40,995 nucleotides of DNA from an uncultured Methanospirillaceae archaeon (GTDB lineage: Archaea > Halobacteriota > Methanomicrobia > Methanomicrobiales > Methanospirillaceae). Location: positions 1-40,995 of the forward strand of contig CASGHA010000141.1 in NCBI GenBank assembly GCA_949319355.1, written 5' to 3'. Of the stretch, positions 1 to 40,995 are shown one piece after another (within the stretch, counting starts at the first letter, position 1; the number at the start of each line of letters is the position of its first letter). Position numbers and translations under genes: made by a program. The notes beneath the pieces were generated by a model, which saw only the letters and a list, made by a program, of their open reading frames with translations, did no database searches and was not told where the DNA came from.

Positions 1-878
1 CTCCGCCATTCCGCTGCTGATCCGGCGCACGATGCTGTTGCTGGTCGAGGAGATCCGCTTGCTGGAGGCGCGCATCGCCCAGCTGGAGCGGGAGCTCACG
101 GAACTGGCGCGGCACTCGCCCGCCTGCACCACGTTGCTCACCATTCCCGGCATCGGCCTCTTGACCGCTACCGCGATGGTGGCCGCCACCGGCGGCGAGG
201 TGAAACACTTCAAGGACGCCCGCCACTTCGCCAGCTGGTTCGGCCTCACGCCGAAGGAATATTCCTCGGGATCGACGCGCCGGCTCGGGCGCATCTCCAA
301 GCGCGGCGACCGCTACCTGAGGATGCTGCTCACCCATGGGGCGCGCGCCCTCCTGCGCGCAGCAACCCTGGCCCGACAGGCCGGCCGCACGCTCGATGGC
401 TTGCGCCACTGGGCCACCGAAATCCAGGGGCGCACCCACCACAACAAGGCCGCCTGTGCGCTGGCCAACAAGCTGGCGAGGATCTGCTATGCCGTCTTGC
501 GCGATGCCACGCCGTACGGTCTGCCCCAGCCCCGGCAGGCCAAGAAGCTCAACCGCGCGGCCTTTGTCGTGGCGGCCTGAGGCTGTGCCAGGAAACACCG
601 TGATGTTCTTTCCCCAGCGTCTGCAACGAGACTGATCGCCCATCATGGCAAACAGGGTCGCACCCGCACGGACTGACGCCGATAACTCTGCCGGCAGCGT
701 ACCGCTTGCCGCTTGTACCGATTGGCGCGCCGTGAGCAGATTCCATGTCGGCACGGGCCACACAGAGCCCACTCACGATGCCGGATATACGACTGCATGC
801 GCATCCCCTCAGCCATTCCTATCGCTCAGTTTCCTTGCTTTTTGGGGGAGTCCATATACGAACTGTTAGGCAACAATG
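1..878 (+). mobile_element. 3' part of an IS110-family insertion sequence (or other foreign, bacterial-type DNA) running off the left window edge
   Basis: Contains the transposase 3' end (2-580) plus ~300 nt without a convincing ORF. Hand-counted G+C is 68/100 for nt 1-100 and 60/100 for nt 601-700, versus 56/100 for nt 3601-3700. The archaeal pelota frame ends at 879-881. The exact element end cannot be set, since the IS110 family lacks classical terminal inverted repeats. Confidence 0.6.
2..580 (+). CDS. IS110-family (IS116/IS110/IS902-type) transposase, C-terminal ~190 aa; 5' end outside the window
   Basis: Frame is open from nt 2 (SAIPLLIRRT precedes the first Met at 32). A coiled-coil linker (EEIRLLEARIAQLERELTEL) is followed by the typical C-terminal transposase domain: LLTIPGIGLLTATAMVA...FKDARHFASWFGLTPKEYSSGSTRRLGRISKRGDRYLRMLLTHGARA. 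Stop TGA at 578-580. Confidence 0.9.
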   Translation, partial: SAIPLLIRRTMLLLVEEIRLLEARIAQLERELTELARHSPACTTLLTIPGIGLLTATAMVAATGGEVKHFKDARHFASWFGLTPKEYSSGSTRRLGRISKRGDRYLRMLLTHGARALLRAATLARQAGRTLDGLRHWATEIQGRTHHNKAACALANKLARICYAVLRDATPYGLPQPRQAKKLNRAAFVVAA

Positions 879-1289
879 TCATTCTTCAATGATGGCCAAG
901 CCGCGCCGCTTGAGATCTGCCAGGGAATCCAACATGGTCTTCAACGCTTCAGGAGAATGGCGCTCCCACTCTTGCAGTACGCCAACTATCTTAAGGGGTT
1001 GGTGTGTCCCGCGAGCCACACCCTGCTCGATTACCCCGCTTACCCGCAACCGCAGGGCGAAGTCATGGAACTCAACCCTCGTGACGCGGATACCCAGTCT
1101 TACGGGTCGTTTTTCCGCCTTTTCAGGTCGTATCTTGTCAGCCTGGGTCTCTGTTGTCCGGAGCGTCGTTGCAAAGACAAGGTCATCCGGGGATATGAGG
1201 TGGCTCATGTGCCAGAGATCATCGATACTTTCCGGGAACAGCCTGACCTCCCCGAAGGACCTGATGAGGTCGCCGAATTCAGCCTTCAT
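879..1289 (-). pseudogene. pelA: Pelota (Dom34-type ribosome rescue factor), N-terminal domain only; truncated at the junction with the high-GC segment
   Basis: MKAEFGDLIRSFGEVRLFPESIDDLWHMSHLISPDDLVFATTLR... matches the Pelota N-terminal domain pattern. The ORF stops after ...DLKRRGLAIIEE, where the central domain should begin (full-length archaeal Pelota is ~340-360 aa). No pelota-like reading frame exists in 1-878. Confidence 0.75.
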
Positions 1290-3162
1290 CGACTATGTCG
1301 GAACCTCCGGGGGGGATGAATGCTGCGACGGCCTCGGTATTCAACACGGCCTTCCAACCTGCACGCTCGTTCTCCGGTATCCGTTCCCTCAAAGTTCTCG
1401 TCATTTTCCGCGCAATGTCATTCGGTTCAAAGGTCCCGGGCTGGATCTCGAGAGAGACCACCGAGCGTGCCCTGACGACCTCTGGAGGACCCCCTATCAC
1501 CGCCATGTCCGGTTCCTTTGCAAGGCCGACGGAAGCCCTGAGTGGGATGTCCCTGTAGTATTCCCGCTCGCCGCGGACGATGAACGACCCCCTGCTCACG
1601 TACTCCCCTGACTCAGGTGTCTTACTGACCTGGTCGGGACGGACTGCATAGACATCAGCCGAGTGGTGCCCGGCTTTCCAGGCCCCGGAGAACGCTGCTG
1701 CAAACCGGGCTACCTCGTCCATACGTTCCGTCTGCCCTTTCACGATGACAACCGAAGCCCCGTGGACATCTGCATGAAGGAACCGGTCCCTGCCTTCCAT
1801 GTATTTCTTGACCAGCTCTTCGTTCTGGGAAGCGTCCCGTCCTCCGAGGACCAGGGCCCCGTCACTGGTATAGAACCACCGAAACCTGTGAAACCAGCGT
1901 TTTTTCATGGGAGCCGCTTTGCTGGCTGCTTTCTTCCTGACCGGGACAGGCCTGTCCATCGCGGCTTTTGCCCCATCCCGCTTCTTCCTGAACTTCTTGG
2001 CCTGTTCGTAAAACCTGCCGACGTTCTGTTCGATACTCTCACGGACATGGATACGGACCAGTGTCCCTTCAAGTTCAAGGTCTATTGAAGCTTCATCGGG
2101 ATGAACCGCCCGTATCTGCCGGGCCACACCGTCCCCATTTTTCAGGATGGTGGCTATCTCCTGCCAGGAATAGCGTTCCGAGGCTCTCGTGAGGGTACGG
2201 ATAATTTCCGAAACAAGCTGGTAGTTCGCATAGACCGCCTCGGCTGCAGCTTCGCTTTTCGCCGCCTTTTCGTCATACTTCCTGACCGCTGCCTCCTGGC
2301 GGCTGCGGATTATCCCGTCCCGGGTGACCTTCTCCTTCTGCTCGACACTCTTCCTGGGTGTCAAGGGGAAGAATGCCTCCAGGGCGGCCTGGAATGAGGG
2401 GTGGGGTGTTCCTTCAAAACCCGGTACAGGTATGGGGTGCACACCCGTCGGCCCGAGCAGAGGCTGCCTTTCTGCCTTAATCTGGTCTATCAACGAATGG
2501 TATGCCTTATATAGTCCAGGTAAATCAGCCTCTCCCGGGCGGGTTGACTTTTCGACTCCGGCCATCCTGCATACAAGTTCTGCATATGCCCCGCCGAGCA
2601 TCCCGTCAATAGCAAGGACCCTGACCGTTTCACGTGTATCGTTCCGCAGGTGAGCCTTGAACTCCTCTTCTGACAGGAGGGAGAGGTCCTTTCCCGGGTA
2701 CTGGTATACTTCCCCGGGTACGACATCCCTGTCCCTGAACCGGTGAGGTCTCAATGCCCTGACGATCCCGAACTGTTCGTCACAGATGACGATGTTACCG
2801 GCATCGAAGACCTCGATGACCAGGTGGTAGAGCTGGTCCCTTTTCTGAATGCCGATAGTCATGATCCGGGAAAGACCTGCCTGGGAAATTGAAACGATCC
2901 TCCCGCCCGTGAGATTTTTCCTAAGGACCATGGCGAAAGCCGGCGGGACCTTCGGGAGGTCCGGCAGGGCAGTAACCAGGTGGACCCGGCGGCCGGGCTC
3001 GACGAGGAGCAGGTGTTTTCCTGTATCCCTGCTGTTCAGCCTCAACAGGAAGAGTCCACCCGCCCCCTGGTAGCACTTGTCAACCCAGAGCGGGAGAAGC
3101 GGGATCATCTCCGCCACTACGGCTGTGAGGTCGATACCACTCATTCCCTTGCTGGTCGCCAT
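1279..3162 (-). CDS. NFACT-family ribosome quality-control protein (RqcH/Rqc2/NEMF homologue; often annotated fibronectin-binding A-like/DUF814)
   Basis: Long ORF (track 1279..3222). Likely start is ATG 3162 (MATSKGMSGIDL), with 3144 as an alternative. It has an NFACT-N-like N-terminus, a long charged coiled-coil middle, and an NFACT-R/DUF814 signature: FHRFRWFYTSDGALVLGGRDASQNEELVKKYMEGRDRFLHADVHGASVVIVKG. Its stop overlaps the pelota start by 11 nt. Confidence 0.8.
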   Translation of the reverse strand: MATSKGMSGIDLTAVVAEMIPLLPLWVDKCYQGAGGLFLLRLNSRDTGKHLLLVEPGRRVHLVTALPDLPKVPPAFAMVLRKNLTGGRIVSISQAGLSRIMTIGIQKRDQLYHLVIEVFDAGNIVICDEQFGIVRALRPHRFRDRDVVPGEVYQYPGKDLSLLSEEEFKAHLRNDTRETVRVLAIDGMLGGAYAELVCRMAGVEKSTRPGEADLPGLYKAYHSLIDQIKAERQPLLGPTGVHPIPVPGFEGTPHPSFQAALEAFFPLTPRKSVEQKEKVTRDGIIRSRQEAAVRKYDEKAAKSEAAAEAVYANYQLVSEIIRTLTRASERYSWQEIATILKNGDGVARQIRAVHPDEASIDLELEGTLVRIHVRESIEQNVGRFYEQAKKFRKKRDGAKAAMDRPVPVRKKAASKAAPMKKRWFHRFRWFYTSDGALVLGGRDASQNEELVKKYMEGRDRFLHADVHGASVVIVKGQTERMDEVARFAAAFSGAWKAGHHSADVYAVRPDQVSKTPESGEYVSRGSFIVRGEREYYRDIPLRASVGLAKEPDMAVIGGPPEVVRARSVVSLEIQPGTFEPNDIARKMTRTLRERIPENERAGWKAVLNTEAVAAFIPPGGSDIVDEG

Positions 3163-3194
3163 CGAAGATACCAAATTACATATCCTCCGAATGC

Positions 3195-3204
3195 TAAAAA
3201 AATA
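3195..3204. promoter_or_regulatory. A/T-rich TATA-like element (taaaaaaata) in the 50-nt divergent spacer between the NFACT gene and the small membrane protein gene
   Basis: This is the only A/T-rich block between starts 3162 (-) and 3213/3222 (+). Its spacing fits a leaderless or near-leaderless transcript starting near ATG 3222 (+), and/or a short-leader transcript for 3162 (-). Confidence 0.3.
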
Positions 3205-3212
3205 GGCATCTG

Positions 3213-3581
3213 ATGCCGCCAATGACCACTACCACCCCAGCAGTCCCGGAAGAAAAAAAGGACGCAGTTAGCCCCCCCAGGGATAAACACAAGGAATACC
3301 GTGACCGGATTGTAAGGACCTTCCTCGGATGCATGATGGGCATGGTTGCGGGCATCATCTCGTTCGCCGCCGGCGGCTCCCTTCGCGAGGATGTTTTTTC
3401 GACATCCGTCCTCGGCTTCCTGATCATGCTTGCATCGGTTGTCCTGCAAAAGCACGTCTTCTTCCTGATGAGGTGCAGCGGTGACGGCCTCACCAAGAAA
3501 GACTGGTTATATCATGGCTTCATGACCTTCGCGTTCTGGTTCATCACTTGGACACTCCTGATGACCGGAAGGCCCGCCTGA
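3213..3581 (+). CDS. Small membrane protein (three predicted TM helices), possibly EMC6-like; co-transcribed with ABCE1
   Basis: 122 aa with a K/E-rich N-terminus. Hydrophobic helices: IVRTFLGCMMGMVAGIISFAAGG, VLGFLIMLASVVLQKHVFF, LYHGFMTFAFWFITWTLLMT. The stop lies 6 nt before the ABCE1 ATG. The EMC6-like assignment is from memory of Methanomicrobia annotations and is not verified. Confidence 0.6.
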   Translation: MPPMTTTTPAVPEEKKDAVSPPRDKHKEYRDRIVRTFLGCMMGMVAGIISFAAGGSLREDVFSTSVLGFLIMLASVVLQKHVFFLMRCSGDGLTKKDWLYHGFMTFAFWFITWTLLMTGRPA

Positions 3582-3587
3582 TCATTC

Positions 3588-5357
3588 ATGCGTATCGCTA
3601 TCGTTCACAAGGACCGTTGTCACTCGAAAAAATGCGGGACTGAGTGTATCCTGTACTGTCCGAGGGTCAGGACCGGTGACGAGACGGTCGTCATCGGGGA
3701 GGAGGGCAGGGCGGTTATCTCCGAGGAGCTCTGCGTAGGCTGTGGTATCTGTGTTAAGAAATGTCCCTTTGGTGCAATAGACATCGTAAGCCTCCCTGAG
3801 GAGCTCGACCTCCCCACCCACAGGTACGGCAAAAATGGATTTGTCCTCTATGGTCTTCCGGCCCCTGTAGAAGGGAAGGTCACCGGTGTCCTCGGCGCGA
3901 ACGGGATAGGGAAGTCGACGGCTGTCAAAATACTCTCCGGGCAGCTCAAACCGAACCTCGGTTTTGAGGATGCCGGCCAGGAATGGGGTGCGATCCTCAA
4001 ACAATATGCGGGGACGGAACTTTTTGAGTACCTCCAGACCCTGTCTGAGAAGAAGATCAGGGTGGCCGTTAAGCCGCAGTATATCGATTATATCCCTGCC
4101 GTCTTCAAGGGCAATGTCGGCGACCTCCTGAAGACGACCAACGAACGTGGCAGGATGGAGGAGTACGTTGATGCCCTCTCCCTTGGGCCCCTCCTCGATA
4201 CCCCGATAACCACTCTCTCGGGAGGGGAACTCCAGCGGATCGCCCTCACGGCATGCCTCTCAAGGGAGGCTGATTTCTATTTCCTTGACGAGATAACACC
4301 CTTCCTCGATATCCACCAGCGGATGACCGCGGCGAACCTTATCCGGCAGCTCGCCCAGGAACGCCCGATCGTCATCGTTGAGCATGACCTTGCCATCCTC
4401 GACATGCTCGCAGACACGGTGAATGTCGCGTACGGTAAGCCTGCGGCATTCGGTATCATTACCCGCCCGAAAGGGGTCAGGGTAGGGATAAACCAGTACC
4501 TCGACGGGTTCCTCGTCGAGGAAAATGTCAGGTTCAGGGAGCACCAGGTCACCTTTGAGCAGCGGGCGCATGATAAGGGTTCCGACCGTTCCGTACTTCT
4601 CCAGATACCCACGATGACCAAGACCTACGACCGGTTCGGCCTCACGGTTTCGGGTGGTGAAATACGGGCCGGTGAGGTCATCGGGGTTGTTGGTGCCAAC
4701 GGGATCGGGAAGAGTACATTTGCAATGCTGCTTGCCGGCATGACCGAGCCTGATGCAGGTCCCCTCGGGGAGACGGTGAAGATCTCGTACAAGCCCCAGT
4801 ACCTGAAGGCCGAGTCCGATGACACGGTGGAGTTTTACCTCAGGTCATGTACGAACACCTTCTCGACCTCCTATTATCAGCACGAGATCCTCGAACCACT
4901 CACACTCGAACCACTCCTCCAGTCCCCGCTCTCGACCCTTTCAGGAGGAGAGCTGCAGCGGGTGTCCATCGCCGCCTGCCTGTCCCGGCCCGCCGACCTG
5001 TACATCCTGGACGAGCCATCAGCACACCTGGATGTGGAACAGAGGGTGAAGATCACGCGGGTCATCAGGCACCACGTGGATGGGAAGGATGCCGCTGTCC
5101 TTGTAATTGACCACGATATTTACGTGATAGACATCATCAGTGAGCGGCTCCTTGTATTTGAAGGACAACCCGGGATCTCCGGGACGGCAACCGGTCCGTA
5201 CCTGATGAAAGAAGGGATGAACCGCTTCTTAAAGGAACTAGGGATAACGTTCCGCAGGGACAAGAGTGGCCGGCCCAGGATCAACAAGCCGGGCTCTTTC
5301 CTGGACCGTGACCAGAGGTCCCGGGGACAATACTACTATGCCCAGGCTGAGGAGTGA
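3588..5357 (+). CDS. ABCE1: ABCE1 / RNase L inhibitor-type ribosome recycling ATPase
   Basis: N-terminal double 4Fe-4S Cys clusters (CHSKKCGTECILYCP; CVGCGICVKKCP). Two ABC cassettes: Walker A GANGIGKST twice, signature LSGGELQR twice, Walker B FYFLDE and LYILDE. Confidence 0.95.
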   Translation: MRIAIVHKDRCHSKKCGTECILYCPRVRTGDETVVIGEEGRAVISEELCVGCGICVKKCPFGAIDIVSLPEELDLPTHRYGKNGFVLYGLPAPVEGKVTGVLGANGIGKSTAVKILSGQLKPNLGFEDAGQEWGAILKQYAGTELFEYLQTLSEKKIRVAVKPQYIDYIPAVFKGNVGDLLKTTNERGRMEEYVDALSLGPLLDTPITTLSGGELQRIALTACLSREADFYFLDEITPFLDIHQRMTAANLIRQLAQERPIVIVEHDLAILDMLADTVNVAYGKPAAFGIITRPKGVRVGINQYLDGFLVEENVRFREHQVTFEQRAHDKGSDRSVLLQIPTMTKTYDRFGLTVSGGEIRAGEVIGVVGANGIGKSTFAMLLAGMTEPDAGPLGETVKISYKPQYLKAESDDTVEFYLRSCTNTFSTSYYQHEILEPLTLEPLLQSPLSTLSGGELQRVSIAACLSRPADLYILDEPSAHLDVEQRVKITRVIRHHVDGKDAAVLVIDHDIYVIDIISERLLVFEGQPGISGTATGPYLMKEGMNRFLKELGITFRRDKSGRPRINKPGSFLDRDQRSRGQYYYAQAEE

Positions 5358-5375
5358 TCCTACCACTCCAGGTCA

Positions 5376-5380
5376 TTTTT
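5376..5380 (+). terminator. Oligo-T tract downstream of ABCE1
   Basis: A T5 run begins 19 nt after the ABCE1 stop, in a convergent intergenic region that also has two short hairpins (5435-5453; 5462-5482). Archaeal terminators are typically oligo-T. Confidence 0.3.
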
Positions 5381-5546
5381 AGTTGTTCTCCCTTTGATAG
5401 GCTGACAAGTGGCCCCCCTCCCTGCAGGCACTTCACCGGAGTCCTCATCCGGTATACCGCGCTTGTCGGACAGGCAGACAAGGGGGCTGTATTGCGGTCG
5501 TAATGTAAAGTTTTACCTTTCAGGTGAGGACCCTCCGGGTTTCATT

Positions 5547-6302
5547 CTACTCCTTTCTGGGTGGTTCCTGGAGGAGCCTTCTCATGATATCCTCCTCCTT
5601 CCGGTAGTAAAGGTCATCATGTCCCGACCAGGGCTCACAGCCTTTCATGAGTACCGCCGGGACACCGTTGTTACTCTCTCCCATGACATAGTTCGCAAAT
5701 CCCGCGATCTCATCAACAACAGCCTCTTCGGTTATCTTGAGGACATGGCCAAAGAGGTCTTTATCCCCGCGGAAGTCTCTGATGGCATGGATCCCACTCC
5801 AGCCAATGGCATTTCCCGTCTGGCCGCGGCGGAACGCCCTCCCAACGGTATCGGTGATGATAACCCCGGATGTATTCCCGGTAATGTCCAGTATACGCTG
5901 CCTGACCTCTGCAGCGGCTTTCATTGAGTCAGGCGGCAGGAGGATGACCTTTCCGTCATCGATGTTGCTCTGGTCGACCCCTGCACGGACACCTATGTGG
6001 CCACCCGCGACTTCTGAAAGGATGAACGGGTACTCCAGGAGCACATCGGTCGAGGCGTCGAGGACCGCCTGGAGAAACCTGGGGTCTTCACCCGTCCTCT
6101 TTCCGATCCTGACAGCACGGTCACCTGGCGTGATATCGGCAAGCATCCGTGTATACCCCTTTGATTTTGAATAGACCGATGATGCGATGCACAGGATATC
6201 CCCGTTTTCGACATGGACGCGGTCTGTTATCAGGGAAGGAAGGTCATCCCCGCGCTGGATCAGAGGAAGACCTGTTACAGGAAGTACGGTTATCGGCATC
6301 AT
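5547..6302 (-). CDS. cofE: Coenzyme F420-0:L-glutamate ligase (F420 gamma-glutamyl ligase)
   Basis: Family motifs recognised: GDILCIASSVYSKSKGY, EDPRFLQAVLDAST, GHIGVRAGVDQSNI, LLPPDSMKAAAEVRQRI, VIITDTVGRAFRRGQTGNAIGWSG. The ~250 aa length is typical. Confidence 0.9.
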   Translation of the reverse strand: MMPITVLPVTGLPLIQRGDDLPSLITDRVHVENGDILCIASSVYSKSKGYTRMLADITPGDRAVRIGKRTGEDPRFLQAVLDASTDVLLEYPFILSEVAGGHIGVRAGVDQSNIDDGKVILLPPDSMKAAAEVRQRILDITGNTSGVIITDTVGRAFRRGQTGNAIGWSGIHAIRDFRGDKDLFGHVLKITEEAVVDEIAGFANYVMGESNNGVPAVLMKGCEPWSGHDDLYYRKEEDIMRRLLQEPPRKE

Positions 6303-6574
6303 TTCTCTCTATTGTCGTTTCATTGTTAATAAATCGCTTTTTTTAAAGGTCATCATCTCAGCATGAGGGGACTGTCCCGACCAGGTACAACGAGGAGCGC
6401 AGGTTCAGGGAGTATCCCCAATCATGCCTGAAAAGAGGACGGTACCGGCTATCCTGACATGAAACAGACAGAACGTTTTATTATGTTCTCAGGGTGGAAA
6501 GAGGTTCCTGGTCCTGAAAGCACTATTAAAATGAAACGATGCCTGTGAAGGACACCAGTCCGGAATGTCCGTTG

Positions 6575-6580
6575 AAAAAA
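6575..6580 (-). terminator. Oligo-T tract (T6 on minus strand) directly after the last gene of the envelope operon
   Basis: Plus-strand aaaaaa at 6575-6580 lies 2 nt downstream of the TAA stop (6583-6585), followed by an A/T-rich region. Confidence 0.45.
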
Positions 6581-6582
6581 GG

Positions 6583-8277
6583 TTAGATCTTGAGGTCGTC
6601 CTCGTCGAGGTCGAGGTCATCGAGAGAGGAGCCCTCTTCTGGTTGTTCTATGTCTGCCGTTTCCTCTTCGCCTTCATTTTCATCCACATCCTCTCCTCCG
6701 CCGCGGCGTTTCATGAGATAGATGATGAGGATAACGACGATCACGACGACGACGATGATGACGATCAGGAGGAGCAGGAGGTAAAAGGGGAGTGCCCCGA
6801 TGATCGGAAGTCCCGCAGGCGTTGGCGTTGGTGTTGGAGTCCGGATGACCACGGGTTCAGGTGTGGGTGTCGGCACCGGGTTGAAGAGGCCGTACATGCT
6901 GAAATGACTGACGGTTATCGTGACCGTCCGTGCTGTCGGGTCGACCGCGGCCGGGACATCCTCCCATGACTTCGAGGTCGGGTTGTACCATTTTGCCTTT
7001 ATCTCCTGCTGGCTTACGGAACCCCATTTATCCTGGGGAATGAGGAACCGGATGGTCGCGCCTGGAGAGAAGGACGCTCCGTCAGGCTTAAAGTCATAGG
7101 CAATCCCTGAAAAAGTTAAGGTCGGTCCTGCTGACGGGACATCTGCCTGGTTCACCCTGACGACCCTGATGTTATCAAGCGGCTTTCCGGAGGCGTCAAC
7201 CGGCTGCACGCCGGTCGCAAGTGAAACCGATGCGATTCCGTCCTCGGAAACGATATCAACCGGGTTTAATACCGTACCGTTCGCTGACAGGGGAATCATC
7301 CCGCTTCCCACCGGGACGGTTGGTGCCGTGGTCCTGGCAGCATAGGCGGTTGCCGTCGGCTTCGGGTTGGGGTTGATGTAGGTATCGTACTGGTTGTCAC
7401 TCCCACCATCACCCGAGCTGCCGCCACCTCCGCCACCAGTGCCGCCTCCGCTGGAACTGGTGGTCACTTCGATGACAAGCTCTGTCGTCTTGCCGCTCTG
7501 GTAGGGATAGGAATTCATCCAGCCAGATGCTTCCTGCACTGACTTGACCCTGGCCTTTGCAGCCCGAAGGTAGTTCTTGTCGGTGACCCAGAACTCCACG
7601 GGGGCACCATCGGAAATACCACCCTGGACGATAAGTTTCTGTTCAAGGGCTCCTGAGCCTCCAAAACGGCTGTCACCCATGACATAGACCGGGTTGTTCG
7701 GACCGCTGATGGCACGGCCATAAACCCTTGCCTCCACGATCCCATCGGTAGAGACGGGTTTGCCATAGGCGATGACAGTCCCATAGAAACTGTGTGGCAG
7801 GCTTGGGAGAAGCGTGGAAACCGCGGTCCCGGTCGGCTGGCCGGTAGGCTTTGTCGTAGGCTTTGTGGTAGGAGCTGTAGTCGTCGGTTTCGTCGTTACC
7901 GGGCTGCCGCCGGTTGACAGGTCGAGGTTTGTCGCTATGCCCGGCTGGAATGGGACTTTCTGGATCGCTGCCTTTCCCGCAATGGTGAACTCAACGGTTG
8001 GAGTACCCTTTGCCAGGTCTTCCTCGGTAGCGACCACGACAAGCCGCTCACTGAATGCCCCCGTTCCCGAACCGTATACACCACTGGAACTCGTTGTTAT
8101 CGACCCGCGCTGCTGGCCGTTTATCTTGGCTATTATGGTCGTCCCCGATGGTGCCGCCTTTCCGTCTATCGACACTGAGCCGTAGAATTCCGCAGGCAAG
8201 GGCGGGGCCGCCGAAGCCGAGGAAATGAGGAGAAGCGCCAGCAGGGCGAAGGAAAAGAGAAGTAAGGGGGTTCTCAT
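6583..8277 (-). CDS. Membrane-anchored surface protein: signal peptide, two 'FYG' beta-modules, T/P and G/S linkers, PGF-pre-PGF-like domain, single TM, acidic cytoplasmic tail
   Basis: Preferred start is ATG 8277 (MRTPLLLFSFALLALLLISSASA), with GGAGG at 8286-8290; the track start is 8310. PGF-pre-PGF-like segment: FSGIAYDFKPDGASFSPGATIRF...TITVSHFSMYGLF. C-terminus: LLLLLIVIIVVVVIVVILIIYLMKRR followed by 39 aa, 19 of them D/E. Confidence 0.8.
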   Translation of the reverse strand: MRTPLLLFSFALLALLLISSASAAPPLPAEFYGSVSIDGKAAPSGTTIIAKINGQQRGSITTSSSGVYGSGTGAFSERLVVVATEEDLAKGTPTVEFTIAGKAAIQKVPFQPGIATNLDLSTGGSPVTTKPTTTAPTTKPTTKPTGQPTGTAVSTLLPSLPHSFYGTVIAYGKPVSTDGIVEARVYGRAISGPNNPVYVMGDSRFGGSGALEQKLIVQGGISDGAPVEFWVTDKNYLRAAKARVKSVQEASGWMNSYPYQSGKTTELVIEVTTSSSGGGTGGGGGGSSGDGGSDNQYDTYINPNPKPTATAYAARTTAPTVPVGSGMIPLSANGTVLNPVDIVSEDGIASVSLATGVQPVDASGKPLDNIRVVRVNQADVPSAGPTLTFSGIAYDFKPDGASFSPGATIRFLIPQDKWGSVSQQEIKAKWYNPTSKSWEDVPAAVDPTARTVTITVSHFSMYGLFNPVPTPTPEPVVIRTPTPTPTPAGLPIIGALPFYLLLLLIVIIVVVVIVVILIIYLMKRRGGGEDVDENEGEEETADIEQPEEGSSLDDLDLDEDDLKI

Positions 8278-8293
8278 GATGCCACCCTCCTTC

Positions 8294-11200
8294 TCACGTT
8301 CCAATCGCACTTAAGGTCCCGGCTGATTTCATGAACAACCAGTACCCCTTGGTCGGGTAGAGCGTCCTCATGTCTGAGAAATCTCCGCTCCCGCCGTTTA
8401 CGATCGTCGTTTCATACTTCTGACCCGTGGCGTCAAACCCTATCGCATTTGCCCACTGTGCCTGGACCGAGAAGAATGCATCACGTGCGGTCGCCGGCTG
8501 CATACCGGAGAATCCTATGGCATTCCAACCGCTTGGGAGGTTCTTTGACGGCGGAACCGAGATGGGGTCGGTCGAGAACTTCAGGGGGACTGAAGTCAGG
8601 GCTCTTGAGTAGATCCAGATCCCGTCAAGCACTTTCACCGGGCTCGTTGGTGTCAGGGTAATCCAGGTACCCTTGGTCGTGTCGTACTCGTAGATCGAGT
8701 GACTGGCCGTATCCACGCTGGTAAAGATCGAGGCATTGTCATACCCCGGCTGGAGGACCCTGGGTGTTGAAACGAAGTTCCATCCCGGGAAGAGGGTTAT
8801 GCTGTCATATCCCGGAGGGATGGGCTGGTCTGACCGGACTGAAATCACCTGTGAGACCGTGCTGCTTGCATCAACTCCGTTTCCAACCGTCAGGGTGACC
8901 GTGTAATTGCCGGCATTATTGTAGGTATGCGATCCGGGGTTCGGCAATGCCGAATACGTCGAGTCACCGAAGTCCCAGAACCAGGTGTTCGGGTTCCCGT
9001 AGGACATGTCGGTGAAATTCACAGTCAGTGGTTTCATACCAATCGTCGGTTCCGCGCTGAAGGAGGCGGAAAGGACAACGGCACCGACATTGATGTAGGC
9101 GACCTTGCTTGCGGTCCTGGTCACACCATCAGGGTCTACCGCTTTTAAGGTCACCGTGTAGGAACCGTCAGTGACATAGGTGTGCGTCGGGTTCTTGTCG
9201 GTGGAGGTCGTGCTGTCACCGAACTCCCAGGTCCTGCTGATCTCCGTAATGGTCGAGAGGTCAGTGAAATTGACGGTCAGGGGAGCCCTGCCGCCGGTGG
9301 GGTTGGCAGAGAAGTCCATTCCGATTGAGTTCACGTCCTGGACCGTCAGGGTGAAGGTCTGGTAGATGTCGTCGACACAGGGCTGCTTGAGGGCGTTGAG
9401 GACACCGTTGTACCCTGCATAGTCATACTTTCCACCCGGGCCTTCGATCGGGAACAGGTATGACCACTTCACCGGGCACACGCTCGAGACGAACCAGCGG
9501 TTGGCACCATCGTTCGGGTTCTTCTGGAGGTCGATGTCCAGGACGCGGTTGTACATCGGGTGCTGGAGGATGAAGTAATACCTGCCTGGCGCAACCTTGT
9601 CGACCGGGAATACCGGGTCATTCGGGCCGAAAGAGATAGTGAACGTGTCGTCGCACTTCACTTCGTAGTAGGCGTGGGCATAGTGGACGTCAGCGATCTT
9701 ACCGTCACCGAATATCCATAGCCCGATTATCTTCTTCCCTGTGACCGGATCTACGCCGAGTCCGGTGGCCTTTCCACTGATGGTCACGGTGTGGTCGTTA
9801 CAGCACTCGCGGATGAGTGGGTTGGGCTTGAGCACGGCGGTGAGCACCGGGCGTTCTATGATAATTTTCGCCTGGGCTGTTGCAGCGCATGCGACGCAGC
9901 AGTCATTGCATTTGTTCGGGCAGTACGCCACGTTGCTGCACGGAGTCGGGCTTGGCGAGGGGGCAGGGGTCGGGACATCGCAGGACCAGTTGCTTGCCGC
10001 GAAAATCGTGTATTCTCCGGCATCGATCTTGAGGTCCATGATGGTCCAGTTATACGTCCAGGTCCCGTCCTGGTTCACCTTGACCTTGGTCGGGATGCCG
10101 AGAGGTATCTGCGGGTTGTCGATGGGTGCCCCACAGACTGGCTGGCACGGGCCCTTTAACCAGAGGAAGGTTGTGAGCGTCTCGGTGTTCGTTCCGTTGA
10201 TGAGGACGAACTTCGAGGTGCCGAGCGTTACATTTGCCGGCATGTTGATGGTCACGACCCCCTTGGTGACCGTTACCTTGGCGTCAGGGTTCGTGTAGAT
10301 GTCACGGTTGTCGATGGTCTTTCCCTGGGCATGATAGGTAAAGGTGGCCGGAGCGGTATCGATGGAGGTCTGCAGGTTGATGACCTTGGTCCCGGTTGCA
10401 TCTGTCTTCACATAGGCGTAGTATCTTGTCCCGTCAAAGGGTGTCTTCGGGATGATGCTGCGTATGGTGCTTCCCGGGTAACAGCAGTCAGGGACAGTCT
10501 TCGTGTTCCCGATGGTGTAGTTGCCGTTCGGGGTGTCAAAGAGGACGTTCTCCTGGCCTTCCACGATCATTGGCGGCTGGTTACAGGCTTTTCCATCGAA
10601 TGTCTGCGGGCAGTCCATCAGGTATACATAGTACCAGGTGTTCGGCCTGCCCGTTACGATAAGGTTGAAGGGCTTGGACCTGACAACCGATGTCGGGTTT
10701 GCCGTGATACTAAGGGTCTCGGGGAGGAGCTCGACATTCCGTGCAGCAGAAATAGCTGACGGGTTGTTGATGTTCAACTTGTTTGCAAGACAGGAGACCT
10801 TGAACTGGTAGATCCCTGTGTCATAGACGTAGTTCTCTCCTGACGGTCCCTTAACACCCGTGAACCAGCCGTTGTTGGTCTTCTCAGTTACCCAGTAGTA
10901 CGGGTTGTTGTTCACTGGGATGCTCACGAGGGAGATATCCGTTCCTGTCGGTGACATCAGGGCACTATAGATGTTGCCACCCGGGCCTGTGACATTGATG
11001 ACGAACGGGCCTGGTGAGCTCGGGTCCCTGGTGGTTATCGGGAACAGGTTCGTCTCTATCCTGAAGTTCAGGACAGTCCCCTGGAAGACTTTCTTATCGG
11101 TTACGTCCAGGTCTGTCGGGTTGGTAACGGACTTGATCTGGATGTACGGCTTCATCAGCGTGAAAGCGGTCTTTCCAGCCGGTGGAGCCCCGTTCCAGCA

Positions 11201-11521
11201 GTACCATGTACCCTGGCTCACATCTGAGAAGATCTTCGGGTCAAAGTAAAACGACTTCTTGTTCGACAGGTCGTTCACTATCTGTATCGGTGTGTCCTTG
11301 GTCGGGTCGGCATTGTTTGCGAACAGTGCGATCCGCGTGTACGGGTCAGGGACTGCGACCGAGATGTCCATACCTTCCTCCCCGATGAACACCGTGCTGT
11401 TCGGGGCGACGTATGTGAAGCCCTTCGGGAACGGGGGAGGGACGTCAGCCGAGACGACACAGCCGAATACGGAGGCCGCCAGGGCGAGTACCATGATGAG
11501 TTTCAACCATTTTCCAGTCAT
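8294..11521 (-). CDS. Large secreted Cys-rich surface (S-layer-like) glycoprotein, paralogue A: conserved core, Cys knot, 2 PKD domains, twin-GWN C-terminal domain
   Basis: Signal peptide MTGKWLKLIMVLALAASVFGCVVSA and many N-x-S/T sequons. Collinear with 11523..14984 (VFIGEEGMDIS/VYVGEEGLDIT, NPTDLDVTDKKVFQGTVLNF/NPNDLDVTDKSVFHGTVLNF, LWLKGPCQPVCGA/LWLKGPCQPECGA, RECCNDHT in both, GRYYFILQHPMYN/GRYYMILQHPMYN). From memory it resembles the Methanomicrobiales-restricted DUF3821-type S-layer glycoproteins; this is unverified. Confidence 0.85.
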   Translation of the reverse strand: MTGKWLKLIMVLALAASVFGCVVSADVPPPFPKGFTYVAPNSTVFIGEEGMDISVAVPDPYTRIALFANNADPTKDTPIQIVNDLSNKKSFYFDPKIFSDVSQGTWYCWNGAPPAGKTAFTLMKPYIQIKSVTNPTDLDVTDKKVFQGTVLNFRIETNLFPITTRDPSSPGPFVINVTGPGGNIYSALMSPTGTDISLVSIPVNNNPYYWVTEKTNNGWFTGVKGPSGENYVYDTGIYQFKVSCLANKLNINNPSAISAARNVELLPETLSITANPTSVVRSKPFNLIVTGRPNTWYYVYLMDCPQTFDGKACNQPPMIVEGQENVLFDTPNGNYTIGNTKTVPDCCYPGSTIRSIIPKTPFDGTRYYAYVKTDATGTKVINLQTSIDTAPATFTYHAQGKTIDNRDIYTNPDAKVTVTKGVVTINMPANVTLGTSKFVLINGTNTETLTTFLWLKGPCQPVCGAPIDNPQIPLGIPTKVKVNQDGTWTYNWTIMDLKIDAGEYTIFAASNWSCDVPTPAPSPSPTPCSNVAYCPNKCNDCCVACAATAQAKIIIERPVLTAVLKPNPLIRECCNDHTVTISGKATGLGVDPVTGKKIIGLWIFGDGKIADVHYAHAYYEVKCDDTFTISFGPNDPVFPVDKVAPGRYYFILQHPMYNRVLDIDLQKNPNDGANRWFVSSVCPVKWSYLFPIEGPGGKYDYAGYNGVLNALKQPCVDDIYQTFTLTVQDVNSIGMDFSANPTGGRAPLTVNFTDLSTITEISRTWEFGDSTTSTDKNPTHTYVTDGSYTVTLKAVDPDGVTRTASKVAYINVGAVVLSASFSAEPTIGMKPLTVNFTDMSYGNPNTWFWDFGDSTYSALPNPGSHTYNNAGNYTVTLTVGNGVDASSTVSQVISVRSDQPIPPGYDSITLFPGWNFVSTPRVLQPGYDNASIFTSVDTASHSIYEYDTTKGTWITLTPTSPVKVLDGIWIYSRALTSVPLKFSTDPISVPPSKNLPSGWNAIGFSGMQPATARDAFFSVQAQWANAIGFDATGQKYETTIVNGGSGDFSDMRTLYPTKGYWLFMKSAGTLSAIGT
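8297..8806 (-). other. Twin-GWN C-terminal domain, copy in paralogue A (170 aa)
   Basis: DSITLFPGWNFVSTP...DGIWIYS...PLKF / NLPSGWNAIGFSG...YETTIV...LYPTKGYWLFM...GTL. It aligns end to end with the last 169-170 aa of the two upstream genes. Confidence 0.8.
8837..9334 (-). repeat. Two tandem PKD domains in paralogue A (protein-level repeat, 83 aa each)
   Basis: FSANPTGGRAPLTVNFTDLS...WEFGDSTTSTDKNPTHTYVTDGSYTVTL and FSAEPTIGMKPLTVNFTDMS...WDFGDSTYSALPNPGSHTYNNAGNYTVTL. Confidence 0.85.
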
Positions 11522-11522
11522 G

Positions 11523-14500
11523 TTAGATCACTCCTTCGAGAGTACCGTCAGAATTCATATCAATCCAGTATCCATGCGTCGGATACATAAGCCTGTTCTC
11601 GCTCGTCTCGGGATCCTGGCTCCCTGCGATGATCGCCGTCTCATACTGCTGCTTCGATGCATCCCATCCGTTCACCTGGTTCCACAGACCCTTCACCGAC
11701 AGGAGGTCGTCACGGGCTGACTTCGGATATATACCTGACACTCCGATGGCATTCCATCCGGTGTATAACTGTTTCACGGGCTTTACTCCGCTCGTCGTGT
11801 TGAGCGACAGGCTGATGCTCATCGTACTGGTCGAATACACTCCGTATCCCTCAAGTGGGACGATGACTTCAGAGGCTGTGACCGAGTCCCATGCCTGGCT
11901 GATTCCGTTGTACTTGCGAATCGAGTGGCCCGCGGTATTCACTCCTCCAAAGACCTTCGAGGCGGTATTCTGGCCCTCCTTCAGATAGAGGGGGACTGAT
12001 GCGAGGTTCCATCCCGGGTAGAGGTCGATTGTCGTATATCCCGGGTAGGGAGTCGGGGTGGGGGTGACCCCCATGGTGCTGATATACTTGTTCTTCACGA
12101 TGTACCCCGAAGTCCCGTCGGCAAATTTCACGTTCAGGCTGACGTCAAAAATACCTGTTGTCTCGTAGGTGTGGACAGGGTTTTTTTCCGTGGAGGTTGC
12201 ACCGTCACCGAAATCCCAGCTCCACGCGTTCGCCGTCGTCGCGGACTTGTCGGTGAATGTGACCTTCAGGGGAGCAGAACCGGCTACGGGTGTTCCACTG
12301 AAGTCAACCTTTCCTCCGCTGTCATCAACGACGTAAAAGCTGAGTGTGGTGTAGATATCATCCACACAGTCTGCGTTCAGGGCTTCGATGACACCGTCAT
12401 ACATTTCCTTGTCCATCTTAGCCCCGGGCCCCTCGACCGGGAAGAGGAAGGATGGCAGGATGTTCGGACACCAGGACACGACGTATTTGCGGTTCCTTGT
12501 CGGATCGTAATACCCTCCGTTCAAAACCTCGATGTCAAACCTGTTGTTGTACATCGGGTGCTGGAGGATCATGTAGTACCTGCCGTTCTTCACCTTGTCG
12601 ACCGGGAAGCCATGGACGTATGTCAGTCCAAGGCCCGGGTCATCGACACCACTGCCGTCCTTCGTGAGCTTGATGGTAAACGTGTCATTGCACGAGACGT
12701 AGGCATCTCCGACAAGGTAGTGGATATCGAGGATCTTCCCGTCTCCGAAGAGCCAGAAGCGTATCTTTTTCGTGTTGTTGACCTCGCTGCATTGGGTATG
12801 AAGCCCTGTTGCGGTACCCTGGATGGTTATGGTATGGTCATTGCAGCATTCCCTGACAAGGACTGACGGTGTCACCGTCGCACTGATGATCGGCTTGATC
12901 AGGGTTATGTTCGTCTGGGTAGTCGCGGCACATCCCGTGCAGAGCTTGCAGTCCTGGTTGGGACAGTAGCAGGACTGTTCACAGGTGGACGTTGTCCCGC
13001 TCCCTCCATTCGATGTACACTGCCCGTTGCAGTCTCCTCCCTGGCGACAGATGGGAATCGGGCAGGGGACCTCGGGAGTACATGGGTTTACATACCCGTT
13101 ATCGGTGACATTGGATACTGTGCAGTTCGTTGAACAATACCAGTTCGTTGCTGCATAAATCGTGTATTCACCAGCATCGATGTTCAGGTTCGCGACCGAC
13201 CATTTGTATTCCCATGTCCCGTCGGCGGAAACCGGCACGACCGTCGGACAACCAAGCTTGTAACTTGGATTCGAGAGATTTGCGCCGCATTCTGGCTGGC
13301 ACGGTCCCTTGAGCCAGAGGTAGGTCCTCAGGGTTTCCGTGTTCACCCCTTTTATGAGGATAGTGTTCAGGGTCCCGAGGGTTGCACTCGGCTGCATGGA
13401 GATACTGATGCTTCCTGCCGTGACCGTGACCTGGGCATCAGGATCGGTATATATGATTTTTCCGTCCAGGCCACGGGTGTAAGCATGATAGGTAAACGTC
13501 GTGGTCTTGGTATTCAGGGTGGTGAGCATGTTGATGACGGCCTTCCCTGAATCGTCGGTCTTGACATAGGCGTAATACCGGACACCGTTTTCAGGTTTCC
13601 TGGGGACGACATCCTTGATAGGACTGTTCGGGAAACAGCACTCCGGATAGGTCATGTTGTTTCCTATTGTGTAAACCGGGAACGCGGGATTGTATCCGTC
13701 CATAATGACATTGTTCTGACCGGGTGCGATAAGCGGGGCTTCGTCGCACGTCCCCCCTGTCAGGGTCCTCGGGCAGTCCTTTAAGTAGAAGTTATACCAG
13801 GTGTTGGGCCGTCCCTGAATGGTCAGGCTGAACGGATTGGAACGGATGACACTTGACGGGCTGGACGTGATGCTCACGACTTCAGGCTTCAGCTCGACCG
13901 TGTGCGTCTTCGAGACCGCCCCTGATGGATTGTTTTCCTTCAGCTTGTTCGCATTGCATTCAATCCAGAAGGAATATGTCCCCATCTTGTACTGGAAATT
14001 CATACCCTGGGTGTCCTGTGCAGCGGTATACCATCCCTGTTCAGTCCCGGGGGTGACCATGTAATAGGGGTTGTTGCTAATCCTGAAATCCTTGAGTGAG
14101 ATCTGTCCTGTCTTGCTTGCAAGGGCTGTGTAGATGACCCCGTCAGGGCTCTTCACGTAGATGGTGAAAGGACCCACTCCCGCAGGACAGGAAGTAGTAC
14201 GGCTGCCCATTGCATCGAGGTTTGTCTCAACCTTGAAGTTCAGGACCGTCCCATGGAACACCGACTTATCGGTTACATCGAGGTCATTGGGGTTGTCAGT
14301 GCAGGTAATGTTCATTACCGGGTTGACAGCCACAAATGCGACCATCAGGTTTCTTGTAACATTAATCTGGTCGCTCCACAGGTACCATGCCCCCTGATAT
14401 CCCGAATATTGCGTTGGTGCGATGAAGTAACTGGTCTTCGACCCGGACGGTATGGGAAGGATCATCTTCGGGTTCGCTGTGATAGGGTCATCCCCTGCTT

Positions 14501-14984
14501 CGAACCAGGCAATCGATGATATGTTCCCAACGGCATTCGTGATGTCGAGCCCTTCCTCCCCGACATACACGGTGTCACCCTGGTTGATCTGGTTGATCTT
14601 GCATGGTGCCGGAGTTGGTGTCGGGGTCGGTGAGGAACCAATCGTCAGGTCCAGCGACGTGGAACCGCCGCTTAAGAAATACGCGGTTTCCGAAGCCTGG
14701 TTCCCGTTGATATAGAACGTGATGAGATCTCCGTTCATGTTTCCGGTGACGAGGAGCTGCGGAGTCGTGATACCGTACGATCCATTCGTCGCGGTCGTCG
14801 TGGTCCCAACTATGGTCCCATTAATCTTCGCACTAATCGTAGCCCCTGCAACCGGCAGGTTGTTCACTTTTGCCGTACCGTAGAAGAACTCAGGGAGGAC
14901 CGGCGCTGCCATCGCCGTCCCTACCATGAGTACGAGCAGAATCCCTGCTATGATGAACCCTTTTTTCATAACCTCTCCCTTCAT
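11523..14984 (-). CDS. Large secreted Cys-rich surface (S-layer-like) glycoprotein, paralogue B: N-terminal FYG module, conserved core, expanded Cys knot, 1 PKD, twin-GWN C-terminal domain
   Basis: Signal peptide MKKGFIIAGILLVLMVGTAMA (alternative start ATG 14969, preceded by GGGAGAGG). FYG module at 14637-14903, PKD at 12075-12314 (FSGTPVAGSAPLKVTFTDKS...WDFGDGATSTEKNPVHTY). A 24-mer identical to paralogue A (gttgtacatcgggtgctggaggat at 12546-12569 and 9548-9571) encodes ILQHPMYN. Confidence 0.85.
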   Translation of the reverse strand: MKGEVMKKGFIIAGILLVLMVGTAMAAPVLPEFFYGTAKVNNLPVAGATISAKINGTIVGTTTTATNGSYGITTPQLLVTGNMNGDLITFYINGNQASETAYFLSGGSTSLDLTIGSSPTPTPTPAPCKINQINQGDTVYVGEEGLDITNAVGNISSIAWFEAGDDPITANPKMILPIPSGSKTSYFIAPTQYSGYQGAWYLWSDQINVTRNLMVAFVAVNPVMNITCTDNPNDLDVTDKSVFHGTVLNFKVETNLDAMGSRTTSCPAGVGPFTIYVKSPDGVIYTALASKTGQISLKDFRISNNPYYMVTPGTEQGWYTAAQDTQGMNFQYKMGTYSFWIECNANKLKENNPSGAVSKTHTVELKPEVVSITSSPSSVIRSNPFSLTIQGRPNTWYNFYLKDCPRTLTGGTCDEAPLIAPGQNNVIMDGYNPAFPVYTIGNNMTYPECCFPNSPIKDVVPRKPENGVRYYAYVKTDDSGKAVINMLTTLNTKTTTFTYHAYTRGLDGKIIYTDPDAQVTVTAGSISISMQPSATLGTLNTILIKGVNTETLRTYLWLKGPCQPECGANLSNPSYKLGCPTVVPVSADGTWEYKWSVANLNIDAGEYTIYAATNWYCSTNCTVSNVTDNGYVNPCTPEVPCPIPICRQGGDCNGQCTSNGGSGTTSTCEQSCYCPNQDCKLCTGCAATTQTNITLIKPIISATVTPSVLVRECCNDHTITIQGTATGLHTQCSEVNNTKKIRFWLFGDGKILDIHYLVGDAYVSCNDTFTIKLTKDGSGVDDPGLGLTYVHGFPVDKVKNGRYYMILQHPMYNNRFDIEVLNGGYYDPTRNRKYVVSWCPNILPSFLFPVEGPGAKMDKEMYDGVIEALNADCVDDIYTTLSFYVVDDSGGKVDFSGTPVAGSAPLKVTFTDKSATTANAWSWDFGDGATSTEKNPVHTYETTGIFDVSLNVKFADGTSGYIVKNKYISTMGVTPTPTPYPGYTTIDLYPGWNLASVPLYLKEGQNTASKVFGGVNTAGHSIRKYNGISQAWDSVTASEVIVPLEGYGVYSTSTMSISLSLNTTSGVKPVKQLYTGWNAIGVSGIYPKSARDDLLSVKGLWNQVNGWDASKQQYETAIIAGSQDPETSENRLMYPTHGYWIDMNSDGTLEGVI
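11526..12035 (-). other. Twin-GWN C-terminal domain, copy in paralogue B (170 aa)
   Basis: TTIDLYPGWNLASVP...EGYGVYS...SLSL / QLYTGWNAIGVSG...YETAII...MYPTHGYWIDM...GTL. Confidence 0.8.
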
Positions 14985-17399
14985 TTATGCCATCCCCTGA
15001 AGAACACCGTTGTCAGTCAGATACACCCAGTAGCCGTGTGCAGGGTACAGGACCCGGTTGTCTGAGTAGACCGGGTCTGTGCTCCCTCTCACGATAACCT
15101 CCTCCGGGCTCTGGGTCATCCCGTTAAATCCCTGTACATAGGTCCAGGTGGTTCCGAGAGACTGGAGGGTCAGGTTGGCTGAACGGGGTGTAAGACCTGA
15201 AAAGCCCATGCCGTTCCACCCCTTGTACAGTTGTCTGGACGGGGTGGGTGATACAAAGGCGAATTGCAACGGGACTATCGTATTTGCTGTCGAGAATACC
15301 CAGTAACTCTCCAGGGGTCTGAGGACACGCCCTGAGGACACGATCTCCCAGGACGTCGTGTTGCCGTCGTACATGAGGATTGAACGATGGCCCGTATTCA
15401 CACCAGCAAATACTACCCCTGCGGTTGCATTACCCAAACCCAGTTCTTTTGGAACGGAGACATGGTTCCAGCCGGGGTAGAGGACGATACTGTCCCCGGA
15501 TGGTACCTCTCCCGTTATGGTAACCTGGTGGGTGGCATTACTTGAACCGCCGTCGTTGGTGACCGTGAGCGTGACGTTGAATGTCCCTGCCATGAGATAG
15601 GTATAGACCGGGTTCTGGTACGGAGAAGCTCCTCCTTCACCGAAGTCCCACAACCACTGGGTTATCCCCGCACCTGTTGACTGGTCGGTAAACTGGATGG
15701 GGATAGAAACGTTCCCGTTGAAGGTGCTTGCCGTGAATGCAGCCACTGGCGGGCTGTTCAGGACATGCACTGCGTTCTCCCGCGACGCGATGGCGGATCC
15801 CTGGGCGTTGCTCACCTGGAGTTCGATTTTATAGGGGCCTGGTTTTTCCAGTGAGAAACTGGGACTTTGCAGGTTGGACGTGTTGACCAGCTGGTACCCT
15901 GAACCTGTCCACCAGAACACTTTCCAGAACCATGATGTGGGTGACCCGGTTGAGGTGTCCTGGCATGCGATTTCAAGGGGTGCGAAACCGGTTTCAGGGT
16001 TTACGGTAAAGTTCGCGCCCAGAGATGAACTGCCCACCCTGATGAAGTCTGTCGCCACTTTATTGCTGGTCTGGTTGTTGATGTCGGTGACGGTCAGAGA
16101 AACGGTGAAATTATTGGCCGTCTGGTAGGTGTGGACAGGATTTTTCAGGAACCGGTCAGAGTGAGTGGAATTGTCCCCAAAGTCCCAGAGGTATGTCAAC
16201 GGGCCTGCTCCGGCCGACTGGTCAATGAAATCGACGGTAAGGGGAGGGGCTCCTGACCTGGGGCTTGCCGCGAAGTCGGCGAAGGGTCCTGGCATGAGAG
16301 TCGCCTGGATGTCGCGTGACTTCTGACCGGTCTTTCCATCTCCGTCAGTGACTGTCAGGTTCACATGGTACGTCCCTGCACCCGTAAAGGTGTGCACCGG
16401 GTTTCGTTCCATTGATGTTGTGTTATCGCCGAAACTCCAGTTATAGGAGAGTGGTGAAACCCCTTTCGATGTGTCGGTGAAGCTCACGTGGAGGGGAGCG
16501 ACCCCGACAACCGGGCTCTCAGTAAAGTCGACATTCGGTGAAGGACCAACGGTGATCTGGAGCGGTGCCGAGGTATTCGTCATGTACTGGACGGCGGCGG
16601 TCAGGGTGACCGTGCTCGTGTTGTGGAATACGTGCACCGGGTTTCGTTCGTTCGACGTCGAACCGTCTCCGAAGTCCCAGTAGTACCGGTTTCCGAAGAG
16701 GGCCATTATGGGGTTGGTCGGGTCAACCGGCCACATCCCGCGGGATGTGTCATTGAACTGCACGGTGAGCGGGCCGTCCCCCGATACCGGTGATGCCGTG
16801 AAACTGGCTGCCGGGTATACGTCAATCCCGTAATCCCACGCTTCATCTGAAAGCCCGTGGCCTCCGGTAGCATTCAGGTAGATTTCGTAACTCCCTGCAT
16901 AGGGGAAGGTCACCAGGGGGTCCTTACTGGTCGAATTCATCGTGTCCATCCCCCAGAACTCCCAGTACCATGCCGTGGGAGACCCTTGCGAGGTATCGTG
17001 GAACTGTACTGTCAATGGCGCAGGACCCGATGCAGGAGAATAGGAAAAGCTGGCATTCGGATGAACCGCCACGTTCTTGGTAATTTTCGACGTGCTCGCA
17101 TCCGTTCCGGTCACCGTGAGGTTCACGGCATAGAGGTCGGATGTGTGATAGTCGTGCGTTGCGTTCTGTGTGTTTGCGTAACCTGCGTCTCCAAACTCCC
17201 ACAGCCAGGAAGCAATGCTGCCCGTAGAGTTGTCAGTAAACTGGACCGAAAGGGGCGCCCTGCCTTCATCCGGAACGGCGTTAAAATCCGCGTTCACGGC
17301 TGCACTGGCGAACCCTATAATAAGCAGGCCCAGGACTGCTACAAACAGAGCACCTGCTGCGCGGAGCCTTCGTTCGCTAGGCTCCTCTCGTTCTTGCAT
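14985..17399 (-). CDS. Secreted protein with seven tandem PKD domains and the twin-GWN C-terminal domain; first gene of the envelope operon
   Basis: N-terminal signal (SERRLRAAGALFVAVLGLLIIGFASA). Seven repeats follow the PKD pattern F..sP..G.aPL.V.F.D.S.G....W.WdFGD......NP.H.Y, then 169 aa of twin-GWN domain. Its stop directly abuts the next gene. Confidence 0.9.
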   Translation of the reverse strand: MQEREEPSERRLRAAGALFVAVLGLLIIGFASAAVNADFNAVPDEGRAPLSVQFTDNSTGSIASWLWEFGDAGYANTQNATHDYHTSDLYAVNLTVTGTDASTSKITKNVAVHPNASFSYSPASGPAPLTVQFHDTSQGSPTAWYWEFWGMDTMNSTSKDPLVTFPYAGSYEIYLNATGGHGLSDEAWDYGIDVYPAASFTASPVSGDGPLTVQFNDTSRGMWPVDPTNPIMALFGNRYYWDFGDGSTSNERNPVHVFHNTSTVTLTAAVQYMTNTSAPLQITVGPSPNVDFTESPVVGVAPLHVSFTDTSKGVSPLSYNWSFGDNTTSMERNPVHTFTGAGTYHVNLTVTDGDGKTGQKSRDIQATLMPGPFADFAASPRSGAPPLTVDFIDQSAGAGPLTYLWDFGDNSTHSDRFLKNPVHTYQTANNFTVSLTVTDINNQTSNKVATDFIRVGSSSLGANFTVNPETGFAPLEIACQDTSTGSPTSWFWKVFWWTGSGYQLVNTSNLQSPSFSLEKPGPYKIELQVSNAQGSAIASRENAVHVLNSPPVAAFTASTFNGNVSIPIQFTDQSTGAGITQWLWDFGEGGASPYQNPVYTYLMAGTFNVTLTVTNDGGSSNATHQVTITGEVPSGDSIVLYPGWNHVSVPKELGLGNATAGVVFAGVNTGHRSILMYDGNTTSWEIVSSGRVLRPLESYWVFSTANTIVPLQFAFVSPTPSRQLYKGWNGMGFSGLTPRSANLTLQSLGTTWTYVQGFNGMTQSPEEVIVRGSTDPVYSDNRVLYPAHGYWVYLTDNGVLQGMA
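14988..15494 (-). other. Twin-GWN C-terminal domain, copy in the PKD protein (169 aa)
   Basis: DSIVLYPGWNHVSVP...ESYWVFS...PLQF / QLYKGWNGMGFSG...EEVIV...LYPAHGYWVYL...GVL. Confidence 0.8.
15498..17294 (-). repeat. Array of seven PKD domains (protein-level tandem repeat)
   Basis: Repeat starts: NADFNAVPDEGRAPLSVQF, NASFSYSPASGPAPLTVQF, AASFTASPVSGDGPLTVQF, NVDFTESPVVGVAPLHVSF, FADFAASPRSGAPPLTVDF, GANFTVNPETGFAPLEIAC, VAAFTASTFNGNVSIPIQF. The repeats are divergent at DNA level. Confidence 0.85.
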
Positions 17400-17554
17400 T
17401 CTTACACCCCGTCACCAACATCTGTCCTTCTGCCAAGACCCTTCATGATGGAGGGGCAGTCATGGGGAACCATTGACCCAATTATAGCTCCGCCTTTCGG
17501 ACTGCCTTGATCACTCCGGATGGACGATGTTAATTCATCTCTTGTTCTTTACCC

Positions 17555-17564
17555 TAATATAAAT
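17555..17564 (-). promoter_or_regulatory. TATA-like box (minus strand ATTTATATTA) upstream of the envelope operon
   Basis: It lies ~160 nt upstream of the first start codon (17399) in a 584-nt A/T-enriched intergenic region, which would imply a long 5' leader. No transcript data are available. Confidence 0.3.
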
Positions 17565-17626
17565 GTTCTTATGTCGGGAATGATCAGTATTGGGCTTTAT
17601 TCACCTGAATACCTCGTTTATAGCCA

Positions 17627-17642
17627 TATTTTTATAAAAAAA
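17627..17642. promoter_or_regulatory. A/T palindrome (atatttttataaaaaa), alternative TATA/BRE-like element or protein-binding site
   Basis: The core tttttataaaaa is self-complementary and is the most A/T-rich spot of the intergenic region upstream of the operon. Confidence 0.25.
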
Positions 17643-17891
17643 CAGCGCTACCCGGGTACTTCTGTATCAAGCCGCACGCGGGGTGAAATACCCTGTGCTC
17701 ATTTCAGTGAAGGAATTGGGATGGGGGAGAGTGGGTGTGTCCCGGGTGTACCTTCCATTCACAGGAATCGGTATGCAGGGGGTTATTTTGGGATATATCC
17801 TGTTATTTCAGGAACGGATGAGATGATGACAAATCACCTACCCGGCAGCCACGACATTCATTACCAGGCAGAGACGTGGTCAAGACGAAAC

Positions 17892-17897
17892 AAAAAA
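17892..17897 (-). terminator. Oligo-T tract (T6 on minus strand) downstream of the 17984..18679 gene
   Basis: Plus-strand aaaaaa lies ~87 nt downstream of the stop, in an A/T-rich stretch. Confidence 0.3.
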
Positions 17898-17983
17898 TGA
17901 AGGAAATTCTTTATTATTATTTACCGCGGGTGAATATCGGTTTATTTTACAATTGGTCTCCATTATCCTGGCTGATTTGGGGC

Positions 17984-18679
17984 TTACCTGCCCGCCGGTG
18001 GAGATGAGGAGATGGTCATAGTCAGGTTGCCGTCGATTACGCGGGCATCGGTAACTGACTGGAAAAAACCTGAACTGACGCTTCCGAATGACATGTCAAC
18101 CGCCAGGGATACGGGGGTCGCAATGGAGGTCTCATTGATTCCGAGGAGGAGGACCGGGGTATCTCCTTGTGATACTGTCGGTATGACCTCTGCGGGGGCT
18201 CCTAGTACCCGAGGGTCCAGAGAAGGGGAGGTCTCCATGCCCTGCTCCAGGGTATGAAGCGTGATGGTGATCATCTGGTCTGCATTTTCAGGTACGCAGA
18301 CGCATTGCTCTCCTCCCTGTACCGGGTCTGGGCACTGGATCTCCTCAAACCTCTCTCCCGGAGAGGTGACCGGTGTGGTGGAAACGGTATCATTTTCACT
18401 GATTTCAATTTCAAATGGCTTATTATAGGACGAATTCCTGTTCATATTCTCATCAGGACAGATAATCCCGGTACCCAGGCATACTGGTGACACCAGGCAT
18501 TCTTGTCCCTGGGATACGTCACGACTTCTGGATATTTCCTGGACCTCTTCGGCCGGGTCCAGGCTGAGGATCGTGATCTCCGCCATGTCAGGGGACTGCC
18601 AGGTGCCGGTGTCAGCGAGGCCTCCCCATGAGAGAAAAGTCAGGCCAAGGACTGAAACGACACACCACGCAGTGTTCAT
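17984..18679 (-). CDS. Secreted hypothetical protein (231 aa), Cys-containing
   Basis: N-terminal signal peptide MNTAWCVVSVLGLTFLSWGGLA and clustered Cys (ECLVSPVCLGTGIICP; IQCPDPVQGGEQCVCVP). No family recognised; monocistronic by spacing. Confidence 0.6.
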   Translation of the reverse strand: MNTAWCVVSVLGLTFLSWGGLADTGTWQSPDMAEITILSLDPAEEVQEISRSRDVSQGQECLVSPVCLGTGIICPDENMNRNSSYNKPFEIEISENDTVSTTPVTSPGERFEEIQCPDPVQGGEQCVCVPENADQMITITLHTLEQGMETSPSLDPRVLGAPAEVIPTVSQGDTPVLLLGINETSIATPVSLAVDMSFGSVSSGFFQSVTDARVIDGNLTMTISSSPPAGR

Positions 18680-18768
18680 CAGGTGATCGTGAAGGGTGGT
18701 GCTATCCTAAAAGGTTGCCGGTCAGGCCTGCTGCGGGAAAAGTATACTGGTAAACCTGGCAATAATCG

Positions 18769-18773
18769 AAAAA
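18769..18773 (-). terminator. Oligo-T tract (T5 on minus strand) after the 18792..19598 gene
   Basis: Plus-strand aaaaa lies ~19 nt downstream of the stop. Confidence 0.3.
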
Positions 18774-18791
18774 GAGGGTCACTGGGATGAA

Positions 18792-19598
18792 TCAGTCCTC
18801 ATGCAGCTGTTGTCTGACACCTGCAAGGAGGATGCAGCCTGCCAATGCCATGACCAGGGCTGCGAACCCGAGAGGCGACTTCTTTGTTGTTGCAACAGGC
18901 ACTTCGGCCGCCTTCTGTGGTGATGAGCCGGCAGGTGTCTGTACAGACACTGACTCCCTGGTTCCTGTTGCATTAGCAGGAGTTATGTTCGTGCTATCCG
19001 GTGATTTGTTGACTGATACGGGAGCACCTTCATGAGGTGTCATCACGCCTGCTGTTGTAGCAGATGCCATGATGGTCCCGGTCGTGACCGGTTGCCCTGT
19101 CCGTGCAACTGTTGGAAAATCTCCCGAGTCCGGGGATGATGACTGGCTGCCTGTCGAGGCACTCTTTGAAGACAGGCTGGTCGCCTGGACCACTGGATAT
19201 TCTGCCTGTTTCTGGCCTGCTGAACCTGAAGAGCCGACGGTGAGGTCCAGTCTGGTACTTGCCCCTGCCTGGTATGTAGCGGTCTCTGCAGCCTTCTGGC
19301 CGTTGACCGTGAACTCGATGACGGGTGACCCTGCAGACTTGAGTTCTTCCTCCGTCATCGCGATTGAGAGCCTCTGGTCGAACGTCCCGGTCCCACCGTA
19401 GATACCTGCAGATGTTGTGGTTATTGAGCCCCGCTCCACACCATTGATTACCGCTTTGACCACGGTTCCCGGCTCTGCCTGGGCTCCGTTTACCGCAACA
19501 CTGCCGAAGAACTCTGATGGGAGCACAGGAGCCCCGTGCACCGTCATGACCATCAGGACGGCTGTAAAAATGAGTACACCTGTTTTAAAGCCTTTCAT
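18792..19598 (-). CDS. Surface protein: signal peptide, one FYG module, S/T/P-rich stalk, PGF-CTERM-like C-terminal sorting signal
   Basis: Preferred start is ATG 19598 (MKGFKTGVLIFTAVLMVMTVHGA); the track ORF extends to 19682. The FYG module at 19233-19529 is ~55% identical by eye to module 1 of the 6583..8277 protein. C-terminus: VPVATTKKSPLGFAALVMALAGCILLAGVRQQLHED. Confidence 0.7.
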   Translation of the reverse strand: MKGFKTGVLIFTAVLMVMTVHGAPVLPSEFFGSVAVNGAQAEPGTVVKAVINGVERGSITTTSAGIYGGTGTFDQRLSIAMTEEELKSAGSPVIEFTVNGQKAAETATYQAGASTRLDLTVGSSGSAGQKQAEYPVVQATSLSSKSASTGSQSSSPDSGDFPTVARTGQPVTTGTIMASATTAGVMTPHEGAPVSVNKSPDSTNITPANATGTRESVSVQTPAGSSPQKAAEVPVATTKKSPLGFAALVMALAGCILLAGVRQQLHED

Positions 19599-19737
19599 AT
19601 GGATGAATGTTATTCGGCGCCCGATAAAAAGGCATTGGAGGTAATCATCTGGCAGATTGTCGCTTATGGAGCAGAAAGGCACTCCTCATCACGGTTTCAG
19701 ACCTCCCCTCCCCTGGTTTCACCGTGTTGCACTTACG

Positions 19738-19767
19738 TGTCTGTTGTATCTTGTAACAGACATTTTT
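19738..19767 (+). promoter_or_regulatory. 8-bp inverted repeat (tgtctgtt-9 nt-aacagaca) followed by T5 in the divergent promoter region
   Basis: Arms at 19738-19745 and 19755-19762, then ttttt at 19763-19767. It lies 31 nt upstream of ATG 19798 and 140 nt upstream of the divergent start at 19598. Confidence 0.3.
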
Positions 19768-19797
19768 CCGTTTTCAGGACCGGTTTTCATAAATAGC

Positions 19798-21078
19798 ATG
19801 AAAAAGGATGTGATTCCTATGAAATGGTGGATCCTCGTCTGCCTGCTCGTGGCCTTCCTGTACGCCTGTTCCGGCGCCGTGGTGGCACTCACGGTCAGCG
19901 TCACCCCTGACCAAATACAATCAGGGGACCGGGTCTCGGTCAACGTGGAGGCCCTCCCGGAAAACGCGCAGTTTTCGCTCCTCCTCGATTCCTCTTTGAA
20001 AGTGGAACCTGGTTCCGAGTTCTCCTTCGAGGCCCGGCAGTTTGATGTCCCCTTTTCCCTGACCGGAGGTACGGTAACCGCCGTCATGGAAAATACCAGT
20101 TCGAACCGGCTCTACGTCAAAAAGGACGATTCTGTCGTAACCCTGTCGGGGAGTTCGAAAAACGGCAGGTTCCGCACGACCAGCTCCTATGAGATCTCGA
20201 GCGGGGTGTATGACATCATCGCCCTCGGCGGCAGGGCATCCAATACGACCGGAACGGTCAATGCCCGGCTCGAGCTTACAGGCGCGAAGAAAGGGCCGGA
20301 TTCAGGAGGAATCTCCTTCAACGTCGAAGGGATCACCGAAGGGGTCATCCATGTGACGGCCCTCGTTGATGGAAAACAGGTCCTCTACCAGCCGGTACTG
20401 GTAGGAACCTCCACCGTGGGCAAGGAACCCACCAAGTCCCCGGAATCAGGGGCCCTGACAGGACGGCCAGGATCTGATGGGGAAGATTACGGCGGGGTCA
20501 GCCCGGGAGTCCCTGCCAGGACACCTGATCCCGTTGTTTCTCACACCCCTGTTACAACACCCGCCGTGCCGGCAGGACCCGCCCCTGGTGACGCACCGGC
20601 TGTCACTTTTACCTCTGTTGATGGTTTCGTGAGTGGTTCCGGGACAGGCCCGGCTTACATAGGAATTGTCAGGGCAGATCCATCCGGGGTCCCTGGCGGA
20701 TGGGGCACAATCAGGGCTGCCTATGTCCTCTCACCTGAAAATACGACCTTTGATAGCCCTGGAGTGATCAGGATTGCGGTTCCGGAGGAGGCCAGGGAAA
20801 ATGTTTCGATCACCATAGCCCTGCAGTCAGCCGTGGGTTGGGAATTAATCCCCTCAGAATGTGATAATGGATCATGTAAAGGCGTTATTGCCGGGACAGG
20901 GACCTATGGGCTGTTCGAGCTTCCAAAGCCCAGGACATCAGCACCGGCCACCCCTTCCACGACAGAAAAGGTCCCTGTGACGACCAAGAAATCTCCGTTA
21001 TCTCCCGCAATCCCGCTGATGGCCTTTGCGATAACCTCTTTCACAGCCTGCATATGGCATCTGTCCTGTAAGGAATGA
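19798..21078 (+). CDS. Surface protein with signal peptide, PGF-pre-PGF-like domain and TTKKSPL-TM C-terminus
   Basis: Start is ATG 19798 (MKKDVIP) or 19819 (MKWWILVCLLVAFLYACSG). The cataaata box at 19788-19795 would fit a leaderless start at 19819. PGF-pre-PGF-like segment: VTFTSVDGFVSGSGTGPAYIGIVRADPS...GTGTYGLFELP. C-terminus: VPVTTKKSPLSPAIPLMAFAITSFTACIWHLSCKE. Confidence 0.7.
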   Translation: MKKDVIPMKWWILVCLLVAFLYACSGAVVALTVSVTPDQIQSGDRVSVNVEALPENAQFSLLLDSSLKVEPGSEFSFEARQFDVPFSLTGGTVTAVMENTSSNRLYVKKDDSVVTLSGSSKNGRFRTTSSYEISSGVYDIIALGGRASNTTGTVNARLELTGAKKGPDSGGISFNVEGITEGVIHVTALVDGKQVLYQPVLVGTSTVGKEPTKSPESGALTGRPGSDGEDYGGVSPGVPARTPDPVVSHTPVTTPAVPAGPAPGDAPAVTFTSVDGFVSGSGTGPAYIGIVRADPSGVPGGWGTIRAAYVLSPENTTFDSPGVIRIAVPEEARENVSITIALQSAVGWELIPSECDNGSCKGVIAGTGTYGLFELPKPRTSAPATPSTTEKVPVTTKKSPLSPAIPLMAFAITSFTACIWHLSCKE

Positions 21079-22055
21079 AGGAACCGGCAGGACTCCAGAA
21101 AAAGGCTGTGAATCCCCGTTCTTTTCCAGGGGACCTCACTATCATCCTTATCTGGACATTTGCCACACTGGCTTTATTGCATTTTTCCAGCGCCGGGACA
21201 TCACCTGTCCGGACTGTCCTCGTGTTCCCGGTAGTACTGTTCATCCCGGGATACGCCCTCGTAAGTGCCCTCTTTCCCGGTTCACACGGGATAGACGCCA
21301 TCGAACGGGTGGCACTCTCCATAGGGCTATCCCTTGCGATCGTCCCGTTTCTATGTCTTGGCCTGAACTATGCTCCTTCAGGCATCAGGCTTGAGCCGCT
21401 GGTCCTCTGCCTCACGGTTATCGTCGTGGCCATGGCCATAACCGCATGGTTGCGGCGTTGTCAGCTGGATGCGGACGACCAATTCACTATTCAATGGTCA
21501 GAAATGGTGAAAAGGTTTTTTTCCTGGATTTTCATCCCGGGATCGACCGTTTATGACCGGGTTGTATCAGCCCTTCTCATCATTGCAGTTCTCGTAACCG
21601 CTGTTACCGCGGTCTATGTCGTGGTTGTCCCAAAGGAAGGAGAAACCTTCACAGAGTTCTATATCCTCGGCCCGGACCACCTGGCTTTCGGGTACCCGAA
21701 GGAATTCGTGCCCGGAAGGGGTCAAAGCATCACCATAGGGATAGGCAATCATGAATTTACCGGCGTTAGGTATTTCGTCGAGATTTTTGCTGTCAACCAG
21801 AGTGCCGGGAATGTGAACGGTCCAGGGATCATTGACCGCATGGAACGGATTGGCGGGTATGAACGATTCCTGGCGCATAATACCACTCAGGAGGACACCG
21901 TGACCTTTATCATCAGGGATACGGGTTTCAACCAGGTCAGGGTCCTCCTGTTCAGGACATCCCCCGCTCCTGACACGGAGGGAGGTCCCGACAGGATACA
22001 TGCGAGTTACCGGGACCTGCGCCTGTGGATCAAGCCTCTGGAGTCAGGTAAATGA
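21075..22055 (+). CDS. DUF1616-family archaeal membrane protein
   Basis: The N-terminal polytopic region carries the family hallmark: VLFIPGYALVSALFPGSHGIDAIERVALSIGLSLAIVPFLCLGLNYAPSGIRLEPL. This is followed by a further TM and an extracytoplasmic beta-rich domain. Its ATG overlaps the upstream stop (ATGA, 21075-21078). Confidence 0.75.
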   Translation: MKEPAGLQKKAVNPRSFPGDLTIILIWTFATLALLHFSSAGTSPVRTVLVFPVVLFIPGYALVSALFPGSHGIDAIERVALSIGLSLAIVPFLCLGLNYAPSGIRLEPLVLCLTVIVVAMAITAWLRRCQLDADDQFTIQWSEMVKRFFSWIFIPGSTVYDRVVSALLIIAVLVTAVTAVYVVVVPKEGETFTEFYILGPDHLAFGYPKEFVPGRGQSITIGIGNHEFTGVRYFVEIFAVNQSAGNVNGPGIIDRMERIGGYERFLAHNTTQEDTVTFIIRDTGFNQVRVLLFRTSPAPDTEGGPDRIHASYRDLRLWIKPLESGK

Positions 22056-22811
22056 AAAAATAACAGTCATTGTCATGTTCTTCTGGTCCGGGTCGGTCTG
22101 GTCAAGCCTGCAAATCCTGCCGGTCGATGAAGCTGCCAGTACCCCTGCAAGGCTGCATATCGGGCAGGGATATATCGCGCATACCCTGGGGCTTTCTCCG
22201 CGTACCTGGAGGCACCCCTGAAGAAGTCTGAAACGTCCGAGTAAGAATGTCACGGAACTCTCGTCTTTTCTGACTTCCACCGTGTCGGCGACTTCCAGAA
22301 GTGAGCAAAACAGGTCTTTTGCAGCGGCGGGCAGGTCATCAGCCGTTGAAGGGAGCCGGAACCCGTTTGAACCGGACAATGCCGAAAACACAGGTCCGGA
22401 AGAAGAATACAGGAGGACCGCGTTTCCCTCGGGAGCAAGGATGAAACTGAAGTCTTCCTTAGGAATGGCAGGCAGGGTCTCACCAGCCGGGACTATCATG
22501 GACCCGCACTGCCCGTCCTTTCCTGGAACAAAACAGGCGTTACCGGTAACCGACAGGTCTGCACACAGCCGTGCTACGGCTATCATACCCCCCGCCGGAA
22601 GAAGTGAGACGAGTCCCGGATCGGGTGGATCTTCGCGCGAAAATGAGAAAAGGAGGACCCCCGCAATAAAACAGACCATCCCTGAAAGGACAAGGGCGGC
22701 CGAACTGACATCACCACGGTCAGTCAGGAACGCCAGACCGAGTGTTATGGCGGAAGCCACAAATAGTGCTGCGGCAGACAGGACGTAATCGTTATATCTT
22801 CCCTTTTTCAA
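22044..22811 (-). CDS. Membrane protein, unknown function (last gene of the MoxR operon)
   Basis: 255 aa with three N-terminal TM helices, then a soluble domain ending in a Cys cluster (CLQVRGESPRVCAIYPCPICSLAG). There is a 4-nt overlap with the upstream gene, and the 3' end overlaps the DUF1616 3' end by 12 nt (convergent). Confidence 0.6.
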   Translation of the reverse strand: MKKGRYNDYVLSAAALFVASAITLGLAFLTDRGDVSSAALVLSGMVCFIAGVLLFSFSREDPPDPGLVSLLPAGGMIAVARLCADLSVTGNACFVPGKDGQCGSMIVPAGETLPAIPKEDFSFILAPEGNAVLLYSSSGPVFSALSGSNGFRLPSTADDLPAAAKDLFCSLLEVADTVEVRKDESSVTFLLGRFRLLQGCLQVRGESPRVCAIYPCPICSLAGVLAASSTGRICRLDQTDPDQKNMTMTVIFSFT

Positions 22812-23284
22812 GGGGCTTCACCCGACCATCGCCTTAGAACGACATATTCGTATCCTGCCACCAGGACCAGGCCCGCAGCAAGGCATGCCAACCCGGCACC
22901 AAGCGGTACCAGCACATGGCGGGTGGCCGGGATGACCAGGGCAAGGATAAGACACGGGACCAGGAACGGGCAGACTACGATGCGTACTAACCCGGCTATC
23001 CCGCCTGCCTGGCTGCCGCCAATCAACAGGCAGGCAAGTCCGCCCATCATCGCGGCAAACACCGGTGAACCCCCAAAACACATGACCATGGCAGGGATCC
23101 CTGTCATGGCAGAGTACACCATGGCGTACCCCTTCCAGATCGAAAAGACGGCAAATGCCGTAAAAACCATCACAAGGACCAGGATAGCTGCCTGTAACCC
23201 CTCTTCAGGGGTGAAGAAGGCACCGGTGCATCCTGTCAGGATGAAAAGGGAGGTGATGATCCCTGGTATCAGCCGCGGGTTCAT
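22808..23284 (-). CDS. Polytopic membrane protein, unknown function
   Basis: 158 aa, almost entirely hydrophobic (about five TM helices, G/A-rich), with 4-nt overlaps to both neighbours. Confidence 0.6.
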   Translation of the reverse strand: MNPRLIPGIITSLFILTGCTGAFFTPEEGLQAAILVLVMVFTAFAVFSIWKGYAMVYSAMTGIPAMVMCFGGSPVFAAMMGGLACLLIGGSQAGGIAGLVRIVVCPFLVPCLILALVIPATRHVLVPLGAGLACLAAGLVLVAGYEYVVLRRWSGEAP

Positions 23285-24582
23285 GAAAAGCGGATCACCC
23301 CGTCTGCGGCAATCCTCGCCATCTGTCGTAACCTTTCAGGAGTGCATGTCCGTGCAGGGACTCCAAGACGGAAACGTTTTCCGGACCTCCGGGCCGTACG
23401 GGCGGCCACTTCGAGGTGGCTCAGGTCTCCTTCAGCCAGTGAAAAGAGAAGGGCCTCTCCGCCTTCTTCGAGATCAAAGAGCCGTTCTGTCATGGATTCA
23501 AAGTTCAAAGTCCCCTGTCCGACTGAAAAACCTGCAAGTACCCGGAGGAGGCAGTCCTTCCCGGGGACAGTTGGTGACTGCCAGAGGTTATGCCACTGGT
23601 GCTGGATTTCCCGGTGCCTTGCAGGGTCCGGCCATCGGTATGCGTGGACGAGGCGGGGCCGCCACGCTGCTTTGAGACGGTCTTCAAGTGTCTCTGGTGG
23701 TGTCCCTGCAGGGATATAATCAAGGAAGTTTGCGCCTGAGATGACTGCGACGGGTGGAGAGAGATGTTGGTCTCTGACCTCGTGCACATAGGCGGCCACC
23801 GCCCCTGTTACCTGGTTCAGCCCAGTCTCACAGGTCCCGTGGTGGTTGTCCGGAAGGTCGCATATAACGAGAGGAGGGAGTGGCATTGTGCCCGAATACT
23901 CCCTTATCATGAGTTTTCCTGTTTTTGCAGAAAGCTTCCAGTCTATGTGCCTGTAATCATCACCAGGAGTGTAAGTCCGGTAGTTCCTGACCCCAAGGCC
24001 ACGCAGGAGACTTATGTGCTCGTGTTCGCGGTTCTTCATGATATCCGCTTTTTTTCCCGAGTGGAGGAATATGGAGACCGGCTCTGTACGAAGCTGCGGA
24101 CTGCCTTCAGGACGTGTTCCGATGATGAAACGCCGTGAAAAAAAGGTGTCGGACACATCGACAATGCAACCGGGAAACGTCACAGTCCCCCCCTGGTACA
24201 GGGTGAGGGCGTATGAAAACGTGGCTTCATGATTTTCCGGGGTATCAAAAAAGCAGCATAATGAGCCTTTCTGAATAAATGATCCCAAAGGAGCCATTTC
24301 CTGAACGGCTACCTCTGTACCCGGGGAGGGCTTTAACCGCACCACGACGGACACATTAACCTCCCTCCCCTGGCGAACGACCCGTCTGTCTGCCTTGCGC
24401 AATATGGTCAGGGATGGAAGGGTGGCCGCTGTTTTCCTTACAAACCAGAGCGCCTGGAACACCAGGTAGGAAAGGAGAAGGAGGCAGGCAGCCAGCGCCC
24501 CCGTATCATCAAATATAACCGCGTATATTGCGAGGATAATGCCAAAGGCAAGGACCCCGAGGGTAAGCCCGGTCGGCCGCAC
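23281..24582 (-). CDS. DUF58 domain protein (MoxR-associated, vWA-like), N-terminal two TM helices
   Basis: Hallmark DUF58 motif RNYRTYTPGDDYRHIDWKLSAKTGKLMIREY. N-terminal TM pair (LTLGVLAFGIILAIYAVIF; ALAACLLLLSYLVFQALWF). It lies immediately downstream of the MoxR ATPase. Confidence 0.85.
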   Translation of the reverse strand: MRPTGLTLGVLAFGIILAIYAVIFDDTGALAACLLLLSYLVFQALWFVRKTAATLPSLTILRKADRRVVRQGREVNVSVVVRLKPSPGTEVAVQEMAPLGSFIQKGSLCCFFDTPENHEATFSYALTLYQGGTVTFPGCIVDVSDTFFSRRFIIGTRPEGSPQLRTEPVSIFLHSGKKADIMKNREHEHISLLRGLGVRNYRTYTPGDDYRHIDWKLSAKTGKLMIREYSGTMPLPPLVICDLPDNHHGTCETGLNQVTGAVAAYVHEVRDQHLSPPVAVISGANFLDYIPAGTPPETLEDRLKAAWRPRLVHAYRWPDPARHREIQHQWHNLWQSPTVPGKDCLLRVLAGFSVGQGTLNFESMTERLFDLEEGGEALLFSLAEGDLSHLEVAARTARRSGKRFRLGVPARTCTPERLRQMARIAADGVIRFS

Positions 24583-24585
24583 GGG

Positions 24586-25560
24586 TCAGGGCACCCCGGT
24601 TGTCTCAAGGATTCCCCTGATTACCTGTTCTGCAGTGATCCCACTGATCTGGGCTTCCTTTTCAAGCACGATCCTGTGGGAAAGCACCTTTTCGGCGAGC
24701 CATTTCACGTCATCAGGCACCACATAGTTCCGGCCGTCAAGGGCCGCCCGTACTTTCGAACCCCTTACAAAGGCGATCGAAGCACGTGATGAAGCCCCCA
24801 GCCTGATATCCTCGTGACGCCTGGTGGCTAGCACGATATCCCTGATGTAGGTCATGAGGGTCTCCTCCATGTGGACTTTTTTCAGGAGCCCCGAATAATG
24901 ACTGATGACCTCATTGCTGATGACAGGACTGAGATGTTCCTGGTAATCGTCCCAGTTGAGCGTCCCGTTCTGCTCCCGCCTGATGACCTCCAGCTCCCCG
25001 TCACCATCCATGTGGCCAAGGACGATGCTGAACATGAAGCGGTCTTTTTCCGCCTCGATGAGGGGGAATGTGCCTTCGAACTCAAAAGGGTTCTGGGTCG
25101 CAAATACGATGAACGGGCTCGGCAGCGGGTGGGTTTCTCCGTCAATCGTCGCCTGGTGCTCGCTCATTGCTTCTATGAAGGCCCCCTGGGTCTTGGGGGA
25201 AAGGCGGTTAATCTCATCTATCAACAGGAAATTCGTAAAAACCGGGCCCTTTTTGAGGATGAACTCCCGTGATGCCTGGTCGAAGATCCGTACCCCGATG
25301 ATGTCAGCGGGCTGGCTGTCAACGGCACACTGGAAACGCGAGAATGATGACTCAGATAATAATGCGAGGGTTTTCACAACCGTTGTCTTTGCGGTTCCGG
25401 GCAGACCTTCGATGAGGATATGGCCCCCGGACAGAAGGGCGATGACACCCAGTTCAATGAGGTCCTCGTTTCCGACGATGAAGTCCCCTATCCGGCCTCT
25501 GATCTCCCTGAAAATCCCGGTGAGCGTGAAGATCTCATCTTTCAGCGCGGTTTGTTCCAT
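24586..25560 (-). CDS. MoxR-family AAA+ ATPase
   Basis: Walker A GLPGTAKT, Walker B LLIDEINR, and SPKTQGAFIEAMSEHQATIDG typical of MoxR. Preferred start is ATG 25560 (MEQTALKDEIF); the track ORF extends to 25668. Confidence 0.9.
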   Translation of the reverse strand: MEQTALKDEIFTLTGIFREIRGRIGDFIVGNEDLIELGVIALLSGGHILIEGLPGTAKTTVVKTLALLSESSFSRFQCAVDSQPADIIGVRIFDQASREFILKKGPVFTNFLLIDEINRLSPKTQGAFIEAMSEHQATIDGETHPLPSPFIVFATQNPFEFEGTFPLIEAEKDRFMFSIVLGHMDGDGELEVIRREQNGTLNWDDYQEHLSPVISNEVISHYSGLLKKVHMEETLMTYIRDIVLATRRHEDIRLGASSRASIAFVRGSKVRAALDGRNYVVPDDVKWLAEKVLSHRIVLEKEAQISGITAEQVIRGILETTGVP

Positions 25561-26443
25561 GGTCCCCCATACCGTTCCGGCGAGCAAGATACGCGACCGC
25601 CAGTCCAGCAAGAATGAGAAGACAGGCGGTTTTAAGGAGTATTGAGTTTCGGATGACTTGAATGGCACGGATCACCGGTGACGTATCAGCTGTCCTGCTG
25701 TGGGCCTGGTCGAGGTAGACGCCGGTATGACTGCCTGCCAGGTTGGCCACAAGGGCCCGGTTGCCGGCTCCTGCAGGTGTACGCAGTACACCGTTTATAA
25801 TGGCGCTTGCATCTGACAGGACGATGACCTCACCCCTGCCGGACGGGCCGCCTGCAAGGACGGATATTGTTCCAATGTCCTCACCCGTGTCCAGAGTACC
25901 GTCGTTGTCAGTATCCACCCATGAAAAGACCCCGGTTGCGGCATAGGTGGCTCCTCCGATAACTCCCTTCGGCCGGTCAAGGAGGACTGACGGGACACCC
26001 GTGGTCAGGCTGGCATTGGTCACTGGGTAGGCGAGGAGTAATGCGGGGTCAGACCAGGGCCTGTCAACACCGGTCACATATCCCTCAGTAAAATGTGCTC
26101 CGTCCATGACATTCTGAAGGAGTTCCCCGCCCAGGAGACCCTCGTCGATAATGACCACCCTGTTCCCTGCATCAAGGAATGACTCTAATTTCCGGACTTC
26201 AGGGGGTTCATAACCCTGGCGGACCGAAACGATAAAGAGGACGTTTCCCTGGGTATCTGGGAGGGCATCCACTGAATAAACCTCCCGGACCCCCTGTTCC
26301 TCGAGAATGGCATAAAAATCGCTTGTCCCGTTCCAGTCGGTGTTCCACCTTGAAAAGTCCTGGCTGGTTGAGGACAGGTGGAGGACCACTGAAATGGCAG
26401 CTATGCAGATGATCATCCCGGCCGCCCAGGTTGTCCTGCTCAT
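25535..26443 (-). CDS. DUF4350-like membrane protein (N- and C-terminal TM, extracytoplasmic alpha/beta domain)
   Basis: Architecture and operon position (between a DUF4129 protein and MoxR) match the DUF4350 family. N-terminal TM AAGMIICIAAISVVLHL and C-terminal TM ACLLILAGLAVAYLA. The domain call comes from context and architecture, not a search. Confidence 0.6.
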   Translation of the reverse strand: MSRTTWAAGMIICIAAISVVLHLSSTSQDFSRWNTDWNGTSDFYAILEEQGVREVYSVDALPDTQGNVLFIVSVRQGYEPPEVRKLESFLDAGNRVVIIDEGLLGGELLQNVMDGAHFTEGYVTGVDRPWSDPALLLAYPVTNASLTTGVPSVLLDRPKGVIGGATYAATGVFSWVDTDNDGTLDTGEDIGTISVLAGGPSGRGEVIVLSDASAIINGVLRTPAGAGNRALVANLAGSHTGVYLDQAHSRTADTSPVIRAIQVIRNSILLKTACLLILAGLAVAYLARRNGMGDHGTNRAER

Positions 26444-28224
26444 CCCGGCCCTCCTTTGAACCGGTGATATGTTTCTGAAAATGCCTCTGCCATATCCCTA
26501 CGCTCTCCCTCGGCCGGTATTCTGCCGGCATACCTTACTCGTTCATATTTTCTGACAAATTCATTGATGAACGGTCCTGCCGGTGAGTTCCTGAAGATAC
26601 CTGCAAGCTCCCTCGCGGTTATACCCCCGGGAACTGGTGTCCCTGCATCTCCAGCCAGTTCCCTGAGCCTCCTGAATAACTTGTATGCGACCGTCCCTAC
26701 CTGTTCAGGGGCTGATGAAAGGAATTCTGATATTAGCTGCCCGGGGTCCTGCTCTCCATCTTCAGGTGGTAAAGAGGCCTCCTGAAATGCCCTGAGCCGA
26801 TCAACAGGGCCCTCTTCACTACCTGGCGGACTCTCGCGGACCCCGGGCCGGTTTTTTCCCAGGCGGAGAATGAGAAGGGTTGCAACAGTACAAAAGGCCA
26901 GGAAAATGGCGGCCTGGACCGGGTACGATGGCTGTTCAGCACCGGCCCCGGTACCTGTGACGGCAGATCCCGGTATAGATAGAGAAACCGGGGAACTGGT
27001 GGCCGGTCTGAGCGGGAAGCCGTACGCATCGAATGTGGCGGTCAACGAATGGGTGCCAGGTGGAAGGTTCAAAAAGGCCTCGTACACCCCATTATCTCCC
27101 GTCACTGCCGTAGTGACCGGTACACTGTCAACAAGGACCTTGACGGGAGATGATCTGACCGGAGTTGAAGCACTGGAGAGTTCCCCGCGACAGGCAGCTC
27201 CCGATTCACCCTGTCGTTCACATGACAGGGTGAGCCTGCCCGGGCCATCCCTGATGGTCAGGGTGACCACGGGTGAATAACTGGAAGCCTCCTGTGCATA
27301 GGCGGTGTGATTCCCTTGAGATATGTGTTCTATCCTGAATGCTGATGAAAAAATACCGGAACCATCGGTGCGTGCCGAAGACACCGGGCTGCCGTCAAGG
27401 AATATTCTGACCTCCTTGTCAGTGATCACCCCTCCACGGATGCCCCCCCGGAAAAGAAGGGTGTCACCATAACCGCCTGAATCAGGCACCACAGAAAAGG
27501 TAAATCCTGTGTCACCTTTCACAAAGGCCTCGGCCCTGGTCCCTGAAACCCGTTCGCGTTCCTCATTCCATCCGCGGGACATACCTTCTGTTTCCTGCGC
27601 GAATTCCTGCAGGTTGCCAGTCCCCTCACGGTATGGGCTGGTCGGGACACCCATCTCCTGCCCTATCCGGGTGATATCGGGTTCGCGTCCCTCATACTGC
27701 TCGTATGCATTCCGAATCCTGGAAGACAGTGAGGTCCCTTCGTAGGATAATGTTGTCATGATGGTGGGGTCCTCATTGTCGCGATATGTCACCTCCAGTT
27801 TTTTCAATTGTTCAAAACGGCCGGTATCGTTGATAATACCTGCAAGGGTCCGGATATTTTCCCGGTTGAGTCGCTGGAAGGAGCCAAGGTCACTTTCAGA
27901 CAGGTCCAGTTTTACCACGACGGATTCGAACTGCCGGGTTACTTCCTCCAGTTTTTCAAGGTCCCGTGTGGCAGTCCCGATGTCTTTGACCTTTACCGAT
28001 ACGGTTATCGCTCCTGTGGTATCCATGATGTCACCCATAAGACCCCGGATGTCATCACCCGTTGAGGCAGGCAGGGTGATCCGGGTCCCGGGATCTTTAT
28101 GGAATTCTGTAGATGAGAGTCCCGGAGGCAGGTAGAGGACAGGGTGTGCGGCAATTGCGACCAGGAACAGAAGTGAAGTGATGCCCGCAAGGCCTGCAAG
28201 GACGGTATACCCCCTGTTCATCAT
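26440..28224 (-). CDS. Large bitopic membrane protein with C-terminal DUF4129-like domain
   Basis: N-terminal TM, a ~400-aa outside part (coiled-coil region plus two Ig/carboxypeptidase-regulatory-like beta repeats: ...IFLDGSPVSSARTDGSGIFSSAF..., ...VLVDSVPVTTAVTGDNGVYEAFL...), then a second TM. The cytoplasmic tail ITARELAGIFRNSPAGPFINEFVRKYERVRYAGRIP is typical of DUF4129. Confidence 0.6.
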   Translation of the reverse strand: MMNRGYTVLAGLAGITSLLFLVAIAAHPVLYLPPGLSSTEFHKDPGTRITLPASTGDDIRGLMGDIMDTTGAITVSVKVKDIGTATRDLEKLEEVTRQFESVVVKLDLSESDLGSFQRLNRENIRTLAGIINDTGRFEQLKKLEVTYRDNEDPTIMTTLSYEGTSLSSRIRNAYEQYEGREPDITRIGQEMGVPTSPYREGTGNLQEFAQETEGMSRGWNEERERVSGTRAEAFVKGDTGFTFSVVPDSGGYGDTLLFRGGIRGGVITDKEVRIFLDGSPVSSARTDGSGIFSSAFRIEHISQGNHTAYAQEASSYSPVVTLTIRDGPGRLTLSCERQGESGAACRGELSSASTPVRSSPVKVLVDSVPVTTAVTGDNGVYEAFLNLPPGTHSLTATFDAYGFPLRPATSSPVSLSIPGSAVTGTGAGAEQPSYPVQAAIFLAFCTVATLLILRLGKNRPGVRESPPGSEEGPVDRLRAFQEASLPPEDGEQDPGQLISEFLSSAPEQVGTVAYKLFRRLRELAGDAGTPVPGGITARELAGIFRNSPAGPFINEFVRKYERVRYAGRIPAEGERRDMAEAFSETYHRFKGGPG

Positions 28225-28520
28225 CGGTTCAGGATCTCCACTACCTTCATGGCGACAATGATTCCAAAAACAGCGACACCGATGAATACCACGTACTTCA
28301 TACGCGTGAGGTAGGGCGGGTTGCCGAACCTCCCAACAGACAGTTCAAGCGCAATCAGCACTCCTATGAGCCACAGGACAAAGAAAATTTCCAGGTTAAG
28401 TACCCTTCCCAGGACCATGAGGTATGCCACGAGGAAAAGCCATACGGAAACCGCAGCGACAAGCGCAAGTTTTCTGCCCGCACTCCCTGTGATGTGGTGC
28501 AGTTCCTCTCCTGGCAGCAT
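28221..28520 (-). CDS. Small membrane protein (three TM), first gene of the MoxR operon
   Basis: 99 aa with three hydrophobic helices and a 4-nt overlap with the next gene. It is preceded by an A/T-rich divergent promoter region (28521-28614). Confidence 0.55.
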   Translation of the reverse strand: MLPGEELHHITGSAGRKLALVAAVSVWLFLVAYLMVLGRVLNLEIFFVLWLIGVLIALELSVGRFGNPPYLTRMKYVVFIGVAVFGIIVAMKVVEILNR

Positions 28521-28614
28521 GGACTAACGATAGGGTGGGTGACATGCAGGGAAAAAACCAATACCTGTCCCAAGACGAAAATTTTTAAGGAGGCCGTGCC
28601 ATTATTCCCGTATC

Positions 28615-29121
28615 ATGGCCCGGATCAGACGGTTGTTCCTGCTCCTCCTCATCACCCTGGGGTTGTGTGCCGGTGCTGCCGAGGTTTCTGCATTTTCAGC
28701 CGATGTGCTTGCAATCTCCATTCAACCATCAGGTGACGCGGATATCACGTTCGGTTATACCCTGACATGGCTTGAGAGGGCCGGAGTGCTGTTTAACATA
28801 GCCGATCCTGCAAGAGAGATGGCGTCGGTGATGGAGGGACAGTTCCACCGGCCCGTGACGGTCCATGAAGTCAGTCCCGATGCCATGTCGCTTACCGTTC
28901 CGGGTTTTGCAACAGTCACCTTAGTATCAGGAGGGACACTCTATCTGACACCTTCGATGGATTTCCGCTCCGCAGAACAGGTCCTGCGCCAGTACTGGTT
29001 TGCCCCGCTCGTGAACCCCGATTTCTCACCCCGTATCACAACAGTGACCTTCCCTGATGGCCAGGGGACGAGCTGGTATGACGAGGGTGTCATACCCTCC
29101 GTCGAACACCTGGTCCGATAA
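28615..29121 (+). CDS. Secreted hypothetical protein (168 aa)
   Basis: Signal peptide MARIRRLFLLLLITLGLCAGAAEVSA, with GGAGG 16-20 nt upstream of the ATG. No family recognised. Confidence 0.6.
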   Translation: MARIRRLFLLLLITLGLCAGAAEVSAFSADVLAISIQPSGDADITFGYTLTWLERAGVLFNIADPAREMASVMEGQFHRPVTVHEVSPDAMSLTVPGFATVTLVSGGTLYLTPSMDFRSAEQVLRQYWFAPLVNPDFSPRITTVTFPDGQGTSWYDEGVIPSVEHLVR

Positions 29122-29146
29122 TCCGCCCTGGAAAAGGCACGGGTTC

Positions 29147-29154
29147 TTTTTTTT
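29147..29154 (+). terminator. Oligo-T terminator (T8)
   Basis: ttcttttttttctcc lies 26 nt after the stop of 28615..29121; this is a typical archaeal oligo-T signal. Confidence 0.5.
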
Positions 29155-29178
29155 CTCCAGCCAGCATACACAGGATGC

Positions 29179-30513
29179 ATGGATGTGGAGGAGTTCACCC
29201 GGAGACGGGTTTCACGGGGCATGTCCTGCGAGGAGATCAGGGATCAGCTGGTTCGTCATATCCTTTCTATCAAGGATGTCCCTCATGAATATGCGCGTGC
29301 TTTCTCTGATGCGGTTATAACCGAGGTGAACAACACAGCCAGGGCTGAGGGACCGGTGCACGAAATGGTCCGGTCCGGGGTTTCCATGGGGGAGTTCGGT
29401 GTTGGTTCGCGGGGGACGGGGGATTTTTATGCACACCGCCAGATCGCCAGGATTATCGGGAAGACCGGGGCCTCTGTAGGGGTTGATGAGATGGATGATG
29501 CGGGGGCGGTTCGTGCGGGAGACCAGCATATCGTATGCACGGTCGACGGAATGCACTCAAGGCTCTCGGATTTTCCTTTCCTGGCCGGTTTTCATGTCAC
29601 CAGGGCAACTCTCCGCGATACGTATGTGATGGGGGCCCGGCCCATCCTCCTCTTTTCAGATATCCATGTTGCCGACGACGGTGACGTTGCCAAGATATTT
29701 GACTATACCGCGGGTATCTGCGCTGTTTCAGAAGTCATGAAGGTGCCTCTTGTCACCGGCTCCACTTTGAGGATAGGTGGTGACATGGTCCTGGGCAGCC
29801 GGATGACGGGGTGCGTCGGGGCAGTAGGTACGGCACACCACCTCACTGCCCGGAGGCAGCTTCAGCCTGGGGATGTCCTCCTGATGACCGAAGGTGCTGG
29901 CGGAGGGACGATCGCCACGGCCGCCCTGTACTCCGGTTTTCCGGATGTCGTTGCAAGTACCCTGAACATCCAGTTCCTCCTTGCCTGTGAGGCACTCCTC
30001 GCGGATGAAGTCCTGGCAGAGGTCCATGTGATGACGGATGTCACAAACGGGGGCCTCAGAGGGGATGTCTATGAGATGGCAGAGACTGCGTCATGCCGGA
30101 TTGTCATCGAGGAGGCAGCGGTCCGCGACCTGGTCCACCCCAGGGTCCTCGCAATGCTCGACGCCCTGGAAATAGATTTCCTGGGTGTATCTCTTGATTC
30201 CCTGCTCATTGCCGTGCCTCCTGCCCTGGCTGATGCCGTGGCTGCCGTCGTCAGCTCGGCAGGGGTCAGGATACACAAGGTCGGCCACGTGGAAGCCGGG
30301 AGGCCCGAGGCGGTCCTGGTCGGGACTGACGGGGCTTTTAAGGACTTCACCCCCAGGTTCCGGGAATCTGCCTATACGCCCGTTAAAAAGGTCGTGGACA
30401 CGACGAGGAGAGACTTCGAGGAGATGAAGGCAGGTGTTGACATGGCGGCAGCGGCGGCGATTCGAAAAAAGGAGGCCATTATCTCGATGCTACAGGTCAA
30501 CAAACGTGATTAA
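29179..30513 (+). CDS. AIR synthase-related (PurM/ThiL/HypE superfamily) protein
   Basis: PurM-like N-domain (DDAGAVRAGDQHIVCTVDGMHS) and C-domain (GDVLLMTEGAGGGTIATAA; MTDVTNGGLRGD). It has a ~60-aa N-terminal extension. The specific function is not assignable. Confidence 0.75.
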   Translation: MDVEEFTRRRVSRGMSCEEIRDQLVRHILSIKDVPHEYARAFSDAVITEVNNTARAEGPVHEMVRSGVSMGEFGVGSRGTGDFYAHRQIARIIGKTGASVGVDEMDDAGAVRAGDQHIVCTVDGMHSRLSDFPFLAGFHVTRATLRDTYVMGARPILLFSDIHVADDGDVAKIFDYTAGICAVSEVMKVPLVTGSTLRIGGDMVLGSRMTGCVGAVGTAHHLTARRQLQPGDVLLMTEGAGGGTIATAALYSGFPDVVASTLNIQFLLACEALLADEVLAEVHVMTDVTNGGLRGDVYEMAETASCRIVIEEAAVRDLVHPRVLAMLDALEIDFLGVSLDSLLIAVPPALADAVAAVVSSAGVRIHKVGHVEAGRPEAVLVGTDGAFKDFTPRFRESAYTPVKKVVDTTRRDFEEMKAGVDMAAAAAIRKKEAIISMLQVNKRD

Positions 30514-31124
30514 TGAGAAGGCCGCCTGCCACTCGTGCAGATGTTGTATGCCAGGTACGGGAGCCTCTCCTCGACGAATGGTTCAATCCTGCGTGCAAGG
30601 GTGAAAAGGGGATCAATCATCCCCACGTGGGCGAATGAGCATTTCCGCGTGGAGATATCAGAAAAGCCGGCATCCCTGAAAAGCGAGATCATCTCCTCCG
30701 CCGTGTAGTATCTTTCGTTGAAGTTCCCGACCCCGATTTTCCTGATCCTCATGAGCTCCCCGAGCTGGTAGACCGCAGGGAGGCCTGACGTGAATATCGT
30801 CCTTGACAGGGTACAGATGACCACGCGGCCACCCGGCTTCACGACCCTGATTACCTCGGAAAGCATTTTTCCCGGATTATTGACATAGCTGAACGTAAGC
30901 ACGCTGGTCACGGCATCAAATGAATTGTCTCCGAAGGGGAGCGATTCACCGGTACCAACAAGAAAGTGCCCCTCCGGGACTTTTTCACAAGCCTTTGAGA
31001 TCATCCCGCTGCTTACATCGATCCCGACCGCCTGGCCTCCCGTCCTGGCATACCTCGTCAGCAACAGGCCGGTACCGCACCCGATATCGAGGACCTTCCC
31101 TTTTTTCGGGATATTTGACAGCAC
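30510..31124 (-). CDS. Class I SAM-dependent methyltransferase
   Basis: Motif I VLDIGCGTGLL, VKPGGRVVI, DAVTSV. The track start is GTG 31124, but family-like sequence continues upstream without a canonical start codon (see findings). Confidence 0.85.
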   Translation of the reverse strand: MLSNIPKKGKVLDIGCGTGLLLTRYARTGGQAVGIDVSSGMISKACEKVPEGHFLVGTGESLPFGDNSFDAVTSVLTFSYVNNPGKMLSEVIRVVKPGGRVVICTLSRTIFTSGLPAVYQLGELMRIRKIGVGNFNERYYTAEEMISLFRDAGFSDISTRKCSFAHVGMIDPLFTLARRIEPFVEERLPYLAYNICTSGRRPSH

Positions 31125-31234
31125 CTTGGAGGCAAGGCTGTTGTAATAGACCTTTCCCTTGTTTTTGTCATAGCGGTCATCGTAGATATCAGCGATCTCA
31201 TCGTAATGGTCGATGACCTTGCGTGCCGGGTGAG

Positions 31235-32233
31235 TTATATGAACACCTCTGTGACGATCTCTGCAGCAAGTGCATTCATCTGGAGGAACTCATTGTTTCC
31301 GTTTATCACCGAAACGTCCGCCCTGCCGATGAGGGCCACGATACGCGGGTGATAATAATCACGCCTGGCCACCCTGAGCAGCTCCAGAAGCACTTCCCTC
31401 CCTGAAAGTCCATACTCAAGCATCAGCGATTCGAGCCGGCGCTGGGCTGAAGGGATATCGCGTTCCTGCATCGCCCTGAATGCCGAAGCAGCAACAGTGT
31501 TCGTTTCCGGCTGGACGGACCTGGTCAGGTCGAATGTCCTGCCCGAACAGGCGGCAACCTCCAGAAGGATGATGGCCCGTCGCAGGTCACCCTGTGCATG
31601 AAGGGTGATCAGTTCAAGGGTATCCGTGCTTACCGTCTCCCCCTGGATCTTCTCTGCCTCCATGATCCTGTCAAGGACGCGTCTAATCTCTTCCGGGGGC
31701 ACCGGGGTAAAGGTAATTGGAAGGCACCGGGAGCTGATGGCAGGGATAATTCCGGAAGGTCTCGTCGTCTCGAGGATGAACCTGCAGGTGGATGAATACC
31801 GTTCCATTGTCCTCCTGAGCGAGGCCTGGGCATCATGGGTCAGGGTATGGGCGTCCTCGAACACGAAGAGCTTGAACGGGGCGTTGAACGGCTGGAGCGA
31901 GGCGTACCAGCGGATAATATATTTGAAATTGGTTAGCAGGGACTCATCTTTCCTGTAGAGGTGTGAAAAACGATCGTCCTGTTCAAGTCCCGACCGACCA
32001 CGCTGGAGGACCTCCGAGGTCCCGATGATGGTAGTGTTCTCGGCCCAGTAATCACCATACAGGGCTTTTGCCAGTCCTTCTATGGCAAGAGACTTGCCTG
32101 TCCCGTGCGGCCCGGAAACGATGAGGTGGGGGACATTCCCGGAAGCAGCCGATGCCCTGAGGCGTGAGATGGCGGACTGCTGGTACACGATGCCGTCAAA
32201 ACCGCTCGGGCGGTATTTTTCAATCCAGAGCAT
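31235..32233 (-). CDS. Divergent replication factor C small-subunit paralogue (clamp-loader-like AAA+)
   Basis: MLWIEKYRP (RFC box II), Walker A GPHGTGKS, Walker B position LFVFEDAH, SSRC arginine-finger motif, sensor-2-like GDLRRAI. Start is ATG 32233, preceded by GGGAGG; the track ORF extends to 32290. Confidence 0.75.
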   Translation of the reverse strand: MLWIEKYRPSGFDGIVYQQSAISRLRASAASGNVPHLIVSGPHGTGKSLAIEGLAKALYGDYWAENTTIIGTSEVLQRGRSGLEQDDRFSHLYRKDESLLTNFKYIIRWYASLQPFNAPFKLFVFEDAHTLTHDAQASLRRTMERYSSTCRFILETTRPSGIIPAISSRCLPITFTPVPPEEIRRVLDRIMEAEKIQGETVSTDTLELITLHAQGDLRRAIILLEVAACSGRTFDLTRSVQPETNTVAASAFRAMQERDIPSAQRRLESLMLEYGLSGREVLLELLRVARRDYYHPRIVALIGRADVSVINGNNEFLQMNALAAEIVTEVFI

Positions 32234-32951
32234 GGGTGAGCCTCCCTGATATTTCGTCGATTGCGTCTTTGAGAAAAATGGTATTGTCACAGGATCGTAT
32301 CAGGGTTTCAGTCCTTTCGCGGTCCAGGCTCCTGCAGAACCTGGATATATTCGGGATGGCACGGGTCACTTCATCAACGACCGTCAGGGTCGCGGTCCGT
32401 GCCGTCCTTGAAAGGGGGTTGAGGTCAATGGCGATCACCTTTTTGCCCATCGAGACAAGGGCGGAGCAACGGTCTCCGTCTTCAAGGGGGACCAGGATGA
32501 CATCCGCGGCGAACATGCCATTTTTAAGACAGAGCGCCCTGTCGTGGGAGAGGGGGAGGAGTCGTTCGGCCTTTCCGGATAGTACCACAACCCCGTTGTC
32601 CCGCAGCAGTGTGCTGATCTTTTCGACTCTCTCTTCCGTCCTGTGGAACAGGTTCACCTCCACCGCAGCACCCGAGGCCTCCTGGAGCTCATGGATAAGG
32701 TCTGCACAGAGTGCGGCCGTGTTCCCGTTGACAGAGATGACCGGTGACCGTGCGGCAAGGAGCATTGCTGCTGCCGTCTCTTCAGCAAGAAAGGCGCTTT
32801 TTATTGTTTTTTCCCCAAGCAGGTAATCAAAGGCCTCACCTCTCCCATGAGCGGCAAGGCCCTCCAGGGTGACGATACCTTCTCCCGCAAATCGGGATAT
32901 CTTCTCGCGGGCGATGAGTGAAGTATAACGGGGATGGTCGGCTGGGATCAT
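32220..32951 (-). CDS. 4-phosphopantoate--beta-alanine ligase (archaeal phosphopantothenate synthetase)
   Basis: IPADHPRYTSLIAREK...GLAAHGRGEAFDYLLGEKT is the hallmark N-terminus of the archaeal PPS family (COG1701). It sits next to pantoate kinase and coaBC. Confidence 0.85.
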   Translation of the reverse strand: MIPADHPRYTSLIAREKISRFAGEGIVTLEGLAAHGRGEAFDYLLGEKTIKSAFLAEETAAAMLLAARSPVISVNGNTAALCADLIHELQEASGAAVEVNLFHRTEERVEKISTLLRDNGVVVLSGKAERLLPLSHDRALCLKNGMFAADVILVPLEDGDRCSALVSMGKKVIAIDLNPLSRTARTATLTVVDEVTRAIPNISRFCRSLDRERTETLIRSCDNTIFLKDAIDEISGRLTHALD

Positions 32952-33814
32952 GGTCTGCCTCTGTTCAGTATCCTTGGGCCCTGTTCGGCGGCTTGTAATT
33001 CATATACATGTCCGTACTCGGTGAGAACCTCACGTGCCCGTTGCCCATAGGCAAAGATCCCGTTACCGAGCATGGTCATACTTGCCAGGACCCCTGTCCT
33101 GTCGCATTCGCAGAGAACCTCCCCGACTTCAGGGAGGATCAGGCCGCTGTCCCTTGCAAATGCCCTGGAAAGGGTGAAGAGTTCATGGACCGTGTCTGGG
33201 CACTTTCCGGGCCATGCCCTCATGACCGCATCAAGCCTGTCCCGGGATGAAAGGACCGAGGGCGAATCAAGGGAACTCAGGGTCACTGCATAGAGTGGTT
33301 CGGTGACATCGTGCCACCTGCGTATCTTCCCGCCTACACCCGGGGAGAGCCTGCAATCCCTACCTCCTCCAATTGCAGCCGCTACATCTCCAAGGCCGGT
33401 CTTATGGACTATCTCTGCCTCGTGGGCCAGGGCGGCGCAGGCCATGAGACCCGGCGGCTCCGGCAGCAGTGCACCTGCGGCCAGTGCCGTTGCGATCAGT
33501 GCTGCGGCGGACAGGCCGAAGCCGGCTGATATAGGGAGGTGACACCTGGTCAGAACGGCTGCCTGCACTCCCATCCTGTCGAGCAGCCAGGTTATTGGCG
33601 GTGATGAGTCCAGGCGGGCTATCACTGTGTCGTCCGCCCCGAGCTGGAGAACGGTTACCATTGTTTCATCGGCGTATGAAACACAGGCCTCTACACCTTC
33701 GTGAATGACGATGCCCGCCCCGAGGCTCCCTGTTTCAGCAGGGGTCTTCCCGGTTACCGGGCGGAAGTACCCTGATATGTGCCCAGGGCAGAATGCCGAA
33801 CCGCTTCTCTCCAT
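32948..33814 (-). CDS. Pantoate kinase (GHMP kinase superfamily, archaeal CoA pathway)
   Basis: N-terminal AFCPGHISGYF and GHMP motif PISAGFGLSAAALIATALA. Operon context with PPS and CoaBC. Confidence 0.8.
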   Translation of the reverse strand: MERSGSAFCPGHISGYFRPVTGKTPAETGSLGAGIVIHEGVEACVSYADETMVTVLQLGADDTVIARLDSSPPITWLLDRMGVQAAVLTRCHLPISAGFGLSAAALIATALAAGALLPEPPGLMACAALAHEAEIVHKTGLGDVAAAIGGGRDCRLSPGVGGKIRRWHDVTEPLYAVTLSSLDSPSVLSSRDRLDAVMRAWPGKCPDTVHELFTLSRAFARDSGLILPEVGEVLCECDRTGVLASMTMLGNGIFAYGQRAREVLTEYGHVYELQAAEQGPRILNRGRP

Positions 33815-34929
33815 AGTGCTCCTGCAAGTTCCTCCTTATTCCCTTCAACCTCGACCCGTTCTGTTCTGGTAATAATGACCGCTTTTCCTGTCGTCGCACC
33901 CAGCATGCCGGGTTGGTTTGCAAAGACCAGGGATGCTCCCTTCTCCAGGAGATCCTCTGCCTCTGAAGCAGCGTTCTCACCGAGCTTGAACGCTATGGTA
34001 AATGGGTTGCACCGCTTCATGACCTCGTCGATGACCTTGGGAAGTGGTCGCAGTCTGATGTCCACTGGCTTCCCCGACGGGATCTTGCCAGGCACCTGTT
34101 CCGGGGCGAAGTCCGAGATGGCGGCCGCACTCACATAGATGTCCGGGGGCGAGTCCTCGCACAGGGCAAGTACCGCCTCCATCATCTCGGCGGCGGTCAT
34201 CACCGGGACGTTTTCCACAACCGGAAACACTCCTTCATGGACCACGCTGACCTGGGCCCCGAGCCTGAAGGCCTGGAGGGCAACCTCGCGTCCCATCATG
34301 CCTGACGAACGGGACGTGAGCACCCTGACATCGTCAACGGGTTCGCGGCACGGCCCGCTGGTAACAAGGACCCGCTTTCCTTTCAGGGGCCTCCCCATGA
34401 GGGCCCGCTCTGCATACAGGACAATGACCTCGTTTTCGGCAATTTTCGCCCGCCCCTCATCGACCCTCGCGGGAATAACCGTCACACCCCAGGAACCGAG
34501 CCTGGTGATATGGCCGCTCATGGCAGGGTGACGGTACATCGAGCCGTGCATCGCCGGGGCGAGTATGACAGGAATCCCGCTCCCGAGTGCCGTGGTGGCA
34601 AAGGTCGTTACCGGGGTGTCGTCAATCCCGCATGAGATCTTGCCGAGCGTATTGGCCGTGCACGGCGCGATCAGGAGGAGGTCTGCCCTGCCCTCCTCAC
34701 CACACCACTCGACATGCTCGACGAGCCCGCTACAACGGGTGATTGTCTCTCGACCCGTAGCATACGTCAGGGCATCGGGGTGGAGTATCCCGGCGGCCGC
34801 CGCGCTCATCACTCCCTGCACGCATGCCCCCCTCCTCCGCAGGGCATGTGCAAGTCTGATAGTTTCTACAGCAGCGATGCTCCCGGTCACGGCAAGCACG
34901 ATCTCCTTTCCCTCAAGGGTCAGGGTCAT
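33754..34929 (-). CDS. coaBC: Bifunctional phosphopantothenoylcysteine decarboxylase / phosphopantothenate--cysteine ligase
   Basis: Flavoprotein half (AVTGSIAAVETIRLAHALRRRGA; PCTANTLGKISCGIDD) and CoaB half (VTSGPCREPVDDVRVLTSRSSGMMG). Confidence 0.9.
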   Translation of the reverse strand: MTLTLEGKEIVLAVTGSIAAVETIRLAHALRRRGACVQGVMSAAAAGILHPDALTYATGRETITRCSGLVEHVEWCGEEGRADLLLIAPCTANTLGKISCGIDDTPVTTFATTALGSGIPVILAPAMHGSMYRHPAMSGHITRLGSWGVTVIPARVDEGRAKIAENEVIVLYAERALMGRPLKGKRVLVTSGPCREPVDDVRVLTSRSSGMMGREVALQAFRLGAQVSVVHEGVFPVVENVPVMTAAEMMEAVLALCEDSPPDIYVSAAAISDFAPEQVPGKIPSGKPVDIRLRPLPKVIDEVMKRCNPFTIAFKLGENAASEAEDLLEKGASLVFANQPGMLGATTGKAVIITRTERVEVEGNKEELAGALWREAVRHSALGTYQGTSAR

Positions 34930-35798
34930 GCGAAAACCTCGCAGTCATGTACTTCGTGCCAGACATGGGGGCGGAACTTTTTAACCCTGTGCATGGTGGT
35001 CCTTACCCTGTACCCCGCCCTGGAAAAGTCCTCTTCAAGGTTTCCTGTCAAATCTGAAAGAGTATGACAGTGAACGGTGCTGCCTGGTGCAAGGTGGCCT
35101 GCAAGGGAGGATATGAATGAAGGGCTCTCGAAGTGACCTATGACGACCCGGTCATACAGGCCGTCAAGATGGGTCCTTGAGTCACCGCAACGGGCGGATA
35201 TACAGGATTCGAGGTTGTTCGAGGTGATGTTGCGGAGCAGGAAACGGAACGAAGCGGGATTGATCTCCGAGGCCTCCACATTCGCCCCTGCCCGTGCCAT
35301 GGGCAGGGTGAAATAACCTATTCCTGCGCACATATCAGCGACCCGCTCACGGGGGGAGACGAGCGATGCGAGCCGCTCCTTTTCCTCCCGGTTCCCCATG
35401 GCGAACATCACTGCACCCGGGTCGAGGTGGTACAGCAGCCCGCCCTCCCTGTGGACTGTTTCACCCGCGGAACCGTATAACACCGATGTCCTGGGCACCC
35501 TCATAACCCCTTCAGGTGGACCTGTCCAGACGATCCCTCTCGGTTTTTTCCACCTGACGATGGCGTCCAGCTCCCTGTTACTCGGGCGTTTGCCGTGCAC
35601 TACGGCGATATCACCGAGCATGAAGTATCCGCGGGACCGGTATGGTTCCCGCTCTTTGAGATCCATGTCTGATTCAAAGCCCTGCCTGACTGGTACATAG
35701 GCAATTCCATCCCGTACATGGCACCGGCGTTCAGGGTCTACCCATGGTTCCCGGGCGATACGGGGGAGTTCGCACCTTGATAGGACACGGACACGCAT
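34926..35798 (-). CDS. trm5: Trm5/Taw22-type tRNA methyltransferase (Met-10+ like)
   Basis: SAM-binding DMCAGIGYFTLPMA, with family-typical length and layout. Start ATG 35798 lies 1 nt after the NMD3 stop; the track ORF extends to 35816. Confidence 0.7.
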   Translation of the reverse strand: MRVRVLSRCELPRIAREPWVDPERRCHVRDGIAYVPVRQGFESDMDLKEREPYRSRGYFMLGDIAVVHGKRPSNRELDAIVRWKKPRGIVWTGPPEGVMRVPRTSVLYGSAGETVHREGGLLYHLDPGAVMFAMGNREEKERLASLVSPRERVADMCAGIGYFTLPMARAGANVEASEINPASFRFLLRNITSNNLESCISARCGDSRTHLDGLYDRVVIGHFESPSFISSLAGHLAPGSTVHCHTLSDLTGNLEEDFSRAGYRVRTTMHRVKKFRPHVWHEVHDCEVFA

Positions 35799-35799
35799 C

Positions 35800-36837
35800 T
35801 TATCCGACCAGAACAACCGATCCCTGGTGGACCAGGTACCTTACCCTTCCACCCGGTTTTACCTTCAGCCAGGGACGGACACGGGCTTCAATCGTCCTGC
35901 TCGTTTCGGGGTCGATGATGCCGATGACATCCCCGTCCCGGTACGCTACCTCCCCCGTGAGTGCATTAGCAGAGTTCCCGATGACCGCCCCGGTCTCCTC
36001 TTCCCGGATGGTCCTGATGGACCCGCTCACAATGTCGAAAACGCTCAGGTCATGACCGTCCTGGTTGAGTACCTCGGCCAGGTGACCCCGGGCGGAAATG
36101 ATGTCGCCCCGGGAAAGGCGGGGGAGCCGGACAAGGTACGTTATCCGGTAGAGCTTGCGGCCGTCCTTTTCTCCGAACAGTTTTGGGTGCGTGGTGAGAC
36201 GCCCCCCAAGCTGGTGGATAATCTCCGATGCAATCTGCTGACCTATCTGCTGCGAGCCAACCGTGATATCGACACCGTCCTTTGATTCGCTCATCCTTGA
36301 GACAAACGACAGGCGTTCCCCCCCTTCCTGAAGGGTGTTTTCTATTTCGGTTGCTATCTGCATCGCCCTGTCGATTTCCGTCATGTTGGGCCGGCGATCG
36401 ACCGCCCTGACCTGGATAATTCCTTCCCAGTAGTTCCCGGTCAGGCGGTTACACCTGTCGCACTGCTCTTTCCTCCAGAGGACCTCAATCCTGCATTCAC
36501 CCTCCATCTGGTTGCCGTACAGGGAACCCCTGACCGAAACGGTTGCGAACGAACGGTTTTCACTCACCTGCCCGATAACCAGTGAAACGACCGGAGACCG
36601 AACGTCGGGATGGAAATGAACCGCCTGCCGCACCAGTTCCTCTTCGAGGACCCGCAGGGGTACCCCGGTATCAGCCCACCTTCCACCTTTCTTGACCGCA
36701 TCACACGAAGGACACCGGACAGGCTCGATGCGCTGGTCACAGGTAAACCAGGTAACGGTACCTGCCCGGCACCGGTTGCATACTCCTTCTTCAGCCGGTC
36801 CGCCGCATAACGGACATATCGCGTCCCTTATTCCCAT
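35800..36837 (-). CDS. NMD3-family protein (archaeal homologue of the 60S export/biogenesis adaptor)
   Basis: N-terminal Cys pairs (CPLCGG...CNRC...CPSC), a central CDRCNRLTGNYWEGIIQVR motif, and the ~345 aa length typical of COG1499. Confidence 0.85.
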   Translation of the reverse strand: MGIRDAICPLCGGPAEEGVCNRCRAGTVTWFTCDQRIEPVRCPSCDAVKKGGRWADTGVPLRVLEEELVRQAVHFHPDVRSPVVSLVIGQVSENRSFATVSVRGSLYGNQMEGECRIEVLWRKEQCDRCNRLTGNYWEGIIQVRAVDRRPNMTEIDRAMQIATEIENTLQEGGERLSFVSRMSESKDGVDITVGSQQIGQQIASEIIHQLGGRLTTHPKLFGEKDGRKLYRITYLVRLPRLSRGDIISARGHLAEVLNQDGHDLSVFDIVSGSIRTIREEETGAVIGNSANALTGEVAYRDGDVIGIIDPETSRTIEARVRPWLKVKPGGRVRYLVHQGSVVLVG

Positions 36838-36838
36838 A

Positions 36839-37132
36839 TCAGATCCGGACTACCTGCGCGTGGGGGACCGTCCCAAGGAGAACGCATGCTTCCTTATCCA
36901 CGACACCAAGTAAAAGGGCAAGCTTCACACTCCGCTCACCGATGATGTTGATATTGTCAGCCCTGGAGAGGATAGCTACGACCTCTTCTTCCGGCCTTTC
37001 CTCGGTCCCGTAGAACGAGCCGCTGATCGTTATCGGGAGATCCCCGTGCATAATGGTCGTATTGACGAGTTCCCTGTCACATAGAGCTACGACTTCGGTC
37101 CCGTCCTGTGCACGGTGCACCTTGCAGAACAT
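36839..37132 (-). CDS. DUF424-family archaeal protein
   Basis: MFCKVHRAQDGTEVVALCDRELVN...FYGTEE...NIIGERSV...VPHAQVV matches my recollection of DUF424. Preferred start is ATG 37132; the track ORF to 37228 would overlap the TatD-like gene. Confidence 0.55.
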   Translation of the reverse strand: MFCKVHRAQDGTEVVALCDRELVNTTIMHGDLPITISGSFYGTEERPEEEVVAILSRADNINIIGERSVKLALLLGVVDKEACVLLGTVPHAQVVRI

Positions 37133-37178
37133 TGTAGATAGTATCCGGCGGGAAGGGGCATAAATGTCGTTGAAGGGA

Positions 37179-38009
37179 TCAGGAAAGTTCGATTTCCACG
37201 CCGTATACTGTTTCCGGTGTCTCTGCATGGATGATATATGCCTGTTCCACAGTGATTCTGCCCGTTTCTATCAGTTTTTTTGTAAACCTCGGGACTGACT
37301 TCGGACCTGTGACCGCACCAGGACGCGAATTTTCGTCCATGTAATCGCTTTCAAGGGTGAAACGACGCCCTCTGCATGCCATGTCCGCAATTTCCTCGTG
37401 CGTGGCAATGAGGGAAGGGTGGAGTGGTGTATCCGGGGAACCGTAATGCTTTACCACCCGGGACGGGTCGGCTCCCACCTTCCTTGCCATGTCGATGATG
37501 TCAGTGCACGGGCCGGTCTCGGCATGGACCTGGACTGCACAGGAAAGCCTGCCGGCAAGGGAGAGGGCGTGAAACAGGACCTCATCTGATGCGTTCTGTA
37601 CGTCCTCTGATACTTCGTAGTGCGGCCTTCCGCTCTTGAGAGCGACGGCCAGGCCCTCGCTTACGTACCCTGCAGCGACAGTCAGGCCTTCCTTCATAAT
37701 GGAGGCCGCCCGTTCAAGGCCTATCTCATCAGCAAGCCGTGTTATTTCCGCCGGGTGGACTCCAAGGACAGGGAATACGACGAGACCTGTATCCCGGATG
37801 CCATCGGCCACTACCAGGGTTTCATCAAAGACCTTCCGGTAATCGGACCCCTTCCTGGGAGTCACCCCGTGTGACCAGGATGGTTTTGATACGAGAAAGA
37901 GATGTGTCCCCCCCGCCTTCATGAAGTCCCTGGCCGCGTCGAGGCCCCTGCCGTGGACCGGGTCTATGTGGATATGGTCGTCAGTTAAGGGGATCGCAGG
38001 GAGCTTCAT
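37179..38009 (-). CDS. TatD-related metal-dependent hydrolase (TIM-barrel amidohydrolase fold)
   Basis: N-terminal metal-binding LTDDHIHIDP and later H/E/D ligand positions (VQVHAE, VKHYG, ESDY). ~276 aa. Confidence 0.7.
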   Translation of the reverse strand: MKLPAIPLTDDHIHIDPVHGRGLDAARDFMKAGGTHLFLVSKPSWSHGVTPRKGSDYRKVFDETLVVADGIRDTGLVVFPVLGVHPAEITRLADEIGLERAASIMKEGLTVAAGYVSEGLAVALKSGRPHYEVSEDVQNASDEVLFHALSLAGRLSCAVQVHAETGPCTDIIDMARKVGADPSRVVKHYGSPDTPLHPSLIATHEEIADMACRGRRFTLESDYMDENSRPGAVTGPKSVPRFTKKLIETGRITVEQAYIIHAETPETVYGVEIELS

Positions 38010-38337
38010 GGACTGATACGACTTTCATCATCGGGTAATCTCCTTCAGGTCTAAGCCGGGCCTTGCATGCAATGCCGTTTACAAGGGTCGTGATCTCCAC
38101 CTCGAACATCATGCCCGCCAGTTCCGAGTACCCGAAGGGGTTCGGGCTCATGAGTGACCGGTCCAGGTGAACGCTGATGTCGTCGACATATGGCTGGAGG
38201 AGGACACTCTGTTCAATTGCCGTTTCAAGTGAGGCAGCGGTACTCCGGGAGACCGGCGTGCCGACCCACTGGTGGTACAGGGCACCCAGCTTGATTCCCG
38301 CCTCGAAGACTGCAAGTTCACGGTCTCGTCTGTCCAT
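37981..38337 (-). CDS. mptD: Archaeal dihydroneopterin aldolase MptD-like protein (methanopterin biosynthesis)
   Basis: 118 aa. FEAGIKLGALYHQWVGTPVS and C-terminal DYPMMKV match my recollection of the archaeal DHNA (COG2098) family. Confidence 0.55.
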   Translation of the reverse strand: MDRRDRELAVFEAGIKLGALYHQWVGTPVSRSTAASLETAIEQSVLLQPYVDDISVHLDRSLMSPNPFGYSELAGMMFEVEITTLVNGIACKARLRPEGDYPMMKVVSVHEAPCDPLN

Positions 38338-38346
38338 GTTAACCTA

Positions 38347-40461
38347 TCAGTTGATGAGTTTGATAATCCCTGTCTTTGGTTCCATGGCTTCCCCGGCCCT
38401 GATGAACAGTTCTATCTGCTTCCTAACATCATCCTTCGGGTGACCGCGTTCGGTTACCCGCTCGATGACATCTTCCAGACGTGCCCTGCCGTTTTCATCG
38501 GCAAGTGAGCGGATCACTTCCTTGATCTCCCTGATAAGGTCACGTTTTCCCTTGGAGATCCCGGTCACCACCTTATCTATGTCGAACTGCCCTGTCTTGG
38601 CATCATAAGCTACCTGTTTAAGACATTCATCCACGATCCTGATGACTCGGACAGCATCATCCGGCTCGATCTGCGAGGATAACCGGATTCGCGCACTGGC
38701 CTCGGCCAGCCTGACGAGGGCCTCGAGCTGCCGCGCAGTCACGGGTACCGGCTTGCTGGCGTCAGCAAGGCCCCTTAAGTGCATGTAATACTCGATCAGC
38801 TTGTTCCTCGCTCCCTCGGTGAGTATGGGAAAGCAGGTCCGTTTTGCATACGCGACGTACTTCCTGAAGAGCTGGGGGTCGATGTCGGGGGTGACCGGTT
38901 TTAACTGGGCTTCGATGTAAGCGTCGTCAACACCAGGCACAGGGGTGTGGGCGTGCTGGGTAATGAGCTCCCCGATGCCATGGGCCTTGAGGATGTGACC
39001 TGCAATGGCAGTGTCGAGCGCCTCATTCGGCTTATCGGTCATGACGAATATCAGGTCAAAACGGGAGAGGAGCGATGGCGGCATGTTGATCTGCTCGGCA
39101 ATCGGCGCGAAATCATCAAACCTCCCGTACTTCGGATTTGCTGCACCGAGGAGGGCGCACCGTGACTTCAGGGTCGCTGTAATGCCCGCCTTGGCAACGC
39201 TGATGGACTGTTGTTCCATCGCCTCGTGGAGTGCCGAACGGTCCTCCTTGTGCATCTTGTCCATTTCGTCGACACATGCCACCCCCATGTCGGCAAGGAC
39301 CAGGGCTCCCGCTTCCAGCGTCCACCTGCCATCCCCGAACTCGTCCTTGACCGCAGTCGCTGTGAGGCCCGCCGAAGTGGACGACTGGCCGCTTGTATAG
39401 ATACCCCTCGGAGACAGCCGGACGACGTACCGGAGCAGCTGGCTTTTCGCAATGCCCGGGTCCCCGATCAGGAGGACGTGGATGTCACCACGGAGGTGGC
39501 TCCCGTCAGGCATCTCCTTCATGATCCCGCCAAAGAGCTGGAGGGCTATAGCTTCCTTCACGTCCTCGTTTCCGTAGATCGTCGGGGCTATCGAGTGGGA
39601 TATTTTATGGTATACCTGGGTGTCCTTTGAGAGGTTCCTTATTGTCTCCTCGTCCTTCTCGTCAATCTCGACCTCTTCATACTCTTTCTCTGCGACTTCG
39701 ATCGAGTTGCACTCAAGGTAGATGTCGAAGATGGTACTCTTTGTCCCCTGGGTCACCCGCTGGATAGACCTCAGGATCCCGTTCATGATCACCCTGTCCC
39801 CGGGTGTCACCATGCCGGTCAGGTCATCAGTGGCGTCCACGTCAAGTGTCTGCGGCTGTTCACCGCCACGGAGCCCTTCAGGGGACTCCTGTATCCTTAG
39901 TTTCTGGGAGTCGGTGAACTCTGAGAGCCGTATGATCAGGTCAAACTTCTTGTTGGTGCACCCTTCCGTCCTGCAGGTATCAGGTTCCCTGAACTGCCCG
40001 TAACCCTGCTCCTTTTCTGTTTTATGGCCGGCAGCACACCGGAATACCGCACGGGTGATCCTGGGCCTTACCTCGGTGGTCTTTCTGAGGATCCCTTCGA
40101 CACTGATGAAAGTGTTGATGTCCTCGGCGCGTATGTGCCTTACCCCGATCTTACGCGGAAGGTTGGTGAACCGAACGTTGATCTTCGGGGCCTCCCTGCC
40201 CTCCTTCCCCTTTACCAGCCGGTGGTTGGTTATGGTATCGCCAATCTCGGCCAGGATTTTTCCCGGGTTGGCAAGGAGCTCGTCGGCAAGCCGTATCCCC
40301 TGCCTCCCGAACCCTTCGAGGTCTCTGTAGTTTATATTGAGAGAACGTTTGTACGGATATTCCCGGGTCAGTTCGAGGAGTTGCTTCTTGTACCTGGTCT
40401 TTAAAAAACGGCTCCACTCAGCATCCCGGTCAGTTACCTCAACCTCGATTTCACCCTCCAT
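38347..40461 (-). CDS. mcm: MCM replicative helicase
   Basis: 704 aa. Walker [10 protein letters not shown], Walker [10 protein letters not shown], arginine finger SRFDLIF, an N-terminal OB/Zn region, and a C-terminal winged-helix-like tail. Confidence 0.95.
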
Positions 40462-40995
40462 TCTTTATCCGTCCCCTGCTGATAACCAGGTTTGCAATCA
40501 GTGCCTCCATCTGGATGTCGCTGTTGGCGCCTTCAGATATCCTGAAATCTGTTTCCCCCAGGTGATCAATGATAGTTGCCTTGACCCCGCGGTCCAGGTC
40601 TGTTTTAATGACGGCACGATAGAGTTGCGAGATAAGTTCCTGGGGTGCGATGCCTCGTTCATGGAGGAGGTCACCAAGGAGGCGGCCAGCGGCATTAAAG
40701 TCCTCTTTAAGGGCAAGGTCGAGCAGTTCGGTGATCTCTTCAGGCCGTGCCGTGGCCGTAATGGCGTACACCATGCGGTCCTCGATTGCAGGGCTGATGA
40801 TGGCGGCCCCCTGTACTGCGTTGATCGCCTTGCGCATGTCTCCCTGGGCAACATATACGACCGCATCAACGGCAGCCGGAGTGAGGGTGAGGCCTTCCTT
40901 GGTCGCGATTCGTTGTACCATGGTGACAATGGCCTGCTTCTGCAATGGCCTGAAACGGTAGATGGCACAACGGGACTGTATCGGATCGATTATCT
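40451..40995 (-). CDS. rfcS: Replication factor C small subunit, C-terminal part (5' end outside the window)
   Basis: The frame is open to the window edge: [23 protein letters not shown]...[16 protein letters not shown] (SRC motif, sensor 2). The track's Met at 40945 is a TTG inside the gene. Its stop overlaps the MCM start by 11 nt. Confidence 0.9.

Follow-up and report, generated by a model that had tools for sequence, protein, structure and literature searches.

The 5′ end of a methanogen contig is very probably an inter-domain assembly chimera of pelota and an arr cassette carrying an IS1111-type element

IS1111-type insertion sequences carry subterminal inverted repeats of 11–13 bp, which are extended by 7 bp on the left and by 3 bp on the right, and a long non-coding region is located downstream of their tnp gene (PMC11187229). 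That article cites Tetu & Holmes 2008 and Post & Hall 2009 for an IS1111-attC group (ISKpn4, ISPst6 and ISPa25), whose members insert at one defined point near one end of the attC sites of integrons. In arr-5 and arr-2 gene cassettes, the inverse core of attC lies within 7 nt of the stop codon. On the archaeal side, the names of the database matches indicate that a location of aPelota next to RqcH in Methanoregulaceae is already known. Pelota itself is a near-universal, conserved ribosome-rescue gene. Inter-genome chimeric contigs in MAGs, which result from mis-joins where contigs end at low coverage, are characterized by DNA of foreign composition at the extreme contig end, which terminates in a repeat (IS), by halves that occur independently in other samples and by a true continuation that is found in assemblies of the same strain.

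The window examined here, i.e. the whole 40,995-nt stretch of DNA that was analysed, is the entire contig C141 of a MAG consisting of 210 contigs with a completeness of 77.7%. Taken at face value, C141 displays a disrupted pelota gene, a bacterial-type RNA-guided IS and a piece of an antibiotic-resistance gene in a methanogen. All three surprises stem from one mis-join, and the left end of C141 is very probably an inter-domain assembly chimera. The feature as originally described is not real biologically; its components, namely aPelota-RqcH, arr-5-like cassettes and IS1111-attC elements, are known.

The composition of the window changes at its 5′ end. The GC content is 0.69 over nt 1–580 and 0.64 over nt 1–990, and the rest of the window displays 0.560 ± 0.021 per 990-nt tile. 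The G+C counts reported in the original prediction (68 in nt 1–100, 60 in nt 601–700 and 56 in nt 3601–3700) were exact. The tetranucleotide distance between nt 1–990 and the rest of the window was 0.49, and all internal tiles remained below this value with a maximum of 0.36. Among the contig ends of the MAG, the 5′ end of C141 ranked sixth by tetranucleotide deviation, and only this end and C83 were high-GC outliers. Comparison of the MAG contig ends by composition demonstrated no further chimeric ends. C83 (nt 1–4477, L107) has about 62% GC over its whole length without a step and reaches up to 0.74 at its 3′ end, compared with 55.6% for the MAG; this contig may be mis-binned.

The truncated pelota gene of the original prediction is a minus-strand ORF at nt 879–1289 encoding 136 aa, which indeed starts like pelota and stops at 879–881. 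Residues 13–100 matched positions 13–102 of the 351 positions of the pelota profile TIGR00111 with 77.2 bits (NCBIfam cut-off 177.65), and residues 95–136 matched positions 90–131 of 131 in the Arr family profile NF033144 (NCBIfam, E 1e-11). According to these profile matches, the ORF is a pelota/Arr hybrid. It does not qualify as a pelota, as its score lies below the cut-off and it does not span the three domains (Pelota_N, eRF1_2 and eRF1_3) over ~340 aa. Moreover, the N-domain loop [DE]xG[SA][YH]HT[LIF]N, which is kept in 125 of 125 pelota relatives, is absent from the window ORF; the ORF reads ARGTHQPLK, and ARGTHQPL was found in none of the 125 relatives. A collection of 15 billion proteins contained the hybrid ORF as 1 member on 1 contig, C141 itself, and an exact look-up of the ORF returned no record. 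The earlier reading had missed that the last 42 residues are Arr. The tail ...DLKRRGLAIIEE, which it quoted as pelota, belongs to an Arr rifampin ADP-ribosyltransferase and forms its C-terminus, as these 42 residues match the end of the complete 150-aa protein P0136 with 100% identity. Pelota had furthermore been thought to be cut after its N-terminal domain at 879; the identity to pelota in fact ends at nt 1016 (residue 91), within the N-domain. That no frame of nt 1–878 continues pelota was confirmed.

The bacterial part of the contig

The 5′ end of the window is formed by an insertion sequence (nt 1–858). As predicted from the sequence originally, an IS110-family transposase C-terminus is located near the start: nt 2–580 on the plus strand code for the last 192 aa of a transposase of the IS110/IS1111 family (DEDD). 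It matched positions 181–343 of NF033542 with 166.8 bits, exceeding the cut-off of 140 for family membership, and also Pfam Transposase_20 (PF02371) with an E value of 2e-28. The 5′ part of the gene is cut off by the contig start. A near-identical IS copy on the soil contig L118 possesses the N-terminal DEDD (RuvC-like) domain (PF01548). The closest relatives of the transposase, with 76–84% aa identity, belong to Dechloromonas, Propionivibrio, Azonexus, Aromatoleum and other Rhodocyclaceae/Burkholderiales, and the enzyme is by this similarity of putative betaproteobacterial type. The MAG contained no other IS110 match.

Nucleotides 581–858 on the plus strand comprise the 3′ non-coding region and the right end of the IS, as deduced from similarity to related IS copies. 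The subterminal inverted repeat GGGGGAGTCCAT is located at 844–855, the 3-nt terminal extension ATA adjoins it at 856–858, and DNA similarity to about 50 related IS copies extends to 858–873. More than 40 full-length relatives of about 1450 bp start with TGATGGG+ATGGACTCCCCC on the left and end with GGGGGAGTCCAT+ATA on the right. The same left end is present in L118 and lies outside the window itself. Thus, the terminal repeats correspond to the IS1111 layout, with the right end in the window and the left end in the relatives and in L118. The non-coding region, which covers 278 nt from the stop codon at 580 to the IS end at 858 and is conserved across the relatives, likewise has the length expected for this group.

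The right flank of the IS reads CGAACT-GTTAGGC and stands directly after the arr stop codon. Related IS copies are flanked by N6-GTTAG(G)C on the right and by ...TTGAA/TCGAC on the left, and the window IS is accordingly placed at a fixed point in one attC arm. With the IS1111-attC group it shares the DEDD-type C-terminal domain, a 12-bp subterminal repeat, a 3-bp right extension and insertion in attC. In contrast to that group, only the 3′ 858 nt are present in the window, and the nearest copies are unnamed elements, 76–84% identical, in Rhodocyclaceae and related genomes. The only DNA match to a named element was a 43-nt stretch in an ISPa25-family gene, which was obtained in a distant-mode plasmid search that otherwise yielded weak IS110 matches; megablast of nt 1–1010 against plasmids gave no match.

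The attC R″ arm of the arr cassette (nt 859–878, minus strand) was assigned from the layout of L118, L100 and L103 and from the flanks of related IS. Starting from the arr stop codon, the minus strand reads TGA-CATTGTT-GCCTAAC-AGTTCG followed by the IS. The inverse core GCCTAAC corresponds to nt 865–871 and is located 7 nt from the stop codon. The environmental arr cassettes L100 and L103 show the same attC layout after their stop codons, and in L118 the attC site is uninterrupted (GCCTAAC AGTTCG TTCAAGCC ... GTTGGGC). The adjoining arr 3′ end (nt 879–1007, minus strand) consists of the last 42 codons and the stop codon (879–881) of a gene for an Arr-5-like NAD(+)-rifampin ADP-ribosyltransferase and lacks codons 1–108. 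P0136 belongs to a 90%-identity cluster containing Arr-5, and the 42 Arr residues of the window are 60% identical to plasmid Arr-2. Both the position of the inverse core relative to the stop codon and the C-terminal 42 aa are therefore alike in the window and in arr-5/arr-2 cassettes. In contrast to these cassettes, the window contains only the last 28% of the gene; the complete cassette is present in an array on the soil contig L118. The fragment does not reach Arr membership (44 bits with NF033144 against a cut-off of 130), and the catalytic N-terminal part is absent (NF033144/PF12120). Because only the last 28% of the gene is present, the window arr cannot confer resistance. No other arr was found in the MAG. 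A search of JGI metagenome contigs for the exact 58-nt arr pattern gave no match, and a protein-based scan of these contigs retrieved arr relatives with 43–67% identity, all of which matched the Arr part only.

Public runs were compared by means of assembled contigs, not raw reads. Runs X1 to X4 originate from one study, X1 being the likely source run, X5 is derived from soil and X7 from a digester; the habitat evidence comes from X5 and X7 only. The soil contig L118 (3523-nt Logan contig; X5 record 15) matched the window over nt 1–869 and 858–1007. Over nt 858–1007 it shows no differences from the window, and past 1007 it continues into the rest of arr (FPGNPTQSYR...). L118 thus carries a complete arr and no archaeal DNA. 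Because the IS end adjoins its normal attC target, the bacterial piece as assembled in C141 is coherent alone. Judged by sequence, it represents a known arrangement in which an IS1111-attC-type element would occupy the attC site of a cassette with an Arr-5-like gene.

The cassette array of L118 comprises the Arr-5-like arr, a GNAT acetyltransferase gene and an ORF of unknown function encoding 176 aa, each followed by an attC site, and a near-identical IS1111-type element occupies the third attC. A GTTAGGC core site is located 40 nt upstream of arr, and the opposite strand carries an ORF of 78 aa at the contig end. In X1, an IS end likewise stands before the attC of arr, with 16 inner nt (AGTCGGTTGCTTTTGC) that are not identical to nt 828–843 of the window. 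From this difference, a second variant of the same IS family appears to be present in the same attC in X1. The arr attC site was empty in X2 and X5.

The archaeal part and the junction

The archaeal part of C141 is anchored by rqcH (NFACT; nt 1279–3222, minus strand), which matched NF041120 RqcH_arch with 632 bits (cut-off 400). Codons 1–91 of pelota, an aPelota/Dom34 homologue, are located at nt 1016–1289 on the minus strand, as indicated by TIGR00111 and by identity to L115. The stop codon of rqcH and the start of pelota overlap by 11 nt (1279–1289), and this rqcH-pelota arrangement with overlap is common to the window, the same-genus genome G001 and the public same-species contigs L108–L117. 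The gene pair stands downstream of ABCE1 and a gene for an EMC6-like membrane protein.

Comparison with these relatives revealed where the archaeal sequence ends. G001, which contains an intact 341-aa pelota adjoining rqcH, shows 88–89% DNA identity to the window, and the similarity ends at nt 988, as it does for other family members. The contigs L108–L117 are about 96–99% identical to the window from nt 988 to as far as 4289. The full-length pelota proteins P0122–P0125 are identical to the window ORF over residues 1–91; after residue 91 they read DIGSHHTLNIEPGY, whereas the window reads ARGTHQPLKIVGV. L115, a 1661-nt Logan contig, exhibited 0 mismatches to the window over nt 1016–1655. It departs from the window at positions 1015, 1013, 1012, 1007, 1005, 999, 998 and 990, then everywhere beyond, and encodes a complete 341-aa pelota. 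Nine further public contigs with 96–99% identity continue into true pelota as L115 does. Taken together with the 125 pelota relatives, the comparisons with G001, P0122–P0125 and L108–L117 place the end of the archaeal sequence at nt 1016, inside codon 91. In its length, its extent and its number of mismatches, L115 corresponds to record 13 of X2, a run from the study that also includes the best holder of the window. As seen from this contig, the archaeal strain of the window evidently has an intact pelota elsewhere. A full-length pelA with the same 5′ sequence elsewhere had been proposed originally as a sign of a chimera; L115 is such a copy, although the shared stretch covers 274 nt instead of the 411 nt suggested.

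The remainder of pelota, for which the original prediction had advised a search of the assembly, was not found in the MAG. In L108, the conserved gene order is rqcH, pelota, DUF1922, Sec61beta and adenosine deaminase. The MAG contig C102 (nt 1–1639, L119) starts inside the adenosine deaminase gene, 2.1 kb past the archaeal end of C141. The missing 2.1 kb with the pelota remainder, DUF1922 and Sec61beta is an assembly gap, and the pattern fits low coverage. The window shares the first 91 residues and the 11-nt rqcH overlap with full-length pelota genes of the same species. It differs from them in that its ORF is missing the last part of the N-domain as well as the entire central and C-terminal domains, which reflects the contig and not the organism.

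Between the two parts lies a junction patch, CCCGCGAG (nt 1008–1015), which matched neither parent exactly in a base-by-base comparison with L108–L117 and the arr continuation. Positions 1008–1011 and 1014 are as in true pelota, 1015 is as in arr, and 1012–1013 correspond to neither. The IS is hence not fused to pelota, as had been supposed, but is separated from it by the attC arm (859–878), 129 nt of arr (879–1007) and the 8-nt patch. Next to the patch, over nt 991–1007, 13 of 17 positions are the same in arr and in true pelota. For any one given register, such an agreement has a probability of about 1e-5 to 1e-4 by chance; the join therefore sits at local similarity and does not represent a random ligation. 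An exact 17-mer at 991–1007 shared by both genes (THQPL in each) was considered and rejected, as true pelota differs at 998, 999, 1005 and 1007. The pelota-arr fusion is in frame, which is expected in 1 of 3 cases by chance. Unitigs end at 1016 in X1 and at 1007 in X2, i.e. at both edges of the patch, which could mean that a few junction-bearing reads exist. Plain de Bruijn assembly at k >= 21 does not alone explain the 8-nt patch.

Origin of the join

The two halves of the contig occur separately in public runs. X5 holds nt 1–1007 of the window at a depth of 12 and nothing beyond, and X7 holds the archaeal part only, from 991 onward. X2 contains the intact pelota of the identical strain. In X1, bacterial and archaeal pieces are present at a similar depth of about 3–5x. 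None of the four runs examined yielded a contig bridging 999–1015. The contigs of X1 leave 683–843 and 999–1015 without cover, which carries no weight for or against a join.

These observations are best explained by a chimeric contig end. Nucleotides 1–1007 come from a bacterium, probably a betaproteobacterium. They would comprise the 3′ two-thirds of an attC-targeting IS1111-type IS, placed in the attC of a cassette with an Arr-5-like gene, and then the final 42 arr codons. From nt 1016 onward, the contig is chromosomal DNA of a methanogen of the Methanoregulaceae and begins within codon 91 of pelota. Both parents, covered about 2–5x and broken off at the join, were very probably connected in silico or in the sequencing library at the 13/17 likeness between arr and pelota, for example by a single chimeric or erroneous read that linked two dead ends of an assembly graph with low coverage. 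As the join happens to be in frame, it would create a fake 136-aa ‘truncated pelota’. The identities of the parts and the position of the break are apparent from the alignments, and we infer that the join, including its step, arose during assembly or library preparation and not in a cell. A chimeric end fits because the halves occur apart and differ in composition, the same strain has an intact pelota, no contig bridges the halves, the hybrid is unique, the MAG lacks any other IS110, arr or pelota remainder, and C102 provides the syntenic continuation. The similar depth of both pieces in X1, the unitig ends at the patch edges, the patch itself and the in-frame fusion speak against it.

A chimeric join had been one of the two options of the original prediction; it is supported, but its position is 1008–1015 and not ~879. 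Like other inter-genome chimeras in MAGs, C141 carries DNA of foreign composition at the extreme contig end, which ends in an IS, its halves are found independently in other samples and its true continuation is present in same-strain assemblies. Unlike such chimeras, its joint lacks an exact shared k-mer and instead shows the 13/17 similarity and 8 nt fitting neither parent.

The other option had been that a bacterial-type IS110 element had recently inserted straight into pelA, the remainder of the gene lying beyond the IS. Such an event would account for an IS fragment less than 300 nt from the end of a truncated ORF and for a MAG without the rest of pelota. However, the right end of the IS at 858 adjoins the attC arm CGAACT-GTTAGGC, which the family specifically targets, as seen in more than 40 related copies. 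Between the IS and pelota, 129 nt code for part of arr, and the pelota identity stops at 1016, not at the IS end. In addition, the same strain contains an intact gene (L115). As the IS terminus adjoins attC/arr instead of pelota, we assign this option a negligible probability. Natural allelic variation is given a negligible probability as well. Here, the pelota of the strain would itself encode VARGTHQPL, the exact 17-mer 991–1007 would be shared with arr, and only the sequence up to 990 would be foreign, as could be read from the contig alignment, in which the archaeal sequences of X2 and X7 reached down to 991 and the contig with arr extended to 1007. Against this, the 7 differing letters of the archaeal contigs are all located at 998–1015 while 1016–1655 is identical, and G[SA][YH]HT is conserved at this site in 125 of 125 relatives; in any case, the contig is chimeric under either reading.

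A genuine recombinant formed in vivo deserves more weight than these two and is nevertheless very improbable. According to this explanation, the IS and the arr 3′ end were integrated in pelota by illegitimate, microhomology-guided recombination with filler bases in a subpopulation of the methanogen. Joints of illegitimate recombination often adjoin local similarity, and here the join lies beside the 13/17 stretch, the 8-nt patch could be filler, both sides have a similar depth in X1, and the unitig ends of X1 and X2 coincide with the patch edges. Moreover, the evidence against a recombinant comes from contigs only, not from raw reads. That evidence includes the intact gene of the same strain (0 mismatches over 640 nt) in X2, which belongs to the same study, a joint bridged by no contig of four runs, and a hybrid found in no other contig of the 15-billion-protein collection. 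There is no second junction, and the piece is located at a contig end that breaks off inside the IS. Furthermore, the bacterial piece occurs near-identically in soil (X5) without the archaeon, and the prior is low for a methanogen that gains betaproteobacterial integron DNA and loses a conserved ribosome-rescue gene. If the recombinant is real, mobile resistance-element DNA would have passed recently from a bacterium to an archaeon, and a methanogen with disrupted pelota would be viable.

Under the preferred explanation of a chimeric contig end, nt 1–1015 should be trimmed from the MAG and do not provide evidence for archaeal resistance genes, a bacterial IS or loss of pelota. Flagging the mis-join in C141 guards against false reports of inter-domain transfer, of an archaeal resistance gene and of pelota loss.

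A conserved motif in the non-coding region of the IS

The set of more than 40 attC-targeting IS copies is clean and may serve the study of seekRNA/bridge-RNA guides. An Rfam scan of nt 1–1100 revealed nothing meaningful, and the IS non-coding region belongs to no curated family. This region contains a near-invariant motif, GCCGGATATACGACTGC, at about 779–795, which is found in the window and in the loci L016–L091 and, by its sequence, looks like a candidate seekRNA/bridge-RNA guide segment. The motif repeats the IS end (ATATA) together with the bases that open the right target flank (CGA...). Divergent subgroups show joint changes of the motif, the IS end and the flank: Terriglobia copies carry the motif AGATACGGA, the end CCAGATA and the flank CGGACA, and Bradyrhizobium copies carry the motif ATATACGTC and the flank CGTC.

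Follow-up and report, generated by a model that had tools for sequence, protein, structure and literature searches.

A conserved gene cluster of Methanomicrobiales encoding anchorless S-layer paralogues and a membrane-anchored partner with unannotated GWN and FYG domains

The stretch of DNA analyzed here, 40,995 nucleotides long and referred to as the window, carries four genes (g1 to g4) that we are somewhat inclined to read as a conserved accessory cell-envelope set of a Methanoregulaceae methanogen, rather than its primary S-layer, whose products would be tethered through two domains designated GWN and FYG. Two of the genes encode S-layer-like proteins without a membrane anchor, and a third encodes a protein with a transmembrane (TM) helix. 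The four genes keep their order in related genomes, GWN and FYG occupy strictly terminal positions, and genes ending in GWN are recurrently followed by genes starting with FYG.

The cluster comprises four co-directional ORFs at 14985-17399 (g1), 11523-14984 (g2), 8294-11521 (g3) and 6583-8277 (g4, with an alternative limit at 8310); these and all other features located below lie on the minus strand. The ORF calls reproduce, in nearly every detail, the four-gene anatomy described in an earlier note on this DNA, including its spacers of 0 (or 15), 1 and 16 nt. At the sequence level, the TAA stop of g1 abuts the ATG of g2 directly, with a second possible ATG 15 nt downstream preceded by GGAGAGG; the TAA stop of g2 is followed by a single C and then the ATG of g3; and the TGA stop of g3 is separated from the ATG of g4 by 16 nt that include GGAGG. 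The T6 tract reported beyond the g4 stop is present at 6575-6580, two bases past the stop codon, and is a candidate archaeal oligo-T terminator. The 584-nt intergenic region upstream of g1 (17400-17983), which the same note called A/T-rich, has a GC content of 45%, versus about 53-58% in the cluster genes. This region, presumed to supply the promoter and 5' leader, contains a TATA-like TTTATAAA near 17638, identified by sequence inspection only. A scan for sigma-70 promoters and hairpin terminators found nothing above shuffle expectation and is uninformative because the host is an archaeon; neither a tRNA scan nor an Rfam scan gave any match in the window. The cluster is probably co-transcribed and translationally coupled, and we infer a single transcript.

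The first gene encodes an 804-amino acid protein with a signal peptide, seven PKD domains (residues 35-631), a number proposed earlier and recovered by domain search, and a C-terminal GWN domain (residues 629-804; 14988-15515). It has 23 N-x-S/T sequons, or 2.86 per 100 aa. GWN domains, delimited by alignment and domain maps, also end g2 (11529-12065) and g3 (8303-8833). The three align over ~175 aa with 37-42% identity and two GWN motifs each, which establishes the common C-terminal domain that had been described as 170 aa long. Pfam and NCBIfam, which have no model for it, gave no meaningful match even at E <= 10. An AF2 model of the g3 domain has a pLDDT of 94.6, and a Foldseek search of this model against the PDB gave a best E of 0.19, which is not significant. 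One viral model did match (E 2.5e-4, query TM 0.62), that of a "putative hemin binding protein" from a marine phage. The domain is C-terminal in 241 of 242 cases (121 of 122 locus ORFs and 120 of 120 database proteins), and the passengers that precede it are diverse, including PKD, DUF3344, fasciclin, PEGA/CarboxypepD_reg, DUF4430 and DUF3821 domains. GWN is not peculiar to this operon: many secreted proteins that are unrelated to one another end in it. Several short database entries that seemed to consist of GWN alone are fragments of frameshifted larger genes from long-read assemblies (L086, L087), so the abundance of the stand-alone form is overstated.

The second protein (1,153 aa, or 1,148 from the second ATG) consists of a signal peptide, an FYG module (residues 28-116; 14637-14903 by domain map), a DUF3821 core (123-888), one PKD domain (893-969) and GWN (974-1152). 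The third (1,075 aa) has a signal peptide, a DUF3821 core (28-730), two PKD domains (735-889) and GWN (897-1073). The two proteins are collinear and 40% identical across 1,112 columns, as expected of the paralogues they had been proposed to be, and the identical 24-mer previously noticed at 9548-9571 and 12546-12569, which encodes ILQHPMYN, is the longest exact word common to both genes. They are also rich in sequons, again as noted before, with 1.13 per 100 aa in g2 and 1.02 in g3 versus 0.23 in 11 other ORFs of the window, and the whole proteins contain 30 and 21 Cys, respectively. Hydropathy analysis agrees with the assignment of signal peptides without TM segments to the first three products, each of which shows an N-terminal signal-like segment only.

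DUF3821 (PF12863) domains were scored at 168.8 bits in g2 and 146.9 bits in g3, above a cut-off of 23. Against the S-layer glycoprotein family NF041431, the whole proteins scored 306.1 and 281.6 bits, half of the curated equivalog cut-off of 600 bits. PGF-CTERM (PF18204) was absent from both by Pfam search, and neither has a C-terminal hydrophobic segment by hydropathy. Because the NF041431 scores fall below the cut-off and PGF-CTERM is missing, a plain "S-layer gene" label is inadequate, as the earlier note had argued. Residues 6-728 of g3 align with residues 7-674 of the canonical 838-aa protein P0014, and the DUF3821 core is ~30% identical to the canonical protein across ~720 residues, including the LQHPMYN motif; a PDB sequence search with g3 gave PKD matches only. 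Judged from these alignments, g2 and g3 are Cys-rich, predicted N-glycosylatable DUF3821 S-layer paralogues that retain roughly the first four-fifths of the canonical protein, with PKD and GWN substituting for the C-terminal part that bears the PGF-CTERM lipid anchor. By analogy, the aligned part (~the first 670 of 838 residues) would correspond to about domains D1-D5 of the Methanospirillum models. The third gene seems to have arisen from the second by tandem duplication and lacks the FYG module, and an unbootstrapped NJ tree tentatively places the pair as a lineage-specific duplication inside the clade of Mhun_0425-type proteins.

The last gene encodes a 564-aa protein with, in order, a signal peptide, a first FYG module (7909-8205), a Pro/Thr linker, a second FYG module (7468-7806), a Gly-rich linker, a beta-rich juxtamembrane domain (6880-7323) with SHFSMYGLF at its end, a TM helix (residues about 498-525; 6703-6786) and an acidic cytoplasmic tail of ~40 aa (6586-6702). 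The domain map and AF2 model agree with the earlier count of two FYG modules here and one in g2, and hydropathy, which detects the C-terminal TM segment ahead of the acidic tail, likewise makes g4 the sole TM protein of the four. The description of g4 as a "dedicated membrane anchor" must be regarded as clade-specific because the fourth gene in Methanospirillum has no TM. The sequon density of g4 (0.18 per 100 aa) is at the level of the window background. The "PGF-pre-PGF-like" label once given to its juxtamembrane domain found no backing: there was no NCBIfam match at E <= 10 and no match to the PGF-pre-PGF profile (TIGR04213), and the C-terminus consists of the TM helix and acidic tail, not PGF-CTERM. 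Pfam likewise gave no match to this domain, and a PDB sequence search with g4 returned Gly-linker noise only. In the AF2 model, where the domain has a pLDDT of about 80-90, it looks ZU5/GAIN-like, with Foldseek matches of residues ~325-467 to ankyrin ZU5 (3kbu_D; target TM 0.65, probability 1.0) and the GAIN domain of BAI3 (4dlo_B; probability 0.99). The SHFS of g4 is replaced by HTS, HTT or DGG in orthologues, so the H-F-S motif is not conserved. As modeled, g4 is a type-I membrane protein in which flexible linkers carry the two FYG modules, each a beta-sandwich, above the ZU5/GAIN-like domain next to the membrane.

Conservation of the gene order in relatives had been suggested as a check on the cluster, and both order and tight spacing are kept from 97%-identical relatives to Methanolinea and Methanospirillum. 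The cluster is conserved across Methanoregulaceae and these two genera, with syntenic copies in Methanolinea, Methanomicrobiales MAGs and Methanospirillum that include three complete genomes. Conservation reaches beyond these four genes: a gene at 18792-19598, encoding a small 268-aa SP-FYG-linker-TM protein, is a conserved neighbor of the cluster in relatives and belongs to the same neighborhood, probably as a separate transcript. Between it and the operon lies a gene for a 231-aa protein with a hydrophobic N-terminus (17984-18679), which has no Pfam match and is kept in the 97%-identical relatives only. In Methanolinea, the PKD protein at the position equivalent to g1 carries a ZU5-like domain and TM where g1 has GWN, and its orthology to g1 is only positional.

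Isolated FYG modules gave no meaningful Pfam or NCBIfam match even at E <= 10; FYG forms a large domain family without annotation, whose members mostly stand immediately behind the signal peptide. An FYG-starting gene lies within -53 to +39 nt after a GWN-ending gene in 67 of 103 cases, a count that is inflated by orthology and reflects only about eight independent contexts, and the other 36 GWN-ending genes have no FYG neighbor. Non-orthologous pairs of this kind occur in Methanoculleus bourgensis, Methanofollis and other MAGs. They follow the pattern [X-GWN] then [FYG-Y] with unrelated X and Y in several genera, and the paired genes overlap or have spacers of <=10 nt; the FYG partner in M. 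bourgensis is a minimal SP-FYG-ZU5-like-TM protein. At two loci (L047, L049), clustered genes each bear both FYG and GWN, and adjacency there is therefore trivial. FYG is not exclusively a partner of GWN, because two independently sampled FYG genes (L091, L092) have no GWN neighbor and the range of the family extends to Woesearchaeota. Dockerin-like repeats are found at the end of some FYG partner proteins (L085, L086, L088). Within the cluster, g2 is an exception to the GWN-then-FYG order, since the next gene, g3, has no FYG module; the exception fits a docking interaction if g3 is a recent tandem duplicate, as the unbootstrapped NJ tree suggests.

The recurrent adjacency of GWN and FYG lends support, through genomic context, to the docking of soluble subunits onto an anchor that the earlier note had put forward, and we infer that the two domains bind one another. 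The Methanolinea PKD protein, with its ZU5-like domain and TM where g1 has GWN, points the same way. It is possible, although our confidence falls short of even, that they form a cognate docking pair, cohesin-dockerin-like and native to Methanomicrobiales, that tethers diverse secreted proteins to membrane-anchored FYG proteins or chains them head-to-tail, with the partners encoded adjacently and translationally coupled. The tethered passengers would include S-layer paralogues and PKD proteins as well as peptidases, phosphatases and further secreted proteins. As for the cluster itself, all four products would be exported by Sec, and g1, g2 and g3, having no anchor of their own, would be held non-covalently at the surface. 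Their terminal GWN domains would dock onto the N-terminal FYG modules of g4, of the small FYG-TM protein and of g2 itself, so that a network tethered to the membrane would result. The DUF3821 cores of g2 and g3, being S-layer-like, may also co-assemble with the canonical S-layer lattice, either inserting into it or sitting on it, as has been proposed for Mhun_0425.

The profile of the g2/g3 family recovered three Methanospirillum clusters (L015, L018, L035), whose products have masses of 121, 143 and 136 kDa, compared with 120, 141 and 135 kDa for Mhun_0423, Mhun_0424 and Mhun_0425 of M. hungatei (Table S4, PMC11641113), and by architecture and protein mass, rather than by direct alignment, Mhun_0423-0425 appears to represent the cluster in Methanospirillum. 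The architecture of g2 is that of the Mhun_0425 type, and the domain maps of g2 and g3 contain the D1-D5-like core, PKD_4 repeats and extra N-/C-terminal domains, without PGF-CTERM, that characterize Mhun_0425/0424-type proteins. LC-MS/MS of M. hungatei envelope preparations enriched in sheath identified both Mhun_0424 and Mhun_0425 (Wang et al. 2024, Sci Adv, PMC11641113), so the kind of cluster described here is partly known. The same study reports that the M. hungatei lattice is built of Mhun_2263, with Mhun_0424 and Mhun_0425 as minor components, proposes Mhun_0425 as an S-layer-to-sheath connector, for which cryo-ET shows connecting densities, and calls the roles of the two paralogues unknown (PMC11641113). 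It describes neither the cluster as a whole nor GWN, FYG or the downstream gene. The novelty claimed for the cluster is reduced accordingly by that work, and stands for GWN, FYG and their adjacency, which we did not find described in the literature and domain libraries searched.

Three other explanations were weighed against an accessory set with GWN-FYG tethering. A two-component primary S-layer, with g2 and g3 as the main lattice and g4 as a dedicated membrane stalk in the manner of SlaA/SlaB, would account for DUF3821 cores that have no anchor of their own, for a TM-anchored g4 that is translationally coupled to g3, and for the fact that no canonical S-layer gene is visible within the 41-kb window; g4 also has a weak Foldseek match to SlaB (8qox_B, E 0.014, probability 0.60). 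We consider it improbable. Cluster-bearing genomes also encode canonical S-layer proteins, with core plus PGF-CTERM genes outside the cluster in M. lacunae (L053, L061) and the proteins P0014 and P0015 besides the clusters of Methanolinea; M. stamsii has a canonical-type core gene outside the cluster (L052) in which a crude check did not detect PGF. Because related genomes encode canonical PGF-CTERM genes elsewhere, the cluster is down-weighted as a primary S-layer locus. The Mhun_2263 lattice of M. hungatei argues in the same direction, as do the AF2 model of g4, which consists of beta domains and disordered linkers with no coiled-coil stalk, and the Methanospirillum counterpart of g4, which lacks a TM.

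It is slightly less improbable, and still unlikely, that g2 and g3 are S-layer-to-sheath connectors, acting as minority hexamer subunits whose FYG extension reaches the sheath, with no docking role for GWN, FYG or g4. The sheath preparations and connecting densities of M. hungatei (PMC11641113) are in keeping with such a role, and the cluster is present in Methanospirillum and Methanolinea, which are among the sheathed genera (PMC11576556). However, a window-type cluster also occurs in a MAG labeled Methanoregula sp. (L068), and Methanoregula is reported to have no sheath proteins (PMC11576556). A connector role would also leave unexplained the conserved downstream FYG gene, the GWN domain of g1 and the GWN-then-FYG pairs of Methanoculleus and Methanofollis, and g3 has no N-terminal extension. 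The remaining explanation takes GWN for a C-terminal retention or sorting domain, analogous to SLH domains or the type IX secretion C-terminal domain, that recognizes a general envelope component (S-layer lattice, glycan or lipid) or a sorting machinery, with FYG adjacency as a by-product of the shuffling of gene modules and of tandem duplication. Its almost invariably terminal position, its very diverse passengers, the third of GWN genes without an FYG neighbor and the trivial adjacency in the clusters of FYG+GWN genes all suit this explanation, but non-orthologous GWN-then-FYG pairs recur across several genera and the cluster contains no candidate sorting enzyme. We rate it as doubtful, if the least so of the three.

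To our knowledge, the means by which archaea without a cell wall polymer retain accessory proteins is largely unknown beyond lipid anchoring through PGF-CTERM and archaeosortase. The cluster offers a concrete and widely conserved test case, consisting of anchorless S-layer paralogues and a membrane-anchored partner, in which the apparent Methanospirillum counterparts of g2 and g3 have a known association with the envelope. Three domain families without annotation come to light in it, namely GWN, FYG and the ZU5-like juxtamembrane domain, and the adjacency rule makes direct binding of GWN to FYG a testable hypothesis. Such docking, if true, would explain the display of many Methanomicrobiales surface proteins and refine the hetero-hexamer and sheath-linker model proposed for Mhun_0425.

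Compared with known systems, the likeness of g2 and g3 to Mhun_0424 and Mhun_0425 (of the Mhun_0422-0425 cluster), drawn from architecture and mass, extends to tandem genes, DUF3821 Ig domains D1-D5 and PKD_4 repeats, and the ~100-aa N-terminal extension of Mhun_0425 would correspond, by architecture, to the FYG module of g2. The window cluster departs from the Methanospirillum version in that its first gene encodes PKD7-GWN and its last an FYG protein anchored by a TM. The NF041431 S-layer glycoprotein (MEMAR_RS02690 family; Mhun_2263) is, like g2 and g3, secreted, rich in sequons and built on a DUF3821 core; however, the canonical protein is ~840 aa long, ends in PGF-CTERM and has 0 Cys in three examples checked, whereas g2 and g3 have 1,075-1,153 aa, 21-30 Cys and a PKD+GWN end. 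The juxtamembrane domain of g4 resembles ZU5/GAIN domains in fold, in its placement just outside the TM and in the H-F-S motif at its end, but not at the level of sequence. The SlaA/SlaB system of Sulfolobales likewise has an outer protein without an anchor encoded next to its membrane-anchored partner; it differs in that it is not homologous to the cluster in sequence and matches it only weakly in fold, in its coiled-coil stalk, which g4 lacks, and in that canonical self-anchored S-layer proteins coexist in genomes related to that of the window. Cohesin and dockerin have no Pfam match in g1 to g4, GWN or FYG, dockerin-like tails being confined to some FYG proteins elsewhere, but the logic would be alike: small terminal modules linking diverse secreted passengers to membrane-anchored scaffolds.

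This four-gene region is a genuine envelope cluster and is conserved; its products are most likely accessory S-layer paralogues that are not lipid-anchored, along with their partners at the surface. It consists of four long minus-strand ORFs in head-to-tail order: g1 (14985-17399, 804 aa), g2 (11523-14984, 1,153 aa), g3 (8294-11521, 1,075 aa) and g4 (6583-8277, 564 aa from an ATG behind GGAGG, or 575 aa from an alternative in-frame GTG at 8310). The g2 ATG abuts the g1 TAA, and a second ATG, 15 nt downstream of the first, is preceded by GGAGAGG; a single C separates the g2 TAA from the g3 ATG, and 16 nt containing GGAGG separate the g3 TGA from the g4 ATG. A T6 tract lies 3' of the g4 stop, and the 584-nt spacer upstream of g1 (45% GC versus ~53-58% in the genes) contains the TATA-like TTTATAAA.

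By Pfam, g1 carries seven PKD domains, and g2 and g3 combine DUF3821 with one or two further copies of PKD. The C-termini of g1-g3 can be aligned across ~175 aa that contain two GWN motifs, hereafter the GWN domain. Hydropathy analysis finds only signal-peptide-like N-termini as hydrophobic segments in g1-g3; besides such an N-terminus, g4 has a C-terminal transmembrane (TM) segment followed by a ~40-aa acidic tail. Relative to 11 other window ORFs, g1-g3 have 4-12x the sequon density, and g4 is at background level. The four minus-strand genes described in the earlier note are confirmed, and its account of the junctions is correct.

The g2 and g3 products are collinear, with 40% identity and a common exact 24-mer encoding ILQHPMYN. 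They score 306 and 282 bits, respectively, against NCBIfam NF041431 (MEMAR_RS02690-family S-layer glycoprotein; cut-off, 600 bits), and residues 6-728 of g3 align with 7-674 of a canonical 838-aa Methanolinea S-layer protein at 30% identity. Nothing in g3 corresponds to the C-terminal part of the canonical protein with its PGF-CTERM end; PKD and GWN are found there instead. Cysteines number 30 in g2, 21 in g3, 15-32 in full-length homologues and zero in three canonical PGF-CTERM S-layer proteins, and at least nine positions are invariant across a seven-sequence alignment. The invariant residues (alignment A2) include CC pairs and a CxxxCxxCCxxC stretch; on the outside of a strict anaerobe, these cysteines may form disulfides or bind metal. 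Because a rough neighbor-joining tree, built without bootstrap, groups g2 with g3 inside the clade of FYG-core-PKD-GWN proteins (FYG being a module described below and core the DUF3821 S-layer-like region), it tentatively suggests that g3 is a lineage-specific tandem duplicate that lost its FYG module.

A profile search with GWN recovered 143 protein clusters, none with a Pfam model over the domain; the organisms named are all Methanomicrobiales (Methanoculleus, Methanofollis, Methanocalculus, Methanoregulaceae and Methanospirillaceae). GWN forms the C-terminus of 121 out of 122 ORFs of the retrieved loci and of all 120 database proteins (120/120), with fused passengers that include PKD, DUF3344, fasciclin, PEGA/CarboxypepD_reg, DUF4430 and DUF3821. 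AF2 models it with very high confidence (pLDDT 94.6, pTM 0.89), with no significant PDB neighbour. A single significant structural match emerged for the model (window 8294-8830, maf9d05f50b0d): a predicted marine-phage protein, BFVD A0A8D9C8P8, "putative hemin binding protein" (E 2.5e-4, query TM 0.62). The FYG module is a ~100-aa beta-sandwich in the predicted g4 model. A profile built from the four copies in the window matched 2,792 representative clusters at E <= 1e-3 and 801 at E <= 1e-10, at least one of them from Woesearchaeota; in most, FYG directly follows the signal peptide, and it is also found fused to C1 and M10 peptidases. The g4 juxtamembrane domain (6880-7323) had no profile match, and its predicted fold resembles the autoproteolytic ZU5 and GAIN domains. 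Its last strand, SHFSMYGLF, is reminiscent of the H-F-S site at which ZU5 proteins self-cleave, but g4 orthologues have HTS, HTT or DGG instead.

The flanking genes, among them CofE, RLI/ABCE1, NFACT, DUF1616, a MoxR/DUF58 set and MCM, mark the source as a methanogenic archaeon. Adjoining the cluster, at 21075-28224, are a DUF1616 membrane protein and then MoxR AAA+, DUF58, DUF4350 and DUF4129 genes; this synteny is conserved, since the Methanolinea-type cluster L005 has the same DUF1616 and MoxR/DUF58 neighbours. Gene order is the same in 97%-identical relatives. A contig with 97% protein identity (L007) is from an "uncultured Methanoregulaceae archaeon". The 97%-identical relatives carry ilvD (dihydroxy-acid dehydratase, 548 aa; L001:15971-17979) between cofE and RLI/ABCE1, whereas the window has a ~190-nt gap (5358-5546), so closely related strains differ here by a recent indel. 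The ORF at 32-580, on the edge of the window, encodes an IS110-family transposase domain (PF02371).

Scanning a genome collection with the family profile yielded 76 loci, which were mapped with five custom HMMs, one each for FYG, core, PKD, GWN and the g4 juxtamembrane domain, and show three arrangements. The window type, also found in several Methanomicrobiales- or Methanoregula-labelled MAGs (L008, L010, L030, L068, L087), runs PKDn-GWN, FYG-core-PKD-GWN, FYG2-(PKD)-ZU5-like-TM and a small FYG-TM gene. The Methanolinea type (L005, L023, L025, L029, L031-L038, L041, L043, L064) has PKDn-ZU5-like-TM, a gap, core-PKD-GWN and FYG2-PKD-ZU5-like-TM; Methanospirillum, including three complete genomes, has core-PKD3-GWN, FYG-core-PKD2-GWN, a ~810-aa FYG/PKD protein without TM and a small FYG gene. 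Spacers across conserved clusters are mostly -26 to +33 nt. At least one cluster-bearing genome also has canonical core/PGF-CTERM genes at distant sites: those of M. lacunae (L053, L061) lie far from its cluster, and M. stamsii has a canonical-type core gene (L052). Methanospirillum also has a second, separate three-gene cluster without the S-layer core (L047:6766-17131, L049:4890-13847), encoding proteins that combine three or four FYG copies with GWN, then a PKD8-11-GWN protein; the same modules are thus arranged in a further way. In long-read MAG assemblies (L086:3513-6687, L087:3099-6639), each of several cluster genes appears as a series of overlapping ORFs, a split probably caused by frameshift errors; short "stand-alone GWN" entries in the protein database are in many cases probably fragments of this sort.

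The earlier note proposed that the soluble subunits dock through the shared C-terminal domain onto each other or onto the g4 anchor. This mechanism is plausible and can be sharpened to GWN binding FYG, which we infer from genomic context. Of 103 GWN-ending genes whose downstream sequence was long enough, 67 are followed by a FYG-starting gene (spacing -53 to +39 nt), most of these pairs being orthologous clusters. The pairing also recurs in unrelated contexts. M. bourgensis has a beta-helix-PKD-GWN gene followed by one for a minimal SP-FYG-ZU5-like-TM protein, and another pair, PKD-GWN then FYG-PKD-metallophosphatase; a Methanofollis and two other MAGs have a GWN gene that precedes FYG with a dockerin-like tail. 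Also in favour, the terminus of the PKD protein differs between lineages, being GWN in one and ZU5-like+TM in another, which is consistent with GWN being an alternative means of surface retention. Against docking, 36 of the 103 GWN genes have no FYG gene next to them, two FYG genes that were sampled independently have no GWN neighbour, and the fourth Methanospirillum gene lacks a TM. Directly 3' of GWN-ending genes, L085:10777-11613, L086:6689-7597 and L088:6516-7100 encode small secreted FYG proteins; because these finish in dockerin-like Ca-binding repeats (e.g., DINGNGRKDFADVV...DYNGNGRIDFADVV in L088), they hint at a link to archaeal cohesin-dockerin networks.

Part of this kind of cluster was already described in 2024. 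Wang et al. identified Mhun_2263 (DUF3821, Ig-like domains D1-D6, spacer, PGF-CTERM) as the Methanospirillum hungatei lattice protein and listed 14 paralogues, among them the contiguous Mhun_0422-0425 (105, 120, 141 and 135 kDa, with PKD_4 repeats) (PMC11641113). Neither the cluster as a whole nor the GWN domain, the FYG domain or the downstream gene is treated there, and none of the other papers searched mentions DUF3821 or Mhun_0425. Mhun_0424 and Mhun_0425 were detected in sheath-enriched preparations, and mixed hexamers were proposed to link S-layer to sheath, the authors calling the paralogue roles unknown (PMC11641113). Mhun_0425 is described as D1-D5, extended by ~100 aa at the N-terminus and by additional domains at the C-terminus (PMC11641113). 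The M. purgamenti cluster (L035) encodes 121, 143 and 136 kDa products whose architectures match the Mhun paralogues; on this match of mass and architecture, we take g2 and g3 as relatives of the Mhun_0425 type.

What the first reader, a model, noticed from the sequence alone, without database searches (positions are those of the whole stretch)
8297..15494. Uncharacterised 170-aa 'twin-GWN' C-terminal domain shared by three consecutive secreted proteins
The last 169-170 residues of the three proteins (nt 8297-8806, 11526-12035, 14988-15494) align without gaps at the extreme C-terminus. In each protein a short P/T/G-rich linker after the final PKD domain precedes the domain. The domain looks internally duplicated. 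Half 1 starts [LY]-[FY]-PGWN-x-[VA]S-x-P and ends in the loosely conserved DGIWIYS/EGYGVYS/ESYWVFS segment followed by ...PL-x-F. Half 2 starts L-x-x-GWN-[AG]-[IM]G-[FV]SG, includes YE-x-x-I[IV] (EEVIV in the third protein), and ends [LM]YP-x-x-GYW-[ILV]-x-[ML]...G-x-L. Because none of the three proteins has another anchoring device, this domain is the obvious candidate for cell-surface attachment or lattice assembly. I do not recognise it as a named family.
Basis: seen in the sequence. Interest (0 to 1): 0.65.

Follow-up and report, generated by a model that had tools for sequence, protein, structure and literature searches.

The report
Unnamed archaeal C-terminal surface-docking domain
Three neighbouring secreted proteins of a methanogen end in the same unnamed 170-residue duplicated domain, which tags hundreds of secreted archaeal proteins and usually sits beside a gene for a membrane-anchored stalk protein, so it is probably a new docking module that holds proteins on the cell surface.

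Summary
The last 169-170 residues of three consecutive minus-strand genes (A 8294-11521, B 11523-14984, C 14985-17399) are homologous (BLASTP E 2e-37 and 4e-48). The domain is an internal duplication (hhalign 96.7 %) and gives a confident AlphaFold2 model (pLDDT 94.7).

It matches no Pfam or NCBIfam model, no PDB sequence and no PDB fold. The window comes from an uncultured Methanoregulaceae archaeon.

The domain is common in Methanomicrobiales and ANME-1. It sits almost always at the extreme C-terminus of signal-peptide proteins with very different N-terminal parts: PKD, S-layer-like DUF3821, beta-helix, proteases and phosphatases.

In the S-layer protein family it is mutually exclusive with the PGF-CTERM lipid-anchor signal.

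The gene directly downstream very often encodes a type I membrane protein. This partner has an N-terminal Ig-like "EFYG" head, a second conserved "WYNP" domain, Pro/Thr linkers and a C-terminal transmembrane helix. In the window it is D, 6583-8277.

Best reading (about 0.5): a non-covalent docking module that tethers anchorless surface proteins to this co-encoded stalk. That would work like dockerin-cohesin or SlaA/SlaB without belonging to either family. Binding itself is untested.

The parts
8297..8806 (-). Twin-GWN domain of protein A (residues 906-1075). Half 1 is about 8552-8806 and half 2 about 8297-8551.
   Evidence: Domain HMM E 4e-72. AlphaFold2 pLDDT 94.7, pTM 0.88. Half-versus-half hhalign probability 96.7 %.
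11526..12035 (-). Twin-GWN domain of protein B (last 170 residues).
   Evidence: Domain HMM E 6.8e-61. BLASTP against C, E 4e-48.
14988..15494 (-). Twin-GWN domain of protein C (last 169 residues).
   Evidence: Domain HMM E 5.6e-59. BLASTP against A, E 2e-37.
8294..11521 (-). Gene A, 1075 aa: signal peptide, S-layer-protein-like region (DUF3821 plus Ig-like domains, residues about 10-730), a Cys-rich segment, 2 PKD domains, a short linker and the twin-GWN domain.
   Evidence: Pfam DUF3821 1e-42 and PKD. NCBIfam NF041431 S_layer_MEMAR scores 281.6 bits against a cut-off of 600. About 30 % identity over 99 % of residues 1-730 to PGF-CTERM S-layer glycoproteins.
11523..14984 (-). Gene B, 1153 aa (probable start at M6, nt 14969): signal peptide, N-terminal EFYG Ig-like domain (nt 14595-14912), S-layer-protein-like region, a Cys-rich segment, 1 PKD domain and the twin-GWN domain.
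14985..17399 (-). Gene C, 804 aa: signal peptide, 7 PKD domains and the twin-GWN domain. It has no DUF3821.
6583..8277 (-). Gene D, the proposed docking partner and membrane anchor (564 aa from the ATG at 8277, which is 17 nt after A's stop). It has a signal peptide, EFYG domain 1 (7891-8220), a PT linker, EFYG domain 2 (7456-7818), a Gly run, the WYNP domain (6871-7323), a PT linker, a TM helix (6712-6792) and an acidic cytoplasmic tail.
   Evidence: Translation. EFYG and WYNP HMM hits and C-terminal TM. The same gene type lies directly downstream of twin-GWN genes in many unrelated loci. EFYG1 AlphaFold2 pLDDT 89, beta-sandwich.
18792..19598 (-). Second small EFYG protein (about 268 aa from M29): signal peptide, EFYG domain (19218-19535), S/T/P-rich stalk and a PGF-CTERM-like tail SPLGFAALVMALAGCILLAG (18819-18872).
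   Evidence: Translation. EFYG HMM hit. BLASTP to D-like proteins of other loci.

Best explanation
The twin-GWN domain is a compact, internally duplicated, about 170-residue module. I propose that it acts as a non-covalent C-terminal docking tag.

Proposed mechanism:
1. Proteins that carry the tag are exported by their N-terminal signal peptide and have no anchor of their own.
2. The tag binds a co-encoded type I membrane 'stalk' protein. In the window this is D: an N-terminal Ig-like EFYG head or heads, a WYNP domain, Pro/Thr-rich linkers, a C-terminal TM helix or a PGF-CTERM-like tail.
3. This keeps the passenger proteins on the cell envelope. Passengers include S-layer-protein paralogues, PKD proteins, beta-helix proteins and hydrolases.
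4. In A and B the tag occupies the position that the spacer plus PGF-CTERM lipid anchor has in the canonical Methanomicrobiales S-layer protein. A and B could therefore join or underlie the S-layer while being held through D.

What is shown: the existence of the domain, its duplication, its confident fold, its C-terminal position, the secreted and diverse passenger proteins, its exclusivity with PGF-CTERM, and its gene linkage to the anchor family.

What is inferred: physical binding, and which anchor domain (EFYG or WYNP) is the receptor.
For: 1. **Position.** 183 of 199 full domain hits end at the last residue of the protein.
2. **Passengers.** In 54 sampled proteins the N-terminal parts were PKD 33, DUF3821 9, NosD/beta-helix 8, NHL 5, peptidases C14/S8/M10/C1, phosphoesterases and a lectin-like domain. 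Of 125 full-length members, 106 have an N-terminal hydrophobic signal.
3. **Exclusivity with PGF-CTERM.** S-layer-family homologues of A carry either PGF/PGY-CTERM (about 24) or PKD plus twin-GWN (6), never both.
4. **Gene linkage.** There are 61 non-redundant twin-GWN genes with downstream sequence (A-like, 45-57 % identical; a biased sample).
   - 33 are followed directly, on the same strand and usually within 20 nt, by an EFYG protein without twin-GWN. 22 of these 33 have the EFYG + WYNP + C-terminal TM architecture.
   - 14 are followed by another twin-GWN gene.
5. **Linkage holds elsewhere.**
   - ANME-1 loci L004, L006 and L007 show it.
   - So do independently chosen non-S-layer members: Methanofollis aquaemaris CP036172 (3-nt gap), L113, L114 and the CP037968 island.
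   - So do syntenic loci L108 and L110.
6. **EFYG in the same polypeptide.** EFYG domains also occur inside 9 of 210 twin-GWN proteins, including B.
7. **Co-variation.** Over 26 operons, twin-GWN distances track the adjacent EFYG (r 0.85) and WYNP (r 0.80) more closely than those two track each other (r 0.77). Partial r(T,E|W) is 0.61. This is suggestive only.
8. **Literature.** PMC11641113 reports that the M. hungatei S-layer protein is anchored by spacer plus PGF-CTERM. It also reports that PKD-bearing paralogues Mhun_0424/0425 are envelope-associated with no described anchor.
Against: - No binding evidence of any kind exists. No complex prediction could be run.
- 14 of 61 sampled genes, the P0067 contig and the Methanospirillum triple L107 have no TM anchor gene next to them.
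- There is no simple stoichiometry between twin-GWN and EFYG domains across operons.
- Distant relatives in Thermoplasmata and bacteria have no EFYG or WYNP neighbour, so the ancestral role of the repeat need not be anchor docking.
- A few proteins carry the domain near the N-terminus (L009-L012).
- The metagenome sample was biased towards A-like domains.
- The mirror-tree correlation is confounded by shared operon history.
Confidence: 0.5

Rival explanations
1. Envelope- or glycan-binding module. The domain binds the S-layer lattice or its N-glycans, or the glycosylated Pro/Thr stalks, in a lectin-like way. It does not recognise a specific protein domain of the anchor. The neighbouring anchor gene would then be just another component of the same surface structure.
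For: - The nearly invariant residues are mostly Trp, Tyr, Asn, Gln and Gly (W19, N20, W58, W74, W104, N105, W128, Q139, Y165, W166). That make-up is typical of sugar-binding sites.
- Twin-GWN genes without an adjacent anchor exist.
- Distant relatives in Thermoplasmata and bacteria lack EFYG neighbours.
Against: - No structural similarity to any lectin or CBM in the PDB.
- The conserved aromatic residues may simply form the core; exposure could not be measured.
- It does not explain the very tight operon coupling to the anchor family or the co-variation.
Confidence: 0.2
2. Outward-facing adhesion or target-binding module. The domain recognises an external ligand such as a partner cell, a mineral or a polymer. 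It would target the attached enzymes and PKD arrays to that ligand, as a C-terminal carbohydrate-binding module does in secreted hydrolases.
For: - It is attached to proteases, phosphatases and beta-helix proteins.
- It occurs in syntrophic or consortial archaea (Methanomicrobiales, ANME-1).
- The single fold match is a phage protein of unknown role.
Against: - In S-layer paralogues it sits at the membrane-proximal end, where PGF-CTERM normally is (PMC11641113).
- Its strict terminal position and the linked membrane-anchor gene are not expected for a ligand-binding module.
Confidence: 0.12
3. Self-association or lattice module. The pseudo-symmetric twin domain oligomerises and helps the carrier proteins form arrays or hetero-hexamers with the S-layer protein.
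For: - Pseudo-two-fold duplication.
- Presence on S-layer paralogues A and B.
- Tandem arrays of genes with diverged copies.
Against: - Most carriers are not S-layer-like.
- In the M. hungatei lattice the contacts are made by Ig domains D1-D6, not by C-terminal extensions (PMC11641113).
- Copies within one operon are only 36-43 % identical.
Confidence: 0.1
4. Sorting or secretion signal domain. Like the T9SS C-terminal domain of Bacteroidota, it would be recognised by dedicated machinery, removed, and the protein attached covalently to a lipid or glycan.
For: - Strict extreme C-terminal position with a conserved tail, L-[AS]-A-I-[GS]-x-COOH.
- Very diverse passengers.
Against: - No enzyme or transporter gene is conserved next to these genes; the conserved neighbour is a non-enzymatic stalk protein.
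- Archaea have a single membrane and need no second translocation step.
- There is no match to TIGR04183/PF18962.
- 170 residues with a well-folded double lobe is large for a signal.
Confidence: 0.08

Closest known systems
Dockerin-cohesin system of cellulosomes (Pfam PF00404 / PF00963)
   Same: - An internally duplicated module at the C-terminus of many different secreted proteins.
- A partner protein built from beta-sandwich modules and linkers that is itself anchored to the cell.
- Some carriers have both module types, like adaptor scaffoldins. Examples are B and the Methanospirillum triple with 3-5 EFYG domains plus twin-GWN.
   Different: - No sequence or fold relation.
- Dockerin is about 70 residues, helical and Ca-binding. 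Twin-GWN is about 170 residues and mostly beta.
- Binding is unproven here.
- The host is an archaeon with an S-layer envelope.
SlaA/SlaB two-component S-layer of Sulfolobales
   Same: An anchorless lattice-type protein is encoded directly upstream of a membrane-anchored stalk protein (beta-sandwich domains plus a C-terminal TM helix) that holds it on the cell. This is the same gene order as A/B followed by D.
   Different: - No homology.
- SlaB uses a coiled coil.
- Here the tag is also used by many proteins that are not S-layer proteins, and the main S-layer protein of the lineage has its own PGF-CTERM anchor.
PGF-CTERM / archaeosortase A anchoring (PF18204, TIGR04126)
   Same: It occupies the same C-terminal position in the same S-layer protein family and is mutually exclusive with twin-GWN. 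Both presumably keep the protein on the cell.
   Different: PGF-CTERM is a short motif plus TM helix plus basic tail that is cleaved and replaced by a lipid. Twin-GWN is a soluble folded domain with no TM segment.
Methanospirillum hungatei S-layer paralogue cluster Mhun_0422-0425 (PMC11641113)
   Same: - The same kind of gene cluster: one PKD-only protein without DUF3821, plus DUF3821+PKD paralogues, one of them with an N-terminal extra Ig-like domain of about 100 aa (the equivalent of B's EFYG domain).
- Mhun_0424/0425 were detected in envelope (sheath) preparations.
   Different: - I could not obtain the Mhun sequences, so the presence of twin-GWN in them is untested. The genus does have the domain.
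- The paper does not describe a C-terminal domain or a partner anchor.
T9SS C-terminal sorting domain; SLH, GW and WxL cell-wall-binding domains
   Same: These are shared modules, largely C-terminal, on diverse surface proteins that determine cell-surface retention.
   Different: They are bacterial, target an outer-membrane translocon or cell-wall polymers, and show no profile or fold match here.

Membership tests
Any Pfam-A / NCBIfam domain family (for the C-terminal 170-180 aa) | Profile match above, or even near, the curated cut-off | tested here: not met
   Pfam at E<=10 on the isolated domains gives only Kelch_1 at E 0.07 (noise). NCBIfam on the whole proteins at E<=1 gives nothing in the C-terminal region. 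Distant relatives also have no hit.
T9SS C-terminal sorting domain (PF18962 / TIGR04183) | Profile match; an 80-100 aa beta-sandwich; a host with an outer membrane and T9SS | tested here: not met
   No profile hit. No fold hit to solved CTDs. The host is a Methanoregulaceae archaeon.
Dockerin type I (PF00404) | Two 22-residue Ca-binding repeats, about 70 aa, helical | tested here: not met
   No profile hit. The model is mostly beta and 170 aa long.
PGF-CTERM archaeosortase signal (PF18204) | PGF motif, a hydrophobic helix and a basic tail at the C-terminus | tested here: not met
   A, B and C end in ...TLSAIGT...TLEGVI and ...VLQGMA with no hydrophobic helix. Homologues have either PGF or twin-GWN, never both.
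SLH / GW / WxL / LysM-type wall-binding domains | Profile match to PF00395, PF13457, PF13731 or PF01476 | tested here: not met
   No hits at E<=10. No PDB fold match.
Known fold in the PDB | Foldseek E<1e-3 or TM>0.5 to a solved structure | tested here: not met
Methanomicrobiales S-layer glycoprotein family (NF041431, DUF3821 PF12863), for the N-terminal parts of A and B | DUF3821 (D1-D2) plus Ig-like domains, and an equivalog score of at least 600 bits | tested here: inconclusive
   DUF3821 is met (1e-42 and 1.9e-49). NF041431 scores 281.6 and 306.1 bits, below the cut-off of 600. Identity to PGF-CTERM S-layer proteins is about 30 % over 99 %. A and B are therefore paralogues, not equivalogs.
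Proposed new family 'twin-GWN C-terminal domain' | Two homologous halves of about 85 aa, each with L-x-x-GWN near its start and G-[IY]-W-[ILV] near its end; extreme C-terminal position; a secreted carrier protein | tested here: met
   All three window proteins meet these features. 183 of 199 family hits end at the C-terminus.

The most novel reading that the evidence does not exclude
Methanomicrobiales and ANME-1 may possess a previously unrecognised modular surface-assembly system analogous to cohesin-dockerin. The twin-GWN domain would be the 'plug' on hundreds of secreted proteins, including S-layer paralogues and hydrolases. The EFYG Ig-like domain would be the 'socket' on membrane-anchored stalks and on adaptor proteins that carry several sockets plus a plug. 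Multi-protein complexes would then be built on, or under, the S-layer.
Probability: 0.3. Interest if true: 0.8.

Novelty: new variant of a known kind. Interest (0 to 1): 0.6.

Why it matters
How archaea without a cell-wall polymer keep accessory proteins on their surface is largely unknown beyond TM helices and archaeosortase lipid anchors. This domain would add a third route.

- **Scale.** The tag appears on several hundred protein clusters in methanogens and in methane-oxidising ANME-1.
- **Unanswered question in the literature.** It offers a concrete, testable answer to a question the 2024 M. hungatei envelope study left unanswered. That question is how PKD-bearing S-layer paralogues that lack PGF-CTERM are held in the envelope.
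- **Annotation.** It identifies two or three unannotated domain families (twin-GWN, EFYG, WYNP) that deserve profile models. It would also improve annotation of the many 'PKD domain-containing' and 'hypothetical' surface proteins in these lineages.
- **Application.** A specific plug-socket pair from anaerobic archaea could also be useful for surface display.

Tried and rejected
- **Profile and structure searches.** Pfam, NCBIfam and PDB-sequence searches of the domain and of its distant relatives found nothing. Foldseek against the PDB found nothing. Foldseek against BFVD gave a single uninformative phage hit.
- **Inflated family counts.** The representative-library search used a profile that still contained about 85 PKD positions. 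Its totals (10,803 at E<=1e-3; 556 at E<=1e-30) overcount the family. I use only the top 150 hits, re-checked with a domain-only HMM.
- **Looking for Mhun_0422-0425.** Matching published molecular masses gave one false coincidence, P0161, which is a Methanofollis beta-helix protein. Full-length searches were swamped by PKD words. Twin-GWN in those M. hungatei proteins therefore stays untested.
- **Relation between domain types.** WYNP and EFYG are not remote relatives of the GWN repeat (hhalign probability 10 % or less).
- **Stoichiometry.** A simple 1:1 ratio between twin-GWN and EFYG domains per operon does not hold.
- **Thermoplasmata loci.** No conserved downstream partner was found.
- **EFYG fold.** It is only a generic Ig/transthyretin-like sandwich and is not cohesin-like in any specific way.
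- **Failed call.** The first metagenome scan failed because the alignment was too diverse. I repeated it with a 7-sequence alignment.
Full report
**1. What is in the window**

The region holds four co-directional minus-strand genes with almost no intergenic space.
- C: 14985-17399, 804 aa.
- B: 11523-14984, 1153 aa. The probable start is M6.
- A: 8294-11521, 1075 aa.
- D: 6583-8277, 564 aa. Its ATG lies 17 nt after A's stop codon.

The flanking genes are archaeal housekeeping genes: F420-glutamyl ligase, RLI, NFACT, MCM and RFC. The contig is 98 % identical, over A's C-terminal domain, to a contig of an uncultured Methanoregulaceae archaeon.

A and B start with a signal peptide followed by an S-layer-protein-like region.
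- Pfam DUF3821 matches at 1e-42 and 1.9e-49.
- NCBIfam 'MEMAR_RS02690 family S-layer glycoprotein' scores 282 and 306 bits, below its cut-off of 600.
- This region is followed by PKD domains.

C consists of seven PKD domains.

**2.

The last 169-170 residues of A, B and C are clearly homologous.
- MAFFT gives 42 % and 36 % identity to A with 50 invariant columns.
- BLASTP gives E 2e-37 for A-C and 4e-48 for B-C.
- One correction is needed: the alignment requires a few indels of 1-2 residues.

The proposed internal duplication is real.
- Profiles of the two halves, cut from a 44-sequence family alignment, match at hhalign probability 96.7 %, E 3.3e-10, over 71 columns.
- An AlphaFold2 model of A's last 180 residues, built with that alignment, is very confident (mean pLDDT 94.7, pTM 0.88).
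- The model shows the same order of elements in both halves: strand, strand, short helix, four strands.

**3. It is not a named family**

- hmmscan of the isolated domains against Pfam-A at E<=10 returns only a Kelch_1 noise hit.
- hmmscan of the whole proteins against NCBIfam returns nothing over the C-terminal domain.
- Diverged relatives from other lineages also return nothing.
- Profile searches of PDB sequences are empty.
- Foldseek of the confident model against the PDB gives no hit better than E 0.28 or TM 0.25.
- The only structural match anywhere is one predicted phage protein of unknown role. This is A0A8D9C8P8, labelled 'putative hemin binding protein', with E 2.4e-4 and TMq 0.60.
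- Full-text searches found no paper describing the domain.

**4. Distribution and architecture**

A word-index search found 44 short relatives in Methanofollis, Methanolinea and other 'Euryarchaeota'.

An exhaustive HMMER search of 1.84 billion representatives returned a top-150 list in which nearly every protein has the domain. The raw totals of that search are inflated, because PKD positions were still in the profile.

Re-scanning with a domain-only HMM showed that 183 of 199 full hits end exactly at the protein's C-terminus.

Named members include proteins of the following organisms:
- Methanofollis liminatans DSM 4140
- M. aquaemaris
- Methanospirillum sp.

GTDB genomes add Methanoregulaceae, other Methanomicrobiales and ANME-1/Methanophagales. 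More distant versions occur in two groups:
- Thermoplasmata and Methanomassiliicoccales, where the domain is two half-1-like repeats.
- A few bacterial MAGs.

A metagenome scan with two narrow peptide patterns found 381 further confirmed copies.

The N-terminal partners are very diverse and typical of extracellular proteins. In 54 sampled proteins they were:
- PKD: 33
- DUF3821: 9
- NosD/beta-helix: 8
- NHL propellers: 5
- caspase-like, subtilase, matrixin and papain peptidases
- phosphoesterases
- PEGA and CARDB domains
- a lectin-like domain

Of 125 full-length members, 106 have an N-terminal hydrophobic signal. The other 19 look like truncated gene calls.

**5. Two new pieces of context**

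*(a) The domain replaces PGF-CTERM in the S-layer protein family.* I searched with residues 1-730 of A and inspected the C-termini of the hits. The family splits cleanly.
- About 24 proteins of 835-1026 aa end in a PT spacer plus PGF/PGY-CTERM. These are the canonical S-layer glycoproteins, for example in Methanolinea.
- Six proteins of 1074-1231 aa end in PKD plus twin-GWN.
- None has both.

[quoted passage not shown] It also lists a cluster, Mhun_0422-0425, that resembles the window.
- One protein is PKD-only and lacks DUF3821, like C.
- The others are DUF3821+PKD paralogues. One has an extra N-terminal Ig-like domain of about 100 aa, like B.

Mhun_0424/0425 were found in envelope preparations. 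The paper describes no anchor for them. I could not obtain those sequences, so whether they end in twin-GWN is untested.

*(b) A conserved partner gene.* D has this architecture:
- a signal peptide;
- two copies of an unannotated domain of about 100 aa that begins P-x-L-P-x-E-F-Y-G directly after the signal cleavage site ('EFYG');
- Pro/Thr linkers and a Gly run;
- a second unannotated conserved domain ('WYNP');
- a C-terminal TM helix and a charged tail.

B's N-terminus is an EFYG domain. So is a small protein at 18792-19598 that ends in a PGF-CTERM-like tail.

I built HMMs of the three domain types and scanned 106 loci that had been retrieved through the twin-GWN domain alone. There were 61 non-redundant twin-GWN genes with at least 600 nt of downstream sequence.
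- 33 are followed directly by an EFYG protein that lacks twin-GWN. It is on the same strand, usually within 20 nt or overlapping. 22 of these 33 have the full EFYG + WYNP + C-terminal TM architecture.
- 14 are followed by another twin-GWN gene.
- 14 are followed by neither.

The sample is biased towards A-like domains (45-57 % identity), so I added other checks.
- ANME-1 loci L004, L006 and L007 show the same pair. The L007 anchor ends in a true PGF-CTERM.
- Seven members were picked independently of neighbourhood:
  - Four show the linkage. These are M. aquaemaris CP036172 (3-nt gap), L113, L114 (which is syntenic with the window) and the CP037968 island that holds both P0160 and P0119.
  - Two are negative. 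The P0067 contig has no anchor. The Methanospirillum triple has three to five EFYG domains inside its two upstream twin-GWN proteins but no TM anchor.
- Two S-layer-like homologues of A, from loci L108 and L110, show the linkage as well.

EFYG also occurs inside 9 of 210 twin-GWN proteins.

An AlphaFold2 model of D's first EFYG domain is a confident beta-sandwich (pLDDT 89). It has only generic Ig/transthyretin-like neighbours in the PDB. [quoted passage not shown]

Across 26 non-redundant operons the pairwise distances behave as follows:
- twin-GWN against adjacent EFYG, r = 0.85;
- twin-GWN against adjacent WYNP, r = 0.80;
- EFYG against WYNP, r = 0.77, even though these two lie in one polypeptide;
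- partial r(twin-GWN, EFYG | WYNP) = 0.61.

This fits co-evolution but is confounded by shared history.

**6. Interpretation**

The evidence consists of five features:
- a shared folded module at the extreme C-terminus of many unrelated secreted proteins;
- no other anchor on those proteins;
- mutual exclusivity with the lineage's lipid-anchor signal;
- tight operon coupling to a type I membrane stalk protein;
- occasional fusion of both module types in one polypeptide.

Together these are the signature of a retention or docking system. My best-supported reading (about 0.5) is that twin-GWN docks non-covalently onto the co-encoded EFYG/WYNP stalk.

In function this resembles dockerin-cohesin, or the SlaA/SlaB arrangement of Sulfolobales. 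In sequence and fold it belongs to neither. It fails every membership test I could run for T9SS CTD, dockerin, SLH, GW, WxL and PGF-CTERM.

Shown: the domain, its duplication, its fold confidence, its distribution, its position, its exclusivity with PGF-CTERM and its gene linkage. Inferred: physical binding, and which domain is the receptor.

The rivals are:
- glycan or S-layer binding (0.2);
- an outward-facing adhesion module (0.12);
- self-association or lattice formation (0.1);
- a cleaved sorting signal (0.08).

Points against the main reading:
- There are operons without an anchor.
- There is no fixed stoichiometry.
- Distant relatives lack EFYG neighbours.
- A few proteins carry the domain near the N-terminus, fused to DUF6345 or a DUF3108-like domain.

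**7. Novelty and score**

I rate it a new variant of a known kind: a C-terminal surface-retention module with a fold that has no match in the PDB, together with a newly recognised partner family. Interest is 0.6.

The main value is a directly testable hypothesis about how Methanomicrobiales and ANME-1 hold S-layer paralogues and exo-enzymes on their envelope.

Noticed in passing
window 7891-8220, 7456-7818 (D); 14595-14912 (B N-terminus); 19218-19535: An unannotated Ig-like 'EFYG' domain of about 100 aa (mature N-terminus P-x-L-P-x-E-F-Y-G) occurs four times in the window. It has no Pfam or NCBIfam match. Its AlphaFold2 model is a confident beta-sandwich with only generic PDB neighbours.
   Followed up: yes
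window 6871-7323 (D residues about 330-480): A second unannotated conserved domain ('WYNP': ...AYD..P.GA.F.P......W......L.IKWYNP.T..WED.P...D...RTV.A...H.S.Y.LF) lies between a Gly run and the TM helix of D-like anchors. It also sits at the C-terminal end of much larger TM-anchored proteins in other loci (L060, L108).
   Followed up: partly
window 18792-19598 (-): A small EFYG protein ends in SPLGFAALVMALAGCILLAGVRQQ, a PGF-CTERM-like tail with LGF in place of PGF that Pfam did not call. The ANME-1 counterpart (L007 1868-2620) has a canonical PLPGF...KRK tail. EFYG stalks therefore use either a TM helix or an archaeosortase-type anchor.
   Followed up: partly
window: A residues about 455-575 (about nt 9800-10160) and B residues about 545-705 (about nt 12870-13350): Cys-rich segments lie inside the S-layer-like parts of A and B. 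Examples are GPCQP.CGA, CPNKCNDCCVACA / CPNQDCKLCTGCA and RECCNDHT. B has an extra insert with about 10 more Cys. Some of these motifs recur in homologues such as P0088. This is unusual for extracellular proteins of a strict anaerobe.
   Followed up: no
window 1-6302 and 21075-28224 versus L108 and L114: The surface-protein island sits at a conserved chromosomal position (NFACT - RLI - ... island ... - DUF1616 - DUF58/MoxR) in related Methanoregulaceae genomes, but its content varies. C is replaced by a NosD beta-helix plus twin-GWN protein in L114 and by a 1303-aa WYNP-bearing protein in L108.
   Followed up: partly
L015-L026 (Thermoplasmata / Methanomassiliicoccales), L013, L014, L020 (bacterial MAGs): Diverged relatives of the GWN repeat exist outside Methanomicrobiales and ANME-1. 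In Thermoplasmata the C-terminal domain is two half-1-like repeats (GWNLISxP...GFWIH). Many copies occur in one genome (7 loci in bin33) and often in tandem genes. A Dehalococcoidia protein has two half-2-like repeats at its N-terminus. None has an EFYG neighbour.
   Followed up: partly
L009 5905-7314; L010-L012 (e.g. L012 5725-7236): These are exceptions to the C-terminal rule. In small Methanoregulaceae/Methanolinea proteins, twin-GWN follows the signal peptide directly. It is followed by a PT linker plus a DUF3108-like domain, or by DUF6345.
   Followed up: no
BFVD entry A0A8D9C8P8: The only structure-level relative of the twin-GWN model is a 587-aa protein labelled 'putative hemin binding protein' from an uncultured marine phage (TMq 0.60, 14 % identity). 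I could not retrieve its sequence.
   Followed up: no
window 32-580 (+): A truncated IS110/IS116/IS902-family transposase C-terminal domain lies at the contig edge (Pfam PF02371, 2.1e-28).
   Followed up: no
window 22044-28224 (-): A MoxR AAA+ ATPase - DUF58 - DUF4350 - DUF4129/CarboxypepD_reg operon lies next to DUF1616 and two unannotated proteins (19657-21078, 473 aa; 17984-18679, 231 aa, Cys-containing and secreted-looking). A link to envelope biogenesis is possible but was not examined.
   Followed up: no
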